In this document: positions 1 through 64,000 of the stretch, in pieces
Layout: each line of letters opens with the position of its first letter
Numbering within the stretch: position 1 is the stretch's first letter
Origin: Gammaproteobacteria bacterium
GTDB lineage: Bacteria > Pseudomonadota > Gammaproteobacteria > Ga0077536
Reading direction: 5' to 3'
DNA length: 64,000 nt
Assembly: GCA_050247235.1 (NCBI GenBank)
Contig: JBFWUN010000001.1
Span: 103,630-167,629 of the forward strand
Position numbers and translations under genes: made by a program
Notes under the pieces: generated by a model
Seen by the model: only the letters and a program-made list of their open reading frames with translations
Told to the model about the DNA's origin: nothing
Databases searched by the model: none

Positions 1-5
1 CGCGC

Positions 6-755
6 ATGGAAGCGGCGCTGCGGCACGAACAGGCGTGGCTGGTCGGGGAGGAGTCGGGGCGTGCGGGTGACACGTGGCCCGCGCGGCGCATCGGGTCGCC
101 AGCTGTCGGCACTGCCGCCGCGAGTGCGCCGCGCGACGGTGTGACGATGACCGAGTTGCTCGTGGCGCTGACGTCCGCGCGCGCATCGCTCGCGTCAGGG
201 CAGCCGCGCGACGCCATACCCCTGCTGCGCAGCTGGCTGACTTTCACGCGCGATCGACGCTGCCACCGCGCGGCGACCCGTTGCGGTGCGCTGCTCACCC
301 GCGTGCTGCTCGCGGCGGGCGACCGCCGAAGCGCGCTGCGCACGCTGACCGATGCGCTGGCGCTCGCCGCGCCCGGCGGCTTCATCCGCACGTTCGTTGA
401 CGAAGGCCCCGAAGTCGCGGCGCTCGTCGCCGAAATCGCTGAACAATGCGCCCACCCGCCGGCGAACACGCACGCGACACTCGTGCGTCGGGCGTTCGAG
501 AATCCCGATGACAGTACTTCGGTGCCCGGCATCCCGGACTCCGCGCATCCGGACGCGCAGGACGTCCTCACGACGCGCGAGATCCAGATCCTGGAACTCG
601 GTGCGCGGGGGATGCAGAACGCCGACATCGCGCAGGCCACCTTCCTGGCCCAGAGCACCGTGAAATGGTACTGGCAGCGGATCTTCGAGAAACTGGCAGT
701 CAGGCGGCGCCCGGACGCCATTCGCCGCGCCCGCGAGAACCACTGGATCCGATGA
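6..755 (+). CDS. MalT-like LuxR-family transcriptional regulator, C-terminal part (probably 5'-truncated by the window edge)
   Basis: C-terminal LuxR HTH (LTTREIQILEL...NADIAQATFLAQSTVKWY...IFEKL) preceded by a MalT-type 'ALALAAPGGFIRTFVDEG' segment. Confidence 0.85.
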   Translation: MEAALRHEQAWLVGEESGRAGDTWPARRIGSPAVGTAAASAPRDGVTMTELLVALTSARASLASGQPRDAIPLLRSWLTFTRDRRCHRAATRCGALLTRVLLAAGDRRSALRTLTDALALAAPGGFIRTFVDEGPEVAALVAEIAEQCAHPPANTHATLVRRAFENPDDSTSVPGIPDSAHPDAQDVLTTREIQILELGARGMQNADIAQATFLAQSTVKWYWQRIFEKLAVRRRPDAIRRARENHWIR

Positions 756-783
756 AGTCACCGCGCCTGCTGGCGACAGCCGG

Positions 784-1869
784 TTACGACGTGGCCGCGC
801 GCTCCGCTTCCGCGTCGAGTGCCTTGTCCAGGATCCACAGCATGCGGCGCGGACCCGCGTCGTGCACGATGTCGATCGTCTGGAAGTCCGGCTTCTCCCG
901 GTACCGCACGTATTGCGCCTCGAGCACGTGGCGATCTTCGGTGAAGGCGTCGTCGAGGTTGTCGCGCAGCAGTTCCGACAGTCCCGAAAACTCGCTTTGC
1001 CGGGAGGCTCCCCAGGAGTAGTAGTAGTCCACGGTATCCGCGTCTCTCGGCGTCACGGCCTGGCACGTCCAGGTGTCGGCGACGAGCGAGCCCGCCGGCG
1101 GGCCGTCGTCTCCGCCGTCGGGCGTGTACACCCGGAAATGCAGGACCCAGGTGCACGGCAGCGTGTGCGTGATATCGAACTCGAGGTCGAAGCGGGCATC
1201 GTCGGGAAACAGGTGCTGGAGAAAGGAACTGATCGGCACGCCACGCACGACGTAGTACGTGTGCAGCGCGTGCCCCTGCACCGTGAAGCGCGGCCTGATG
1301 GCGGTGTAGCGCGCGCGGGTCAGCGCGTCATGGGCACCCAGCGTATCCCGGTGCACCCACGCGAGATGCGTGAGGTCGGCGAGGTTCGCGATCTCGAGGC
1401 GGTAGCTGGCCTGCACCTCCATGTGCGACGTCTTGACGTTCCAGCCCGGGTCGCCTGGACCGATCGCGTGCGGGATGAGCGCCGGATCAGCCTTGTCGAT
1501 GTCGCCCATCCACACCCATACCCAGTTGTCCTGCTCGATGACCGGGAATGCCCGCACGCACGCACGCGGGGGAATCACCTGCTGTCCGGGGATCTCGTTG
1601 CACCGGCCATCGGGCCCGAAGCGCAAGCCATGGTAGAGGCAGCGCACGTGCTCGCCTTCCTTCTGGCCGAGCGACAGCGCGGCCTGCCGGTGCACACAGC
1701 GGTCTTCGAGCGCCACGATCCTGCCCGCCGGCGTGCGGTACAGCACCAGGCGCTCGCCGGCAATCCTGCGCGCGACCAGGGCGCCTCGTGCCTGGCCGGC
1801 GCCCTTGCGCTGACCCTGCGTGAACATGTAGTCCCAACCGGCGTTGTACCAGGCATTCCTGACGAACAT
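784..1869 (-). CDS. Rieske non-heme iron oxygenase alpha subunit (VanA-like)
   Basis: MFVRNAWY start; Rieske ligands DRCVHR and CLYHG; mononuclear Fe motif NLADLTHLAWVH. Confidence 0.9.
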   Translation of the reverse strand: MFVRNAWYNAGWDYMFTQGQRKGAGQARGALVARRIAGERLVLYRTPAGRIVALEDRCVHRQAALSLGQKEGEHVRCLYHGLRFGPDGRCNEIPGQQVIPPRACVRAFPVIEQDNWVWVWMGDIDKADPALIPHAIGPGDPGWNVKTSHMEVQASYRLEIANLADLTHLAWVHRDTLGAHDALTRARYTAIRPRFTVQGHALHTYYVVRGVPISSFLQHLFPDDARFDLEFDITHTLPCTWVLHFRVYTPDGGDDGPPAGSLVADTWTCQAVTPRDADTVDYYYSWGASRQSEFSGLSELLRDNLDDAFTEDRHVLEAQYVRYREKPDFQTIDIVHDAGPRRMLWILDKALDAEAERAATS

Positions 1870-2087
1870 GTGCATCCCCCTGAGATCCAGGCAGGGCAGC
1901 GTAGCGTCCCTCCGCGCGACGGGCACCCGCCTTTTGGGAGGGTCACCTGATCGGCACACGGGTGTCATGGACATCCCCAATCCCTGCACTGTCGCCGGAG
2001 CGATCTGCAGGACTGCACGTTCCGACCGCCGCACGGTCGCGCTACGCTGGACGCCATCCGCAATCGTTCGAGTGAACTGGAGGCCGT

Positions 2088-2894
2088 ATGCCGCTCGCGC
2101 TGTACACGCACCCGATGTCCCCCTGCGCACAGAAGGTCCGCATCGTGCTCAGCGAAAAATCGCTCACGTGGGAAGCACGGCACGTCGACCTCGCCGGCAA
2201 GGCCAACCTGTCGGCGGACTACCTGAAGCTCAATCCCCTCGGCGTCGTGCCGACCCTGGTGGATGACGGGCATCCCATCATCGAGTCGTCGATCATCTGC
2301 GAGTACCTCGAGGATCGCTTCCCCACGCCCCCGCTGCGTCCCGCATCCCCGGTGGCCGTCGCCGCGATGCGCCTGTGGATGAAGCACGTGGACAACAAGC
2401 TGCATCCGTCCTGCGGCGCGCTGCAGTGGCCACTGGTGATGGCGGACAAGCTTCGGCTGCTTCCCGCCGTCGAACAGGATCGGCTGCTGGACCAGGTGCC
2501 GGAGAAACCGCGGCGCGAACGTCAGCGCCGCCTGCTGCGAATGGGTTACGACGCGCCGGATGTCGCGGACGGCGTGCAGGTATACGAGCAGACCATCGCC
2601 GACCTGGAGTTGCTGCTCGCCACCCAGCCCTGGATCGCGGGGGATGCGTTCTCGCTGGCCGACGCCTCCGTTGCGCCGTACTTCCAGACGCTCCACCAGT
2701 TCGGATGGGAGGCCTGGTACGAATCCCGTCCCAATGTCGCTGACTGGTATAGACGGGTGCGCGCCCGCCGGTCCTACCAGGAAGGCGTGGCAGCGGATTT
2801 CTCGGCGGAAAAGCTCGCCGACCTCCGCGAACGCGGGCGCGACGCGTGGCAGAAGATCATGGTCCTGAAGGATCCCGCGCGCGGGGCGGCCTGA
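2088..2894 (+). CDS. Glutathione S-transferase family protein
   Basis: SPCAQKVR, LNPLGVVPTL, IESSIICEYL, FSLAD motifs. Confidence 0.9.
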   Translation: MPLALYTHPMSPCAQKVRIVLSEKSLTWEARHVDLAGKANLSADYLKLNPLGVVPTLVDDGHPIIESSIICEYLEDRFPTPPLRPASPVAVAAMRLWMKHVDNKLHPSCGALQWPLVMADKLRLLPAVEQDRLLDQVPEKPRRERQRRLLRMGYDAPDVADGVQVYEQTIADLELLLATQPWIAGDAFSLADASVAPYFQTLHQFGWEAWYESRPNVADWYRRVRARRSYQEGVAADFSAEKLADLRERGRDAWQKIMVLKDPARGAA

Positions 2895-2966
2895 TTCGCG
2901 CGCCGGGCGGCGATCGCATCACGCGTCCGCGTCCCGGCGGCCGCTGCCCGGCGAGCGACCCGTCAC

Positions 2967-4574
2967 TCAGCGGATTTCGAATCCCCGGTAACCACTCGCG
3001 GTCACCTCGGCGAAGGTGTCGTGGAACGACGGCACGCTGCCCGCCCACAGCAGGAAACGCTTCTCCGCCTTGTTCTCCGGGTTGTTGTTGCCGAAGAACC
3101 AGGAGTCGCGCATGTCGTCGATGATGAGCCCCTTGACTGAGTCGTAGCAGAACTGCGTCCACGCGCCTTCCGCGTCCAACGTCGGCTGGATCGATCGATG
3201 TCCTCCGCTGCGCACGTGGTCGATACAGTCGACGATCCACTCCACCGCCGTCTCCGCGCAGCGCGTCGCGTTGCAGAACACCGCGGGATGGTGCGGTCCG
3301 CTGGTGACGAAGAAATTGGGGAAACCCGCGATCTGAACGCCCATGTTCGTCCGCGGACCGTCAGACCACTTCTCGCGCAACGTCAGCCCTTTCTCCCCCC
3401 GGATGTCCATCCGCAGCAGCGCGCCGGTGAGACTCTGGAAGCCCGTGCCGTAGATGAGAACGTCGAGATCATAGGCCTGCGCGGTGGTGTCCACGCCGCG
3501 TGGCGTGATGCGGGTGACCGGCGTGGCGCGCAGGTCCACGAGTTCCACGTTGTCCCGGTTGAAGGTCTCGTAGTAGTTCGTCTCGCCCGGCGGACGCTTG
3601 GTCCCGAACGGATGGTTTTTCGGAATCAGCTTCTCCGCGACCACCGGATCCTTCACGCGCTGGCGGATCTTGGCCGCGAGGAACTCGCTCACTTCCTCCG
3701 CAAACGCGCGGTTGGTGAACATGTCGTTGTAGTTCGCGAACCACAGGGCGAATCCACCGCGGTCATAGAGTTCCTGGTACTTCGCGAAGCGCGCTTCCTT
3801 CGAAGGCTCATCGGTGCTGGCATGCGGATCCATATCGTGGATGAATCCGGCGAACGTGCGTTTGCACAGTGCGACAATTTCATCAGCCTTGGATGCGAGT
3901 TCGCGCTGCTCGTCGGGCGTCAGGCGGCGGTTGCGCAGCGGCGTGCACCAGTTGGCCGTGCGCTGGAACACGGTCAGGTGGCCCGCATCGGGCGCGATCG
4001 TCTGGATGATCTGGACCGCCGTCGGACCGCTGCCGATGATGCCGACGCGTTTGCCGCGGACATCCACCCCTTCCTTCGGCCAGCGGGCCGAATGTACCGT
4101 GAGCCCGGCGAACTCGCCTTCCCCTGCATAGTCCGGCGGCTGCGGGGCAGACAGGAAACCGGTGGCGGCCACGACGAACTGCGCGCGTGCCCGCCGCCCA
4201 CCGGCGATGGTGAGCTCCCAGCAGCCATCGTGCTCGTCGTAGCGCAGCTGCTCCACGCGCGAATCGAATTCGTACTCGCGGCGCAGGTCGAACCGATCCG
4301 CCACGAAATTGAGGTACCGCTCGATCTCGGGCTGGGCCGCGAACGCCTCGCTCCACTGCCATTCGTCGAACAGCGCCTTGGAGAATGAGTACTGGTACGA
4401 ATAGCTCTCCGAATCGAACCGCGCGCCGGGATAGCGGTTCCAGTACCACGTGCCACCGACACCCGAGGCTGCGTCGAAGCCGCGTACGGACAGGCCGCGT
4501 TCGCGCAGGCGATAGACCGCGTACAGGCCGGAGATGCCGGCGCCGATGACGATCGCGTCGAAGGTTTCGGTCAT
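2967..4574 (-). CDS. Type I Baeyer-Villiger monooxygenase
   Basis: GAGISG, GGTWYWNRYPGARFDSES, BVMO fingerprint FAGLTVHSARWP, second Rossmann motif GSGPTA. Confidence 0.92.
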   Translation of the reverse strand: MTETFDAIVIGAGISGLYAVYRLRERGLSVRGFDAASGVGGTWYWNRYPGARFDSESYSYQYSFSKALFDEWQWSEAFAAQPEIERYLNFVADRFDLRREYEFDSRVEQLRYDEHDGCWELTIAGGRRARAQFVVAATGFLSAPQPPDYAGEGEFAGLTVHSARWPKEGVDVRGKRVGIIGSGPTAVQIIQTIAPDAGHLTVFQRTANWCTPLRNRRLTPDEQRELASKADEIVALCKRTFAGFIHDMDPHASTDEPSKEARFAKYQELYDRGGFALWFANYNDMFTNRAFAEEVSEFLAAKIRQRVKDPVVAEKLIPKNHPFGTKRPPGETNYYETFNRDNVELVDLRATPVTRITPRGVDTTAQAYDLDVLIYGTGFQSLTGALLRMDIRGEKGLTLREKWSDGPRTNMGVQIAGFPNFFVTSGPHHPAVFCNATRCAETAVEWIVDCIDHVRSGGHRSIQPTLDAEGAWTQFCYDSVKGLIIDDMRDSWFFGNNNPENKAEKRFLLWAGSVPSFHDTFAEVTASGYRGFEIR

Positions 4575-4882
4575 GGAAGAGGGGCCTCCGGGAGAATCGG
4601 GTGTGGGGTGCACACTAACCACGAATCCGCGCACGCTGGCAAGGGTTCGGGCGCCAGCGCACGGCGTGGCGGGCCCGGATTCGGAAGGTTCCTATTCATT
4701 TCCGTGCCGCGGCCGCGCAGCCCGCCACGCCGGCCAGGCGCCTCACGACGGGCAATCCGGGGAGATCGCGCTACACTGCGTGACCCGCGCCACGCGCAGA
4801 CTGGCGCCAGGATGCTGCCGCGTGGCGGCCTCCCGCACCGTCGCGCAGCGCCTGTCATCGATGCCGCGAGTCGACCAGCACC

Positions 4883-6154
4883 GTGCAACATTCCCGTCGG
4901 CTCAAGAACATCCTCGGCGCCTCGGCCGGCAATTTCGTCGAATGGTTCGACTGGTTCGCCTACGCATCGTTCGCGTTGTACTTTTCACGTGCATTCTTTC
5001 CAGCCGGTGACCAGACCGCGCAACTGATGTACAGCGCGTTCGTGTTCGCGGGCGGCTTTCTCGTCCGTCCGATCGGCGCGCTCCTGTTCGGGACCTACGC
5101 GGACCGGGCCGGACGCCGCGCCGCGCTCACCCTCTCCGTGGCGCTCATGTGCGGCGGCGCGCTGCTGATCGCGGTGACGCCGACCGGGCTGGGCGCAGTG
5201 TCCCCGGCCTTGCTGATCCTCGCGCGGCTGATGCAGGGCCTCGCCGTGGGCGGCGAGTACGGCGCGTCCGCCACGTACGTCAGCGAGATGGCGACGCGCG
5301 AACGGCGCGGATTCTGGTCCGGCTTCCTGTACATCTCGCTGATCGGGGGACAGCTGGCAGCGATGAGCCTGCAGGTGCTCCTGCAGCGCCTGCTCAGCGA
5401 GGAAGCGCTGTATGCGTGGGGCTGGCGCATTCCGTTCGCGCTGGGCGCCGCGCTGGCCGTGGTCGTGTTCTGGATTCGTCGCAACATCGAGGAGACGTCG
5501 CACTTCACCCACGAACGCTCGGCACCCGAGTCGCGGGGGCGCGCGCTGACGCTGTTCGCGGCGTATCCCCGCGAGACGGCCATCGTCTTCACCTTGACCG
5601 CCGGTGGTGCCGTGGGCTTCTACACGTACGCCATCTACATGCAGAAGTTGCTGGTCAACAGCGCGGGGATGAGCAGGAGTGTCGCCGCCGAGGTGATGAC
5701 CGCGGTGCTCGCCACGATGATCTTCTTCCCGCCGCTCGTCGGGTGGCTCGCCGACAAGGTGGGGCACAAGCGGACCATGCTCGCCGGCTTCGGCGCGAGT
5801 GCGCTCTGCGCGGTGCCGACCCTGCACGCGCTGCGCGTCGTGCAGGATCCGCTGACGGCGTACCTGCTGTGCGTCGCGGTGCTGTTCCTGCTGTCCGGCT
5901 ACTACGCGCTCAGCGCGATACTCAAGGCCGAGCTCTATCCCACGCACATCCGCGGACTGGGCGTGTCGCTGCCGTATGCGATCGCGCTCGCGCTGTTCGG
6001 CGGCAACGCGGAAAGCGCGGCGCTCTACCTGAAGCACATCGGGCAGGAGACCACCTACTACTGGGGTGTCGCGGTGCTGTTTGCGCTTGCCTTCGTCGCG
6101 GCGACGCTGATGCCGGATCCCCAGCGGCACGGACACCTCGGGGACCGGCGATAG
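4883..6154 (+). CDS. MFS metabolite:H+ symporter (KgtP/MHS family)
   Basis: GNFVEWFDW, DRAGRR, GGEYG, WGWRIPF, ELYPTHIR; multiple hydrophobic segments. Confidence 0.9.
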   Translation: MQHSRRLKNILGASAGNFVEWFDWFAYASFALYFSRAFFPAGDQTAQLMYSAFVFAGGFLVRPIGALLFGTYADRAGRRAALTLSVALMCGGALLIAVTPTGLGAVSPALLILARLMQGLAVGGEYGASATYVSEMATRERRGFWSGFLYISLIGGQLAAMSLQVLLQRLLSEEALYAWGWRIPFALGAALAVVVFWIRRNIEETSHFTHERSAPESRGRALTLFAAYPRETAIVFTLTAGGAVGFYTYAIYMQKLLVNSAGMSRSVAAEVMTAVLATMIFFPPLVGWLADKVGHKRTMLAGFGASALCAVPTLHALRVVQDPLTAYLLCVAVLFLLSGYYALSAILKAELYPTHIRGLGVSLPYAIALALFGGNAESAALYLKHIGQETTYYWGVAVLFALAFVAATLMPDPQRHGHLGDRR

Positions 6155-6245
6155 CCATGCGTCAATGCGGGGTTGTCGACGGCTTCGGGGGCGGCTGCGG
6201 GCAGATCCCCGCTGCCGCCGCAGACTCCGGCACGACCGTTCAGCG

Positions 6246-7025
6246 CTATGTCCTCCCGGGGATGCGTGCGCCCAGTACCAGCTGCCGCTCCCACAGGTCG
6301 TTCAGGATGTCGCGCCCGAAGGCCGCGAGCCGGGCGGGTTGCGGATGCGCGAGTTCCAGCGCGATCTGCTGCACGAGCTCGGCGCCGCGGCGGCGCGCGT
6401 CGTTGTACAGCATCAGTTCGACCAGCCGCGCGGTCACCGGGGTCAGCTCGACGAACGCCACCCTGTCCTCGTCGTCGCGGTAGACAACGAGGTAGGTCGG
6501 GTTCTCCGGGGGAATATCCGGGAGGTGATCGGGTGAGATGCGCTGCACCGGGTAGCGGTACACGTGCGCGCGTGCCAGCGGGTTGAGTACCGGTACGTCC
6601 TCAAAGGGATCCGCGTCCGTGTCCACGTGGACGTCGTCTATCTCGCGCGTGTCGTAGCTGACTTCGAGCTCCAGCGCCTCGTAATGCGCGAGCTCGCGCG
6701 CGAAGTGGGGCAGTTCCGTCGCGATCGCGTCTTCCTGCAGGAAGCGGACAAACTCACCGGACAGCCGGGTGAAGAGCGGCGTATGGGCCCGGTGCCGCGC
6801 GAGAAACGCGCGCACCGTCCGTGCCCACGCGGCATCCGGCAATACCGCGCGCAGCACCGGGAAGCAGCTCGCGAGCAGCGCATCGAGATTCCGCCGCACG
6901 AGGTCTGCATACAGCGCCATCCTGGCAGGCGCCACGTCGCCGGGAGGCGCGGTCCGCGCCGGGTCGCGGACGTGGGCGGTGAACACCGCCTGCACATCGC
7001 GGAAACCGGCCACGCGGACGCTCAC
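6246..7025 (-). CDS. DUF2063 / HvfC-like RiPP maturation partner
   Basis: Q..FTAHVRDP...RMALY..LV..N, FPVL, ELAHYE motifs; GTG start overlaps the DUF692 stop. Confidence 0.8.
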   Translation of the reverse strand: MSVRVAGFRDVQAVFTAHVRDPARTAPPGDVAPARMALYADLVRRNLDALLASCFPVLRAVLPDAAWARTVRAFLARHRAHTPLFTRLSGEFVRFLQEDAIATELPHFARELAHYEALELEVSYDTREIDDVHVDTDADPFEDVPVLNPLARAHVYRYPVQRISPDHLPDIPPENPTYLVVYRDDEDRVAFVELTPVTARLVELMLYNDARRRGAELVQQIALELAHPQPARLAAFGRDILNDLWERQLVLGARIPGRT

Positions 7026-7849
7026 GCCGCCACGCGGGCGGCGGCACGCTGGGTGGCGCCGATGCGCGTCATCTCGTCCACGAGTACCGCGAACGGCGGC
7101 AGGTTGGCGTCCCGCTCGAGCACGGTCGGAATCGCGCCAAAACGGGTGTACGCAGCTTCGAGCAGCGACCACACCGGCGCGACGACGTCCGCGCCGTGGG
7201 TATCGATCACGAGATCGGGTGCTTCCTGGTGGTGTCCGGCCACGTGGGCGTAGACGATGCGTTCACGCGGCATCCGCGCGAGGAACGCCACGGGATCGTA
7301 GCCGTGGTTGAGGCCGTTGACGTACACGTTGTTCACGTCGAGCAGGAGATCGCAATCGGCCTCCTCCAGGACGGTGCCGATGAAGTCCGCCTCCGACATC
7401 TCGGCGCCGGGCGCGCAGTAATAGGACACATTCTCCAGCGCGATCCGGCGGCCCAGGAAGTCCTGCACGCGCCGCACCCGCGCAGCCACGTGCCGGGCGG
7501 CGTCCAGGGTGAACGGGATGGGCATCAGCTCGTACAGGTGACCGTCGTCTGCACAGAAGCTCAGGTGTTCGCTGTAGATCCGGGCCTCGTGGACTTCGAG
7601 GAACGTCTTGAGCCTCGTCAGGAAGGTCTCGTCGAGGGCCGCCGTGCCCCCGATGTTCAGGGACAGCCCGTGGCATACCACCGGCACCTGTTCGGTGACC
7701 GCACGCAACGCGCGACCGAGGGCTCCGCCCAGGTCGAGCCAGTTCTCCGGCGCGATCTCGACGAAGTCGATCGCCGCCGGGAACTCGTCCTCCAGCGCGC
7801 GCAGATGCGCGCGCCGGAGTCCGAGACCCTGGCCGTGGATGGCGCTCAC
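7022..7849 (-). CDS. DUF692 multinuclear non-heme iron oxidase (MNIO, HvfB/BufB-like)
   Basis: GLGLRR, EIAPENW, HGLSL, YSEHLS, ALENVSYY, LLLDVNNVYVN, HVAGH, IDTHG, LERD. Confidence 0.93.
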   Translation of the reverse strand: MSAIHGQGLGLRRAHLRALEDEFPAAIDFVEIAPENWLDLGGALGRALRAVTEQVPVVCHGLSLNIGGTAALDETFLTRLKTFLEVHEARIYSEHLSFCADDGHLYELMPIPFTLDAARHVAARVRRVQDFLGRRIALENVSYYCAPGAEMSEADFIGTVLEEADCDLLLDVNNVYVNGLNHGYDPVAFLARMPRERIVYAHVAGHHQEAPDLVIDTHGADVVAPVWSLLEAAYTRFGAIPTVLERDANLPPFAVLVDEMTRIGATQRAAARVAA

Positions 7850-7889
7850 GCGACGGCAGGCCGCGGGTTCGCGCAGCGGGCCGTGCGCG

Positions 7890-8117
7890 TCAGCCGCCGC
7901 ACTTGCCTTCGGCGCCCTTCTCACCGCCGCATTTGCCCTCGGCGCCCTTCTCGCCGCCGCATTTGCCTTCGTCGCCGGCAACCATGTAACCAGCCTCGAA
8001 CTGCGTCACGCCAAACGGGTTCTCCGCGGCGCCGACCACGGGCGCTGCCGCGAGTGATACCGCAAACGTGGCGCCAACCGCCGCTGCCAGGGACTTGAAT
8101 TCGGGATTCTTTGCCAT
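7890..8117 (-). CDS. HvfA-like RiPP precursor with signal peptide and 3x EGKCG repeats
   Basis: 75 aa; Sec-type leader, AENPF, then DEGKCGG-EKGAEGKCGG-EKGAEGKCGG; directly upstream of the MNIO. Confidence 0.88.
   Translation of the reverse strand: MAKNPEFKSLAAAVGATFAVSLAAAPVVGAAENPFGVTQFEAGYMVAGDEGKCGGEKGAEGKCGGEKGAEGKCGG
7893..7970 (-). repeat. 30-nt tandem repeat encoding EKGAEGKCGG units
   Basis: Near-identical ccgccgcaYttgccYtcggcgcccttctc units visible on + strand. Confidence 0.85.
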
Positions 8118-8377
8118 GCTGATTCTCCAGTGGATGGAAGGAACACCGGACGGGTGCGAGGCTTCCCGCCGCGCGGGTCCGTCGGAGCCACGCAGCATAT
8201 ACGGTCATCGCGTCGGAAGGGACCCGACGCGATGACCCGGGGGAAGTTCCCACGCATTGGCCGGTCGGACCGCAGCATCCGGAATCCGGGTTGAACCACG
8301 GGTGAACGACGCGTGTCGCTGCCGGGCTGCGCGCACGGCCTGCCGCGTGCGCGCCAGGTGGTGGCCTCTGCGCCGGC

Positions 8378-9880
<1,503 letters not shown>

Positions 9881-9935
9881 GTTGCGTGTGCCGCCGCGCG
9901 TATCGGGATTGTTGCCGGGGATCGGCGTTGTGCCG

Positions 9936-11031
9936 TCAGAGGCCCTGCTTGAGGCTCGCCTCGAGGAAGGGATCGAGCGCGCCGTCCAGCACGGCCTGGG
10001 TGTTGCCGGTCTCCACATCGGTCCGCAGGTCCTTGATGCGCGACTGGTCCAGCACGTAGGAGCGGATCTGGTGACCCCAGCCGATATCGGATTTCGCATC
10101 CTCGGCTGCCTGCTTCTCGGCATTTCGCTTCAGCATTTCCAGCTCGTACAGCTTGGCGCGCAGCAGCTTGAACGCCTGGTCCCGGTTCTTGTGCTGCGAA
10201 CGTTCGTTCTGGCATTGCACCACCGTGTTGGTCGGCAGGTGCGTGATACGCACCGCCGAGTCCGTCTTGTTGACGTGCTGGCCACCTGCACCGCTCGCGC
10301 GGTAGGTGTCGATGCGCAGGTCCGCCTGGTTGATCTCGATCTCGATGTCATCGTCGATCTCGGGCGACACGAACACCGCGGCGAACGACGTGTGCCGGCG
10401 ATTGCCCGAGTCGAACGGTGACTTGCGCACCAGGCGGTGCACCCCGGTCTCGGTGCGCAACCACCCGAACGCGTAGTCGCCCACCACGTGCACCGTCGCG
10501 CTCTTGATGCCGGCGACTTCGCCCGCCGAGCATTCGATCAGTTCGCACTTGAAACCCTTTGCTTCGCCCCAGCGCAGGTACATCCTGAGCAGCATCTCCG
10601 CCCAGTCCTGTGCCTCGGTCCCGCCGGAGCCCGCCTGGATGTCCACGAACGCGCTGGCCGAATCCATCTCGCCGCTGAACATGCGCTGGAACTCGAGCTC
10701 GGCGAGTCCGCGGTCCGCGCGATCGAGATCCGCGATCACGGCCGCGGCGGCCTGCTCGTCGTCCTCTTCCGCGGCGAGTTCGAGCAGTTCACGCGCATCG
10801 CCGATCCGGCCGCCGATGTCCCGCAGGGTGCCGACGATCCGGTCGAGCGTCACGCGCTCCCGGCCGAGCGCCTGCGCGCGCGCCGGGTCATCCCAGACGT
10901 TTGGCGCTTCGAGTTCGCGCTGGACTTCGATCAGGCGATCGGCACGGGTATCGTAGTCAAAGATACCCCCTAAGCGCCTCGTAACGGCGCTGGAGGTCCT
11001 TGATTCGCTGCAGGGTACCGGTGACTTCCAT
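9936..11031 (-). CDS. prfB: Peptide chain release factor 2 (programmed +1 frameshift)
   Basis: SPF and GGQ motifs; short frame [24 protein letters not shown] ends at CTT TGA C and continues +1 as DYD... Confidence 0.97.
10956..10971 (-). promoter_or_regulatory. prfB +1 frameshift site with internal Shine-Dalgarno
   Basis: Minus strand reads AGGGGG TAT CTT TGA C, the canonical RF2 autoregulatory signal. Confidence 0.95.
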
Positions 11032-11126
11032 CGGGAGAACTCGTCTGCGTGGGGGAAATCACGGGATTGTAACGGCACCACGCGGTGCGGCGGAACCTGT
11101 CGCCAGACCACATGGCGGGGATTCGT

Positions 11127-11399
11127 TCAGCGCAGCTGGCTGTCCTTGCTGCCGCGACGGTTGATGGGGTCGCGAAACCGCGCGTCGGCGTCCGCGCGTT
11201 CCTGGCACTGCACGCAGCGGCGCACTCCGGGGACCGCGACCCGCCGGGCCTCGGGGATCTCCGCCTCGCAGTCCTCGCAGTGCGTGCGCCCGCTGCCCGG
11301 CGCCTGTGCGAGCTGCGCCCGCGCGCGCTGGACCGCGTCGGCGATGCTCGCGTCGATCTGCTCCTGGACGGCGCCGTCTTTCGCCCAACCGGTGGCCAT
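11127..11399 (-). CDS. DksA/TraR family C4 zinc-finger protein (YbiI-like)
   Basis: MATGWAKDGAVQEQID...CEDC...IPEARR...CVQCQ...NRRGSKDSQLR. Confidence 0.92.
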   Translation of the reverse strand: MATGWAKDGAVQEQIDASIADAVQRARAQLAQAPGSGRTHCEDCEAEIPEARRVAVPGVRRCVQCQERADADARFRDPINRRGSKDSQLR

Positions 11400-11502
11400 G
11401 GATGCTGCGGAAACTCGCTGACGGAAACTCTGTTCCTATATAGGGGCGCCGTGCCGGAATTGCCAGCGGCAGGAATACCGCGGACCCGCCCGGCGTGCAT
11501 CC

Positions 11503-12615
11503 CTACTCGCGCAATCCGCGCGCACGCAGCCGGGGCAGCAGTTCCTCCGCGTACCGGGTGATTCCTTCCGCGTAGTCCACCCAGGACAACGTGACGCCGT
11601 CGAGCCCCGCATCCGCCAGTTGCAGCATCGCGTCGGCAACCTGTTCGGGCGTGCCGATGAGCGGGATGGCACCGTACCCGGCCACCACGGCTTCGATGAA
11701 CCTGTCGTTGCGGAAATCCGCGCTCTGCGAGTTCGGCACCGCGCCGGTGACCAGGTTCGCTGCCGCAACCCAGTCGCCCTTCTCGTGCACGTAATGGTGG
11801 TAGTACTCGCGCGCCGCCTGCTCGGTGGCGCGGCAGACGACATTGGCGAGCGACATCACCCGGATTTCGCGTCCGTGCTGCTCGCGCGCGTTCCGCTTGA
11901 GATCCGCGATGATCGCGGGTGCCTGCGCAAGGTCAGGCACGAAGATGAACTGCAGATCGGCGTGCCGCGCCGCGAACGCCGTCCCCGCGGGGCTCTGCCC
12001 GGCGCTCATGATTGCCGGACCTGGTCGCTGCAGCGGCTTGGGTTCACCGTGCACACCCGGCAGGCGGAAGAATCGTCCCGCGAAGTCGAAGGTGTCCTCG
12101 GTCCAGATCCGCTTGACCACGGTCGCCCACTCGTCGGCCACCGCGTAGCGCTCGTCGTGCGGACGCTGCTCGAGACCGAACATCCGGATCTCCGGTTCGT
12201 TCCAGCCCGCCACGAGATTCAGCCCGAAGCGTCCGCCGGAGATGTGATCGATGGTCACTGCTTCCTTGGCGGCGAGCACCGGGTGCACGGTGGGGACATG
12301 CATCGTCGCGAACACCTGGATGCGCGTGGTGACCGCCGCGACGCCGGCGGCCCACGTGAACGTTTCGAAGCAGCGGTCGTTGAAATTGGTCTCGCCGCCG
12401 AACCCGCGCCAGCGCGCCACCGGGATCATCGCGTCCAGTCCCGCGGCGTCCGCGAGCTGCGCGAGGCGGCGAGACTCGGGCCAGTCCACCCGGATCGTAC
12501 CGGCCGCCGACGTGACGCTGCAGCCGCCACTGACGTTGGCGCCGAACACGGCAAGCTTGAAGCGGCTGGCACCGTTCAGCAGCACGGCACCGGGGCGTGC
12601 GATCGGTGTCGTCAT
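11503..12615 (-). CDS. Luciferase-like flavin-dependent monooxygenase (RutA/SfnG-like)
   Basis: ARWRGFGGET, FETFTWAA, HPVLAAK, IDHISGGRFGLNLVAGWN, PKP, AGQS. Confidence 0.88.
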   Translation of the reverse strand: MTTPIARPGAVLLNGASRFKLAVFGANVSGGCSVTSAAGTIRVDWPESRRLAQLADAAGLDAMIPVARWRGFGGETNFNDRCFETFTWAAGVAAVTTRIQVFATMHVPTVHPVLAAKEAVTIDHISGGRFGLNLVAGWNEPEIRMFGLEQRPHDERYAVADEWATVVKRIWTEDTFDFAGRFFRLPGVHGEPKPLQRPGPAIMSAGQSPAGTAFAARHADLQFIFVPDLAQAPAIIADLKRNAREQHGREIRVMSLANVVCRATEQAAREYYHHYVHEKGDWVAAANLVTGAVPNSQSADFRNDRFIEAVVAGYGAIPLIGTPEQVADAMLQLADAGLDGVTLSWVDYAEGITRYAEELLPRLRARGLRE

Positions 12616-13283
12616 GGATTGTTCTCCGGCACGCGGCATGCGCCCTCGACGGCCGCTTCCGCACCTGGTCCTGCCGATACTGCCCACACCCACGGCCGTC
12701 GCACCCGATCCTCCGCCTGCCAGCGCGCGATCTCCGGCGCCATCGTCAGCAGGTACGCGAGATCGTCCAGCCCCTGCAGCAGGCGCTGGCGTCGCCAGGC
12801 GTCCACCTCGAAGGCGAACTCCCGTCCCGATGGCGTCGACACGCGGCAGGCTGCGAGATCCACCTGGAAATCGCCGTGCGGGGTGGCCTCGACGAACAGG
12901 CGTGCGATCTCCGCCGCAGGCAGCGTGATCGCGAGCACACCGTTCTGAAAGCAGTTGTTCCGGAAGATGTCGCCGAATCCCGCTGCGAACACGCAGCGGA
13001 TCCCGATCGCGCGCAAGGCCCACACCGCGTGCTCGCGCGAGGAGCCGCAGCCGAAGTTCGCGCCGGTGATCAGAATGGGCGCATCCCGGTACGTGTCCTG
13101 GTTGAAGGGGCAGGCAGGGTCGGGCGTTCCGTCTGCACGCCGGCGCAGGGTGGCGAACGCGTGCTCGCGCAGGTTCGCGGGATCCGCGTCCATCAGGTGC
13201 TCGATGCGGATGATCGTGTCGGTGTCCACGTTCGCGCGCGGCAGTGGTACCGCGCGACCCTCGATACGAATCAGCGGTTCCAT
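12612..13283 (-). CDS. LeuD-like dehydratase small subunit
   Basis: NVDTDTII, NFGCGSSREHAVWAL, FGDIFRNN, LLQGLDD. Confidence 0.9.
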   Translation of the reverse strand: MEPLIRIEGRAVPLPRANVDTDTIIRIEHLMDADPANLREHAFATLRRRADGTPDPACPFNQDTYRDAPILITGANFGCGSSREHAVWALRAIGIRCVFAAGFGDIFRNNCFQNGVLAITLPAAEIARLFVEATPHGDFQVDLAACRVSTPSGREFAFEVDAWRRQRLLQGLDDLAYLLTMAPEIARWQAEDRVRRPWVWAVSAGPGAEAAVEGACRVPENNP

Positions 13284-13285
13284 GT

Positions 13286-14680
13286 TCAGAAGGTCCGCAC
13301 GTCGACCAGGGCCCCCGCCACGGCGGCGGCGGCGGCCATCGCCGGGCTCGCCAGGTGCGTGCGTGCGCCGGGGCCCTGGCGTCCGACGAAGTTGCGGTTG
13401 GACGTGGACACTGCCCGCGCGCCCGGCGGCACGCGCTCCCCGTTGGCCGCGACGCACAGGCTGCAGCCCGGTTCCCGCCAGTCGAACCCGGCGGCGCGAA
13501 ACACCCGATCCAGGCCCTCGGCCTCCGCGGCCGCCTTGACCTCGACCGATCCCGGCACCACCCAGGCCGTGACGCGCGGCGCGACCCGCCGATCGCGCAC
13601 GATCTCCGCGGCGGCGCGCAGATCCGACAGGCGGGAATTCGTGCACGACCCGATGAACACGAAATCGACCGGCGTTCCAGCGAGCGGTCGGCCCGGTTCC
13701 AGTCCCATGTAGTCGAGCGCCGCATGCCACGCCGCCGCTTGCGCGGGCGGCGCAGCTGCCGGATCCGGGACCACGCCATCGATCGCGAGCGCATGTTCGG
13801 GGCTGGTGCCCCACGTTACGGTGGGCGCGATCACGGAGGCACCCAGCGTGAGCTCGCGGTCGAACGCGGCACCGGTGTCGCTGTGCAACGTTTCCCAATG
13901 GGCGACCGCGGCCGCGAAGTTGCGGCCGGCCGGCGCATACGGACGCCTTTCCAGGTAGGCGAACGTGGTCGCGTCGGGCGCCACGAAGCCGGACTGCGCG
14001 CCCATCTCGACCGACAGGTTGCACAGGGTCAGCCGCGCATCGATCGACATCGCACGCACCGCCGATCCCGCGTACTCCACCGCGTGATCGGTCGCCGCCG
14101 CCGTACCAAACCGTCCGATCGCGTGCAGGACGACATCCTTGGCGGTCACGCCACGCCCGAGTGCGCCGTCAATCGTGAGCCGCAGCGAACGCGGGCGGCG
14201 CTGCACCAGTGCCTGCGTGGCCAGGACGTGCTCGACCTCGGTGGAGCCGATGCCGAACGCGAGCGCGCCGACCCCGCCGTGCGTGCAGGTGTGGGAATCC
14301 CCGCAGACGATTGTGGTGCCAGGCAGCGACAGTCCGAGCTCCGGGCCCATCACGTGCACGATCCCCTGCCCCCGGGTGCCCAGTTCGAAGTACCGGATAC
14401 CGTGCGCCGCGCAGCGCTCGCGCAGTGACCGCCAGAACCGCGCACCTTGCGGATTGGTGTTGCCGCGGCGCCCGGGCGCGCTCGACACCACGTGGTCGGT
14501 GGTTGCGAACGTCAATTCCGCGCTGCACGGAACGAACCCCCGCGCGGCGAGCTGCCCGAGCGCCGGACCGCCGGAAAGTTCGTGCAGCAGGTGACGGTCG
14601 ATGTGCAGCAGCGCCCAACGATCGCCGAGATCGCGCACCACGTGCGCGTCCCAGAGTCTGTCGAACAACGTCGCAGGCAT
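13286..14680 (-). CDS. LeuC-like [4Fe-4S] dehydratase large subunit
   Basis: TLFDRLWDAH, HE, DH, QGIVHV, CGDSHT, GSCTN, PGCSLC, STSNRNF. Confidence 0.92.
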   Translation of the reverse strand: MPATLFDRLWDAHVVRDLGDRWALLHIDRHLLHELSGGPALGQLAARGFVPCSAELTFATTDHVVSSAPGRRGNTNPQGARFWRSLRERCAAHGIRYFELGTRGQGIVHVMGPELGLSLPGTTIVCGDSHTCTHGGVGALAFGIGSTEVEHVLATQALVQRRPRSLRLTIDGALGRGVTAKDVVLHAIGRFGTAAATDHAVEYAGSAVRAMSIDARLTLCNLSVEMGAQSGFVAPDATTFAYLERRPYAPAGRNFAAAVAHWETLHSDTGAAFDRELTLGASVIAPTVTWGTSPEHALAIDGVVPDPAAAPPAQAAAWHAALDYMGLEPGRPLAGTPVDFVFIGSCTNSRLSDLRAAAEIVRDRRVAPRVTAWVVPGSVEVKAAAEAEGLDRVFRAAGFDWREPGCSLCVAANGERVPPGARAVSTSNRNFVGRQGPGARTHLASPAMAAAAAVAGALVDVRTF

Positions 14681-15549
14681 CACCGCCCGTCCGGATCGGT
14701 CCCGCGCGCACGCACCGCGTCCCATTCGGCCGCCCCGAGGCGCCGGAACAGGCTGGCAACGTCGATGCCGGCCGGCGGCGGCGACGCCGCACCCCGCGCC
14801 CGGAGATCCGCGAGTGCCGCGTCGGCCGCCACCAGCACCGGGAACAGCAGCTGCGCGGGGAAGATTGCGAGGCGATAACCCATCGCTTCAGCGGTCTTCG
14901 CGTCGACCAGCGGCGTCCGGCCGGCCGGCACCACGTTCAGCAGGCAAGGCCCGTGCACGCGGCGCGGCACCTCCGCCACTTCTTCCAGGGTGCCGGGCGC
15001 TTCGACGAACGCCATGTCCGCGCCCGCGTCGAGCGCGGCGTTCGCACGCGCGATCGCCTCGTCGAACCCGAGCACGGCGCGCGCGTCGGTGCGCGCGATG
15101 ATCACGAAGTCCGGGTTGCGCCGCGCGGCCACCGCGGCCCGGATCAGCGACAGGTAACGCTCGCGCGGCTGGACTTCCTTGCCGTCCAGGTGCCCGCAGC
15201 GCTTCGGCATCACCTGGTCCTCGAGATGCAGCGCCGCCACCCCGCGCGACTCGTACGCGCGCACCGTGCGCGTGACATTCAGTTCATTGCCATAGCCGGT
15301 GTCGGCATCCGCGATCACCGGGATGGACACGGCTTGTGCCAGCCGCCCGGCATTGTCTGCCATCTCGGTAAGCGTCACGAGACCGTAATCCGGGTAGCCG
15401 AGCGCCGCCGCGGTGCCGGCACCGGTCATGTACACGGCCTCGAATCCATGCTGCTCGACAAGCCGTGCGGTCAGGCCGTCATAGGCGCCCGGCGCGACGA
15501 GGACGGGGCCTTTCGCAAGCCGTTCGCGCAGTCTTCGGGCAGTCGTCAT
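14680..15549 (-). CDS. Isocitrate lyase/PEP mutase family C-C lyase (PrpB / 2,3-dimethylmalate lyase-like)
   Basis: DADTGYG, HLEDQ, KRCGH catalytic loop, IIARTDA. Confidence 0.9.
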   Translation of the reverse strand: MTTARRLRERLAKGPVLVAPGAYDGLTARLVEQHGFEAVYMTGAGTAAALGYPDYGLVTLTEMADNAGRLAQAVSIPVIADADTGYGNELNVTRTVRAYESRGVAALHLEDQVMPKRCGHLDGKEVQPRERYLSLIRAAVAARRNPDFVIIARTDARAVLGFDEAIARANAALDAGADMAFVEAPGTLEEVAEVPRRVHGPCLLNVVPAGRTPLVDAKTAEAMGYRLAIFPAQLLFPVLVAADAALADLRARGAASPPPAGIDVASLFRRLGAAEWDAVRARGTDPDGR

Positions 15550-15707
15550 GGTGCGGTTCTCCGTTCGGCCTGCGGGCCGGTGCTTCGTAGCCTAAATAAG
15601 CGGCCGGAAATTCGCGACACCCGGCGGCCGGCGCGCGCGGGAAAGGGCCATGTCGATCGACCGCCCAGGACATTCGCCGCGGGGACCTCCGCGCCTCGCC
15701 GGCCGCG

Positions 15708-17441
15708 TCAGTCGATCGCCTCGGCGTGCTCGACCACGAGCTGCAGCGACTCCCGGCCCTGGTATTCGTTGACGGACAGGCGGTAGGCAACGTGCACACG
15801 TGACGCGTGCGCGGCCCACGGCGCGTCCGCGGCGCCGAACGCGATCGCGGCGTAAGCGCCGTGCGCGTTGCCGAGCAGCAGCCGCAGGTGCTGTTCGCCG
15901 ACGACCCGGCGCTGCCGGATCTCGAAGTCGCCGTCGAACAGGGGTTCCGGGAACGCCTGTCCCCACGGCGCTGCGGTCGCGAGCACGCGCGCGAGTTCGA
16001 GCGTCATCTCCGGCGGCGCGAGTTCACCGTCGGTATACACGCAGGCCGTCAGTGCCGCCGGATCCGCGCAGTCCCTGACCACGCGGTCGAACGCCGAGGT
16101 GAACTCCGGCAGTGCATCGCTGCGCAGCGAGAGCCCCGCCGCCATCGCATGGCCACCGAAGCGCGACAGCAGGCCGGGATGACGGGCTGCCACCGCGTCC
16201 AGCACGTCACGGATGTGTACGCCGGGAATCGAACGCGCCGAGCCCTTCAGCTCGTCCGCGCCGGCGCGCGCGAACGCGATCACCGGACGATGGTAGAGAT
16301 CCTTTACGCGCCCGGCGACGACGCCGACGATGCCCTGGTGCCACTCCGGATCGAACACGCAGATGCCGTAGGGCAGTTCGCCCGTGGGTGGCAACGCTTC
16401 CAGGACCTGGTCCAGTGCCTGCTGCCGCGTCTCGCGTTCCAGGGTGCGACGCTCGCGGTTCAGCGCGTCGAGTTCGCCGGCGATCGCACGGCAGCGCGCG
16501 GGATCGTCCGACAGCAGGCATTCGATGCCGAGTGACATGTCCGCGAGCCGCCCTGCCGCGTTGAGTCGCGGCCCGACCGCGTAGCCGAGATCGCTGGCGA
16601 GAACCCGCGCCGGATCGCGCCCCGCGACGGCGAGCAGTGCGGAGATGCCCGCCTGGCAACGGCGCGCCCGGATCCGCGCGAGCCCCTGCGCGACGAGCCG
16701 GCGGTTGTTCGCATCGAGCGGCACGACGTCGGCCACGGTGCCGAGCGCGACGAGATCGAGCAGTTCGGCGAGGTTGGGATCGGCAAGACCACGTGCGGCG
16801 AACCAGCCGCGCGCGCGCAGTTCCGCGCGCAGCGCGAGCATCACGTAGAAGATCACGCCGACCCCCGCCAGCGATTTGCTTGGAAACGGATCGCCCGGCA
16901 CGTTCGGGTTCACGATGGCATCCGCCGCCGGCAACGCAGCACCTGGCAGGTGGTGATCCGTGATCAGCACGCGCATGCCGGCACCGCGCGCCGCGGCGAC
17001 ACCGTCGAGACTCGATATCCCGTTGTCCACCGTGATCAGCAGGTCCGCGCCCTTGGCCTTCACGAGTTCGACGATGGGCGGTGTCAGGCCGTACCCGTAC
17101 TCGAAACGATTCGGGACCACGTAATCCACGCGCGCGGCCCCGCACGCGCGCAGCGCTCGGATCCCGAGCGCACAGCTCGTCGCGCCGTCGGCATCGAAAT
17201 CGGCAACGATCACGATGCGATGTCCACCTTCGAGCGCGGCGACCAGCAGCGCCACCGCGCGGGTGATCCCGTGCAAGGTCTCGGCACGAAGCAAACCCTG
17301 CAGCGAGGTATCCAGCGCGTCCGGGTCACACGCGCCGCGCGCGGCGAACACCCGGCGCAGCACGGGATGCAGGGTCGCCGGCAGGCGCGCGACATCGCCC
17401 GCGGGGCGCCGCACGATGCGGGATACAGGGTCGCCGCTCAC
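15708..17441 (-). CDS. recJ: Single-stranded DNA exonuclease RecJ
   Basis: DFDADG, TVDNG, TDHH, LGTVADVV, GSARS, GGHAMAAG; GTG start estimated. Confidence 0.96.
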   Translation of the reverse strand: MSGDPVSRIVRRPAGDVARLPATLHPVLRRVFAARGACDPDALDTSLQGLLRAETLHGITRAVALLVAALEGGHRIVIVADFDADGATSCALGIRALRACGAARVDYVVPNRFEYGYGLTPPIVELVKAKGADLLITVDNGISSLDGVAAARGAGMRVLITDHHLPGAALPAADAIVNPNVPGDPFPSKSLAGVGVIFYVMLALRAELRARGWFAARGLADPNLAELLDLVALGTVADVVPLDANNRRLVAQGLARIRARRCQAGISALLAVAGRDPARVLASDLGYAVGPRLNAAGRLADMSLGIECLLSDDPARCRAIAGELDALNRERRTLERETRQQALDQVLEALPPTGELPYGICVFDPEWHQGIVGVVAGRVKDLYHRPVIAFARAGADELKGSARSIPGVHIRDVLDAVAARHPGLLSRFGGHAMAAGLSLRSDALPEFTSAFDRVVRDCADPAALTACVYTDGELAPPEMTLELARVLATAAPWGQAFPEPLFDGDFEIRQRRVVGEQHLRLLLGNAHGAYAAIAFGAADAPWAAHASRVHVAYRLSVNEYQGRESLQLVVEHAEAID

Positions 17442-18436
17442 GCGATCGTCATGCATCGCGGGCGGCACCAGGTCTTGAAACTGTCCAGCCAGCCCACGTG
17501 TGCGTGGTGCGTCGCGAGGACGAAGCGCAGGCTCCCGATTCGCCGCGTGTGCAGCGCGCTGATCAGCGGCGGCAGCCAGCGCGTCTCGAGATCCCCAAGC
17601 GTGACATGCGTACCCTCCTCCGCGGCACCGAATGCCGCCCCCGCGACGAGCACCGCGTGTCCCCGGGCGCGCGCCGCGCCGAGCAGATCCGCCGGCGTGG
17701 CCCGCACGCGCCACGTCCCGCCTGTCGCGCGGGCGGCACCGGCGAGCAGCACGTCGTTGCCGAACATCGCCGGGGCAACGCCTGGCGTGTCCGTTCCGGC
17801 CGTCACCGGGCGCGCCCCCGCACCGTACCACCAGACACCATTGAGCGGGGGCAGCCCGCGCGCGCTGCGCGCGATATTCACGGGTTGGTCGTGCAGCAGC
17901 ATCTGGACGTCGTTCAACCAGCGGCGCCATGCACGGGTGGCCGCATCCAGCGGCATGAACGGCGTCATGGAGCGGCCGTGCAGCCAGTCGACCGAGGGTG
18001 CAACGCCAGAGACGTCGGAGGGTCGGCGCACGTACCAGCGTGCGGGCACCGCCCCGCGGCGTGCGACGAGTTCGGGGAATTCGCGGTCGAGTGCCTGCAG
18101 CAGTTCGTCCGCCTCGGCCGCCGACACCTCGAGCTGCGACGGCGCGTAGACGAGCACCCGGTTCGGATCCGCATGCAGGTAGATCGGATCGCTGCGCAGG
18201 AGATCAGCCACTGCAATCTCCGCGCCGAAATCGTGCGCGGCGGTCAGCGCCGCGATTCCCGTATCAGCCGGCAGACCCAGCACCGCGAGCGTCGCCGTTT
18301 CGGGCGGTCCCTCGCGCGGCGTGCAGCGCGCGCGTCCGAGCAGGGCCGCCAGCCGCGGGAACTCGCGCGCCCGATCGGCGAGGGACGGGTCGTCCGCAAG
18401 GGACAGGCTCGGCAGGATGAGTGTGACGTCCGGCAC
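17438..18436 (-). CDS. Conserved protein upstream of recJ (phosphoglycerate-mutase-like annotation in relatives)
   Basis: SDPIYL, W..WLNDVQMLLH..PVN..R...G..P.N..W motifs; operonic position between thrC and recJ. Confidence 0.6.
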   Translation of the reverse strand: MPDVTLILPSLSLADDPSLADRAREFPRLAALLGRARCTPREGPPETATLAVLGLPADTGIAALTAAHDFGAEIAVADLLRSDPIYLHADPNRVLVYAPSQLEVSAAEADELLQALDREFPELVARRGAVPARWYVRRPSDVSGVAPSVDWLHGRSMTPFMPLDAATRAWRRWLNDVQMLLHDQPVNIARSARGLPPLNGVWWYGAGARPVTAGTDTPGVAPAMFGNDVLLAGAARATGGTWRVRATPADLLGAARARGHAVLVAGAAFGAAEEGTHVTLGDLETRWLPPLISALHTRRIGSLRFVLATHHAHVGWLDSFKTWCRPRCMTIA

Positions 18437-18453
18437 GCGGATCGCGCGGCGGA

Positions 18454-19593
18454 TCAGAGACGCTCGAGAATCGCGCGCCTGACCGCCTCGCTGTCGGCCG
18501 GGATCTCAAGGACGCCGCCCTGGCTCTGTCGGATCGCGGTGTCGGGGTCCTTGAGCCCGTGACCGGTCAGGGTGCAGGTGATGACGCTGCCGTCCCGGAT
18601 CCTGCCGCGCGCGATGTCACGCAGCAGGCCGGCGACTGAAATCGCCGACGCGGGTTCGCAGAACACGCCTTCGCGTTCGGCGAGCAGCTTCTGCGCGTGC
18701 AGGATCTCGTCGTCGGTCAGGCTGTCGAACCAACCGTTCGATTCGCGCACGGCGGCCCACGCGAGATCCCATGACTGCGGGTTGCCGATGCGGATGGCGG
18801 TGGCGACGGTCTCCGGGTTCTCGACCGGATGTCCGGCGAGGAACGGCGCTGCGCCGGCGGCCTGGTAACCGACCATGACCGGGCGCGTATGCGTGACCGC
18901 CGGGAACGGAAACGCGCAAGTATCCGCGCAGAACGCGCACGCCGCGGTCTTCGGCCGGATGCCGGCGTACTCGCTGAAGCCCACCCAGTAGGCACTGATG
19001 TTGCCGGCGTTGCCGACGGGGATGCAGTGGTAGTCCGGTGCGCGCCCGAGCGCGTCGACGATCTCGAATGCCGCAGTCTTCTGACCCTGCAGGCGGTACG
19101 GGTTGATGGAGTTCACGATCGCGACGGGGGCGGCATCCGCCATTTCCTTGACGATGCGCATGCCGTCATCGAAGTTGCCCTTGATCTGGATGACCACCGA
19201 GCCCTGGATCATCGCCTGCGCGAGCTTGCCCAGTGCGATCTTGCCCTCCGGGATCAGCACGAAGCAGCGGATGCCGGCGCGCGCGGCGTACGCGGCCGCG
19301 GAGGCCGAGGTGTTGCCGGTGGAGGCGCAGATGATTGCGCGCGTGCCCTCGGCGACCGCCTGCGTGACGGCCATCGTCATGCCGCGATCCTTGAACGATC
19401 CCGTCGGGTTCAGGCCTTCGAACTTCGCGAAGATCTGCACGTCCCGGCCGGTTGCGCGGGCCACGTTGTCAAGCGGAACCAGCGGCGTGTCGCCCTCGGT
19501 CAGGCTGATGATGCGCGTGTCGGCGCCGACCGGCAGGCGCGCGCGGTAACGTTCGATCAGTCCGCGGTAGAGCGATGGATAGGGCGTGGTCAT
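18454..19593 (-). CDS. thrC: Threonine synthase
   Basis: EGLNPTGSFKDRG (PLP Lys), CASTGNTSAS, PVGNAGN, TGHGLKD; follows hom. Confidence 0.95.
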   Translation of the reverse strand: MTTPYPSLYRGLIERYRARLPVGADTRIISLTEGDTPLVPLDNVARATGRDVQIFAKFEGLNPTGSFKDRGMTMAVTQAVAEGTRAIICASTGNTSASAAAYAARAGIRCFVLIPEGKIALGKLAQAMIQGSVVIQIKGNFDDGMRIVKEMADAAPVAIVNSINPYRLQGQKTAAFEIVDALGRAPDYHCIPVGNAGNISAYWVGFSEYAGIRPKTAACAFCADTCAFPFPAVTHTRPVMVGYQAAGAAPFLAGHPVENPETVATAIRIGNPQSWDLAWAAVRESNGWFDSLTDDEILHAQKLLAEREGVFCEPASAISVAGLLRDIARGRIRDGSVITCTLTGHGLKDPDTAIRQSQGGVLEIPADSEAVRRAILERL

Positions 19594-20909
19594 GCGAAGG
19601 GCTCCATGCGAATGCGCACCACCGGGGCCTTGATGGCGGTGAGTTCGCCGATGCGGGTAATCGCTTCGTTCATCGCGCGCTCGCGGACCCGGTGCGTGAG
19701 GATCACGACCGGGACTACCGCCGGATCGTGCGCATGCTCGAGCTGCATGATCGCCTCGATGCTGATGCGGAAGTCGGCGAGAATGCGGGTGACGTCGGCG
19801 AGCACTCCGGGTTCATCCGCGGCCAGCAGCCGCAGGTAGCAGGCGGTCTCCACGTCCTCCATCGCCAGCACGCGGACCTCGCCCATCGCCTCCGGCTGGA
19901 ACGCGAGGTGCGGCACGCGGTTCTCCGGGTCGCTGGTCAGCGCGCGGGTCACATCCACGAGATCCGCAACCACCGACGAGGCCGTCGGTTCAGCGCCCGC
20001 CCCGGCGCCCGACAGCAGCACCGGGCCCGCCGCATCCCCGCGCACGAGCACCGCGTTCATCACGCCGTTCACGCGTGCGATGGGCTGTGCGGCAGGTACG
20101 AGCGTGGGGTGGACACGCAGTTCGATGCCGGTCGCCACCTGGCGCGCGATGCCGACATGCTTGATGCGGTAACCGAGCCGCTCCGCGTACTTCACGTCCT
20201 CGCCGGTCACGTGGCGGATGCCTTCCACGTACACGTGCTGGAACTGCAGCGGGATACCGAACGCCAGCGCGGCGAGAATCGTGAGCTTGTGCGCGGCATC
20301 GATGCCGTCTATGTCGAACGACGGATCCGCTTCCGCGTAGCCGAGCCGCTGCGCCTCGGCGAGTACCTCGGCGAAATCACTGCCCGCTTCGCTCATCGCG
20401 GACAGGATGAAATTGCACGTCCCATTGATGATCCCGGCGAGCCACTGCACGTCGTTGCCGGCGAGTGCCTCACGAATGACCTTGATCACCGGGATACCGC
20501 CCGCGACCGCCGCTTCGAACGCCACCGTCACGCCACGGGCCTGGGCGGCAGCGAAGATCTCGTTGCCATGCAGCGCGATCAGCGCCTTGTTGGCGGTGAC
20601 CACATGCTTGCCGTTCGCGATGGCGCGGAGCACGAGCGTGCGCGCGGGCTCGATGCCGCCGATGAGTTCGGCGACGATCGCAATGGCCGGGTCGTCGACG
20701 ACAGCCGCCGCGTCGGCGACCAGCCGGATACCACTGGTGTCCACCGCCCGCACCCTGTCGAGATTGCGTGCGGTGGCGACCGCGATCTCGATGCGGCGGC
20801 CGGCGCGGGACGCGATGAGCCGCGCGTTCCGGCGCAGCACGGTGATCGTACCGCCGCCGACCGTGCCGAGACCGAGGAGTCCTACCTTGACGGGTGCGAG
20901 TTCGCTCAT
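19590..20909 (-). CDS. hom: Homoserine dehydrogenase with C-terminal ACT domain
   Basis: [37 protein letters not shown]. Confidence 0.96.
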
Positions 20910-22132
20910 GCCGAGCCCGCCGCCTGGTCACGGGCGGACGGCGCGGCCACGCGCTCCGGGTCACGCAGCATCTCGCGGATGCTGCGCAATGCCTGGCGCG
21001 TGCGATGCGGGTTCTCGATCAGCGCGAAGCGCACGAAACCGTCGCCGTATTCGCCAAAGCCGATACCGGGCGACACCGCGACCTTGGCTTCCAGCAGCAG
21101 CCGCTTCGAGAACTCGAGCGAACCAAGCGCGCGGAACGGTGCCGGGATCTCCGCCCAGACGAACATCGTGCCGCGCGGCTTCTCGACCTGCCAGCCGGCG
21201 GCGTTGAGCCCGTCACACAGCACGTCGCGGCGCTGCTGGTACATGTCGCGGATTTCCGCGACGCATTCCTGGGGGCCCTCCAGCGCGGTGATCGCAGCCA
21301 CCTGCACCGGCGTGAACATGCCGTAGTCCAGGTACGACTTCATGCGCCCGAGCGCGTAGACGAGATCCGGGTTGCCGCACATGAAGCCGATGCGCCACCC
21401 CGGCATGTTGTAGCTCTTGGACAGCGTGAAGAATTCGACCGCGATGTCCTTGGCACCCGGCACCTGGAGGATGGACGGCGCCTTGTAACCATCGAACACG
21501 AGGTCCGCGTACGCGAGGTCGTGCACCACGTAGATGCCGTGCTCGCGTGCGATCGCGACAACGTGCCGGAAAAAATCCAGATCCACGCACTGCGTGGTGG
21601 GATTGCTCGGGAAGTTGAGCAGCAGCATCTTCGGCCGCGGCCAGCTGTTGCGGATGGCCTGCTCCAGCTCGGCGAAGAAATCGATGCCGGGTCCGATCGG
21701 CACGTGGCGGATGTCAGCCCCCGCGATCACGAACCCGTAGGGGTGAATCGGGTATGACGGGTTGGGCACCATCACCACGTCGCCGTGGTCCACGGTCGCG
21801 AGCGCCAGGTGCGCAAGACCTTCCTTGGACCCGATCGTGACGATGGCCTCAGAATCCGGATCGAGTGAGACGTCGTAGCGCGTGCGGTACCAGTGGCAGA
21901 TCGCCCGGCGCAACCGCGGGATCCCCTTGGAGACGGAGTACCGGTGCGTGTCACCGCGCTGGGCCACTTCCACCAGCTTGTCGACAATATGTTGCGGTGT
22001 CGGCTGGTCCGGATTGCCCATCCCGAAGTCGATGATGTCCTCGCCGCGACGGCGCGCGGCCATCTTCAGTTCACCCACCTGGTTGAAGACGTACGGCGGC
22101 AGGCGCTGGATGCGGGGGAATTCTTTGGCCAA
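20906..22132 (-). CDS. alaC: Alanine transaminase (class I/II aminotransferase)
   Basis: [34 protein letters not shown]; alaC-hom-thrC synteny. Confidence 0.9.
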
Positions 22133-22287
22133 GGTGATTACACTAAGGTTGGTGGTTGGACGGCGGTGGCGGCACGCTACCGGCCCGGGATGCGCGTGTC
22201 AAACGCGCAAATCCGGGGATTCCGGCGTCGTCCCGGGCGCCCGGACGGGCCCGTCCGCCTGCCCATTTCCACACGTGCGCATGCGCC

Positions 22288-23733
22288 ATGACCGACACCG
22301 CTCTCGCGACCGTCACGACCCACCTGCTCGAACCATCGGGGCTCGACGTGCGCGCGCTCGAACGCGTGCTCGGCGCGCTCAACCGCGGCCGGGTCGATCT
22401 CGCCGATCTCTACTTCGAGTACACGCGAGGAGAATCCTGGAGTCTCGAGGATGGCCTCGTGAAGGACGGCTCGCATGCGCTCGAACAGGGTGTCGGGGTG
22501 CGTGCGGTGGCCGGCGAGCAGACCGGGTTCGCGTACTCGGATGACCTTAGCCTCACTGCGCTGCTGGAAGCCGCCGAGACCGCGCGCGCGATCTCGCGTC
22601 ACGGCGGCCCGCGGGACATCCGCATCGCGTCATCGGCACCGGTGCCGTTGCGCTACCCGGACGCGGACCCCATCGCGAGCCTGCCCGCGGATGCCAAGAT
22701 CCGGCTGCTGCGCGCGCTCGACGCGCGGGTCCGCGCCGCCGATCCGCGCGTCAGGCAGGTGATGGCCAGCCTGGTCGGCCGCTACACGCACGTGCTGGTG
22801 GCCGCCACCGACGGCACGCTCGCGGCCGATATCCGCCCGCTGGTGCGACTGAACGTCACGGTGATCGTGGAACACCACGGCCGCCGCGAGACGGCGAGCC
22901 ACGGCGGCGGCGCGCGCGCGGGCTACGACCACTTCCTCGACGCGGGGCGCGCCGAGGCAATTGCCGACGAAGCACTGCGCCAGGCGCTGGTGAGCCTCGA
23001 GGCGCGCCCGGCACCGGCCGGCGAGATGACGGTGGTGCTCGGGCCCGGCTGGCCGGGGATCCTGCTGCACGAGGCAATCGGTCACGGCCTCGAGGGTGAC
23101 TTCAACCGCAAGGGCACGTCGGCGTTCTCCGGGCGCCTCGGCCAGCGGGTCGCGGCGCCCGGCTGCACCGTGGTGGATGACGCGACGCCGGCGGGCCGAC
23201 GCGGTTCGCTCGCCATCGACGACGAGGGAACGCCCGGCCAGCACACGGTCCTGATCGAGGACGGCATCCTGCGCGGCTACCTGCAGGACAAGCAGAACGC
23301 GCGGCTGATGAACACCCTCTCAACGGGCAACGGTCGTCGCCAGTCCTACAGCCATCGCCCGATGCCGCGGATGACCAACACGTACATGCTGGCCGGCGAG
23401 CATGCACCCGAGGACATCCTCAAATCGGTGCCGCGCGGGCTCTACGCGGTGAATTTCGGCGGCGGTCAGGTCGACATCACGAACGGCAAGTTCGTGTTCA
23501 GCGCGAGCGAGGCCTACCTGATCGAGAACGGTCGCGTGACCGCGCCGGTCAAGGGCGCCACCCTGATCGGCAACGGGCCGGACGTGCTGACGAGGGTGTC
23601 GATGATCGGCCACGATCTCGCGCTCGACAACGGCGTCGGGACCTGCGGCAAGAACGGCCAGTCGGTGCCCGTGGGCGTGGGTCAGCCCACGTTGCGGATC
23701 GACGGCCTGACCGTCGGCGGCACACAGACCTGA
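22288..23733 (+). CDS. tldD: Metalloprotease TldD
   Basis: [40 protein letters not shown]. Confidence 0.95.
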
Positions 23734-23751
23734 ACACGCGTGTCCAGCGCA

Positions 23752-23982
23752 GGATCGCGCGCCTGGATTGCCGGGCGCAAGTCCGCGCGGCTCGAAGCTG
23801 ACGAGGCTGGGCTCGGGTAGCGGTTGTCCCTGCGGCGACCGTGCGCGCACAGGACGTGCGCGCTCGAGCGATACAGGGAAGTACTCGAGCGAGTCGCCGC
23901 AGGGACAACCGCTACCCGCGCCCGGGGACGGCACTCAGCCGATAACTGAATCTTCGCGCCCGGCAATTCAGGCGCGCGATCC
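23752..23982. repeat. Nested palindromic intergenic element (REP/MITE-like), copy 1
   Basis: 27-bp outer inverted repeat (23752-23778 / 23956-23982, 1 mismatch) enclosing a perfect 26-bp inverted repeat (23814-23839 / 23893-23918); lies between convergent tldD and glcD. Confidence 0.85.
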
Positions 23983-23984
23983 CG

Positions 23985-25430
23985 TCAGAACCGTTCGAGC
24001 TCCGGATGCGGCAGCTGTCCGCGATGTACGCGCATCGCGCCGAACTCCGCACAGCGGTGCAACGTGGGGACCGCGCGCCCGGGATTGAGCAGGCCCGCGG
24101 GGTCGAAGGCGGCTTTGAGCCGGTGGAACTGCGCGAGCTCAGCGGCGCCGAACTGTACACACATCTGGTTCAGTTTTTCGACCCCGACGCCATGCTCGCC
24201 GGTGACAGTGCCACCGACTGCGATGCAGAACTCCAGGATCTGCCCGCCGACGTCCTCCGCGAGCGCCAGCTGCGCGTCATCGTTCGCGTCGAACGCGATC
24301 AGCGGATGCAGGTTGCCATCCCCGGCGTGGAAGACATTCGCAATCGGCAACCCGCTCTCGGCCGAGAGATCCGCGATCCGGCGCAGTACCCGCGGCAGTT
24401 CCCTGCGCGGGATCGTACCGTCCATGCAGTAGTAGTCGGGCGCAATGCGTCCGATGGCGGGAAACGCCGCCTTGCGGCCTTGCCAGAAGCGCAGCCGTTC
24501 GGCTTCGTCGCGGGAGCAGCGGATCTCGCGGGCACCATCACGCCGGAGCAGCGCTTCCACGCGCGCGATGTCGGCGACGACTTCCGCCTCGGTGCCGTCC
24601 AGCTCACAGAGCAGGATCGCGGCGGCGTCGACCGGGTAGCCCGCGTGACAGTAATCCTCGGCGACGCGGATCGCGAGCGCGTCCATCATTTCGAGTCCGC
24701 CCGGAATGACGCCAGCCTCGATGATCCCGGCCACCGCGTGGCCGGCCGCCTCCACGTCGTCAAACGCGGCGAGCAGCACGCGCGCGACCGGCGGTCGCGG
24801 CAGCAGCTTGACGGTCACCTCCATGACCACTCCGAGCAGCCCCTCGGAGCCGTTCACCACGGCGAGCAGATCGAGCCCGGGCGCTTCCAGTGTGCGCCCG
24901 CCGAGTTCGAGCCAGGTGCCGTCGGCCAGGAACATCTTGACGCCGAGGACGTTATGCACCGTCAGCCCGTACTTCAGGCAGTGCACGCCACCCGAGTTCT
25001 CCGCGACGTTGCCGCCGATGGTGCACGCGATCTGCGAGGAAGGGTCCGGCGCGTAATACAGGCCATGGGGCGCCACCGCGTCCGAAATCGCGAGGTTGCG
25101 CACGCCCGGTTCGACCACGGCGACGCGGTTGTCGGGGTCGATCTCGAGAATGCGGTTGAACCGCGCGAGGCTCAGCGTGCAGCCCTCGGCGAGCGGCAGC
25201 GCGCCGCCCGAGAGCCCGGTACCCGCGCCCCGCGGCACCACCGGCACGCCGTGCTCGGCGCATACCGCGAGAATGCGCCGGACTTCCTCGCGGGTGCGCG
25301 GCAGACAGACGACGCGCGGCAGCTGCCGGTACGCTGACAGCCCGTCGCACTCGTAGGGACGCTTGGCCTCGTCCGCGATCAGCAGCGCGTCATCCGGCAG
25401 GAAGGCCGCGAGCGCCGCTTCGAACGTCAT
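23985..25430 (-). CDS. glcD: FAD-linked oxidase, glycolate oxidase subunit GlcD
   Basis: PRGAGTGLSGG, PDPSSQIACTIGGN, HAGDGNLHP, GEHGVG, LNPG. Confidence 0.88.
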   Translation of the reverse strand: MTFEAALAAFLPDDALLIADEAKRPYECDGLSAYRQLPRVVCLPRTREEVRRILAVCAEHGVPVVPRGAGTGLSGGALPLAEGCTLSLARFNRILEIDPDNRVAVVEPGVRNLAISDAVAPHGLYYAPDPSSQIACTIGGNVAENSGGVHCLKYGLTVHNVLGVKMFLADGTWLELGGRTLEAPGLDLLAVVNGSEGLLGVVMEVTVKLLPRPPVARVLLAAFDDVEAAGHAVAGIIEAGVIPGGLEMMDALAIRVAEDYCHAGYPVDAAAILLCELDGTEAEVVADIARVEALLRRDGAREIRCSRDEAERLRFWQGRKAAFPAIGRIAPDYYCMDGTIPRRELPRVLRRIADLSAESGLPIANVFHAGDGNLHPLIAFDANDDAQLALAEDVGGQILEFCIAVGGTVTGEHGVGVEKLNQMCVQFGAAELAQFHRLKAAFDPAGLLNPGRAVPTLHRCAEFGAMRVHRGQLPHPELERF

Positions 25431-25465
25431 CGCCGCGAGCGCCCGGGGTACGCCATCGGACGACC

Positions 25466-26695
25466 TTAGCCGGAGAACCGGTAATTGGACGGGATGACGA
25501 CCACGCCACCAGGGGTGACCGGGAACCGCTGGGCGTCGCGCTCGGGATCGATGCCGATTTTCTCGTTGGGCGGGATCTGCACGTTGCGGTCACAGATCGC
25601 ACGGCGCACCTGTGCGCCTTCACCGACGTTGACCCCCAGGAACAGGATGGAATCCTCGACCATCGCGGAGTCGTCGATGAACACCCGGTTGCCGAGTACG
25701 CTGCGGCTGACCCCCCCACCCGCGATCACGGTGCCGCCGGAGACGATCGAATTCACGCAGATGCCCTCGGTGCAGGAACGTCCCGGTACGGTACGGGCCG
25801 GCGGCCGCTGGTGCTGGTAGGTCCGGATGGGCCAGTCCGCCTGGTAGATATCGAGCGGCGGCTCGAGTTTCAGCAGGTCCATGTTCGCGTCGTAGTAGTC
25901 GTCCAGCGACTGCAGTGAACGCCAGTAGCGATCCTGGGACACGCGCCCGTACTCGCCGCCGAACTGGTAGCCGAAGATACGCGCGTTGCCCAGCAGGTGG
26001 CGCTGGATGAGTTCGATGATGTCGAGCCGGCGGGAGCCGTTGTCGTCCAGCCCGCCGAGGCACTCGATCAGCCGGTCCCGGCGGAACGCGTACACGCCCA
26101 TCGGTCCGTACACCTCGGGGCCATCGGGCAGCGGGCCGCGCGGCCCCAGCAGCGTGATTTCGCGCACTTCGCCGTCGGCCACCGGGAGCCAGGCCGGGAA
26201 CGGGCTGCCGAGCGCGGTCCTGGGGTCGATCGTCGCGATCGTGACGTCCGCCCCGCGCGCGCGGTGCGCGTCGAGCATCGCCGCGTAGTCCATGCGGTAG
26301 ATCTGCTCACCGGACACGATGAGGACCGTGTCCTCCTCCGCCCCGTCCAGCAGGTAGAGGCTCTTGTAGAGCGCATCCGCCTGCCCGCTGTAGATGGACA
26401 GTTCCTCGGTGATGGGCGGCGACACTGCGTTGACGAATTCGCCAAGGTCGGTATTGAAAATCGACCAGCCATCCCGCAGATGGTTCTGCAGCGACAGTGA
26501 GTTGAACTGCGTGAACACGTAGATGCGCCGCAGACCGGAGTGCATGCAGTTCGTCAGCGCGAAATCGATCACCCGGTAGTTGCCCGCATACGGCAGCGCC
26601 GCCATCGTGCGACGGGCGGTCAGCGGCATCAGCGTCCGGCCATCGCCGATGGCGAGGACGAACACGACGGTATTGGGTGATTTCGGGGTGTGCAT
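25466..26695 (-). CDS. GlgC-family (ADP-glucose pyrophosphorylase-like) protein with degenerate active site
   Basis: YRVIDFALTNCMHSG, IYRMDY, YYDANMDLL, WPIRT, C-terminal beta-helix; catalytic motifs altered (see findings). Confidence 0.85.
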   Translation of the reverse strand: MHTPKSPNTVVFVLAIGDGRTLMPLTARRTMAALPYAGNYRVIDFALTNCMHSGLRRIYVFTQFNSLSLQNHLRDGWSIFNTDLGEFVNAVSPPITEELSIYSGQADALYKSLYLLDGAEEDTVLIVSGEQIYRMDYAAMLDAHRARGADVTIATIDPRTALGSPFPAWLPVADGEVREITLLGPRGPLPDGPEVYGPMGVYAFRRDRLIECLGGLDDNGSRRLDIIELIQRHLLGNARIFGYQFGGEYGRVSQDRYWRSLQSLDDYYDANMDLLKLEPPLDIYQADWPIRTYQHQRPPARTVPGRSCTEGICVNSIVSGGTVIAGGGVSRSVLGNRVFIDDSAMVEDSILFLGVNVGEGAQVRRAICDRNVQIPPNEKIGIDPERDAQRFPVTPGGVVVIPSNYRFSG

Positions 26696-26711
26696 GGCGT
26701 CGGGGTCGCGC

Positions 26712-26717
26712 ATTATA
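26712..26717 (-). promoter_or_regulatory. Candidate sigma-70 -10 box for the glgC-like gene
   Basis: TATAAT on the minus strand ~17 nt upstream of the ATG, in a GC-rich background. Confidence 0.45.
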
Positions 26718-26875
26718 CGCGGCGGGCGTGGCGGGTGAAGCCGGGGCCCGGGGTCGGCGCGGCCGGGGATCATGCGGCGCGGCGCACCGATGATGCGCGG
26801 TAGTCGCTTTAGAATTAATTAGTTATCTTTGCCGCAGCGGCCCACCGGCGCGCGCTCCAGCAGGTTGCCCACCCG

Positions 26876-28402
26876 ATGTCCGAAGAAATCCTCGTCAATG
26901 TGACCCCCCAGGAGACGCGCGTCGCGTTCGTGGAGAACGGCGTTCTGCAGGAGGTCCTCATCGAGCGGACACGCCGGCGCGGCTTCGTCGGCAACATCTA
27001 CCTCGGGCGCGTGAACCGCGTGCTGCCGGGCATGAGTGCCGCGTTCGTCGACATCGGGCTGGCGCGCGCCGCGTTCCTGCACGTGTCGGACATCGTGACC
27101 GCCGCGCAGCGCAAACAGGCCACGGGGCACGACGTGCCGATCGAGCAGGCGGTGCACGAGGGCCAGCTGCTGCTGGTACAGGTGGCAAAGGAGCCGCTCG
27201 GCACCAAGGGGGCCAGGCTCACCACCTACCTCAGCATTCCGTCCCGCTACCTCGTGTTCATGCCCGACACCAACTCGCTCGGCATCTCGCAGCGCATCGA
27301 ACAAGAGGACGAACGGCGGCGCCTGCGTGACATCATGCTCGCGCTCGAGCCGAAGCTTAAACCGCTCAGTATGCCGCTCGACGAGACGGTCGCGCCCGAG
27401 CCGGCCGAACGCGGGGTGAGCGCGGGCGGCTTTATCGTCCGCACCGCCGCAGAGGGCGCGAACGCCGACGAACTGGGCGCCGACATGCAGTTCCTGCGCC
27501 GGCTGTGGGCGTCGATCCAGGAGCGCGCACAGACGACCGCCCGGCCGGGCACCGTGGTCTACGAGGACCTGCCGCTGGTGCTGCGCGTGATGCGCGATCT
27601 GTCGGTAAGCCGCGCGGAGAAGATCCGCATCGATTCACGCGAGACCTTTGTGAAGGTGCGCGGCTTCGCCGGGGAATTCACCCCGGAACTGGCCGCGCGC
27701 CTCGAACACTACCCGGGCGAGCGGCCGATTCTCGACCTCTATTCCACCGAGGACGAAATCCAGCGCGCCTTGCAACGCAAGGTCGAACTGAAATCGGGTG
27801 GCCACCTGGTGATCGACCAGACGGAGGCGATGACGACGATCGACGTGAACACGGGCGGGTTCGTCGGCCACCGCAACCTGGAGGAGACCATCTTCAAGAC
27901 CAACCTGGAGGCCGCGCAGGCGATTGCGCGTCAGCTCAGGTTAAGGAACCTCGGTGGCATCATCATCGTCGACTTCATCGACATGCTCGAGGACGACCAC
28001 CGCCGCCAGGTGCTCAGGGCGCTGGAGAAGAGCCTCGAACGCGACCACTCCAAGATCACGATCAGCGATGTCACGTCCCTCGGTCTCGTCCAGATCACCC
28101 GCAAGCGCACGCGCGAGAGCCTGGAGCACGTCCTGTGCGAAACCTGCCCGACGTGTGCAGGTCGGGGCTCGATCAAGTCCGCGGAGACGGTCTGCTACGA
28201 GATCTTCCGCGAGATCCTCCGCGAACAGCGCCAGTTCGACGCCCAGAAGCTGCTGGTGGTCGCCGCACAGAACGTGGTCGACCTGCTGCTCGACGAGGAA
28301 TCGACCAGCGTCGCCGAGCTCGAGGAATTCATCGGCATTCCGATTCGCTTTCAGGTCGAGACGACCTACACGCAGGAACAGTACGACGTGGTGCTGCTGT
28401 AG
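26876..28402 (+). CDS. rng: Ribonuclease G
   Basis: MSEEILVNVTPQETRVA, GNIYLG, AAFVDIG, TTIDVNTG, LRNLGGIIIVDFIDM. Confidence 0.96.
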   Translation: MSEEILVNVTPQETRVAFVENGVLQEVLIERTRRRGFVGNIYLGRVNRVLPGMSAAFVDIGLARAAFLHVSDIVTAAQRKQATGHDVPIEQAVHEGQLLLVQVAKEPLGTKGARLTTYLSIPSRYLVFMPDTNSLGISQRIEQEDERRRLRDIMLALEPKLKPLSMPLDETVAPEPAERGVSAGGFIVRTAAEGANADELGADMQFLRRLWASIQERAQTTARPGTVVYEDLPLVLRVMRDLSVSRAEKIRIDSRETFVKVRGFAGEFTPELAARLEHYPGERPILDLYSTEDEIQRALQRKVELKSGGHLVIDQTEAMTTIDVNTGGFVGHRNLEETIFKTNLEAAQAIARQLRLRNLGGIIIVDFIDMLEDDHRRQVLRALEKSLERDHSKITISDVTSLGLVQITRKRTRESLEHVLCETCPTCAGRGSIKSAETVCYEIFREILREQRQFDAQKLLVVAAQNVVDLLLDEESTSVAELEEFIGIPIRFQVETTYTQEQYDVVLL

Positions 28403-28414
28403 CGCCCGAACTCC

Positions 28415-31400
28415 ATGATCGCCGCCTCGTCACGCTGGTTGCGCCTCGCCTGGTATGCAACCGCCCTCGTCATCGTGCTGGCCGCCGTGGCCGTGACCGC
28501 GCTGCGCGTCGCGTTGCCGCGCGTGGAATCGCTGCGCCCGGCGGTCGCGCGCTGGATTGGCGAGCGCATCGGCGCCGATGTCTCGATCGGACGTCTCGAA
28601 GCGGGCTGGCACCGCGGCGCCCCGGTGCTCGTCGCGCACGATCTCCGCGTGCGCGCGGCGGCGGAAGACGTGCTGGCATTCGCACGTGCGGATGCCGGGA
28701 TGGACGCCTGGCACAGCGTGCGGGACGGCGCGCTGCGGCTCGGTCACCTCACCTTGCGGGGACTCGCGCTGCACGCCGAGCGGCGCGCGGACGGCACGTT
28801 CGCAGTGGCCGGCCTGCCTGCCGAGGACACCCGTTTCATGCAGTGGCTGCTGGCGCAGCCGGACGTGCAGGTCGCCGACGCGATAGTGACGGTGCGTGAC
28901 GCCCGTGCGCGTTTCGCGCCGGTGACGTTGCGCGGGGTTCACCTCGCGCTGAGCGCATCCGCGGGCGCGAGCGTGATCGAAGGCGGCGCGAAGCATGTCG
29001 ACGCGGTGGACGGTGCGCTCGAGTTCCGCGTGCAGCTGCCCAGGCGTGCGGCGGGGGACCCTGTGCGCGGGTGGCTGCGCGGGCAGGCGCTCGACATCAC
29101 CGCGCTGTTCGCGCGGGCCGGTCTCGCCCCGGGCGCCGTCGTTGCCGTGCGCGGCGACGTCGCGGTGCACGCGGTCCAGACGCCCGACACCCACCTGCGT
29201 CTGGGATTCGAACTCGCGCACGTCGCAACCGGTGACGGCACGCGGGCGCCGCTCGGTCTGCGGGGTGCGGTCGTCGGCACCGACAGCGGGTTCGACGTGC
29301 AGGTCACCCGGTTCGGAGTCGCACCGGATGCCTGGCGCGAAGTGGACTGGCGGGGCCGCTTCACGACCGGCGCGGCGCCGCGCCTGGTCGCAAGCGCGGA
29401 CGAGGTGCCGCTCGACCTGCTGCCGCTGCTGCACCCGTGGCTGCCCGAGGTGTTGTCACGCCGGCGCGTGCCCCACGCTGCGCGCGGGGTCCTGCGCGAT
29501 CTCAGGGTCGGCTGGGCGCGACGTCCGGACACCTCACCCGGGTTCTACGTGCGCGGCGCGGCCGAGGACCTGGGGTGGGACGGTGCGGCCGACGCGCCAG
29601 GTCTCGATCGGATCCGCGGAACGTTCGTCGCCAACGGCGCGGCGGTGGTGCTTGCACTGTCCGACGGCGCGCTCGCGTACGCGGACCCCGCCCGCGTCCG
29701 TGCGCCGCTCAACCTGGAGATGCTCGCCGGGCGGCTGCACTGGCAGCGGCTCGCGCATGACGACCTGCGCCTCGCACTGAACGGACGCGCCGAAGCGAAC
29801 GGGATACCCGTGCACGTACGGGGCGCGATCACCCGCACACCGGGCGGTGATGTCGCGGACCTGGACGTCGCGCTCGGCACCGGCGATGTCGCGCAGGTCG
29901 CCACCTTGCTGCCGCGCCACGTGATGACCGAGCGCGGCGAGGCATGGCTCGATGGCGCGTTCCGGCGGGGGATCTTCCGCGGGGGTCGCGCCCTGCTGCG
30001 CGGTCCGCTGACGGCGTTTCCGTTCGATCACGACGAAGGCACGTTCGCCGCGACCTTGGCGGTGGACGATGCGGAGTTCCGCTACTCGGCGCGCTGGCCG
30101 GCGGCGCAGCGCGTCTCGGGCCAGGTATGGTTTGCCGGACGGCGGCTGCACGGCATCCTGACCCGGGCCACGTTCGCCGACTCGCCGCTCATCGGCGCAC
30201 GCTTCGAAATTGCCGACTACCTCGTGCCGACGCGCCTGCTGACGGTCGACGGCAGCATCGATGCCACGCTTGCAGACATCCGCGCGACCCTCCGCGACAG
30301 CCCGCTCGCGAAATGGACGAGCGGGGAACTTGCGGACGTCACATTGAGCGGTCGCACGCGCCTGTCGCTGTCGCTCGGGCTCGGCCTGCGGACCGATGGC
30401 GAACGGCGGATCGGTGGGGCGTTCGAGTTCGACGGCAACACGCTCGCCTCCGCGCGCCACCGCGTGCATCTCGAGGACCTGCGCGGCGCGGTGGCGTTCA
30501 CGCGCGAGGACTGGACCGCGGAGGACCTGACCGCGCGGCTCGGCGGCCAGCGTGTCACCCTGGACGCGCACGGCGGTCTCGGGGCGCGACGTTACGACAA
30601 CGAGTTCCACCTGGCCGGCGACGCGACCGCCGCGCAGGTGCTTGAACACCTCCAGCATCGCGTGCCCGCGCTGCATGCATGGCTGGCAGCCAATGACCGG
30701 CTGTCGGCGGTGGTCGGTGAGCTGGCGTGGCGCGCCGACGTGATCGCCCCGCACCCGGCGCCGGGAGAGCCCGCGGAAGCGCCGCGGCTGGTGCTCGAAT
30801 CGAACCTGGAAGGACTGGGCGTGGGGCTGCCATGGCCGTTCGGCAAAGTCGCGCTGGAACGCCGGCCGCTGCGTATCGAGACGACGCTCGCAGCCGAGGC
30901 GGCCGGCACGGTGCAGGTACGGGTGGGTGACGACGTCCGCATCGCGTTCCGTCGCCGCGCCAGCGACGGCGATCGGCCGCGGCTGGAGCGGCTGGACCTG
31001 GCCTTCGGTGCCGGGGTGGAACCGACGCTCGCGCAGGATGGCATCCACGTGCACGGGGTGCTGCGGACTCTTCCGCTCGGGGACTGGGCGGAGCTGACGA
31101 AGGGTGCCGGACTTGGCCGGAGCCCGCTGCCGATCTCCTTCGACGTCCGCGTGGAGAGCCTGCGCACGCTCGGCCAGGAGTTCGAGAACGTGCAGCTCCG
31201 CGGCGCGCGCGGGGCCGTGGCCTGGCAGGTAGCGCTGGAAAGCGAGCGTGCCGCGGGCACGATCACCGTGCCATCGGATCTGGCCCAGGTACCGCTGACC
31301 CTCGATCTCGATCGCCTGTGGCTGCGCGCTGTCGCGAGCGACAACACCAAGCGCCCGCTCGATCCGCGCGCGCTGCCGAACCTCGTGCTCGCCTGTGCAT

Positions 31401-32185
31401 CGTTCCGCTACGAAGCGGTCGACCTGGGGCAGGCGTCACTCGCGACCGCGCGTACCGAGGACGGGCTGCAACTGCAGTCGCTGGTGTTCCACAGTCCTGC
31501 CTTCCAGGTGCGGGCCGATGGTCACTGGCGCCTGCGCGACGGCGCGCATGCGTCGCAGTTCAGCATCGAACTCGACGGCGAGAAACTCGGGGACATCCTG
31601 CAGACGTTCGGGTACGACGCACAGGCGATCGCGGGCGGACGCACGCAGCTCGACATCGAAGCTTCGTGGCCGGGGACACCCGGCGAGTTCACGCTCGACC
31701 GGCTCGACGGCAGCATCGGCATGCATGTCCGGAAGGGACGCTTCCTCGCCATCGAACCCGGTGGCGGGCGGCTGTTCGGCCTGCTCAGCCTGCAGACCCT
31801 GCCGCGCAGGCTGTCGTTCGATTTCGAGGATCTGTTCCAGAAAGGCTACGCGTTCGATCGGATCGAAGGCCGGTTCGAACTCGAGAACGGCAACGCCTAC
31901 ACGAACAGCCTGTACATGGAAGGCCCGTCGGCGCGGGTGGAGGTCACGGGACGGACCGGTCTCGCCACCCAGGATTACGACCAGCGCGCCACCGTCACGC
32001 CCGCGCTGTCGAAAAGCATTCCGCTCGCGAGCGCGCTGTTCGGTCCGGCCGGCATCGGTGTCGGGGCCGCCATCTACCTCGGACAGAAGTTCTTCAAGGA
32101 CATTCCCGAGCAGGTCGACCGGGTGCTGCGCAAGCAATACGCGATCACCGGCTCGTGGGCCGAGCCGAAAATCGAGAAACTCTGA
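28415..32185 (+). CDS. yhdP: YhdP/AsmA-like phospholipid transport bridge protein
   Basis: 1256 aa, N-terminal TM anchor, C-terminal GRLFGLLSLQTLPRRLSFDF.D.F..G..FD and Y.ITGSW.EP; follows rng. Confidence 0.9.
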   Translation: MIAASSRWLRLAWYATALVIVLAAVAVTALRVALPRVESLRPAVARWIGERIGADVSIGRLEAGWHRGAPVLVAHDLRVRAAAEDVLAFARADAGMDAWHSVRDGALRLGHLTLRGLALHAERRADGTFAVAGLPAEDTRFMQWLLAQPDVQVADAIVTVRDARARFAPVTLRGVHLALSASAGASVIEGGAKHVDAVDGALEFRVQLPRRAAGDPVRGWLRGQALDITALFARAGLAPGAVVAVRGDVAVHAVQTPDTHLRLGFELAHVATGDGTRAPLGLRGAVVGTDSGFDVQVTRFGVAPDAWREVDWRGRFTTGAAPRLVASADEVPLDLLPLLHPWLPEVLSRRRVPHAARGVLRDLRVGWARRPDTSPGFYVRGAAEDLGWDGAADAPGLDRIRGTFVANGAAVVLALSDGALAYADPARVRAPLNLEMLAGRLHWQRLAHDDLRLALNGRAEANGIPVHVRGAITRTPGGDVADLDVALGTGDVAQVATLLPRHVMTERGEAWLDGAFRRGIFRGGRALLRGPLTAFPFDHDEGTFAATLAVDDAEFRYSARWPAAQRVSGQVWFAGRRLHGILTRATFADSPLIGARFEIADYLVPTRLLTVDGSIDATLADIRATLRDSPLAKWTSGELADVTLSGRTRLSLSLGLGLRTDGERRIGGAFEFDGNTLASARHRVHLEDLRGAVAFTREDWTAEDLTARLGGQRVTLDAHGGLGARRYDNEFHLAGDATAAQVLEHLQHRVPALHAWLAANDRLSAVVGELAWRADVIAPHPAPGEPAEAPRLVLESNLEGLGVGLPWPFGKVALERRPLRIETTLAAEAAGTVQVRVGDDVRIAFRRRASDGDRPRLERLDLAFGAGVEPTLAQDGIHVHGVLRTLPLGDWAELTKGAGLGRSPLPISFDVRVESLRTLGQEFENVQLRGARGAVAWQVALESERAAGTITVPSDLAQVPLTLDLDRLWLRAVASDNTKRPLDPRALPNLVLACASFRYEAVDLGQASLATARTEDGLQLQSLVFHSPAFQVRADGHWRLRDGAHASQFSIELDGEKLGDILQTFGYDAQAIAGGRTQLDIEASWPGTPGEFTLDRLDGSIGMHVRKGRFLAIEPGGGRLFGLLSLQTLPRRLSFDFEDLFQKGYAFDRIEGRFELENGNAYTNSLYMEGPSARVEVTGRTGLATQDYDQRATVTPALSKSIPLASALFGPAGIGVGAAIYLGQKFFKDIPEQVDRVLRKQYAITGSWAEPKIEKL

Positions 32186-32216
32186 TCCCCGTCACCTGCA
32201 GACACCGAGTACCGCC

Positions 32217-32681
32217 ATGGACATGCACGAACTCTGGAAACCCAACACCGTCGTCGCCACCATCCTCGAACGCGACGGGCGCTTCCTGCTCGTGGAGGAA
32301 CTCGCCGACGGGCGCGCGGTGTACAACCAGCCCGCGGGCCACCTCGATCCGGGCGAAACCCTGCTCGATGCCGCGCGGCGCGAAACGCTGGAGGAGAGCG
32401 CCTGGCACATCGAACCCGAAGGTCTCGTCGGCATCTACCTGATCGCACCGCCGGGCGCGGGCCTCACGTACCTGCGCTTCTGCTTCCATGGCCGCCTGCT
32501 CGAACATGAACCTGCGCGGACACTCGACAAGGAGATCCTGCGCACGGTGTGGCTGACCCGCGACGAACTCGCCGCGCAGCCGGACAAGCATCGCAGCGTG
32601 CTCGTCCTGCGCTGTATCGACGACTACCTCGCGGGCCGGCGCTTTCCGCTGTCGCTGATCAATGACTGTCGCTTCAACTGA
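32217..32681 (+). CDS. nudJ: NUDIX hydrolase NudJ
   Basis: [18 protein letters not shown]...AARRETLEE; upstream of mnmA. Confidence 0.85.
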
Positions 32682-33777
32682 TCGCGTCGGCCCCGGCACG
32701 CCGGTCGTCGTCGCGCTCTCGGGCGGGGTCGATTCGTCGGTCACTGCCGCGCTGCTGCAGGAAGCCGGCTGCGAAGTGAGCGCGCTCTTCATGAAGAACT
32801 GGCACGAGCCGCTCGCCGACGGCCACTGCCGCTGGGAGGAGGACGTCGCCGACGCCCTCGACGTGTGTGACCGGCTCGGAATCCCGCTCGACACGGTGGA
32901 CCTCGCGCAGGCGTACTGGGACGGCGTGTTCGAGGACTTCCTGCGCGAGTACGCGCGCGGCCGCACGCCGAACCCGGACGTCATGTGCAACCGCGAGGTG
33001 AAATTCAAAGCCTTCCTCGCGCATGCGCGCGCACTGGGCGGCGCGTTCGTCGCGACCGGCCACTACGCACGCATCGTGCGGTACGCTGACGGCTACCGGC
33101 TGCTGAAGGGACTGGATCCGAACAAAGACCAGAGTTACTTCCTGTACACGCTCGGCCAGGCGCAGCTCGCCGCAAGCCTGTTCCCGGTGGGCGATCTGTC
33201 CAAGCACGACGTGCGTGCGCGCGCCCGTGCGCTCGGCCTGGTCACGCACGACAAGAAGGACAGCACCGGCATCTGCTTTATCGGGGAGCAGCGCTTCCGC
33301 GCGTTTCTCGCCCATTACCTGCCGGCCCAGCCCGGCGTGGTGAAGAGCCTCGACGGCCGGGTGTTCGGCGAGCACCAGGGAGTCTTCTACTACACGCTCG
33401 GCCAGCGCGAAGGGCTCGGCATCGGCGGCGTGAAAGGCACGCCCGAAGGGGCCTGGTACGTGGTCGCCAAGGATGTCGCGGCGAACGAACTGTACGTCGC
33501 GCAAGGTCACGATCATCCCGCGCTGCTGAGCCGTGGACTGGAAGCGGACCAGCTGACGTGGGTGGCCGGCGCGCCACCGGACCTGCCGTTCACGTGCCGC
33601 GCGAAGACCCGCTACCGGCAGTCCGACCAGGAATGCACGATCACGCGGCTGGACGGCGAGCGCTGTGTCGTCAGGTTCGCGCACGCGCAACGCGCGGTGA
33701 CCCCGGGGCAGTCGGTGGTGTTCTACGCTGGCGACATGTGCCTCGGCGGCGGGATCATCGATACCACGCAAGGTTAA
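32662..33777 (+). CDS. mnmA: tRNA 2-thiouridine(34) synthase
   Basis: [40 protein letters not shown]. Confidence 0.97.
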
Positions 33778-33796
33778 CGTCACACGCGGCGAGCAC

Positions 33797-34780
33797 TCAA
33801 CGTCGCTCGTGGGCCATACGGTGCCCCACGCGCAACATCACGAGCGCGGATGCGAAAAGCGGCAAGACGCCCGGGACGGGGACGGGCGCCGGGGCGACGA
33901 TCGCCTGGCGGAAATCTGCGCCTGTTCCCGAGAACGCGGTGAAGTCGGCGACGGGATTGCCCGCAGCATCACGTACGTTCGTGACACCTGCCCAGGTGAT
34001 CGTGCTGCCGAAGTCGCCGACGAATGAAGTCGCGGCGGGAATCCCCGGCAGGGTCACCCTGCCTGTCGAACTCGAAGTTGCCGCGCCCACGATTTCGAGA
34101 TCCAGTGCGTAGTCGAAGGGCGTGCCGAACACGAATTCCAGCTCACCACCCACCCGTTCATGATCGAGACGCACGGCTGGAACATCGCTTCCCCGTCCTC
34201 GATTCACGGCGTGGAGCTGCAGGCTCTGTGTGAACGTGTTCACCGCGGAGAAGCTGATCGTGATATCTGCCGTTCCCTCGGCGAGCGAATTGTTGTCCAG
34301 CGGCGCATCACGACCGGCCGAGAGACCTCCATCGACCAGGAAGCCGAGATCCGCGAATCCGGTCGTGCCGGTGAGCGCCGGATTGTGGAGCACGATGGTG
34401 TCGCGCACATTGACCCGCATCTCGAAGAAGGCCTGTGCGCCGGCGGAGTCATTCCCAGGCACCGGCCCCGATACGCTGACGGCAGTGCCGACGAAACGCG
34501 TCCAGCCGTCACCGACCGTGGCCTGGACATCGGCGCTGCTGCCGAAAGGTGTGGCGAGTACAAAGTCGCTGCGGACGTCGCTCGTCAGCGGCTCATTGAA
34601 GAGTACCGTGTCCCCCCCGGAGATGGGCGGCGCCAGGTGGGGATGGTAGGAGCCCGTGGCCGTCACGAACCCGTCGATGAATGCCGTCATCGCCATCGAC
34701 TCGGCAGGCGCGACGGACAGCAGCAGCGCACTCAGCGAGAGCGCGCGCATCGACTTCTCCAGCCATGGTTTCACGATCAT
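33797..34780 (-). CDS. Secreted protein with VPxP-CTERM (PEP-CTERM-like) sorting signal
   Basis: Signal peptide MRALSLSALLLSVAPAESMA; C-terminus PAPVPVPG + hydrophobic helix + basic tail; start may be 34750. Confidence 0.72.
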   Translation of the reverse strand: MIVKPWLEKSMRALSLSALLLSVAPAESMAMTAFIDGFVTATGSYHPHLAPPISGGDTVLFNEPLTSDVRSDFVLATPFGSSADVQATVGDGWTRFVGTAVSVSGPVPGNDSAGAQAFFEMRVNVRDTIVLHNPALTGTTGFADLGFLVDGGLSAGRDAPLDNNSLAEGTADITISFSAVNTFTQSLQLHAVNRGRGSDVPAVRLDHERVGGELEFVFGTPFDYALDLEIVGAATSSSTGRVTLPGIPAATSFVGDFGSTITWAGVTNVRDAAGNPVADFTAFSGTGADFRQAIVAPAPVPVPGVLPLFASALVMLRVGHRMAHERR

Positions 34781-35104
34781 CGCATCGCTCCGAATGAGAA
34801 ACTGTTCAGGTGCGCCGCGGCGCAATCCCGGTCTCCGGCACGTTAGCATCGAAGCGGCCATGGCAATCCATACGAAAGTACGGGGATGTCGGTGTTTCGC
34901 CGGAATTCGGGCCAGCGCAGACGAAGCGGCGTCTCCACACGGCGCAGGCACGTGGCGCCATGCTCGGCGAACACGGTTCGATGGTGCGGTGACCCCTGCG
35001 ACGTTCACGCACTTCGCTTCGCGACTCGGACAAGTCGAGGACGGATCTACTCGGGAACTCTCCGCGCGCCTTGCGGAGGGTGATGGCAACGGCCGTGCTG
35101 CTGC

Positions 35105-35896
35105 TCAGTGGGCGTGACCCGTTACCGCGCCGGGCTGCACCAGGCCGGGCACGGTGGCCGGCGCCACCGCCACCCAGACTCCCAGCACCACCAGCCCCAG
35201 CGCGAGCCCGCGTGCGTAGCCGCGCCCCACCGGCAGCACTTTCTCCGCGAACATCGCGAGTGCGAGCAGGGTCATCCAGTAGAGGCTCATGATGCCGAGC
35301 GCGAAGAGCACCAGCATCAGCGACCAGCAGCAGCCGATGCAGTACGCCCCGTGCGCGAGGCCCATGCGCAGCGCGCCGCGAAGCCCGGGACGCCAGTGCT
35401 GCACGAAGAACGCGAACGGCGAGATGCAGTGATCGAGGCAGGCCTGCTTCCAGCGCGAGACCTGGTAGAGCCCGGCAATCGCGAGCACTGTGCCCGTCGT
35501 CTCCGGTCCCCACGCATCCCAGGCGAGCACGGGCGCGAACACCGCACGCAGGCCACGGTCTCCGAGCCACGCCAGCGCGCCGAAGCCGCCCCAGCACAAC
35601 AGGTAGCCGCCGAGGAAGAAGATGACCGCCAGCGCGGGCCGCGTGGCTTCCGTACGCGCGAACTGCGCGAACGCGAGCGTGAAGCGCAGCTCAGCGGGCA
35701 GCATCATCGCCGCCATCATGACCGTCCAGCTGACCAGGAACCCGGCGAAACCGCCGAGCGGCGTGCCGGGTCCGGCATCCATGCCGCCCATCAGTCGCGC
35801 GGTCAGGATCCAGCAGACCAGCGTGACCCCGGTGAGTCCCGCAATCACCGCGGCCGGTCCGCGCGGGCCGCGCGCGGCGGCGGCCGTCCCGCTCAC
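35105..35896 (-). CDS. DUF2182 predicted metal-binding membrane protein
   Basis: WTVMMAAMMLP, KQACLDHC, YCIGCCW, EK motifs; overlaps the DUF1326 stop. Confidence 0.85.
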   Translation of the reverse strand: MSGTAAAARGPRGPAAVIAGLTGVTLVCWILTARLMGGMDAGPGTPLGGFAGFLVSWTVMMAAMMLPAELRFTLAFAQFARTEATRPALAVIFFLGGYLLCWGGFGALAWLGDRGLRAVFAPVLAWDAWGPETTGTVLAIAGLYQVSRWKQACLDHCISPFAFFVQHWRPGLRGALRMGLAHGAYCIGCCWSLMLVLFALGIMSLYWMTLLALAMFAEKVLPVGRGYARGLALGLVVLGVWVAVAPATVPGLVQPGAVTGHAH

Positions 35897-36540
35897 GCCC
35901 GATCCGGCCCGCTCCAGGCGAACGGCAGGTGCTTGCTGGAGCGCCCGGCCACGTAATCCTGCCGGAAGCCAAAGGCCTCCCAGAACGCCTCCGTGCTGCT
36001 GCCCCACGTGGCCACCGTGCCGGACGGCCCGACCTCGCTGCCCGGCGGGTTGATCGTCTGCACGCGCCGCGCCGGGTCCGCGGTGGGTCCGGTCAGGGCG
36101 GCAGCGCCGGCGCGCACGTGGCCGGGGATCTCGACCCGCCAGTGCGCGAGTTCACCGTCGAGCGAAAACGAGATCGGGGCGACCGTCTTGCCGCGGATGC
36201 GCTTGATCATGCGCGCGAGCCCCGCCATCCAGCCGCCTGCCTGGCCACTCCAGATCATCTCCAGCGCCTCCTGCTGACGCACGTCGGCCGCGGCGTCCAG
36301 GAACACGCCGGCCTCCCAGTCCGCGGTGCCGGCCCAGGCGTTGCCGGTGAAGCGTGATACCAGCACCACGTTCAGCCCGGCGAGCGGGACATCGCCGTAG
36401 CGACCTTCACGCACGTGGTACGCGAGCACGCCTTCGCAGTAGTTGTCCGTGGGGGCCTGCGCGAATTCGCACGGACAGGGGATGTTGCAGCTGCAGACAT
36501 CGAACCAGTCACCCGTGACGTGCCACTGGGGAATGCTCAT
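35893..36540 (-). CDS. DUF1326 domain protein
   Basis: W...GDWFDVCSCNIPCPC..AQAPT...CEG, Q.EAL..I.SG..GG. Confidence 0.85.
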   Translation of the reverse strand: MSIPQWHVTGDWFDVCSCNIPCPCEFAQAPTDNYCEGVLAYHVREGRYGDVPLAGLNVVLVSRFTGNAWAGTADWEAGVFLDAAADVRQQEALEMIWSGQAGGWMAGLARMIKRIRGKTVAPISFSLDGELAHWRVEIPGHVRAGAAALTGPTADPARRVQTINPPGSEVGPSGTVATWGSSTEAFWEAFGFRQDYVAGRSSKHLPFAWSGPDRA

Positions 36541-36773
36541 GGTCGATCTCCGGGGTGGGGCTGAGCGGGAGCTTTGCGCCGCGCGACGCCGCATGTCAAT
36601 GACCGCGGCGCCCCGCCGGAACCGGGCGTGGGACCGTGTGCACGTCCGGCTGACCCCACGTCCGCGCATACGCCGCCTGGCCGGACGCGGCGGGTTGTGC
36701 ACTACAACACCCAGGGGTCTTCGCCGATAATACAGGCCTGATTTTCCACCCCAGCCCAGACTCGGGAGTTCCG

Positions 36774-39431
36774 ATGACCAACAGCTTCAACGCGCGCGCC
36801 GCCCTGAAAGTCGGCGCCAAGGAATACCAGTACTACAGCCTCAAGGCGCTCGAGCCCCAGTTCAATCTGTCCCGCCTCCCCTACTCCTACAAGATCCTGC
36901 TCGAGAACCTGCTGCGTCACGAGGACGGCGCCAACACGACCAAGGCGGACATCGAGGCGCTGGCCGGCGCGAACCTGCAGAAGCTGCCCGCCAAGGACAT
37001 CAACTTCACGCCGGCGCGCGTGGTGCTGCAGGACTTCACGGGCGTGCCGTGCGTGGTGGACCTCGCGGCGATGCGTGACGCCATCCGCAAGCTCGGCGGG
37101 GATGCGGCCAAGGTCAACCCGCTGTGCCCGGTGGAGCTCGTGATCGATCACTCGGTGATGATCGATCACTACGGTTCGAAGGACGCGCTGGACCTGAACG
37201 CCAAGGTCGAATTCCAGCGCAACGAGGAACGCTACACGTTCCTGCGCTGGGGCCAGGAAGCGCTCAAGAACTTCAAGGCGGTGCCGCCCGACACCGGCAT
37301 CGTGCACCAGGTCAACATCGAATACCTCGCGCGGGTGGTGTTCGACAACGCAGGACTGCTTTACCCCGACAGCTGCTTCGGCACCGACAGCCACACGACG
37401 ATGGTCAATGGCATCGGGGTGCTCGGCTGGGGTGTCGGCGGGATCGAGGCGGAAGCCGCGATGCTCGGCCAGCCGTCGTCGATGCTGATGCCGGAAGTCA
37501 TCGGCGTGCGCGTGACCGGCAGGCTCGCCGAGGGCGCCACCGCGACGGATCTCGTGCTGACCGTCACCGAGATGCTGCGCAAGCGCGGCGTCGTCGAGAA
37601 ATTCGTGGAGTTCTTCGGCCCCGGGCTTGCCAACCTGTCGGCGTCTGACCGCAACACCATCGCGAACATGGGCCCGGAGTACGGCGCGACCTGCGGCATC
37701 TTCCCGATTGACGAGGAGACTTTGAACTACCTGCGCCTGACCGGCCGCAGCGAAGACCAGATCGCAGTGGTGAAAGCGTACGCGCAGGCCCAGGGCATGT
37801 GGTGGACACCGGATTCTCCGGAAGCCGAGTACACCGACGTGCTCGCGCTCGACCTCGGTTCCATCGGGCCGTCGCTCGCCGGCCCGAAGCGACCGCAGGA
37901 CCGCGTGCTGCTGTCGGACGTGAAAGCCAATTTCCGGTCGGCCTTCGAAGCCGAGCAGAAAATGCGCCCTTCGTCGGGCCCGGCCAAGGTCACCGATCGT
38001 GGCCAGACGTTCGACCTGAAGGACGGCGCGGTGGTGATCGCGGCGATCACGTCGTGCACCAATACGTCCAACCCGAGCGTGCTGATCGGCGCGGGCCTGC
38101 TCGCCCGCAAGGCGCGCGCGCTGGGCCTGAAAGCGCAGCCATGGGTCAAGACCTCGCTCGCGCCGGGTTCGAAGGCCGTCACCGAGTACCTTGCGAAGGC
38201 CGGGCTGATCGAAGACCTGGAGCATCTTGGCTTCCATGTCGCGGCGTACGGCTGCACTACCTGCATCGGCAATTCCGGCCCGTTGAACGAGCCCATCGGC
38301 AAGGCCATCCAGGACCACAAGCTCAGCGTGTCTGCCGTGCTGTCCGGCAACCGCAATTTCGAGGGCCGGGTGCACCAGGACGTGCGCATGAACTACCTTG
38401 CGTCGCCGCCGCTCGTCGTCGCGTACGCGATCGCGGGCACCACCGATATCGACCTGACCCAGGATCCGCTCGGCAAAGGTGCCAGCGGCCAGGACGTGTA
38501 CCTGAAGGACATCTGGCCGAGCAACGCCGAGATCCAGGAAGCAGTGGCAAAATCGGTTACCGCCGAACTCTTCAAGAAGAGTTACGCGGACGTCCTGAAA
38601 GGCGATGCGCGCTGGCAGGGCATCAAGGTCACGAAGTCCGAAACCTACCCGTGGGATGCGAAGAGCACCTACATCCAGAATCCGCCGTACTTCGAAGGCA
38701 TGACCATGACGCCGCCGGGCATCCAGCCAATCAAGGGTGCGCGCGTGCTGGCGGTGCTCGGTGACTCGATCACCACCGATCACATCTCACCCGCCGGCGA
38801 CATCAAGCTGGACGGCCCGGCCGGCAAGTACCTTGCCGAGCGCGGCGTGCAGAAAGCCGACTTCAACAGTTTCGGCTCCCGCCGCGGGAACCACGAGATC
38901 ATGATGCGTGGCACGTTTGCGAACACGCGCATCAAGAACGCGATGACGCCGGGGGTCGAAGGCGGCGTGTCCCGCGTCATCAACGGCAGCGGCGGACCGG
39001 TGGAACCGATCTACGACGTCGCGATGAAGTACGCCGAGAAGCAGGTGCCGCTGGTGGTCCTGGCCGGCAAGGAATACGGCACGGGCTCGAGCCGTGACTG
39101 GGCCGCGAAGGGCACCATTCTCCTGGGCGTCAAGGCTGTGATCTCGGAGAGCTTCGAACGCATCCACCGCGCGAACCTCGTTGGCATGGGCGTGCTGCCG
39201 CTGAACTTTGCGGACGGACAGAACGCGCAGTCGCTGGGGCTGGACGGCACCGAGGTGTTCGATTTCGAAGGGCTTGCGGAAGGCGCGAAGGAGCTGACCG
39301 TCAACGCGAAGAAGGCGGACGGCAGGACGGTCACGTTCAAGGCCAGGGTACGCATCAACACGCCGATGGAGTGGGCGTACTACGCGCACGGTGGCGTGCT
39401 GCAGTACATGCTTCGCCAGATGGCGAGCTGA
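36774..39431 (+). CDS. acnA: Aconitate hydratase A
   Basis: [58 protein letters not shown]. Confidence 0.97.
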
Positions 39432-39479
39432 GCTCGGCGCACATGCGAGAGAAAACCCGGCGCGAGCCGGGTTTTTTTT
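39051..39479 (+). repeat. 429-bp direct repeat, copy 1 (acnA 3' end + terminator)
   Basis: No differences from 41847-42275 found on reading by eye. Confidence 0.93.
39452..39479 (+). terminator. Rho-independent terminator, probably bidirectional
   Basis: AAAACCCGGC-GCGA-GCCGGG-T8. Confidence 0.9.
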
Positions 39480-39550
39480 ACTTGTCCCGTTTACGCTTCC
39501 TCGTCACGTACAAGTGGCTAGATGCAAACAATCGAATAACTCAACCCTCA

Positions 39551-40567
39551 TCAGACAGTTCCACGTTCAAGCTCGGCAGTGATGCCATGCAATCCTTTGT
39601 CCTTGATGATCCCCAGGAATCTTTGCAAGGGCGTCATGTCATGCCTGAGCGAAAAGTGCATATTCAACTCAGCCCCGGCGTAGTTACGGGCAAATGACTT
39701 TACGCGCACGGCGAAAACTCGTTCGAAAAGCTTCTCACGCAGGATTTGATTGGCGCGGCGAGCGGACAGGACATACCAGCAAGCGGCGGCAACTTCGCTT
39801 CGAAGCCGGGTCACGACCTGGACGAAAGGCTCAGTAGTTGAATCGAGCAGGTGTTCGACGACGCGCTCTTCGAGCTTGCGCTTTCTTTTGATTTCCTTGG
39901 AAGCGTATGCGAGTGCGATTAATCCGACCCATGGACGAGGGATCTGTTTTCCAACTTCGGTAGCGGCAATTGGGCAATCTATCACCACCCAGAGATAGGG
40001 TAAGACCTCCTGTTCTTGCTTTTGCAGCCCGTGGTGGATCTTGTAGGTCGCCAACGGAAAGCAGTCTTCCGGTTCGAGGTTCACCATGTCGCTAGCGTTT
40101 CGGAAGCGGGCGCCGTGGAGCTTGATGTTTATTCGGAAAACCTGGCGCCGCCCTCCGTTGAGTACTCGGTAGTCGGTGTCGTTGCGCGCGCTTCGATCAT
40201 CTTCTAGGGTCAGTTCGGTAGTACCAATCACGGTGCGGTAGATGTGTTCAAATGCTTGCTCGGCGAGGTTACCTAGTAACAGTTGGCCAAGCATGGTTTC
40301 GGCACGGGTGACGAGCTTTTCAGATAGCGCGCTACCCTGGGCGAGTCCAACTGCCAGCTGCAGGGCGTCGGGTGCATCAAGTAGGGCAGCAATTTTCTTG
40401 GCGCGCGCCGCCAATCGGCGATTCGGTTGATCGATGATTGGTTCGGCAACCTGCTGCGTCCGCCGGCATTCGATGAACTCGGCCAACAGTCCGAACGGCT
40501 CAGGCAGGTCGGTCTCGGCGTACAACAAGCGCACTAACGATACAAGCGTGTCTACCGACGGAATCAT
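39551..40567 (-). CDS. Putative restriction endonuclease (PD-(D/E)xK-like), partner of the adjacent MTase
   Basis: Translationally coupled to the MTase; GNLAEQAF...NDTDYRV...FRINIK pattern; lower GC than flanks. Confidence 0.55.
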   Translation of the reverse strand: MIPSVDTLVSLVRLLYAETDLPEPFGLLAEFIECRRTQQVAEPIIDQPNRRLAARAKKIAALLDAPDALQLAVGLAQGSALSEKLVTRAETMLGQLLLGNLAEQAFEHIYRTVIGTTELTLEDDRSARNDTDYRVLNGGRRQVFRINIKLHGARFRNASDMVNLEPEDCFPLATYKIHHGLQKQEQEVLPYLWVVIDCPIAATEVGKQIPRPWVGLIALAYASKEIKRKRKLEERVVEHLLDSTTEPFVQVVTRLRSEVAAACWYVLSARRANQILREKLFERVFAVRVKSFARNYAGAELNMHFSLRHDMTPLQRFLGIIKDKGLHGITAELERGTV

Positions 40568-41595
40568 CACAAGGTATCGGCGAAGCGGAGCTGAGAATTC
40601 TCGACGTAACGCGGTTCCAGCTCGAAGCCGAGCCACCGGCGATTGAGCGCTTCGGCGACAGCCCCAGTGGTATTACTCCCGGCGAAGGGATCGAGCACGA
40701 CGTCGTACTCGTCAGTCAAGAAGCGAGTGTAGAACTCGGGCAACGCGGCTGGGAAGCGGGCCGGATGCGCTTTCTGTTTGGTATCGAGGCAACGCCTGAT
40801 ATAGGCGCTGTTGCTCTCATTGTTGCCACGTTCCAGCAGGTTTGGAGGGATCGCGCCGCCTTGATCCAGTTGAAACTTGCCGGTGATGTTGTGGCCGCTC
40901 GGGCGTTGTTTGGCTTTGTAGCCCTTAACCAACAGTCGCTTCATATCGGGGCTGTACTCAGTAAGCACGTTGCGGTTATTGGCTTTTGGAAATGGGGACT
41001 TGCTAAGCCACCAAACATACTCGACCGAATCCTTAATGCGGACGCGGCGAACATTAACCCACTCGGCCGGAGTCGGAAGTTTGGCCGGGTTGTACCAGAA
41101 GCATTCTTGCGCTAGATGAAAGCCAAGATCGTCACATAGGGCAAGCAACAAACGATAGTGGTAAAGCGAGCGCGTCGGCGAGCCGGCATTGTAGCTACCA
41201 CCGATGTTGAGCACGAAGCTGCCGTCTGCAGTCAGTATTCGCTGGATCTGCTCGGCAAAAGGCAAGAACCATTTTACGTAGCCTGCTTTATCAACATTTC
41301 CGTACTCCTTCTTGAAATGCAGGGCGTAAGGTGGCGAAGTGATGACGAGATTCACGCAGCCTGCCGGTAACTGCTGCATAAGTTTGGCCGAGTCACCCTG
41401 TACCATGGCACCCAGCTCGGTTCGATAACGAGGCGTGGTCGTCAGTAGGTCGCCGACATGGCGGTCGCGTGCGGGCCGGTTCGTGACAGACATGAAACGT
41501 TCGTGGCGATCATGTTGAACGAGGGTAGTCGCCGAAGATGACTTGTTGCGCTGGGAGCGAAGTTGCGCGCGAATATTGTTGCGGTTGACGGCCAT
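40567..41595 (-). CDS. Beta-class N4-cytosine DNA methyltransferase (M.PvuII-like)
   Basis: TSPPY precedes [10 protein letters not shown]; [39 protein letters not shown] match M.PvuII as recalled; TAAGGA RBS before 41595. Confidence 0.9.
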
Positions 41596-41846
41596 GAGTG
41601 TCCTTAGCTGGCTTTGCGCGTGGCTCGGTCCGCGCCAACGAATGTGTTGGACTATTCGACTAGGCGCCGATTCGATTTCAGCGTCGCCTGTGAGAAGCCG
41701 GAAGAATAAACTGTCGCTTAGTACGCCGGAAGGGCCTTAGGGGTTCGCCTGGCCTATCGGCGTGTCGTCGAAACCGCCCGAAGCGGATTTCTTGACATTG
41801 ATCTTCAATATCTGCATGCGTAGACAGAAGCTTCCCGAGCGCTCCT

Positions 41847-42275
41847 CTGGTGGTCCTGGCCGGCAAGGAATACGGCACGGGCTCGAGCCGTGACTGGGCC
41901 GCGAAGGGCACCATTCTCCTGGGCGTCAAGGCTGTGATCTCGGAGAGCTTCGAACGCATCCACCGCGCGAACCTCGTTGGCATGGGCGTGCTGCCGCTGA
42001 ACTTTGCGGACGGACAGAACGCGCAGTCGCTGGGGCTGGACGGCACCGAGGTGTTCGATTTCGAAGGGCTTGCGGAAGGCGCGAAGGAGCTGACCGTCAA
42101 CGCGAAGAAGGCGGACGGCAGGACGGTCACGTTCAAGGCCAGGGTACGCATCAACACGCCGATGGAGTGGGCGTACTACGCGCACGGTGGCGTGCTGCAG
42201 TACATGCTTCGCCAGATGGCGAGCTGAGCTCGGCGCACATGCGAGAGAAAACCCGGCGCGAGCCGGGTTTTTTTT
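41847..42275 (+). repeat. 429-bp direct repeat, copy 2 (5'-truncated acnA fragment + terminator)
   Basis: Duplicate of 39051-39479; encodes only the last ~126 aa of AcnA. Confidence 0.93.
42248..42275 (+). terminator. Duplicated acnA terminator
   Basis: Same hairpin + T8 as 39452-39479. Confidence 0.85.
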
Positions 42276-42385
42276 CGTTCGCACCCGGCCAGGGCAAACC
42301 CGTTGCGGTGTCCTGCACGGCGCCCGGGTTGCGCATCGCGCGGTGTATAGTCGGTCTCCCGTTCGCTGGTGAGTGGAGACCCGTC

Positions 42386-43477
42386 ATGCAGGAATGGCCC
42401 GAGATCCGCGCGTGGCGCGTGGAGACGCGTCAGCGCCTGCTCGACGCGCGTCGTGCGTTGAGTCACGACGCGCGCCGTCGCATCCGCGACGCGCTCGTCG
42501 CCGGTCTCATGGACGCGCTCGTGCCGCGGATTCACGCGCGCCATGTGCTCGGGTTCTACTGGCCCATCAGGGGCGAGTTCGATCTGCGCGAAGTGGTCGA
42601 AGCCTGTCTCGCGCGCGGCGCCCGCGCCGCGCTGCCCGAAGTCGTGGACAAGTCGGGGCCACTGGTGTTCCGTCCATGGGTTCCGGGATGCGCGATGAAG
42701 ACAGGCGTGTGGAACATCCCGATCCCGGACACCGGGGACGTGGTGTTCCCGGACATCCTGCTGGTGCCGCTGGTCGGCTTCGACGACGCAGGTTACCGGC
42801 TCGGCTACGGCGGCGGTTACTACGACCGTACGATCGCCGCGCACCCGGGGCGACCGCTGTGTGTCGGCGTGGGCATGGCCGCGGCGCGGCTGCCCGGGAT
42901 TCATCCGCAGGCGCATGACGTCCCGATGCACGCAGTACTGACCGAGGCCGGCTGGGTGCGCCCCCTGCCCACGCAGGCCCTCGACGCCGCTACGGCCGCG
43001 ACATCCGCTTGTGCATCACCACCGTGCAACGCGGGCGATGCCGATCCCGCGTACATGGGCTACCTGCCGACCGACGAACTCGTCGCGTCGCTGAACGCGC
43101 TGCTCGAAGCCGAGCGCGCCGGAGCCATTGGCGTGAAAACGCTTGCTCGCGCCGATGGCCCCGGCCCTCGGCGCGCGCTGCTCGGGGCCGTCGCCGACGA
43201 CGAAGCCTACTTCTGCGGCATGCTGCGCCGGCACATTCTCGCGCTCGGCGGCACACCGAGCGAACGGACCGGGGCGTTCCTCGACAAGCTGCTCGCCGTC
43301 ACCGCGCCGGGACCACAACTGGAACTCCTGAACCGGGGACAGGGCTGGGTGGTGCGCCAGCTCGACGCGCTGCTTCCGCGAATCGCGAATGCAGAACTGA
43401 CGCGCGATCTGCGCGACATGCGCCAGCGCCACGTCGACAACATCGCGCGTTGCGAGGAAAAGACTATGCGAACGTGA
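42386..43477 (+). CDS. 5-formyltetrahydrofolate cyclo-ligase fused to a C-terminal ferritin-like (DUF6306-like) domain
   Basis: YWPIRGE, VPLVGFD, RLGYGGGYYDRT, HDVPM; then LNALLEAERAGA, DDEAYFC, LLNRGQGWVVR. Confidence 0.8.
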   Translation: MQEWPEIRAWRVETRQRLLDARRALSHDARRRIRDALVAGLMDALVPRIHARHVLGFYWPIRGEFDLREVVEACLARGARAALPEVVDKSGPLVFRPWVPGCAMKTGVWNIPIPDTGDVVFPDILLVPLVGFDDAGYRLGYGGGYYDRTIAAHPGRPLCVGVGMAAARLPGIHPQAHDVPMHAVLTEAGWVRPLPTQALDAATAATSACASPPCNAGDADPAYMGYLPTDELVASLNALLEAERAGAIGVKTLARADGPGPRRALLGAVADDEAYFCGMLRRHILALGGTPSERTGAFLDKLLAVTAPGPQLELLNRGQGWVVRQLDALLPRIANAELTRDLRDMRQRHVDNIARCEEKTMRT

Positions 43478-45110
43478 TCCCGGCGTAGCCGTCCGATGCC
43501 TGCTTCAGGTATTTCGCGTACTCGGCGCCGCCGGTCGCGAAGATGTTGTAACGGGTGTGTCCGTACTCGTGGCCTTCGAGGTTGGAGTTGTAGCCCGTGA
43601 TCCAGCTCTGCGCCTTGCGCAACAGCATCCCCTCGTAGCTCGCCTTGACGGCCTCGAACCATGCCTGCTGGGCATCTGCCTTGGCATCGAAGCGCGTGTA
43701 TCCCCGTGCCCACATGAACTCCAGCAGCGGCATGATCCAGTCCACTGCCACCTCGGAGCCACGCGGAAAGTTGGCGGCGGCGATCTGCGGCCCACCCAGC
43801 ATCACCAGGTTGGGGAAGCCGTGGATCATCATGCCGAGATAGGTGGCGGGACCCCGGGCCCACGCTTCGCACAGCTTCCGGCCGCCGAGGCCGCGGATGT
43901 CAATGCGATCGTAGGCGCCGGTGAACGCATCGAACCCGGTCGCATAGACAAGGATGTCGAACTCGAATTCCCGGTCGGCCGTACGCACTCCGGTCGCGGT
44001 GATGCGCTCGATCGGCGTTGCCTTCGCGTCCACGAGTTCGACGTTGTCGCGGTTGTAGGCTTCGAAGTAGTTCGTCTCCAGCGGCAGGCGCTGGATACCG
44101 AAACCGTGATCTCGCGGGATCAGCAGTTCCGCGATCCTCGGGTCCTTCACGCGCGCCCGGATCTTGTCCGCGATGAACGCCGACATCTCGGCGTTGGCAC
44201 GCTCGTCCATGAAGATCTCCGGGAAGTTCGCCAGCCAGATCCCGAAGCCTGGCTCCGCGTAGAGCTTCTCCCAGAACGCACGCCGTTCCTCCGCCGAGAG
44301 GTCGTAGAAGCTGCGCTTGTCGGGCTCGTGTTCGAACGCGGCCGGCGAGCGGGCGCAGGCGGCGAAGATCTCGTCGTAGCGGGCGCGGATTGCCGCCATC
44401 TCGGCGTCGCCGATCGGCCCGTTGTTGAGTGGTGCGGCCCAGTTCGCGCGCCGCTGGAACACCGTCAGGCGGGCCGCCTGCTGCGCGACGACCGGGATGA
44501 TCTGGATGGCCGTGGCGCCGGTGCCGATGATGCCGACCCGCTTGCCCGCAAGATCGGGCGGCTGGTGCGGCCAGTCCGCGGTGTGGAACGACAGCCCCCT
44601 GAAGTCCTTCATCCCCGGGATCCTGGGCAAGGTCGGAATCGACAGCGGCCCAAGTCCCGCAACGACGACGTGCGCCGTCAGCAGTCGTCCGCCGTTCAAC
44701 GTGAGCCGCCAAGTGTCCGTGGCTTCGTCGAAATGCATGGCTTCCACGCGACAGCCGAACTGCATGTGCTTGCGCAGGTCGAACTTGTCGACGACATAGT
44801 TCAGGTAGCGCAGGGTTTCCGGTTGCGGCGAGAAGCGTTCGGACCAGTGCCACTCGTTCAGCACTTCTTTCGAAAACGAGTAGCCGTAGGTGTAACTCTC
44901 GGAATCGAAGCGCGCGCCGGGATAGCGATTGTTGTACCAGGTGCCGCCGAGATCGGCGTTGGCGTCCAGCACCGTCGCGTGCACGCCGAGATCGGCGAGC
45001 CGCTTGATCTGGTAGATGCCGGACACTCCAGCACCGATGACGATGACTTCGTAATCGCACGGAGACATGCGCGGATTGCCGGAGGTGGACTGCTTTGCGG
45101 TGTTCGCCAT
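43464..45110 (-). CDS. Type I Baeyer-Villiger monooxygenase
   Basis: GAGVSG, GGTWYNNRYPGARFDSES, FRGLSFHTADWP, GTGATA; start could be 45068. Confidence 0.92.
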   Translation of the reverse strand: MANTAKQSTSGNPRMSPCDYEVIVIGAGVSGIYQIKRLADLGVHATVLDANADLGGTWYNNRYPGARFDSESYTYGYSFSKEVLNEWHWSERFSPQPETLRYLNYVVDKFDLRKHMQFGCRVEAMHFDEATDTWRLTLNGGRLLTAHVVVAGLGPLSIPTLPRIPGMKDFRGLSFHTADWPHQPPDLAGKRVGIIGTGATAIQIIPVVAQQAARLTVFQRRANWAAPLNNGPIGDAEMAAIRARYDEIFAACARSPAAFEHEPDKRSFYDLSAEERRAFWEKLYAEPGFGIWLANFPEIFMDERANAEMSAFIADKIRARVKDPRIAELLIPRDHGFGIQRLPLETNYFEAYNRDNVELVDAKATPIERITATGVRTADREFEFDILVYATGFDAFTGAYDRIDIRGLGGRKLCEAWARGPATYLGMMIHGFPNLVMLGGPQIAAANFPRGSEVAVDWIMPLLEFMWARGYTRFDAKADAQQAWFEAVKASYEGMLLRKAQSWITGYNSNLEGHEYGHTRYNIFATGGAEYAKYLKQASDGYAGITFA

Positions 45111-45327
45111 GACGAGCCTCTTCGTTGTCATACCTGGTAGTCGATCGGCGTCCCGACCCACCGTACGGCGCCTCCCCGTTCAGCTGCGCAGGGGACGTCG
45201 GCCAGTACCCGGTACACGATCGGACGCTGCCCGAAACAAGCCCGCCCGATGCTGATCACGATCATGTCTTCCGCATCTGCGCACGTGTCCGTGACCGGTA
45301 CTCGTCTTCACGTCCGCCGTGGCGAGC

Positions 45328-45795
45328 TCACCGCCCCCGGCTTGGCCACTGGACCCCGTAGTCGGCGAGACCACCCGACAGGCGGGTGCCGCCTGCCTCG
45401 CGCACCACGTCCCGGAAGGACGGACTGCCGACGACCTGGGACTTGAACGCGGTGAGGAAACGCGTCACGTCCGTCCGGAGGTCCTCGGCGAGCTGGAAAT
45501 GCGCGTAAGCCTCATCCAGCACCTCGAGCAATTCCTGCCAATGCGCTTCGGTGATGCCCATGCCTTTATGGGCCGCGATCATGTCCCGTCCCTGGTAGAC
45601 CGCGGGTCCTCCCCAATGAGAGGACGCGAAATCGCAGAAGCTCTGCAGTTCCGCCTTGACCCGTTCCTCGGACATGTGCTTCCAGATCTTCCCGACCTCC
45701 TCCCGCGCCATCATCCGCGCGATCACGTATTCGATGAACGCATAGATCGCGTCGTAACCTCCGACCCGTTCATAGAGTGTGCGTATGTCCGCCAT
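45328..45795 (-). CDS. Group I truncated hemoglobin
   Basis: TLYERVGG, GGPAVYQGRDMIAAHKGMGIT (proximal His). Confidence 0.85.
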   Translation of the reverse strand: MADIRTLYERVGGYDAIYAFIEYVIARMMAREEVGKIWKHMSEERVKAELQSFCDFASSHWGGPAVYQGRDMIAAHKGMGITEAHWQELLEVLDEAYAHFQLAEDLRTDVTRFLTAFKSQVVGSPSFRDVVREAGGTRLSGGLADYGVQWPSRGR

Positions 45796-45940
45796 GGAGT
45801 CCTCCTGCGCATCCGCCGCGCCAGTCGTTCGCGTGCGCACCGCGCGCCACCGGGACTTGGTACCACGGATCGGCGGTCGCCCGCCACCGGGCCGAACCTG
45901 CTGCACCGCGCAGCTTGCACTGCAATCCGCGCGGATGGAC

Positions 45941-45955
45941 CGGCACGATTTCTGC
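45941..45955 (+). promoter_or_regulatory. Candidate sigma-54 promoter, distal to sod
   Basis: CGGCACGATTTCTGC, GG-N10-GC. Confidence 0.45.
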
Positions 45956-46150
45956 GCGAACGCGACAACCCGCCCGGGCCGCTGGCAGGGATCAAGGTCA
46001 TCTAACCGCGGGCGTGTCGCATCGGCGTGCGGCTACGCGGCGCCCGCGTGAACGTGGGACCGCGGCAGAAATTTCACGACTGATGCAGATTGTGCACACC
46101 CGAACGATCACTCAATCCGCCGAATCAGGGCATTCGCCCGCTCCGGCTCC

Positions 46151-46165
46151 CGGCACGCAACTTGC
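46151..46165 (+). promoter_or_regulatory. Sigma-54 promoter for sod
   Basis: CGGCACGCAACTTGC, near-consensus -24/-12. Confidence 0.72.
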
Positions 46166-46257
46166 CTCGTGAACGATGCGATCGACGCGTGTCGATCGCG
46201 CACCGCAACGCGCTGGAACTGCCCAGGCGCCAGGCACATCAGAAAGAGGGTTGCGTC

Positions 46258-46878
46258 ATGTTCGAACTGATCAATCTCCCGTACGAGGACACGGCACTCG
46301 AACCAGTGCTGTCACGCGAAACGCTCCGCTTCCACCACGGCAGGCATCATCGCACCTACGTGGACAAGCTGAACGCACTGCTGAACGACAATCCCCGGGC
46401 GGTACGCTCCCTGGACGACCTCGTGCGGACCGCGGACGGCGCGCTGTTCAACAACGCCGCCCAGGCCTGGAACCATGACTTCTACTGGCTCGGATTGCGT
46501 CCGCGACCCGGCCAGCCCGACCGGCGTCTGCTGAACCAGTTGCGCGCAAGCTTCGGAGGTGAGGCGAAGTTCCGCAGCGAGTTCACGCGCAAGGCGTCCG
46601 CGCACTTTGGCGTCGGGTGGGCCTGGCTGACGGCGCACATGGACGGCACGCTCGAAGTCCAGTGCACGTCGGACGCGGATACCCCCCTCCGCCACGGGAG
46701 CCAGGCATTGCTGGCATGCGACCTGTGGGAACACGCGTATTACATCGACTACCGGGATTCGCGCACTCGCTACCTTCATGCGTTCTGGGAGATCGTGGAC
46801 TGGGAGACCGTCAGCGATCGTTTCGACGCGACGATGTCGCAGGCGCGCCGGAGTGACCTGAAGCGCCGCTCCGGCTGA
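46258..46878 (+). CDS. sodB: Fe/Mn superoxide dismutase (Fe-type signature)
   Basis: HHGRHH, FNNAAQAWNH, DLWEHAYY. Confidence 0.88.
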   Translation: MFELINLPYEDTALEPVLSRETLRFHHGRHHRTYVDKLNALLNDNPRAVRSLDDLVRTADGALFNNAAQAWNHDFYWLGLRPRPGQPDRRLLNQLRASFGGEAKFRSEFTRKASAHFGVGWAWLTAHMDGTLEVQCTSDADTPLRHGSQALLACDLWEHAYYIDYRDSRTRYLHAFWEIVDWETVSDRFDATMSQARRSDLKRRSG

Positions 46879-46890
46879 CGAGATCGACGC

Positions 46891-47196
46891 GTGGCATTTG
46901 CGCAGTTCGCCCGGGCCTGCCGACGTCGATTCGATGCCTGGGGGAATCGCTGCCGAGTGGCGCGGGCAGTCAGGGCCGCCGCCGGGTTCTCGCTGCTGGC
47001 GGTTGGCGTGATCATGCTCGTCACCCCCGGGCCGGCGGTCGTCGTCATCCCGAGCGGGCTCGCGATGCTCGCTCCGGAGTTTCCATGGGCACGCCGAGTG
47101 CTCCTGCGTCTCGCGGATTGGACACGCGAGCACCGCCTCAGACGGATCTCCAAGGTGCTTCAGCGCGGTGCGCAATCCCGCAAATCAGCACGTTGA
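46891..47196 (+). CDS. PGPGW-domain small membrane protein
   Basis: G..LL.VG.IMLVTPGPA...IP.GLA.LA.EF.WA. Confidence 0.7.
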   Translation: MAFAQFARACRRRFDAWGNRCRVARAVRAAAGFSLLAVGVIMLVTPGPAVVVIPSGLAMLAPEFPWARRVLLRLADWTREHRLRRISKVLQRGAQSRKSAR

Positions 47197-47258
47197 ATAC
47201 AATCGTGTGGTGACGGGCGCCTTCATTGCCCGAGAGTAACATCCCGCCGTTCGCGCGC

Positions 47259-48644
47259 TCAGATCCAGAACCACAGGAGTGCAGCGGCCCTCTCCTTCAG
47301 ACGCTGCAACATGGTCCGCTGCATCAGTTTCTCCGTCTTCAAGCGGGATGCGCGCTCGAGATCCACCCGAAACACCCGGGACATCCTGTCCGCGAAGTGA
47401 CCGTCGACGATCACGGCCGTGATCTCGTTGTTGTGCACCAGGCTGCGGAGATCGAGATTGGACGACCCGATCATCGACAACCCATCGTCTATCACCGCGA
47501 TCTTCGCGTGAATGAATCCCGCCTCGTACAGGTACAGCCGTACACCCGCGTCCAGCAGTTCGGAGAACAGTGTTCGTGATGCGTTCGCGGTCAACACCGA
47601 GTCGCTGACGGAGGGAAGCAGAATCCTCACATCGACCCCGCGACGCGCCGCGTCGAGCAGCGCGTGCTTGAGCGACTCGTCAGGCAGAAAGTAGGGTTGA
47701 GTGATCCAGAGCCGGCTCCGGGCATGCGTGAAGGCAGCAAGATAGGTGCCATGAATCGCTGTTTCTTCGTCCGCGGGATTGCTGACGACGGCGGCGACGA
47801 GCGCCGTGCCCACGGGGACATTGTCGGGCATGTAGCGGAGGTCCGGACCGGGAGCCTCGCCCCCCGCCGCCGCCCACGCTGCGAAAAACTGCGCCTGGAA
47901 TTGCTGGACCACGGGTCCTTCGATCCGGACCTGTGTGTCTCTCCACCCATCCTTCAGCGCGTCCTCGGTGTCACGCTTCACGGTCGCCGACGAATTGTAG
48001 GTCCCGCTGATATTGACCCCGCCGACGAACGCGGTCTTGCCATCCACGATGAGGAGTTTGCGGTGATCGCGCTGCTGGAACCTGCCGCTGACCACGTCAT
48101 CCACGGTTTCAACCGGGTGATACGCCTCGACCTCAACGCCTGCGGCCGTCATCGCGCGGAACAGCGATTCGTCCGAACTCAAGGATCCGAACGCGTCGTA
48201 GAGCACACGAACTTCCACGCCCTCTTCGCGCTTTGCCATCAGAAGATCGGCGAAGGAGCGCCCCAGGGAGTCGTCCGCGAAGATGTACGTTTCGACATGC
48301 ACATGATGTCGCGCCTCCTGGATTGCCGCGCCGTAGGCGGCGAATATCGCGGGTCCATCGTGATAGGGCGTCACCCGGTTGCCGGCGACGAATGTCGCGT
48401 GGTGAATGCTGCGCCGGACTGCATCGAGCAGTGCGCGATTGCCGGGCGTGTTTCTTCGCGCCCCCAGTGCGGCTCGATACAGTACCGCGTCCGCGTCAGC
48501 GGAACCGGCACCCTCGGCGGTCACCAGCGGCGGCGCAACGGGAGCAGGCGCCGCCGAGGTGACTCGGACCGCCGAACCGGCGCAGCCTGCAAGCTGGACG
48601 AGCGCGACGAACACGATGGTGACCGGGGTGTAAATTCTCATCAT
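47259..48644 (-). CDS. Cardiolipin synthase-like phospholipase D with lipoprotein signal
   Basis: Two HKD motifs (HRKLLIVD, HAKIAVID), WRDT, GSSNLD; lipobox LAGC. Confidence 0.88.
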   Translation of the reverse strand: MMRIYTPVTIVFVALVQLAGCAGSAVRVTSAAPAPVAPPLVTAEGAGSADADAVLYRAALGARRNTPGNRALLDAVRRSIHHATFVAGNRVTPYHDGPAIFAAYGAAIQEARHHVHVETYIFADDSLGRSFADLLMAKREEGVEVRVLYDAFGSLSSDESLFRAMTAAGVEVEAYHPVETVDDVVSGRFQQRDHRKLLIVDGKTAFVGGVNISGTYNSSATVKRDTEDALKDGWRDTQVRIEGPVVQQFQAQFFAAWAAAGGEAPGPDLRYMPDNVPVGTALVAAVVSNPADEETAIHGTYLAAFTHARSRLWITQPYFLPDESLKHALLDAARRGVDVRILLPSVSDSVLTANASRTLFSELLDAGVRLYLYEAGFIHAKIAVIDDGLSMIGSSNLDLRSLVHNNEITAVIVDGHFADRMSRVFRVDLERASRLKTEKLMQRTMLQRLKERAAALLWFWI

Positions 48645-48727
48645 CGTCTTGAATTCCTTACATGTCAGAGCCGCCGCACTCCCCGGAATCCGCTTCCTTG
48701 TCGTTGTTTCGGCAGAGATAAATCAAA

Positions 48728-48742
48728 TGGCATGCCATCTGC
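48728..48742 (+). promoter_or_regulatory. Sigma-54 promoter for the BON gene
   Basis: TGGCATGCCATCTGC, GG-N10-GC, ~78 nt upstream of the ATG. Confidence 0.68.
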
Positions 48743-48819
48743 ACTCCTGAACTCGGGCGGCGCGCAACCGGACATCCGGAACCACGCCTCCATCCCCACT
48801 CGATGACAAGGAGCGATTC

Positions 48820-49125
48820 ATGAAACACGCAACGAAGTTCTCATCCGTCATTGGCCTGGTCGGCGTGCTGTCCGGGCCTGCATGGGCCGCTGAAACTCAT
48901 ACGGCGGGTGAAATCCTTGATGACACCGTGGTGACCACGAAGGTCAAGGCGAAGCTGGTTGCAGATCCCGTCACCAAGGCGCACCAGATCTCGGTCGAAA
49001 CCTTCGAGGGCACGGTCAAGCTGTCCGGCTTCGTGGACACACCCGCCGCTGAGCAACGGGCGATCGAGATCGCCCGTGGCATCAAGGGCGTAACGGCCGT
49101 CGAAGACAATCTCGACGTCCGTTGA
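48820..49125 (+). CDS. BON-domain protein (OsmY-like)
   Basis: Signal peptide; DD..VTTKVKAKL, ISVET..G.V.LSGFV, GV..V...L. Confidence 0.9.
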   Translation: MKHATKFSSVIGLVGVLSGPAWAAETHTAGEILDDTVVTTKVKAKLVADPVTKAHQISVETFEGTVKLSGFVDTPAAEQRAIEIARGIKGVTAVEDNLDVR

Positions 49126-49459
49126 ACGAAGACGTGAGCCGGGTCGGCGGTGACATCACGTCACTGCCGGCCCGGCCCTCGTGCTTCATCGCCCCGGATG
49201 CGCTCACCCAGGGATCACGATGACCCGGATGGCGCCACGCCACCGGCACGGTTCAGTTTCGCTGCTCCCCCACGCCTCACCGGGTGTTTCGCGCCGCGGC
49301 ACTCGCAGGCACCCATCGCCGGCAGACTTCGGACACATGCCAACGTGCTGTCTGAAACCCGCCGGTCAATCGGCGCACGACATGAATGGCGCGCGCGAAG
49401 CGCCCCGCCTGCCATCCGCGGGCGGGGCATATCGCGGGTATCACCGCTTGGACCAGCCG

Positions 49460-49624
49460 CTAGACGCCTGGCCTCCTGCCGAGCACCGTGAACACGATCG
49501 CAAGGATCAGCCCGACGACGAACAGCACCCAGGCGATGTGCATCGACATCCCGGCAATACCGGAGAGTCCGAGAACGCCAGCGATGATCGCGATGACGAG
49601 GAACGTGATTGCCCAACTGAACAT
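49460..49624 (-). CDS. DUF1328 (YtjA-like) small membrane protein
   Basis: [25 protein letters not shown]...[10 protein letters not shown]. Confidence 0.88.
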
Positions 49625-49667
49625 GGTGAACATCCTTTCCAATCGTTGAACTTGGATGTTCAGTCCT

Positions 49668-49682
49668 GCAGCTAACATGCCA
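49668..49682 (-). promoter_or_regulatory. Sigma-54 promoter for the DUF1328 gene
   Basis: Minus strand TGGCATGTTAGCTGC. Confidence 0.65.
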
Positions 49683-49861
49683 GCCCGACTTCTCGTCGAA
49701 TCGCGATAGATCATGCAGAAAGCGCGCGCGCACGCCTGCCGCGGACAAAGGATTCCCGCCGGTATCCACCCCGGGCCTTCGCAGGGAGAGTTTCCGCGAT
49801 GCCGGGCTGTGGACGATCGATCCAGGGCCAGTGCGCTCGGCAGTTCTTACACCGCGGGGTG

Positions 49862-51280
49862 TCAGAATTTCCCTGGCTGCGTATCCGCCGGCGGCTCGTA
49901 CGAGGAAGTCGCCGACGGGAGAAATGCTTCGACGATAGTCCCCGCGGCAGCGGCTCGCGGCCTGACGGAAAATTCGCCGCCGATCACCGCGACACGTTCG
50001 CGCATGCCGATCAGCCCGTGCGAGAGCGGCCGATCCAGTGCGTCGGCCTGGATACCGACGCCGTCATCGATGATGCGCAGGCGGATCCCGTCATGTTCGC
50101 GATGCAACTTGACCTGCACGCTCGATGCGTGCGCGTACTTGGCGATGTTGGTCAGAGATTCCTGCACCACCCTGAAGAGCGAAATCCTCCAGTGGGGATC
50201 GATCTCTCCGATGTCCTCGGGAATTTCCACGTGACATGGGATGTCACTGCGCCGCGCGAAGTCCTCGCAATGCATCCTGATTGTCGCAGGCAGCCCCAGG
50301 CTGTCCAGCATGCTCGGCCGAAGACCCTGGATAATGCGTCGCTTGAGATTCACAGTCTCCCGCAACAGCTTGCTCGCACGTGCAAGCTTGTTGGCGAGCG
50401 ACGGCTCGAGCTTCTCCAGCCGACCCTGCACGGTACTCACGTCCAGGATGATGGCCGTGAGGTTCGATCCCAGTTCGTCGTGCATGTCGCGCGCGAGCGT
50501 CGCTTTCTCGCTCTCGGTGACGCTGATCAGATGTCGCGCGAGATGCGACAGCTGCTGAGTCCGCTTGTGGACTTGCAGGCCGAGCGTTTCATTGGCGAGC
50601 TTGAGATCGCGTTCCGCGATGAGCCTTCTGCGCAGATTGGCAGCGACACTGCTGTACAGGACCCCTAGCGTGGCGAGCGAGATCACCCCGATACCGATGT
50701 TCTGCAGCGTCGCTGACCGGAATTCCTGAACCGCCCTCGCGTTACGGGTAATGATCGACTGTCGCTCCTCATCGATCATCGTATCGATGAGGACGACTGC
50801 CCGATCCATCAGGCTCTTGCCCCGGTCGGAATTCACTTCCCGGATCGCCGCATCGCGTTCACCCCGCTCCGTCATCGTGACCGTGCGGTTCATCTCGCGC
50901 AGTTTCGCACGCAGCAGGTCATCGAGGTCGAGAAGTCGAGCAGCCTGGGTGGGTTCGGCGCGGACGAGTAATCGCAGCTTGTCCAAGGCCTCCGGCAACC
51001 TGGATTCGGCGGGGCGATACTGGTTGAGATAGTCGGGATCCAGGGTGAGCAGGTAACCCCGCTGGCCGCTCTCCAGAAGCGCAAGATCCGCCTGCAGGCT
51101 GTGCAGCAGTCCCTTGGTGGACCACGTGGTGGTGGACTGCACCGCGCCCTCCTCGACCTTCTGCATCACCGTCCAGCGCGACGCGGCGTTGATGACGATC
51201 AGCGTGATGGATGTCACCAGCAGCAGCGTGAGCCGCAACGGCATGATCGCGATGGCCGTTTCATCGTCGGGTTTCGTCAC
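49862..51280 (-). CDS. CHASE3-domain sensor histidine kinase (HisKA_3)
   Basis: ESGQRGYLLT (CHASE3), ARDMHDELGS, QESLTNIAKYA, DDGVG, GLIGMRER. Confidence 0.92.
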   Translation of the reverse strand: MTKPDDETAIAIMPLRLTLLLVTSITLIVINAASRWTVMQKVEEGAVQSTTTWSTKGLLHSLQADLALLESGQRGYLLTLDPDYLNQYRPAESRLPEALDKLRLLVRAEPTQAARLLDLDDLLRAKLREMNRTVTMTERGERDAAIREVNSDRGKSLMDRAVVLIDTMIDEERQSIITRNARAVQEFRSATLQNIGIGVISLATLGVLYSSVAANLRRRLIAERDLKLANETLGLQVHKRTQQLSHLARHLISVTESEKATLARDMHDELGSNLTAIILDVSTVQGRLEKLEPSLANKLARASKLLRETVNLKRRIIQGLRPSMLDSLGLPATIRMHCEDFARRSDIPCHVEIPEDIGEIDPHWRISLFRVVQESLTNIAKYAHASSVQVKLHREHDGIRLRIIDDGVGIQADALDRPLSHGLIGMRERVAVIGGEFSVRPRAAAAGTIVEAFLPSATSSYEPPADTQPGKF

Positions 51281-51554
51281 CTCCGCTCCCTTCTGCCCGG
51301 CGCTGCGGACCTCGTGCCACCCCGAGCTTCTTCGTCACCTTCCAGCACCAGGTGATGCATTCAATGTACCTGACAAGCGCCACCGTCATGCGCTCCGTCC
51401 GTCGCGGAGGTGGGCCGAGGAGCCCTGACCCCACGCCCACGAGCCCGGCCACGAGGAGCCCGAGGGGAGTCACGGCGCGCGTGCAGAGTTGTCGCCTGAG
51501 TGCTGCTTCGCGGACACTCAGCCGCTGCAGCCGCCTCCATGCCGTTTCGCGCAT
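51261..51554 (-). CDS. Small hypothetical protein (YqjK-like position)
   Basis: Short ORF with one hydrophobic stretch between the YqjE-like gene and the kinase. Confidence 0.4.
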   Translation of the reverse strand: MRETAWRRLQRLSVREAALRRQLCTRAVTPLGLLVAGLVGVGSGLLGPPPRRTERMTVALVRYIECITWCWKVTKKLGVARGPQRRAEGSGGDETRR

Positions 51555-51572
51555 CGCTTCGATACCCGCCGC

Positions 51573-51980
51573 TCAGCGCGCGTCCTTCAGCGGGAGACGG
51601 TTCCGTCTCCTTGGCCTCCGGAGGAGGCGGACGCCCCACCATGTCAGCGCCAGCGCGACGAAGTTGGCGCCGACCCCGAGCGCCCATGCGGACGGGGCAT
51701 CGACCCCCGAGACGAGCGCGCAGTAGACGATCGCGCCAAAAGACAACGCCCACATCGAGGTCACGAGCGTGGCGCCCAGCAGCACGAGTACGAGCAGCAT
51801 GGACAAGCGCCGCTGAGCCCGTCTCAGTTCTTCCCCGAGCAGGTCCAGGAACGTGAACGCCATCTCGACCCAGACGGTGATGAGCGTCGACACAAGCGTC
51901 GTCGCCTTCGGTGGCCCAGGGGTGCGCGTTCCGTCCTCCTCAGGTGCCACCGCCCGGGATTCACCGGGCACGGTGCTCAT
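51573..51980 (-). CDS. YqjE / phage-holin-like membrane protein
   Basis: L...EL.....R followed by two TM helices; downstream of the DUF883-like gene. Confidence 0.55.
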   Translation of the reverse strand: MSTVPGESRAVAPEEDGTRTPGPPKATTLVSTLITVWVEMAFTFLDLLGEELRRAQRRLSMLLVLVLLGATLVTSMWALSFGAIVYCALVSGVDAPSAWALGVGANFVALALTWWGVRLLRRPRRRNRLPLKDAR

Positions 51981-51987
51981 GGACTGT

Positions 51988-52329
51988 TCAACGCCGCAGC
52001 AGGCGCGTCAGCACGAATCCGGCCGCCGCCGCGCACACGAGTGTCTTGCCGGGGTGTGTTCTGATCAAGGTCGCGCATTCATTCGCGAGGCGCACGTAAA
52101 GCTCGCGCGCGTCTTTCACGCCGGAGTCCGCGGCGGCACCGGCCTCCGCGGCGAAGGTGTTCACGGTATCCACCGCCTCGTGTGCCTCGCGCGCGAGGCG
52201 GTCGATCACCGAGTGCGAAACCACCGAGGTTTCTTCCTGGTGATTGCGGCCAGGCGCATCTTCGCGCTTCACGCGCCGTGTCGCCCTTGCCGAATTGCGC
52301 CCGGCAGCGTGATCCCGTCGTGTCTCCAT
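51988..52329 (-). CDS. DUF883 / ElaB-YqjD-like protein
   Basis: C-terminal IRTHPGKTLVCAAAAGFVLTRLLRR tail anchor. Confidence 0.7.
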   Translation of the reverse strand: METRRDHAAGRNSARATRRVKREDAPGRNHQEETSVVSHSVIDRLAREAHEAVDTVNTFAAEAGAAADSGVKDARELYVRLANECATLIRTHPGKTLVCAAAAGFVLTRLLRR

Positions 52330-52369
52330 GTCAGCCTCCGAATGTTCCGATAGTCGTCGCATGATCGGG

Positions 52370-52384
52370 GCAATTTCCGTACCA
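52370..52384 (-). promoter_or_regulatory. Sigma-54 promoter for the DUF883-like operon
   Basis: Minus strand TGGTACGGAAATTGC. Confidence 0.7.
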
Positions 52385-52432
52385 CCTCGGTCGAACCCGG
52401 CCCGGCGTCGAGGGAACGCTGCGTCGAACGCC

Positions 52433-52849
52433 TCAATGCCGGTTGTCGGCCGCGAGCCGATCGATGATGTCCAGCAAAGTGCCGAAGCCGGTGGCCTTGT
52501 CCAGGAAGTACTGCGCGCCGTAGAGGGCTGCCAGACGTCGGAACTCACTCTCGACATAGTTGCTGAAGATGATGCGTGTCGCGGGTTGCTCCCGTGCCGG
52601 TTGCGCATTCGCGAGTTCCCGCAGCACACCAAGACCGGTTCCCTCACGCAGCTGGATGTCGGCGATCAGGACGTCACACGGAGTCTGCGCCAGCGCGTCG
52701 CGCGCCTCCCGTTCCGATTCGGCCGTCCCCACCACCTGCACGTGCGGGATCTCAACGAGCTGCTCCACCAGCAACGCCCGAACCGTCGGCGAGTCCTCGA
52801 CGATGAATACCCGCAGTGGAACTTCCGGCTGTTCGGCTGGTGATTGCAT
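52433..52849 (-). CDS. Stand-alone response regulator receiver
   Basis: VFIVEDS, DIQLREGTG, FSNY, FLDK; no output domain. Confidence 0.85.
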   Translation of the reverse strand: MQSPAEQPEVPLRVFIVEDSPTVRALLVEQLVEIPHVQVVGTAESEREARDALAQTPCDVLIADIQLREGTGLGVLRELANAQPAREQPATRIIFSNYVESEFRRLAALYGAQYFLDKATGFGTLLDIIDRLAADNRH

Positions 52850-53008
52850 GTCAGTTCTTCCAGCAACGGTTGTCATGTCCCGGCGCGGGTCGCCTTGAAT
52901 CCGGACAACGGCGTCGCGCGCGGGCCTCCGGACCGGGACGACGGAAACCGCGCGTGCCGGCGCACTCTCTACCCTGCGTAAGCGGCGAACCTCCGTCGCA
53001 GGAAATCT

Positions 53009-53641
53009 CTAGTCGATCAGGTCGTTCTTGATCGCGTAATACGTAAGGTCAGCATTGTTCGCCACCTTCATTTTCTCGAGTATCCGGGTCCGGTAAGTGC
53101 TGACCGTCTTCACGCTGAGGTTGAGTTGCGTGGCTATCGCGCTCACCGGCTCGCCCCGGGAGAGCATCATGAATACCTGGTGCTCCCGCTCGGAGAGTTC
53201 TTCGTGCAGGGGCTTCTCGCTTCCTCGGTCCAGCTCTGCGGCCAACAGCTCTGCGACGGCCGCACCAATGTACCGGCGTCCCTGTCGGACTGTACGGATC
53301 GCCTGCACGAGTTCCGTCGCCATGGCTTCCTTCTGCAGGTATCCGCTCGCCCCGTTCCGGATCAGCTGCACGGCATAGCGGTTCTCGGGATGCATGCTCA
53401 GGATGAGCACGGGAAGATTCGGCTGTTCTCTGCGGATCTGCTTCAGCAGATCGATTCCATCCCGATCAGGCATGGAGATATCGAGCAGTACCACGTCGAA
53501 TTGGCCGGTGCGCATCTGCTGTATCGCGGCTGCTGCAGTCGCTGCCTCGCCGGCCACGTGGATATCGTCGATTTCCGCGAAGAAATGCTGCAGTCCGGCT
53601 CTCACCACTGCGTGATCGTCTACCACGAGAATCCTGATCAT
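53009..53641 (-). CDS. NarL/UvrY-family response regulator
   Basis: VVDDHAVVR, LLDISMP, GYLQK; LuxR HTH LSERE...LSVKTVSTYR. Confidence 0.93.
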   Translation of the reverse strand: MIRILVVDDHAVVRAGLQHFFAEIDDIHVAGEAATAAAAIQQMRTGQFDVVLLDISMPDRDGIDLLKQIRREQPNLPVLILSMHPENRYAVQLIRNGASGYLQKEAMATELVQAIRTVRQGRRYIGAAVAELLAAELDRGSEKPLHEELSEREHQVFMMLSRGEPVSAIATQLNLSVKTVSTYRTRILEKMKVANNADLTYYAIKNDLID

Positions 53642-53735
53642 GTCCGGTGCCTCATCAGTTTCGCGGACAGGAGACTCCGATGCGCCCGTACGATTCCAGG
53701 GATGCGTCCACGTGAATGCGTCACGACCAGTGCAG

Positions 53736-54821
53736 TCACGCCGCGGAGCGCTGTTCAGTACGCGCGAAACGCTCGTAGTCGTTGAGACGATTGTAGAGCG
53801 TTTTCAGGCTTATCCCCAGCACGCGGGCCGCGTGCCGCTTGTTGCCGTCGCACCTCGACAGCGTGGCGAGAATCAGCTTTCTTTCCGTCTCCGCGATGGA
53901 GGTTCCCACGGGAATCATGAGTTGTTCGGTGCACGAAGCGGGATCGGTCGTCAGTGTCGTCGTGCAGACCTCGAGTTCGTGATCGGCCAGGATGAAAGCT
54001 CGGTGAATCGTGTTCTTCATCTCGCGGACATTGCCGGGCCATTGATGAGAATGAAGATACTCCCGGAATGCATCGGAGAAGGTCTTTTCCTGCGTGTACT
54101 CATCGTTCAGTTCCGCCAGGAACCGCTCCGCGAGCAGCTCGACATCACTGCCCCGCTCCCGCAATGGCGGGACCTGCAAGGGGAAGACCGCGAGACGGTA
54201 CAGGAGATCCGCACGCAGGATGCCTTCCGCGACCGCGCGTTCGGGATGCCGGTTGGTGGCGGCAACGATCCGGCAGCCCGCGTGCAGTTCCTGGTCTCCG
54301 CCGACCCTGAAAAAGTGCCCCGTCTCGAGCACGCGCAGAAGTTTCACCTGGAGTTCGAGCGACATCTCCGTCACTTCGTCCAGGAAGAGCGTGCCATCGG
54401 CGGCCCGTTCGAACACGCCCTTGTGTCCCCGCACTGCGCCGGTAAAGCTCCCTTTCTCGTGCCCGAACAGCTCGGCTTCAATGAGGTTCTGCGGGATCGC
54501 GCCGCAGTTGATTCCGATGAACGGTTTGCCGGCGCGGTCCGAGCGTGCATGCACGTGCTGCGCGACGACTTCCTTGCCCACGCCGCTTTCACCGACGATC
54601 AGGACGTTCGCGCGCGTCGGCGCAACGCGATCGAGCATTTCGAAGAGCTTCGCCATCGGCGCGGAGTCGCCCCACAGCGGTGGCAGCGCCGCGCGCGGGC
54701 TTGGACCGGGTTCCGCGGCGTTCACTGGCGCGCGAAGCCCAGCGCGAAAAGCCTCGACGGTCGTGTCGTCCAGCATCGGTCGGTCGTCGGCGTCGTTGCG
54801 CAAGTGCTCTGCATCCATCAT
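53736..54821 (-). CDS. Sigma-54 enhancer-binding protein (AAA+ and Fis HTH) with no recognisable N-terminal regulatory domain
   Basis: GESGVGKE, ELFGHEKGSFTGA, LFLDEV, WPGNVRE, GNKRHAARVLGISLKTLYNRL; start uncertain. Confidence 0.9.
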   Translation of the reverse strand: MMDAEHLRNDADDRPMLDDTTVEAFRAGLRAPVNAAEPGPSPRAALPPLWGDSAPMAKLFEMLDRVAPTRANVLIVGESGVGKEVVAQHVHARSDRAGKPFIGINCGAIPQNLIEAELFGHEKGSFTGAVRGHKGVFERAADGTLFLDEVTEMSLELQVKLLRVLETGHFFRVGGDQELHAGCRIVAATNRHPERAVAEGILRADLLYRLAVFPLQVPPLRERGSDVELLAERFLAELNDEYTQEKTFSDAFREYLHSHQWPGNVREMKNTIHRAFILADHELEVCTTTLTTDPASCTEQLMIPVGTSIAETERKLILATLSRCDGNKRHAARVLGISLKTLYNRLNDYERFARTEQRSAA

Positions 54822-55085
54822 GGCTCTCACTCCCTGTCGAAGGTTGGCTGAGTGCGGTGCGACGCCAGTGTCCGGTTCCGGGGTTCCGGCCGGCATCGGC
54901 GAGCCGCCCGCATTGGCGCAGGACATCGATGACATGTTGTAGGAGCAACCCCTACAAGGCATCGTCGTGTGGCTGTGCGAGGGCGCCGGCAAGGGTTCTC
55001 CAATTTTTACCCGGGGCTCTGTAGAACTTGCGCATCCTCACCGCGGGGATGCGCGCAAGTACCTGATTCGACGACAGCGACAACT

Positions 55086-55100
55086 TGGTCCGCCGCTTGC
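55086..55100 (+). promoter_or_regulatory. Sigma-54 promoter for the csbD-like operon
   Basis: TGGTCCGCCGCTTGC, GG-N10-GC. Confidence 0.65.
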
Positions 55101-55155
55101 AGCTGATTGCTCGTCACGCTGCACGTCGCAGCTTAGTAGCCGAAAGGAGCAGCCC

Positions 55156-55362
55156 ATGAACTGGGATATCGCCAAGGGCAACTGGATCGAGTTCAAAGGC
55201 AGGGTGCGGGAGCAGTGGGGTCGGCTGACGGACGATGATCTCGATGTCGTCGCCGGTCATCGCCAGCAGCTCGCCGGCCGGATTCAGCAGGTTTACGGCC
55301 TCACGCGCGAAGAAGCGGAGCGCCAGCTCGAAGTGTTCGAGAAGATTCACCGCTTCGACTGA
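55156..55362 (+). CDS. CsbD/YjbJ family stress protein
   Basis: MNWD..KGNW..FKG.VREQWG.LTDDDL...L.G.IQ..YG; AAGGAG RBS. Confidence 0.92.
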   Translation: MNWDIAKGNWIEFKGRVREQWGRLTDDDLDVVAGHRQQLAGRIQQVYGLTREEAERQLEVFEKIHRFD

Positions 55363-55393
55363 GCGGATCCGCATTCAACGAGGAGAACACCCC

Positions 55394-55798
55394 ATGATCA
55401 GCAAGCATGTCTATATCGCTGCCGCGGTCGGAGCCGCGCTCACCGGCGCCTTTTCCGTGGTCAACGCGGAAAGCCTCGTGTCCCAGGCAACCATACGCGA
55501 GGCGCTCGCGGTCGAGAACCTGCGACTGGAAGACGGCGTGGTGACCGGCCGCCTCGTCAACCGATCCGCAGGGAAGATCGACAATGTCGAACTCCTGGTC
55601 ACGTTCAACTGGCTGTGGCGCGACGAGTTCAACCCGGGAAATGGCGGTCCCGGACAGACCACCTCCGTGGTGCTCACGGAGCCACTCGCGCCGGGCGCGG
55701 CGGAAGACTTCCGCGTGGAATCCGCCGCGCCGCTGCCGATGCGGAGTGACGGCTATTTCACGCCGCGCGTGGCGGTGGTCGGATTCACGCAGTACTGA
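55394..55798 (+). CDS. Secreted hypothetical protein (FxLYD-like beta domain possible)
   Basis: GAGGAG RBS, signal peptide, VTGRLVNRS...LAPG...F. Confidence 0.6.
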   Translation: MISKHVYIAAAVGAALTGAFSVVNAESLVSQATIREALAVENLRLEDGVVTGRLVNRSAGKIDNVELLVTFNWLWRDEFNPGNGGPGQTTSVVLTEPLAPGAAEDFRVESAAPLPMRSDGYFTPRVAVVGFTQY

Positions 55799-55827
55799 CA
55801 GTCGTGGCACGAAGGAAAGGAACGCGC

Positions 55828-56079
55828 ATGAAAGTTCAATTGAGTACTCTTGCACTGATGGTGTCTCTCGCCGGTTGCGGCACGGCGCCGGAAGAACGCG
55901 CGCTCAGCGGCGCGGGCATCGGCGCCGGCGCAGGGGCTGCGCTGGGCGCCGTCACGGGCATGTCGGTGGCCACGGGCGCGATTGTCGGTGCCGCGGCAGG
56001 TGCGGCCACTGGCGCACTGACCGATGATCGGCAGGTGAACCTGGGTGATCCTGCCTGGAAGAAGAAGAAGCAAAGATGA
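55828..56079 (+). CDS. Glycine-zipper lipoprotein
   Basis: Lipobox LAGC; GAGIGAGAGA...GAIVGAAAGAATG; VNLGDP.W. Confidence 0.82.
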   Translation: MKVQLSTLALMVSLAGCGTAPEERALSGAGIGAGAGAALGAVTGMSVATGAIVGAAAGAATGALTDDRQVNLGDPAWKKKKQR

Positions 56080-56329
56080 GCGCCGCACGCTGCGCACGGC
56101 GGCGGATCGCCGTCGTGCGCAGTGCGCGCATTGTTGTCGACCTCGCTTGCTGCGCTGCGACCTGTTGCGCTTTGCCCTGGGCCCGCTCTATGGTGCTTCC
56201 GCTTCCCCATCCCGCGGACACACCATGCCTTGCGTACCCGCCCGACCAATCCGCCCTTCCGTCCCGTGTTCGTGTGGCACTGCCCGGCTGAGCGTCGATC
56301 CGGCGCAGAATTCCTGAGAGGCGACGGTC

Positions 56330-57541
56330 ATGGATAAGGCTGCCTTTTACGCGGATGCACGCCACGATCTCCCGGGCCCTCTCGCAGGGGTGACGGTCCT
56401 GGAGGCGACCACCACGTGGGCCGGCCCGATGGCAGGTTGCGTGCTCGCCGATCTCGGTGCGTCGGTCGTGAAAATCGAACATCCCGATGGCGAAATCATG
56501 CGACGTGTGCCCCCGTTCGTGCCGGACACCCGGCTGTCCGTCATGCACGAAGTGGTCAACCGCAACAAGCGGAACATCTCCCTCAGCCTCAAGGATCCGG
56601 AGGGGCGCGATGTCTTCCTCGCGCTCTGTGCGACCGCCGACATCGTGATCGAGAATTTCAAACCCGGCACGCTCGCCGACTGGGGCTGCGGGTATGCGGA
56701 CGTCAAGGCGGTCAAGCCGGACGTGATCTACGTGTCCATCAGCGGTTTCGGCCAGTTCGGCCCGTACTGCGACCGGCCGGGCTACGATCCGATCGCGCAG
56801 AATTTCACGGGCTGGTCGTCACTGAACGGCGAGCCCGGTGGCGCGCCGGTGAAGGCGCCGACATTCCTCGGCGACGATCTCGGCGGCCTGCACGGCGCGC
56901 TCGGGGCACTCGCCGCACTTACTCATCGCAACCTCACCGGCGAGGGTCAGCACGTGGATGTCGCGCTTGTCGACGGGCTGGTGTTCCAGAGCAACGGGCA
57001 CCTGACGATCGGCGCGCTCGGTTTGCCGCAGGAGCGCTGGGGCAACCAGTTCGCGCTCGCCGCGCCGGTCAATTCCTATGTCTGCACGGACGGCCGCGTG
57101 TACACAGGCGTGCTGCTCGACTCCCACTGGCGCGCGTTCTGCCGGCATATCGGCCGCGCGGATCTCGCCGACCTGGACGGACTTGCGCGCATCCGCCGGC
57201 GTGACGAACTCGATCATCTCCTCGCGCAGTGGTGTGTATCCCGCTCGACGCAGGATGTGGTCGACACGATGAACATGCTCGGGCTCGCGGTCACGCGCGT
57301 GAACTCGTTCGCCGAAGCGGCACGGGATCCGCACCTGCAGGCCCGGGACATGCTGCAGCCTACGCCCCTCGGCAACGGCGGCACGATCCCGCTGACGGGA
57401 CCGGCCGCCAAGTTCTCGCGCACGCCCACCCGCGTGCGCAGCGCCGCGCCGGCGCTCGGCGAACATACCGATGCGCTGCTGGCGCAGCTCGGCTACTCCC
57501 CCGCGCAGATCGCCGATCTGCGTGACCGACACATCATCTGA
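56330..57541 (+). CDS. CaiB/BaiF family III CoA-transferase
   Basis: PLAGVTVLE, AGP, LADLGA, NRNKR, ENFKPG, SISGFGQ.GP, AP.LGEHT. Confidence 0.93.
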   Translation: MDKAAFYADARHDLPGPLAGVTVLEATTTWAGPMAGCVLADLGASVVKIEHPDGEIMRRVPPFVPDTRLSVMHEVVNRNKRNISLSLKDPEGRDVFLALCATADIVIENFKPGTLADWGCGYADVKAVKPDVIYVSISGFGQFGPYCDRPGYDPIAQNFTGWSSLNGEPGGAPVKAPTFLGDDLGGLHGALGALAALTHRNLTGEGQHVDVALVDGLVFQSNGHLTIGALGLPQERWGNQFALAAPVNSYVCTDGRVYTGVLLDSHWRAFCRHIGRADLADLDGLARIRRRDELDHLLAQWCVSRSTQDVVDTMNMLGLAVTRVNSFAEAARDPHLQARDMLQPTPLGNGGTIPLTGPAAKFSRTPTRVRSAAPALGEHTDALLAQLGYSPAQIADLRDRHII

Positions 57542-57560
57542 TTCCACAGGAGGAACGCCC

Positions 57561-57995
57561 ATGAACTCGACCCCCGCACATCACGGCAGCTGCTTTTGCG
57601 GCGCGGTGAAACTCACTGTCTCCGGTGCACCCGCCGGGATGGGCTATTGCCATTGCGGCGACTGCCGTCACTGGTCAGCCGGCCCGATCAACGCGTTCTC
57701 GCTGTGGCCGCCGGCCGCAGTGCAGGTGACGGCCGGCGCGGAACACATCGAGACCTACCACAAGACCGAGAACAGCTACCGCAAGTGGTGCAGGAAGTGC
57801 GGCGGGCACCTGTTCAGCGAACATCCGGGCATGGGACTGACGGACGTCTACGCGGCCATCCTGCCGAGCCTGCCGTTCCAGCCCGGGCTGCACGTGTTCT
57901 ACGGCGAGGCGATGGTGCACGTGAAGGACGGGTTGCCGAAGTTCAAGGATCTGCCGGCGGATTTCGGCGGCTCGGGAGACACGCTGCCGGAGTAG
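57561..57995 (+). CDS. GFA family Zn-binding protein
   Basis: GSCFCGAV, CHCGDCR, CRKCG. Confidence 0.9.
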   Translation: MNSTPAHHGSCFCGAVKLTVSGAPAGMGYCHCGDCRHWSAGPINAFSLWPPAAVQVTAGAEHIETYHKTENSYRKWCRKCGGHLFSEHPGMGLTDVYAAILPSLPFQPGLHVFYGEAMVHVKDGLPKFKDLPADFGGSGDTLPE

Positions 57996-58110
57996 CACCG
58001 GCCGCGATTAAAAGACGGTACATCCGTGTACCGCCGGAATCCCCGCCTTCCACAGGGATTCCACCAACCGGGGGCCGGCGCCGCGCGCCGGCCCTGCTTG
58101 CCGAGGAACC

Positions 58111-59190
58111 CTACGCCGCGACCCTGGTGGCCGACAGCTTGCGCACGGCCGGCAGGATATCGGTGCCGAGCAGTTCCATCGCCTGCAGCACTTTCGCGTT
58201 CTCCAGGCCGCCGATGCGCGTCCAGCACAGCAGTTCGTCGAAGCCGAACTCGCGGCCGAGCCGGGTGAGCTTCTCCACGCAGTGCTCGGGCTCACCGCAG
58301 ACAATCGACGTGCTGTCCACGATGTCCTTGAACTCCACGGTGGACGCCAGGTCACGGGAGCGGCCGTAGCCTTCGTAACCCGAGATGTCCGCCTGGCCGC
58401 TCGGTGGCGCCACGTACTTTGCAATGGTCCGGTAGTACCAGGTCACCCGGGGCCCGAACGTATTGCGGGCCTCCTCGCGGGTCTTGCCGGGGTACACCAT
58501 CACGAGGCACGAGACCTTGCCGGCGTCCGGGTCGAAGCCGTTCTCGCGGCGCGCCTTGCGGTACGCGGCGAGGCCGTCGCGCGCCATTTCGGCAGTGAGC
58601 CCGAACACCGTGGACATCAGGATGTTGTAGCCGTACTTGCCGGCGGTCGCGAACGTGTCGGGCGACAGGCACGCCATGTAGACCGGTGGGGTGGGCTTCT
58701 GCAGCGGTTTCGGCCGCACGCAGATGTCGTCGAAGTGGTAGAAATTGCCGTGGTAACTGAACCGCTCTTCGGTCCAGCACTTGTGGATCACTTCCATGCC
58801 TTCACGGAAAATCTCGCGCGAGCGTGTCTGGTCGAGTCCGAACCCCTTGTATTCCATCGGCTGGTAGCCGCGCCCGACGCCGAGTTCGACTCTTCCGTCG
58901 CTCATCAGGTCGATGAACGCGAAGTCCTCGGCGACGCGGACCGGGTGATGAAACGGCAGGATCACAACCCCCGTCCCGAGCCGGATCTTCGACGTGCGCG
59001 CTGCCACGGCCGCAAGCGAGACCTGTGGAGACGCACAGTAACCGTATTCCGAAAAGTGATGCTCGGCCGGCATCACCGTGTCGTACCCCAGGCGCTCCGC
59101 CTCGATCATGAGCTCCATCTGGTTCTTCACGACCTGGTGCTCGGTATAGCCGACGGGATTCTCGAACAAGTGCAACATTCCCAGTTTCAT
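58111..59190 (-). CDS. Luciferase-like flavin-dependent monooxygenase
   Basis: AEHHFS.YG, HPVRVAED, GRVELGVGRGY, PKPLQKP.PP. Confidence 0.9.
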   Translation of the reverse strand: MKLGMLHLFENPVGYTEHQVVKNQMELMIEAERLGYDTVMPAEHHFSEYGYCASPQVSLAAVAARTSKIRLGTGVVILPFHHPVRVAEDFAFIDLMSDGRVELGVGRGYQPMEYKGFGLDQTRSREIFREGMEVIHKCWTEERFSYHGNFYHFDDICVRPKPLQKPTPPVYMACLSPDTFATAGKYGYNILMSTVFGLTAEMARDGLAAYRKARRENGFDPDAGKVSCLVMVYPGKTREEARNTFGPRVTWYYRTIAKYVAPPSGQADISGYEGYGRSRDLASTVEFKDIVDSTSIVCGEPEHCVEKLTRLGREFGFDELLCWTRIGGLENAKVLQAMELLGTDILPAVRKLSATRVAA

Positions 59191-59553
59191 AGTGACCTCC
59201 GATCGTTATGTCTCCGCGCCGGTGCGCGAGCCGCCTCGTGATGCAATCGAACGTCGAGGCTGGGTCGATTGTGCGAACCGTCACCGCCCGCGGATGTTGA
59301 TGTGGATCAAGCGGAGAGCTTCACGGAAGATCGGCGTGACGCCGTTCGCGCGAGACGTGTAGGACGACAAGAGAATCTTCATGCGGATGACGGGATTCCA
59401 CGCCCGTTCGTCCGGTATCCTTCCGGACTCTCGAGCACCACACCGCATGCCAACCTTTCCCACCGCCCGTGCCGACACCCGTGCCGACGTCTCGTCGCGC
59501 CGCGTGATCAGTTGTCCGTGCGACGGCACGCGGGTCGGGCCAACGGGGTCCGC

Positions 59554-61086
59554 ATGCTGACCCGACGTCGTTTCCTCGTGACGGGAATCGGCCTCGTGGC
59601 CCTCCACGCGTCCTCCCGCGCCCGTGCGGCACCGCGCTTCGAGGCGGATCCGTTCGCCCTCGGCGTGGCCTCGGGTTACCCCACACCGCACGGCGTCACC
59701 CTGTGGACCCGGCTCGCGCCGCACCCGCTGGCGCCGGCGGGCGGCATGCCGGCGACCGACGTCGACGTGCACTGGGAGGTCGCACGCGATGACCGGTTTC
59801 GTGAAGTCGTGCGACGCGGCACCGCGCGCGCCGAGCCGACATGGGGACACTCGGTGCACGTGGACGTCACCGGCCTGGCGCCGGACCGCGCGTACTGCTA
59901 CCGGTTCCGCGCCGGCAACGCGCTCAGCACGGTCGGGCGCACCCGCACCGCGCCTGCGGTCGCGTCGAGCCCGCGGCTGCTCCGTCTTGCGCTCTGTTCG
60001 TGCCAGCACTACGAGCACGGACACTACGCCGCCTACCGCCAGCTGGTCAGCGACGATCCGGATCTCGTGGTGCACGTCGGTGACTACATCTACGAGGGCA
60101 GCTACGGACCGGACAAGGTCCGCCAGCACGCGGGTCCCGATCCGCGCACGCTGGAGGAGTACCGCACGCGCTATGCGTGCTACCGGCTCGACCCCGCGCT
60201 GCAGCGCGCGCACGCGGCGTGTCCGTGGGTCGCGGTGTGGGACGACCACGAGGTCGAGAACGACTACGCGCGCGACCGTTCGGAGTACGACGCCGATACC
60301 GAGCGCTTCCTGGCGCGCCGCGTGGCGGGCTACCGCGCGTATTACGAGCACCTGCCGCTGCCCGCGCGCATGCGCCCCGGCGCGGACGGCATGCGTATCT
60401 ACACCGCGCTCGACTGGGGGCGCCTGGCGCGCATTGCGCTGCTCGATACCCGCCAGTACCGCGGCTATGCACCGTGCTGGCAGGCCACCCATGACGAATT
60501 CGGGCGCGCCTGCGGCGTGCGGGAGGATCCTGCCGCCACCCTGCTCGGGGCGGCCCAGGAGACGTGGCTCGACGACGCGCTGCGCGCGTCGCACGCGCGC
60601 TGGAACATCATCGCCCAGCAGGTGCTGATGGCGCGCAGCGACCTGTTCGCCGGACCGCGCGAGCAGCTGCCGCGCCAGAGCTGGGATGGGTACCCGGCGG
60701 CACGACTGCGCCTGTTCGATGCCCTCGCTCGTCACGCGGTGCCGAACCCCGTGGTGCTCAGCGGCGACGTGCACAGCTACTGGATCAACGATCTCCGCCG
60801 CGACTTCCTGCGCCCGGAAACATCGCCGGTGGCGGCCGAGATCGTCACCACGTCCATCAGCTCACGCGGCATGGACGAGGATTACATCCGCGAGGTGCGG
60901 CGCGACTCGCCGCACGTGAAGTTCGCCACCGGCCGCTTCCGGGGGTACACACGGATCGATGTCACCCCCGCGCGCGCCACGGCCGACCTGCGGGCCGTGG
61001 TGCGTGTACAGGATCCGACATCGCTCGGCTTCACCTTGTCGAGTTGGGTCGTGGAAGCCGGCCGTCCGGGGATCCAGCGTGCCTGA
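59554..61086 (+). CDS. phoD: Tat-exported PhoD-family alkaline phosphatase
   Basis: TRRRFL Tat motif; FALGVASG, HVGDYIYE, WDDHEV.ND, LDTRQYR, WDGY, SGDVH. Confidence 0.92.
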   Translation: MLTRRRFLVTGIGLVALHASSRARAAPRFEADPFALGVASGYPTPHGVTLWTRLAPHPLAPAGGMPATDVDVHWEVARDDRFREVVRRGTARAEPTWGHSVHVDVTGLAPDRAYCYRFRAGNALSTVGRTRTAPAVASSPRLLRLALCSCQHYEHGHYAAYRQLVSDDPDLVVHVGDYIYEGSYGPDKVRQHAGPDPRTLEEYRTRYACYRLDPALQRAHAACPWVAVWDDHEVENDYARDRSEYDADTERFLARRVAGYRAYYEHLPLPARMRPGADGMRIYTALDWGRLARIALLDTRQYRGYAPCWQATHDEFGRACGVREDPAATLLGAAQETWLDDALRASHARWNIIAQQVLMARSDLFAGPREQLPRQSWDGYPAARLRLFDALARHAVPNPVVLSGDVHSYWINDLRRDFLRPETSPVAAEIVTTSISSRGMDEDYIREVRRDSPHVKFATGRFRGYTRIDVTPARATADLRAVVRVQDPTSLGFTLSSWVVEAGRPGIQRA

Positions 61087-61202
61087 GCGCGTGACGCATT
61101 AGCGGATCTTTCCCGTGGGAGATTGAACCGTTGAGGACCCTTCGCTGATTCATCGGCGTTCGCACGTCGCGAACCGAATCACAACGAATGAGGGAAGGGT
61201 TC

Positions 61203-62243
61203 ATGACACTGGATATCACCCGCCGACCCGCTGCGCTGGCGCTCGCGCTGGCCGGCCTCGCCGGCCCTGCTTCCGCCGAGCTCGTGTACGGCACGCTCAG
61301 CAACTTCGACGTCTACAACGATACCGGGGGCCACACCTACGGGTTCGAGATCGAGTTCGACGACCTGCTCGTGGACCACATCTCGTTTTCGTTTCCGAGT
61401 CTGCATTACGGATCGGGCAGCCGCGTCCAGCGGGGCACCACCGCCGTGCTCCGCTACGCGGCCACGTTCAACGCATCCTCGAATTCCTGGTCGAGCTTCA
61501 CCGATGTGCACCCACCCGGCGGTCCGGTCGCGACCACCGGGCACGCGTGCGTGATCGCGCAGGGCTGCGAACACTTCGGTGCGGGCATCTACGGCTCGCC
61601 GTCGGCGATCCGCTATCACTGGCTGATCGAGGATTCCGCCAGTCCCGGCACCCTGACCAACGGACCCGCGGTGAGCCTGATGGCACCGATTTATACCGTG
61701 GTCCCCCCCGCGAACGTGGGCGGCAGGGTGGACTTCCGTGCCGAGTTCGAGGCGCCGGAATTCGAGGACGATCCCGAATTCGAAGTGGAGAAGCAGTACC
61801 CGGATGCGGTGTGGGCGCGCATCACCAAGGTCGAACTGCCGGACACGGTCTCGCTGGAAGCGCTGATGTCGGACAACGTGGACCTGTTCGACAACCCGGC
61901 GCTCCCCTTCGAACAGGAAGTGGAATGGGACCTCGTCGAGAAGGGCGCGAACCCGTTCGACCTCAACGACCGGCCCGACGAGGACGTCAAGCAGATCGTC
62001 CGGCGTATCGAGACCTACCGGTTCATCGGCGCGGTCACCGACGAGAACGAGCCCGATTGCCACAACATCAACTGCGACAACCCGATCGAAGGGGTGACGC
62101 TCGGACCGCTGATCGGCGCCAACATGGTCGGCTTCAACCTGGAGCCCATCGAGTTCGTGCCGAACCCGGTACCGGTACCGGGCGCGGTGTGGCTGCTGGG
62201 GTCGGCCCTCGCGGGTCTCGGGGTGGTGACACGCCGGCGCTGA
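61203..62243 (+). CDS. Acidic secreted protein with VPxP-CTERM (PEP-CTERM-like) sorting signal
   Basis: Signal peptide ...AGPASA; C-terminus PVPVPGAVWLLGSALAGLGVVTRRR. Confidence 0.82.
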   Translation: MTLDITRRPAALALALAGLAGPASAELVYGTLSNFDVYNDTGGHTYGFEIEFDDLLVDHISFSFPSLHYGSGSRVQRGTTAVLRYAATFNASSNSWSSFTDVHPPGGPVATTGHACVIAQGCEHFGAGIYGSPSAIRYHWLIEDSASPGTLTNGPAVSLMAPIYTVVPPANVGGRVDFRAEFEAPEFEDDPEFEVEKQYPDAVWARITKVELPDTVSLEALMSDNVDLFDNPALPFEQEVEWDLVEKGANPFDLNDRPDEDVKQIVRRIETYRFIGAVTDENEPDCHNINCDNPIEGVTLGPLIGANMVGFNLEPIEFVPNPVPVPGAVWLLGSALAGLGVVTRRR

Positions 62244-62337
62244 TACCGCCGACACACCACCCGACCGTCGCGCCATCCCGCGGCGGTCGTCCCTTCCGCG
62301 CTTGTGCCGCCCGCGCCCGCGTGCGACGCTCGTCCGG

Positions 62338-63231
62338 ATGACTTCCACCCGCCTGCCTCCGCGCGCGCTCGCGCTGCTCGTCCTGCTGACCCTCGTGTGG
62401 GGCACCAACTGGCCGCTGTTCCCGGTAGCGATGCGCGAGATATCGGTCTGGACTTTCCGCGCGATCACGCTCGCGTCCGGCGGCGTGCTGCTGCTCGCGT
62501 TCGCCCGTGCGCGCGGTCACGTCCTCGCAGTGCCGCGCGCGGACTGGCCGGTGCTCGTGATTTCATCGTGGGTGTATCTCATGGTGTGGAACCTGGCGTC
62601 CGGCTACTCGGCGATCACGATCCCGTCGGGGCAGACGGCGGTGGTGGGTTTCACGATGCCATTGTGGTCCGCGCTCATCTCGTGGGCGGTGCTCGGCGAG
62701 CGGCTGTCCGGCCGGCTGGTGCTGGCGATGTCGGCGGGAGGCGCCGCGGTGCTGCTGCTGATGATCCCGGGATTCGGTGCGTACGCTGATGCCCCGTCGG
62801 GCTTCGCGGCGGCGCTGGTCGGCGCGCTCGGGTGGGCGATTGGCACCCTGCTGTTCAAGCGACGGCGGATCGCCGCCAGCGCGACCGTCGTGACCGCCTG
62901 GCAGATCCTGCTCGCCGCCGTGCCGATCTCACTGGGTGCGCTGCTGCTGGGCGATCACGCGTGGTTCGTACCGTCGTGGCAGTCGCTGGCGGCAATCGCG
63001 TACATCACGTTGATCCCGCTGTGTCTCGGCAACGTCTGCTGGTTCGTGCTGGTCGACCTGCTGCCGGCGAACGTCGCGGGGTTGTCGTCGGTGATGATCC
63101 CGGTGGTCGCGATGATCTCAGGCGCCGTCGTGCACGATGAGCCGCTCGGCGCGCTGCAGTGGCTGGCGATGGCCTGCTCGGCATCTGCGCTGTGGCTCGC
63201 GATGCCGCGTGCCGCGGCGCGACGCGCGTGA
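62338..63231 (+). CDS. EamA/DMT family transporter
   Basis: LVWGTNWP, TMPLW..L....LGERL, ~10 TM segments, P.VA.......EPL. Confidence 0.9.
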   Translation: MTSTRLPPRALALLVLLTLVWGTNWPLFPVAMREISVWTFRAITLASGGVLLLAFARARGHVLAVPRADWPVLVISSWVYLMVWNLASGYSAITIPSGQTAVVGFTMPLWSALISWAVLGERLSGRLVLAMSAGGAAVLLLMIPGFGAYADAPSGFAAALVGALGWAIGTLLFKRRRIAASATVVTAWQILLAAVPISLGALLLGDHAWFVPSWQSLAAIAYITLIPLCLGNVCWFVLVDLLPANVAGLSSVMIPVVAMISGAVVHDEPLGALQWLAMACSASALWLAMPRAAARRA

Positions 63232-63309
63232 CGGACCGCATGCGCTCGTAGCGGATCGCGGGAAACTGGTCAGGTTCGGGGATCGTCGGCGGCCGCAATC
63301 AGCAAGGCG

Positions 63310-63470
63310 GACCGTGCCGCCCCTCGGCGGCGGCGCCGGACGCACCCGCCGCGACCCGCTCGGGTACTTCCCCGTATCGCTCGGGCGCGCACGTCCAGTG
63401 CGCGCACGGCCGCCGCGGGGGCGTCCGGCACCGCCGCCCAGCCCGCGTCAATTCGTGCTCAGCAGACTTT
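63310..63470 (-). repeat. Palindromic intergenic element, copy 2 (homologous to 23780-23935, inverted)
   Basis: 31-bp arms 63326-63356 / 63408-63438; loop core matches copy 1; lies between convergent genes. Confidence 0.8.
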
Positions 63471-63472
63471 AC

Positions 63473-63814
63473 CTAGCGAAACTCCGCGTCGCGGAGCAGG
63501 CGCTCACACGGTGCGCCGTAGTGCCGGTCCAGCACCTCGATCCGGCGCCAGTCGCGACCGAATTCGTCCATCATCGTCCCCGACACGCGTTCCATCCGCG
63601 CGCGCGCGGCCGGGTCACCGTGGCGTCGGATCGCCTCGTTGAGTGCGAACTCGCCGGCTGAGTAGAGCCGATCGTAGTCCTGCATGCCGTGGCCGCGCGC
63701 CGCGAGGAAATAGTATGCAGCGCAGCTCGCGAAACCCGGGTCGGCAGGTTCGTTCACCGCATCCGCGCCGGCGAGCACCGGCAGCAGCGCGAGCAGCAGG
63801 CCCGCGCGAATCAC
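63473..63814 (-). CDS. Small secreted hypothetical protein
   Basis: Signal peptide MIRAGLLLALLPVLAGA; CAAYY...C pair; overlaps the upstream stop (GTGA). Confidence 0.6.
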   Translation of the reverse strand: MIRAGLLLALLPVLAGADAVNEPADPGFASCAAYYFLAARGHGMQDYDRLYSAGEFALNEAIRRHGDPAARARMERVSGTMMDEFGRDWRRIEVLDRHYGAPCERLLRDAEFR

Positions 63815-63999
63815 GCCGCCGCCTCGCGGGCCAGCCGGCGCATGGCCTCGCGCACGGACACGAACGCGATTTCCGCGGGATCCACCTCACCGGGCCGCCG
63901 CCAGAACAGCCCCAGCACCTCGTCGTTCAGGATCGTGTCGACTCTGGCCGGCACCGTGAATTCGAACATCGCATCCAGCGTCCAGTAGTTCACGTCGCG
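63811..63999 (-). CDS. Hypothetical protein, C-terminal fragment (runs off the window)
   Basis: Frame is open to the window edge; stop overlaps the next start. Confidence 0.5.
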   Translation of the reverse strand, partial: RDVNYWTLDAMFEFTVPARVDTILNDEVLGLFWRRPGEVDPAEIAFVSVREAMRRLAREAAA

Positions 64000-64000
64000 G

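Follow-up and report, generated by a model that had tools for sequence, protein, structure and literature searches.

The window analysed here is a 64,000-nucleotide stretch of DNA from an uncultured gammaproteobacterium, and its positions 45941-56079 hold an island of about 10 kb made up of small stress-protection genes. Pfam confirmed most of the gene labels, namely SOD, PGPGW, PLD/cardiolipin synthase, BON, DUF1328, the CHASE3 kinase, two response regulators, the sigma-54 activator, CsbD and the Gly-zipper protein. This does not hold for DUF883: the protein so named has no Pfam match, even at E<=5, and its language-model neighbours in the Atlas carry DUF883_C on 12-39% of members, so that the label is only a lead. 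The genes are as follows.

46258..46878, + strand: Fe/Mn superoxide dismutase, sod (Pfam Sod_Fe_N and Sod_Fe_C)
46891..47196, + strand: PGPGW membrane protein (Pfam PGPGW)
47259..48644, - strand: cardiolipin synthase cls, PLD family, divergent from BON (TIGR04265, 309.9 bits, above cut-off)
48820..49125, + strand: BON-domain (OsmY-like) exported protein (Pfam BON)
49460..49624, - strand: DUF1328 (YtjA-like) small membrane protein (Pfam DUF1328)
49862..51280, - strand: sensor histidine kinase, last gene of the DUF883-like unit (Pfam CHASE3, HisKA_3, HATPase_c)
51261..51554, - strand: orf97, putative gene, a small ORF of no family
51573..51980, - strand: membrane protein, YqjE/holin-X-like (Pfam Phage_holin_3_6 at 21.8 bits, under the 28.4-bit cut-off)
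51988..52329, - strand: DUF883-like (ElaB/YqjD-type) C-tail-anchored protein (language-model neighbours only)
52433..52876, - strand: single-domain response regulator, receiver only (Pfam Response_reg)
53009..53641, - strand: NarL/LuxR-type response regulator (Pfam Response_reg and GerE)
53736..54821, - strand: sigma-54 activator (bEBP), 361 aa, AAA+ domain and Fis-type HTH
55156..55362, + strand: CsbD-family protein (Pfam CsbD)
55388..55798, + strand: orf136, exported protein of no Pfam or NCBIfam family
55825..56079, + strand: YMGG-type glycine-zipper lipoprotein (Pfam Gly-zipper_YMGG)

A single full-length copy of sod was found across the assembly, and the PGPGW gene, 13 nt from its end, is probably co-transcribed with it. 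orf97 gave no profile matches and no tblastn matches in related loci. The commonest neighbour of the island's activator family is orf136, for which the Atlas model is beta-sandwich-like and the Atlas clusters are without any family.

Predicted sigma-54 promoters and their genomic background

The original prediction placed GG-N10-GC motifs at 46151, 48728, 49682, 52384 and 55086, and all five lie exactly there in the correct orientation.

46151-46166, + strand: sod-PGPGW promoter CGGCACGCAACTTGCC, sigma-54 -24/-12 match
48728-48743, + strand: BON promoter TGGCATGCCATCTGCA, 16.1 bits, genome rank 19
49682-49667, - strand: DUF1328 promoter TGGCATGTTAGCTGCA, 16.1 bits, genome rank 20
52384-52369, - strand: DUF883-like operon promoter TGGTACGGAAATTGCC, 14.8 bits, genome rank 63
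55086-55101, + strand: csbD-orf136-Gly-zipper promoter TGGTCCGCCGCTTGCA, 13.7 bits, genome rank 89

With 1368 occurrences in the window, bare GG-N10-GC is uninformative on its own. Beyond it, all five sites fit the extended consensus TGGCACG-N4-TTGCW, and the start codons follow 40-92 nt past the end of the -12 element. The low score of the sod site (rank 482) is due solely to a first base C instead of T, and the same CGGCACG variant also precedes the orf136-sod operons of three relatives (L050, L051 and L052). No canonical sigma-54 site was found upstream of cls, where the sole candidate (TGGCATGCCATTTGAT, 48737-48722, - strand) has GA replacing GC at -12. A weak sigma-54-like site (TGGCACGAGGTCCGCA, 51319-51304) lies near the histidine kinase gene.

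A weight-matrix scan against background had been proposed along with the prediction. The matrix used was written by hand after the published consensus, with the score of the csbD site as cut-off, and found 90 matches on both strands of the 4.66-Mb, 90%-complete assembly. Six of these fall within the 10.1-kb island, against 0.196 expected (Poisson P=6.6e-8), which makes it the densest window of its size in the assembly; the next densest holds three. The four intergenic, correctly oriented matches alone give P=5.2e-5, the remaining two lying within cls or being the BON site read in reverse. A degenerate pattern (<=1 mismatch), fitted after seeing the sites it counts, has nine matches in the window versus 4.42 +/- 1.95 in dinucleotide shuffles, and six of the nine are in the island. 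Since the matrix also ranks sites before PII, ammonium transporter, glutamine synthetase, flagellar and pilin ORFs (identities read by eye), it seems to find real sigma-54 promoters in the source organism.

Conservation and a shared upstream palindrome

Conservation in orthologous islands was examined in 19 loci from other genomes of the same order (318,272 bases), a site being counted at >=13 bits and <=450 nt upstream, for which 0.07 per gene would be expected by chance. The motif is kept before orthologues of the stress genes: DUF883-like (7/7), DUF1328 (6/7), BON (3/4), csbD (4/4) and orf136 (10/11), counts that are not independent events because the related genomes are kin. Among the regulators, a site lies ahead of 0/16 activator genes, 0/6 lone-receiver genes, 2/10 NarL-type regulator genes and 2/7 kinase genes. 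The sod gene comes after orf136 on the same strand in all three loci concerned.

An upstream palindrome, TGYAR-N3-YTRCA, is shared by the sigma-54 sites and in most cases lies 54-98 nt ahead of the -24 element. A first matrix placed it upstream of 46 of 99 sites versus two downstream (32 of the 46 at 54-98 nt), a circular figure, as the upstream regions scored had also served to train that matrix. Counts that avoid this circularity point the same way: a fixed pattern occurs at 24 of 99 sites versus 2, and cross-validation between two locus groups gave 19/57 versus 2 and 21/42 versus 0. With matrices trained elsewhere, three of the window's five promoters (csbD, sod and DUF1328) show the palindrome clearly.

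46064-46076 and 46084-46096: candidate UAS of sod, GGCAGAAATTTCA and TGCAGATTGTGCA, 12.1 to 14.6 bits, 87 and 67 nt upstream of the -24 16-mer
48650..48662: UAS-like half-palindrome TGAATTCCTTACA of BON, 7.8 and 11.1 bits with the two matrices (marginal), 78 nt upstream of the promoter
49839..49851: candidate UAS TGTAAGAACTGCC (read on the - strand) of DUF1328, 11.7 and 13.9 bits with the two matrices, 169 nt upstream of the promoter
55020..55032: candidate UAS TGTAGAACTTGCG of csbD, 14.4 and 14.6 bits with the two matrices, 66 nt upstream of the promoter

The exact sequence TGYARNNNYTRCA is absent from the island, and the tier-2-trained matrix gives 18 matches at >=14 bits in the whole genome. 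In principle, the promoters could be genuine and served by another activator, with the island's own activator controlling something else. Such a reading is favoured by the further sigma-54 activators in the source genome (G000; nine matches at E<=1e-60) and by the DUF883-like promoter, which has no UAS within 260 nt upstream. We nevertheless think it improbable, as four of the 12 best-scoring enhancer and promoter pairs of the genome lie in the island, and the activator gene, these promoters and the palindrome occur together in no fewer than 10 genera of the order.

The motifs might also be unused look-alikes, with sigma-70 or RpoS transcribing the genes as they do in E. coli. The ubiquity of bare GG-N10-GC would suit this explanation, as would the presence of rpoS, which scores above the NCBIfam cut-off in the source genome and is also found in 19 of the order's 20 activator-bearing genomes. 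The site density, the conservation across genera specific to stress genes and the co-conserved enhancer at a fixed distance speak against it, and a crude sigma-70 scan detected no promoter ahead of any of the five units; we consider it very unlikely. The same distribution of rpoS gives no support to the suggestion that the island stands in for RpoS. In the assembly BON, DUF1328, the DUF883-like gene, csbD and orf136 were each found in one copy only, and these genes therefore seem to rely on sigma-54, with RpoS present in parallel. One RNA run, stored as contigs, covered genes and intergenic DNA alike.

The activator and its proposed circuit

The sigma-54 activator expected in the island is encoded intact (Sigma54_activat, 218.6 bits; HTH_8), with Walker A at residue 77, GSFTGA at 124 and Walker B at 145; its start, MMDAEHLR, was set by orthologue alignment and a ribosome-binding site. 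It has no receiver, sensor or other N-terminal domain, a PspF-like build. The genome contains one copy of rpoN. Together with site density, conservation and the palindrome, the single rpoN and the intact activator lend sequence-level support to the original proposal of a general-stress-type gene set wired to sigma-54 with local regulators.

We consider it probable that the island is a compact sigma-54 regulon served by its own activator through a palindromic enhancer, working alongside RpoS rather than replacing it. Five units would be involved: sod-PGPGW; BON; DUF1328; the DUF883-like, YqjE-like, orf97 and CHASE3 kinase genes; and csbD, orf136 and the Gly-zipper gene. Each is predicted to start at a -24/-12 promoter read by the single sigma-54, and open-complex formation at all five would need the island's AAA+ activator. 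We infer that this protein binds TGYAR-N3-YTRCA about 55-170 nt upstream and reaches the polymerase via DNA looping. The promoters and their conservation, the enhancer motif, the domain build of the activator and the gene neighbourhood are read from sequence.

Because it lacks a sensory or receiver domain, the activator would be active whenever present. The adjacent two-component module (CHASE3 kinase, NarL-type regulator and lone receiver) probably determines how much of it is made or, less likely, how active it is. Kinase orthologues adjoin the activator in related loci, and NarL-type orthologues (66-74% identity) directly follow it in 10 of 12 receiver-less loci; all seven loci with a receiver-bearing activator are without the NarL-type regulator. 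Since the kinase gene is the last of a sigma-54 unit, the circuit may include positive feedback. The control route may pass through a perfect inverted repeat, TTGTAGG-N7-CCTACAA (54937..54957), 116-136 nt upstream of the activator start, a candidate operator at which the NarL-type regulator might act. Relatives have CCTAC-N5-GTAGG (<=1 mismatch) there, found at 120-230 nt before the activator gene in 6 of 12 loci; this pattern has 52 matches in the island's own 4.66-Mb genome. The window repeat, GTAGG-N7-CCTAC, has the opposite geometry, which weakens the case for a cascade. Binding of the palindrome by this activator, the cascade with its feedback and the nature of the stress signal are inferred.

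Alternatively, with promoters and activator as proposed, control of the activator could be post-translational, exerted by the lone receiver, the NarL-type regulator or an anti-activator, as PspA does for PspF. An activator without a regulatory domain would suit such control, as would the single-domain receiver, conserved two genes downstream in six related loci, and the poor fit of the window repeat to the operator geometry of relatives. Against this, the palindrome upstream of the activator gene is conserved in those 6 of 12 loci, and no PspA-like gene was seen among the Pfam annotations of the island genes. The resemblance of the lone receiver to the receivers of related activators is generic only, and it is not a detached copy of the receiver found in those activators. 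Overall, we judge post-translational control unlikely and favour control of activator amount.

Comparison with known systems

In E. coli, the sigma-54 activator PspF consists of AAA+ and HTH domains with no sensory domain and drives psp membrane-stress proteins from -24/-12 promoters. The island resembles this system in its AAA+ and HTH-only activator, whose residue 51 aligns with PspF profile position 3, in its small membrane-stress-type proteins and in its promoters. However, at 277.2 bits the activator stays below the PspF cut-off of 443.55 and was rejected as a PspF equivalog. The island further differs in having no pspA-type anti-activator, five promoters, other effectors and an adjoining two-component system.

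The effectors recall the E. coli RpoS general stress regulon, which includes osmY, yjbJ, elaB/yqjD and ytjA; ElaB and RpoS are reportedly the subject of one published study. OsmY-like BON, YjbJ-like CsbD, ElaB/YqjD-like and YtjA-like DUF1328 proteins are all encoded in the island, but behind promoters of sigma-54 and an ATP-dependent activator rather than a sigma-70-family stress sigma, and in a genome where rpoS exists besides. Such stress genes are assigned to RpoS in model bacteria, whereas relatives of the island keep the sigma-54 wiring. The regulon is not described in the literature searched.

ZraSR-zraP is an NtrC-type two-component sigma-54 stress system. Comparable to it are the receiver-bearing relatives L047-L053 (50-58% identity), classical kinase and response-regulator activators with orf136, sod, csbD and DUF1328 behind sigma-54 promoters with the same palindrome. 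Unlike these, the island's activator has lost the receiver and stands alongside the CHASE3 kinase, NarL-type regulator and lone receiver. As far as seen, it is the pairing of a receiver-less activator with a CHASE3/NarL module that sets the present case apart.

In Burkholderia, a link between sigma-54 and a stress gene has experimental support: rpoN2, which encodes a second sigma-54, is required for katE expression in B. pseudomallei (PMC4745423). Neither the activator nor its enhancer nor the small-protein regulon features in that paper. A second rpoN adjoins activator orthologues of about 57% identity (Caballeronia, Trinickia, Achromobacter and others) in 32 of 99 loci; by contrast, rpoN is single in the island's genome and absent from the order-level loci. 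Sites near these orthologues precede otsA, dps and topoisomerase IB ORFs (read by eye) as well as csbD and DUF1328 clusters. The palindrome occurs at few of the sigma-54 sites in Burkholderiales orthologue loci, 25 of 251 versus 8 downstream.

The island and its predicted sigma-54 promoters

The window is part of contig C1 in a 4.66-Mb assembly of 152 contigs, with about 67% G+C and 90% completeness. The following products of the island were assigned through Pfam:

Within 45.9-56.1 kb, + strand: Fe/Mn superoxide dismutase (sod) and PGPGW membrane protein
Within 45.9-56.1 kb, - strand: PLD-type cardiolipin synthase (cls)
Within 45.9-56.1 kb, + strand: BON-domain protein
Within 45.9-56.1 kb, - strand: DUF1328 protein
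Within 45.9-56.1 kb, - strand: CHASE3/HisKA_3 histidine kinase
Within 45.9-56.1 kb, - strand: holin-X/YqjE-like membrane protein (weak match)
All on the - strand: receiver-only response regulator, NarL/LuxR-type response regulator and sigma-54 activator (the last at 53736-54821)
Within 45.9-56.1 kb, + strand: CsbD and YMGG glycine-zipper lipoprotein

Three further genes, the DUF883-like gene, orf97 and orf136, matched no Pfam family even at E<=5 and no NCBIfam family. For the first of these, the DUF883 label of the original prediction is a lead rather than a membership: neither PF05957 nor PF19029 (ElaB/YqjD) matched in Pfam at E<=5, while DUF883_C occurs on 12-39% of members among its language-model and structure neighbours in the Atlas. 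The clusters containing orf136 carry no family, and its predicted model is beta-sandwich-like. An Rfam search of window positions 44000-58000 at E<=0.1 returned no match. No second copies of BON, DUF1328, the DUF883-like gene, csbD or orf136 were found elsewhere in the 90%-complete assembly; thus, judged by its genes, the regulon looks self-contained.

The original prediction had proposed that five GG-N10-GC motifs wire this island to sigma-54. All five lie where it had placed them, with GG and GC exactly 10 nt apart, and all fall within the extended consensus TGGCACG-N4-TTGCW:

46151-46166, + strand: sod promoter, CGGCACG-CAAC-TTGCC
48728-48743, + strand: BON promoter, TGGCATG-CCAT-CTGCA
49667-49682, - strand: DUF1328 promoter, TGGCATG-TTAG-CTGCA
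52369-52384, - strand: DUF883-like operon promoter, TGGTACG-GAAA-TTGCC
55086-55101, + strand: csbD promoter, TGGTCCG-CCGC-TTGCA

The bare GG-N10-GC pattern occurs 1368 times in the window, and the five island sites are far better than this pattern. A sigma-54 weight matrix, written after the published consensus, was applied to the whole assembly. The five promoters scored 11.4-16.1 bits and ranked 19, 20, 63, 89 and 482 genome-wide, the lower rank of the sod site being due solely to the C at its first position. The island proved enriched against this background: 90 matches in the assembly score at least as high as the csbD site, and the 10.1-kb island contains six of them where 0.196 would be expected (P=6.6e-8); other 10.1-kb windows of the assembly hold at most three each. 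Two of the six are doubtful: one lies inside cls, and the other is the palindromic BON -24 element read in reverse. For the four clean matches alone, P=5.2e-5. A degenerate-pattern search with dinucleotide shuffles, for which the pattern was fitted post hoc, yielded nine matches in the window against 4.42 expected, six of them in the island. The matrix behaves sensibly, judged by the genes behind its top non-coding matches, which we take by eye from their N-termini to encode PII, ammonium transporters, glutamine synthetase, flagellar proteins, pilin and a PrkA-like kinase. The genome holds one copy of rpoN (TIGR02395, 483 bits, above the cut-off).

Several further sites accompany these promoters. 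The sequence TGGCACGAGGTCCGCA at 51304-51319 (-) also resembles a sigma-54 site (12.85 bits). It falls within the 3' end of orf97, with 24 nt between it and the GTG at which the CHASE3 kinase is annotated to start, and it may serve the kinase as an internal promoter. A second GG-N10-GC match, CCGGCACGATTTCTGCG at 45940-45956 (+), stands 210 nt upstream of the sod promoter at the island's first coordinate and scores below 8 bits, the listing threshold of the matrix scan. A perfect TGGCATG -24 element combined with TTGA instead of TTGC at -12 was seen at window positions 48737-48722 (-), pointing at cls, and in three related loci (L046, 11218, +; L037, 18547, +; L045, 4966, -), and one of these sites precedes a csbD orthologue. 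Such sites may be weak or variant sigma-54 promoters. The RNA-Seq run X5, stored as contigs, contains 32% of sampled words; its contigs on 44500-57500 are short and low-depth, cover genes and intergenic regions alike, much like those of three DNA runs, and carry no start, strand or level information.

Conservation of promoter sites and candidate enhancers

A search for the activator in 81 genomes of the same order returned two groups of relatives. Ten other genomes carry close orthologues (E<=1e-129, 60-70% identity), and in this group the order of activator, NarL-type regulator, lone receiver, DUF883-like operon, kinase and DUF1328/BON is kept. Eight genomes carry members of the second group (E 1e-108 to 1e-90, 50-58% identity), whose activator is accompanied by orf136, sod, csbD and DUF1328. 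In the 19 related loci analysed (318,272 bases in total), 107 sigma-54 sites of at least 12 bits were found, i.e., 0.34 per kb vs 0.069 per kb in the window's own genome.

The distribution of these sites over genes agrees with the conservation foreseen for orthologous islands. Counting sites of at least 13 bits within 450 nt upstream, for which chance predicts 0.07 per gene, the effector orthologues are nearly always preceded by one (DUF883-like gene 7/7, DUF1328 6/7, BON 3/4, csbD 4/4, orf136 10/11), although these counts are not independent events because the genomes are kin. The remaining DUF1328 orthologue has an 11.1-bit site upstream. Conversely, the regulators mostly lack such sites (activator 0/16, lone receiver 0/6, NarL-type regulator 2/10, kinase 2/7), and both of those found for the NarL-type regulator fall inside the activator coding region. 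This contrast between effectors and regulators within the same loci is independent of the kinship problem. Among the sod orthologues, none of three has its own site; all are located downstream of orf136 in the same orientation, and the orf136 promoters preceding them carry the CGGCACG variant, as does the sod promoter of the window.

No useful 8-10-mers are shared by the five upstream regions of the window, and exact dyad enumeration gave weak hints, no more. When upstream regions were read anchored at the -24 element, an AT-rich palindrome, TGYAR-N3-YTRCA, was found to recur. A refined palindromic matrix from order-level loci placed it upstream of 46 of 99 sigma-54 sites vs 2 downstream, a count obtained on the same upstream regions as used for training; position was unused in training, and the distance to the -24 16-mer is 54-98 nt for 32 of the 46. 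The fixed pattern, which is free of this circularity, occurs upstream of 24/99 sites vs 2 downstream. Cross-validation between the activator groups, training on one and testing on the other, avoids it as well and gave 19/57 vs 2 and 21/42 vs 0.

The window was absent from both cross-validation training sets. In it, the palindrome is clear at three of the five promoters: candidate enhancers were located 66 nt upstream for csbD (TGTAGAACTTGCG, 14.4/14.6 bits), 67 nt upstream for sod (TGCAGATTGTGCA, 12.1/14.6 bits) and 169 nt upstream for DUF1328 (TGTAAGAACTGCC, 11.7/13.9 bits). The palindrome upstream of the BON promoter is marginal (7.8/11.1 bits), and none was found with the cross-validation matrices upstream of the DUF883-like promoter. 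The exact pattern has no match in the island; therefore, the window's enhancers are degenerate copies. With the first of the two cross-validation matrices, the whole genome holds 18 matches of at least 14 bits and 89 of at least 12 bits, and promoter-plus-palindrome pairs concentrate in the island. All activator groups have a nearly invariant HTH recognition helix, which thus does not discriminate binding specificity.

The best pair outside the island was rejected as a regulon member. On contig C61 of the window's own genome (G000, ~6383-7018; L135), the sigma-54-like site TGGCCCCGCTCTTGCA has a perfect palindrome, TGCAAATTTTGCA, 122 nt upstream; the site precedes an unrelated 155-aa exported protein and adjoins a separate two-component system consisting of a kinase and an NtrC-type activator. 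The enhancer there resembles the island's but belongs to a different system.

Beyond the order, activator orthologues with ~50-64% identity occur in named public genomes of Steroidobacter and of many Burkholderiales, including Caballeronia, Paraburkholderia, Trinickia, Cupriavidus, Achromobacter and Herminiimonas. In these genomes, sigma-54 sites lie in front of a second rpoN, of clusters with csbD, DUF1328 and the DUF883-like gene, and of ORFs that, read by eye, presumably encode trehalose-phosphate synthase, Dps and topoisomerase IB. An rpoN homologue was found in the flanks covered for 32/99 loci, all outside the window's order. In 30 Burkholderiales loci (within L063-L134), the ORF next after a sigma-54 site is the second rpoN itself, suggesting that this sigma-54 is autoregulated. 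TGYAR-N3-YTRCA is much rarer in the Burkholderiales loci (25/251 sites vs 8 downstream).

The activator and its control

The sigma-54 activator foreseen in the island is present, with an AAA+ domain (PF00158, 218.6 bits) whose Walker A (GESGVGKE), Walker B (LFLDEV) and loop (GSFTGA, a variant of GAFTGA) are intact and a C-terminal Fis-type HTH (PF02954, 49.7 bits). Orthologue alignment and the ribosome-binding site set its start at MMDAEHLR (54821), giving 361 residues; the orthologues start at the same place, likewise with a ribosome-binding site in front. An N-terminal receiver, GAF, PAS or V4R domain is absent, and the AAA+ core begins at about residue 49 of 361. Such a regulatory domain is optional in the bEBP family, and PspF and HrpR/S also lack one. 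The island activator shares the build of PspF, i.e., AAA+ and HTH without an N-terminal domain, but remains below the PspF equivalog cut-off (TIGR02974, 277.2 bits vs 443.55), and it reaches no other NCBIfam equivalog cut-off.

The activators of the second group possess an N-terminal receiver and are accompanied by a divergent hybrid kinase gene. The form in the window therefore derives from an ordinary response-regulator activator, serving the same genes and palindrome, and has dropped its receiver. The lone receiver was considered as the activator's detached domain and rejected, as it scores 24.6 bits (generic) to a receiver-bearing relative and 31.6 bits to the receiver of the NarL-type regulator.

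Two observations bear on how the receiver-less form is controlled. The NarL-type regulator (66-74% identical) directly follows the activator in 10/12 receiver-less loci and 0/7 receiver-bearing ones. In addition, CCTAC-N5-GTAGG with at most one mismatch lies 120-230 nt before the start of the receiver-less activator in 6/12 loci, a pattern with 52 matches in the 4.66 Mb of the window's own genome. The window instead carries a perfect TTGTAGG-N7-CCTACAA at 54937-54957, in which these pentamers are arranged the other way round. Taking this linkage and these palindromes together, we propose, at modest confidence, that the kinase with the CHASE3 domain and the NarL-type regulator would determine how much of a constitutively active activator is present. 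The main alternative is post-translational control of the activator by the lone receiver or another partner. Under control of activator amount, positive feedback would result, as the sigma-54-driven DUF883-like unit ends with the kinase gene.

A conserved box, CCGATAGG, was also seen upstream of the activator genes in seven related loci (L036, L037, L038, L039, L041, L042 and L054; CAGATAGG in L042). It stands between the CCTAC-N5-GTAGG palindrome and the activator start at a variable spacing of ~15-35 nt from the palindrome, and a short GC hairpin precedes it in L036, L037 and L054. The box may act as a promoter element or belong to a leader structure.

Relation to RpoS and to known systems

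The original prediction had cast the island as standing in for RpoS, which is not supported: the genome encodes rpoS (457.4 bits, above the curated cut-off of 378.7), as do 53/81 genomes of the order and 19/20 of its activator-bearing genomes, the exception being 76% complete. Its other part, a stress-gene island wired to sigma-54 with local regulators, is supported by the sequence analysis. On this evidence, the module does not replace RpoS; rather, it appears to take over the gene set that E. coli gives to RpoS.

A sigma-54 promoter with an enhancer-binding activator is a classical kind of system; known cases include activators without a receiver, such as PspF, and envelope-stress systems under sigma-54, such as ZraSR. 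OsmY, CsbD/YjbJ, ElaB/YqjD and YtjA are textbook RpoS or SigB targets, with poorly understood functions. The present case's own features are the defined palindrome, the receiver-less activator and the CHASE3/NarL module. In the full-text literature, we found no description of sigma-54 control of csbD, BON, DUF883 or DUF1328 genes. The main text of two comparative sigma-54 regulon papers does not mention csbD, osmY or trehalose, and their supplementary tables may list such genes (PMC12316311, PMC3162934). In B. pseudomallei, a second sigma-54 is reported to be linked to the stress gene katE (PMC4745423).

A broader reading, offered tentatively and in our estimate somewhat more apt to fail than to hold in full, is that Gamma- and Betaproteobacteria share a widespread, portable general-stress module built on sigma-54 instead of a stress sigma. 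One activator family would act from TGYAR-N3-YTRCA enhancers before SOD, the exported protein orf136 and genes of the OsmY, CsbD, ElaB and YtjA types. In one lineage, loss of the activator's receiver would have shifted control to a CHASE3 kinase together with a NarL-type regulator, both acting on activator expression. If so, stress-protein output would be gated by ATP-dependent activation in parallel with RpoS. Whole lineages using sigma-54 with a dedicated activator would express these genes all-or-none, tied to a specific signal and not to sigma competition, and that signal could be sought via a defined CHASE3 kinase. The regulon would be predictable in uncultured bacteria from a simple enhancer-plus-promoter signature, and the family-less orf136, the activator's most faithful neighbour, would gain a stress context. 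The receiver-bearing and receiver-less forms would offer a natural case of rewired activator control.

Outside the island, a low-GC stretch (window 39048-42143, 57-61% vs ~67%) contains an ORF at 40567-41595 (-), by eye DNA methyltransferase-like, and an adjoining 361-aa ORF at 39551-40636 (-). It is flanked by two perfect 300-nt direct repeats (39048-39347 and 41844-42143), which duplicate the 3' end of the ORF at 36774-39431, by eye an aconitase. An inserted restriction-modification element that duplicated its target may account for this stretch, as may an artefact of assembly.
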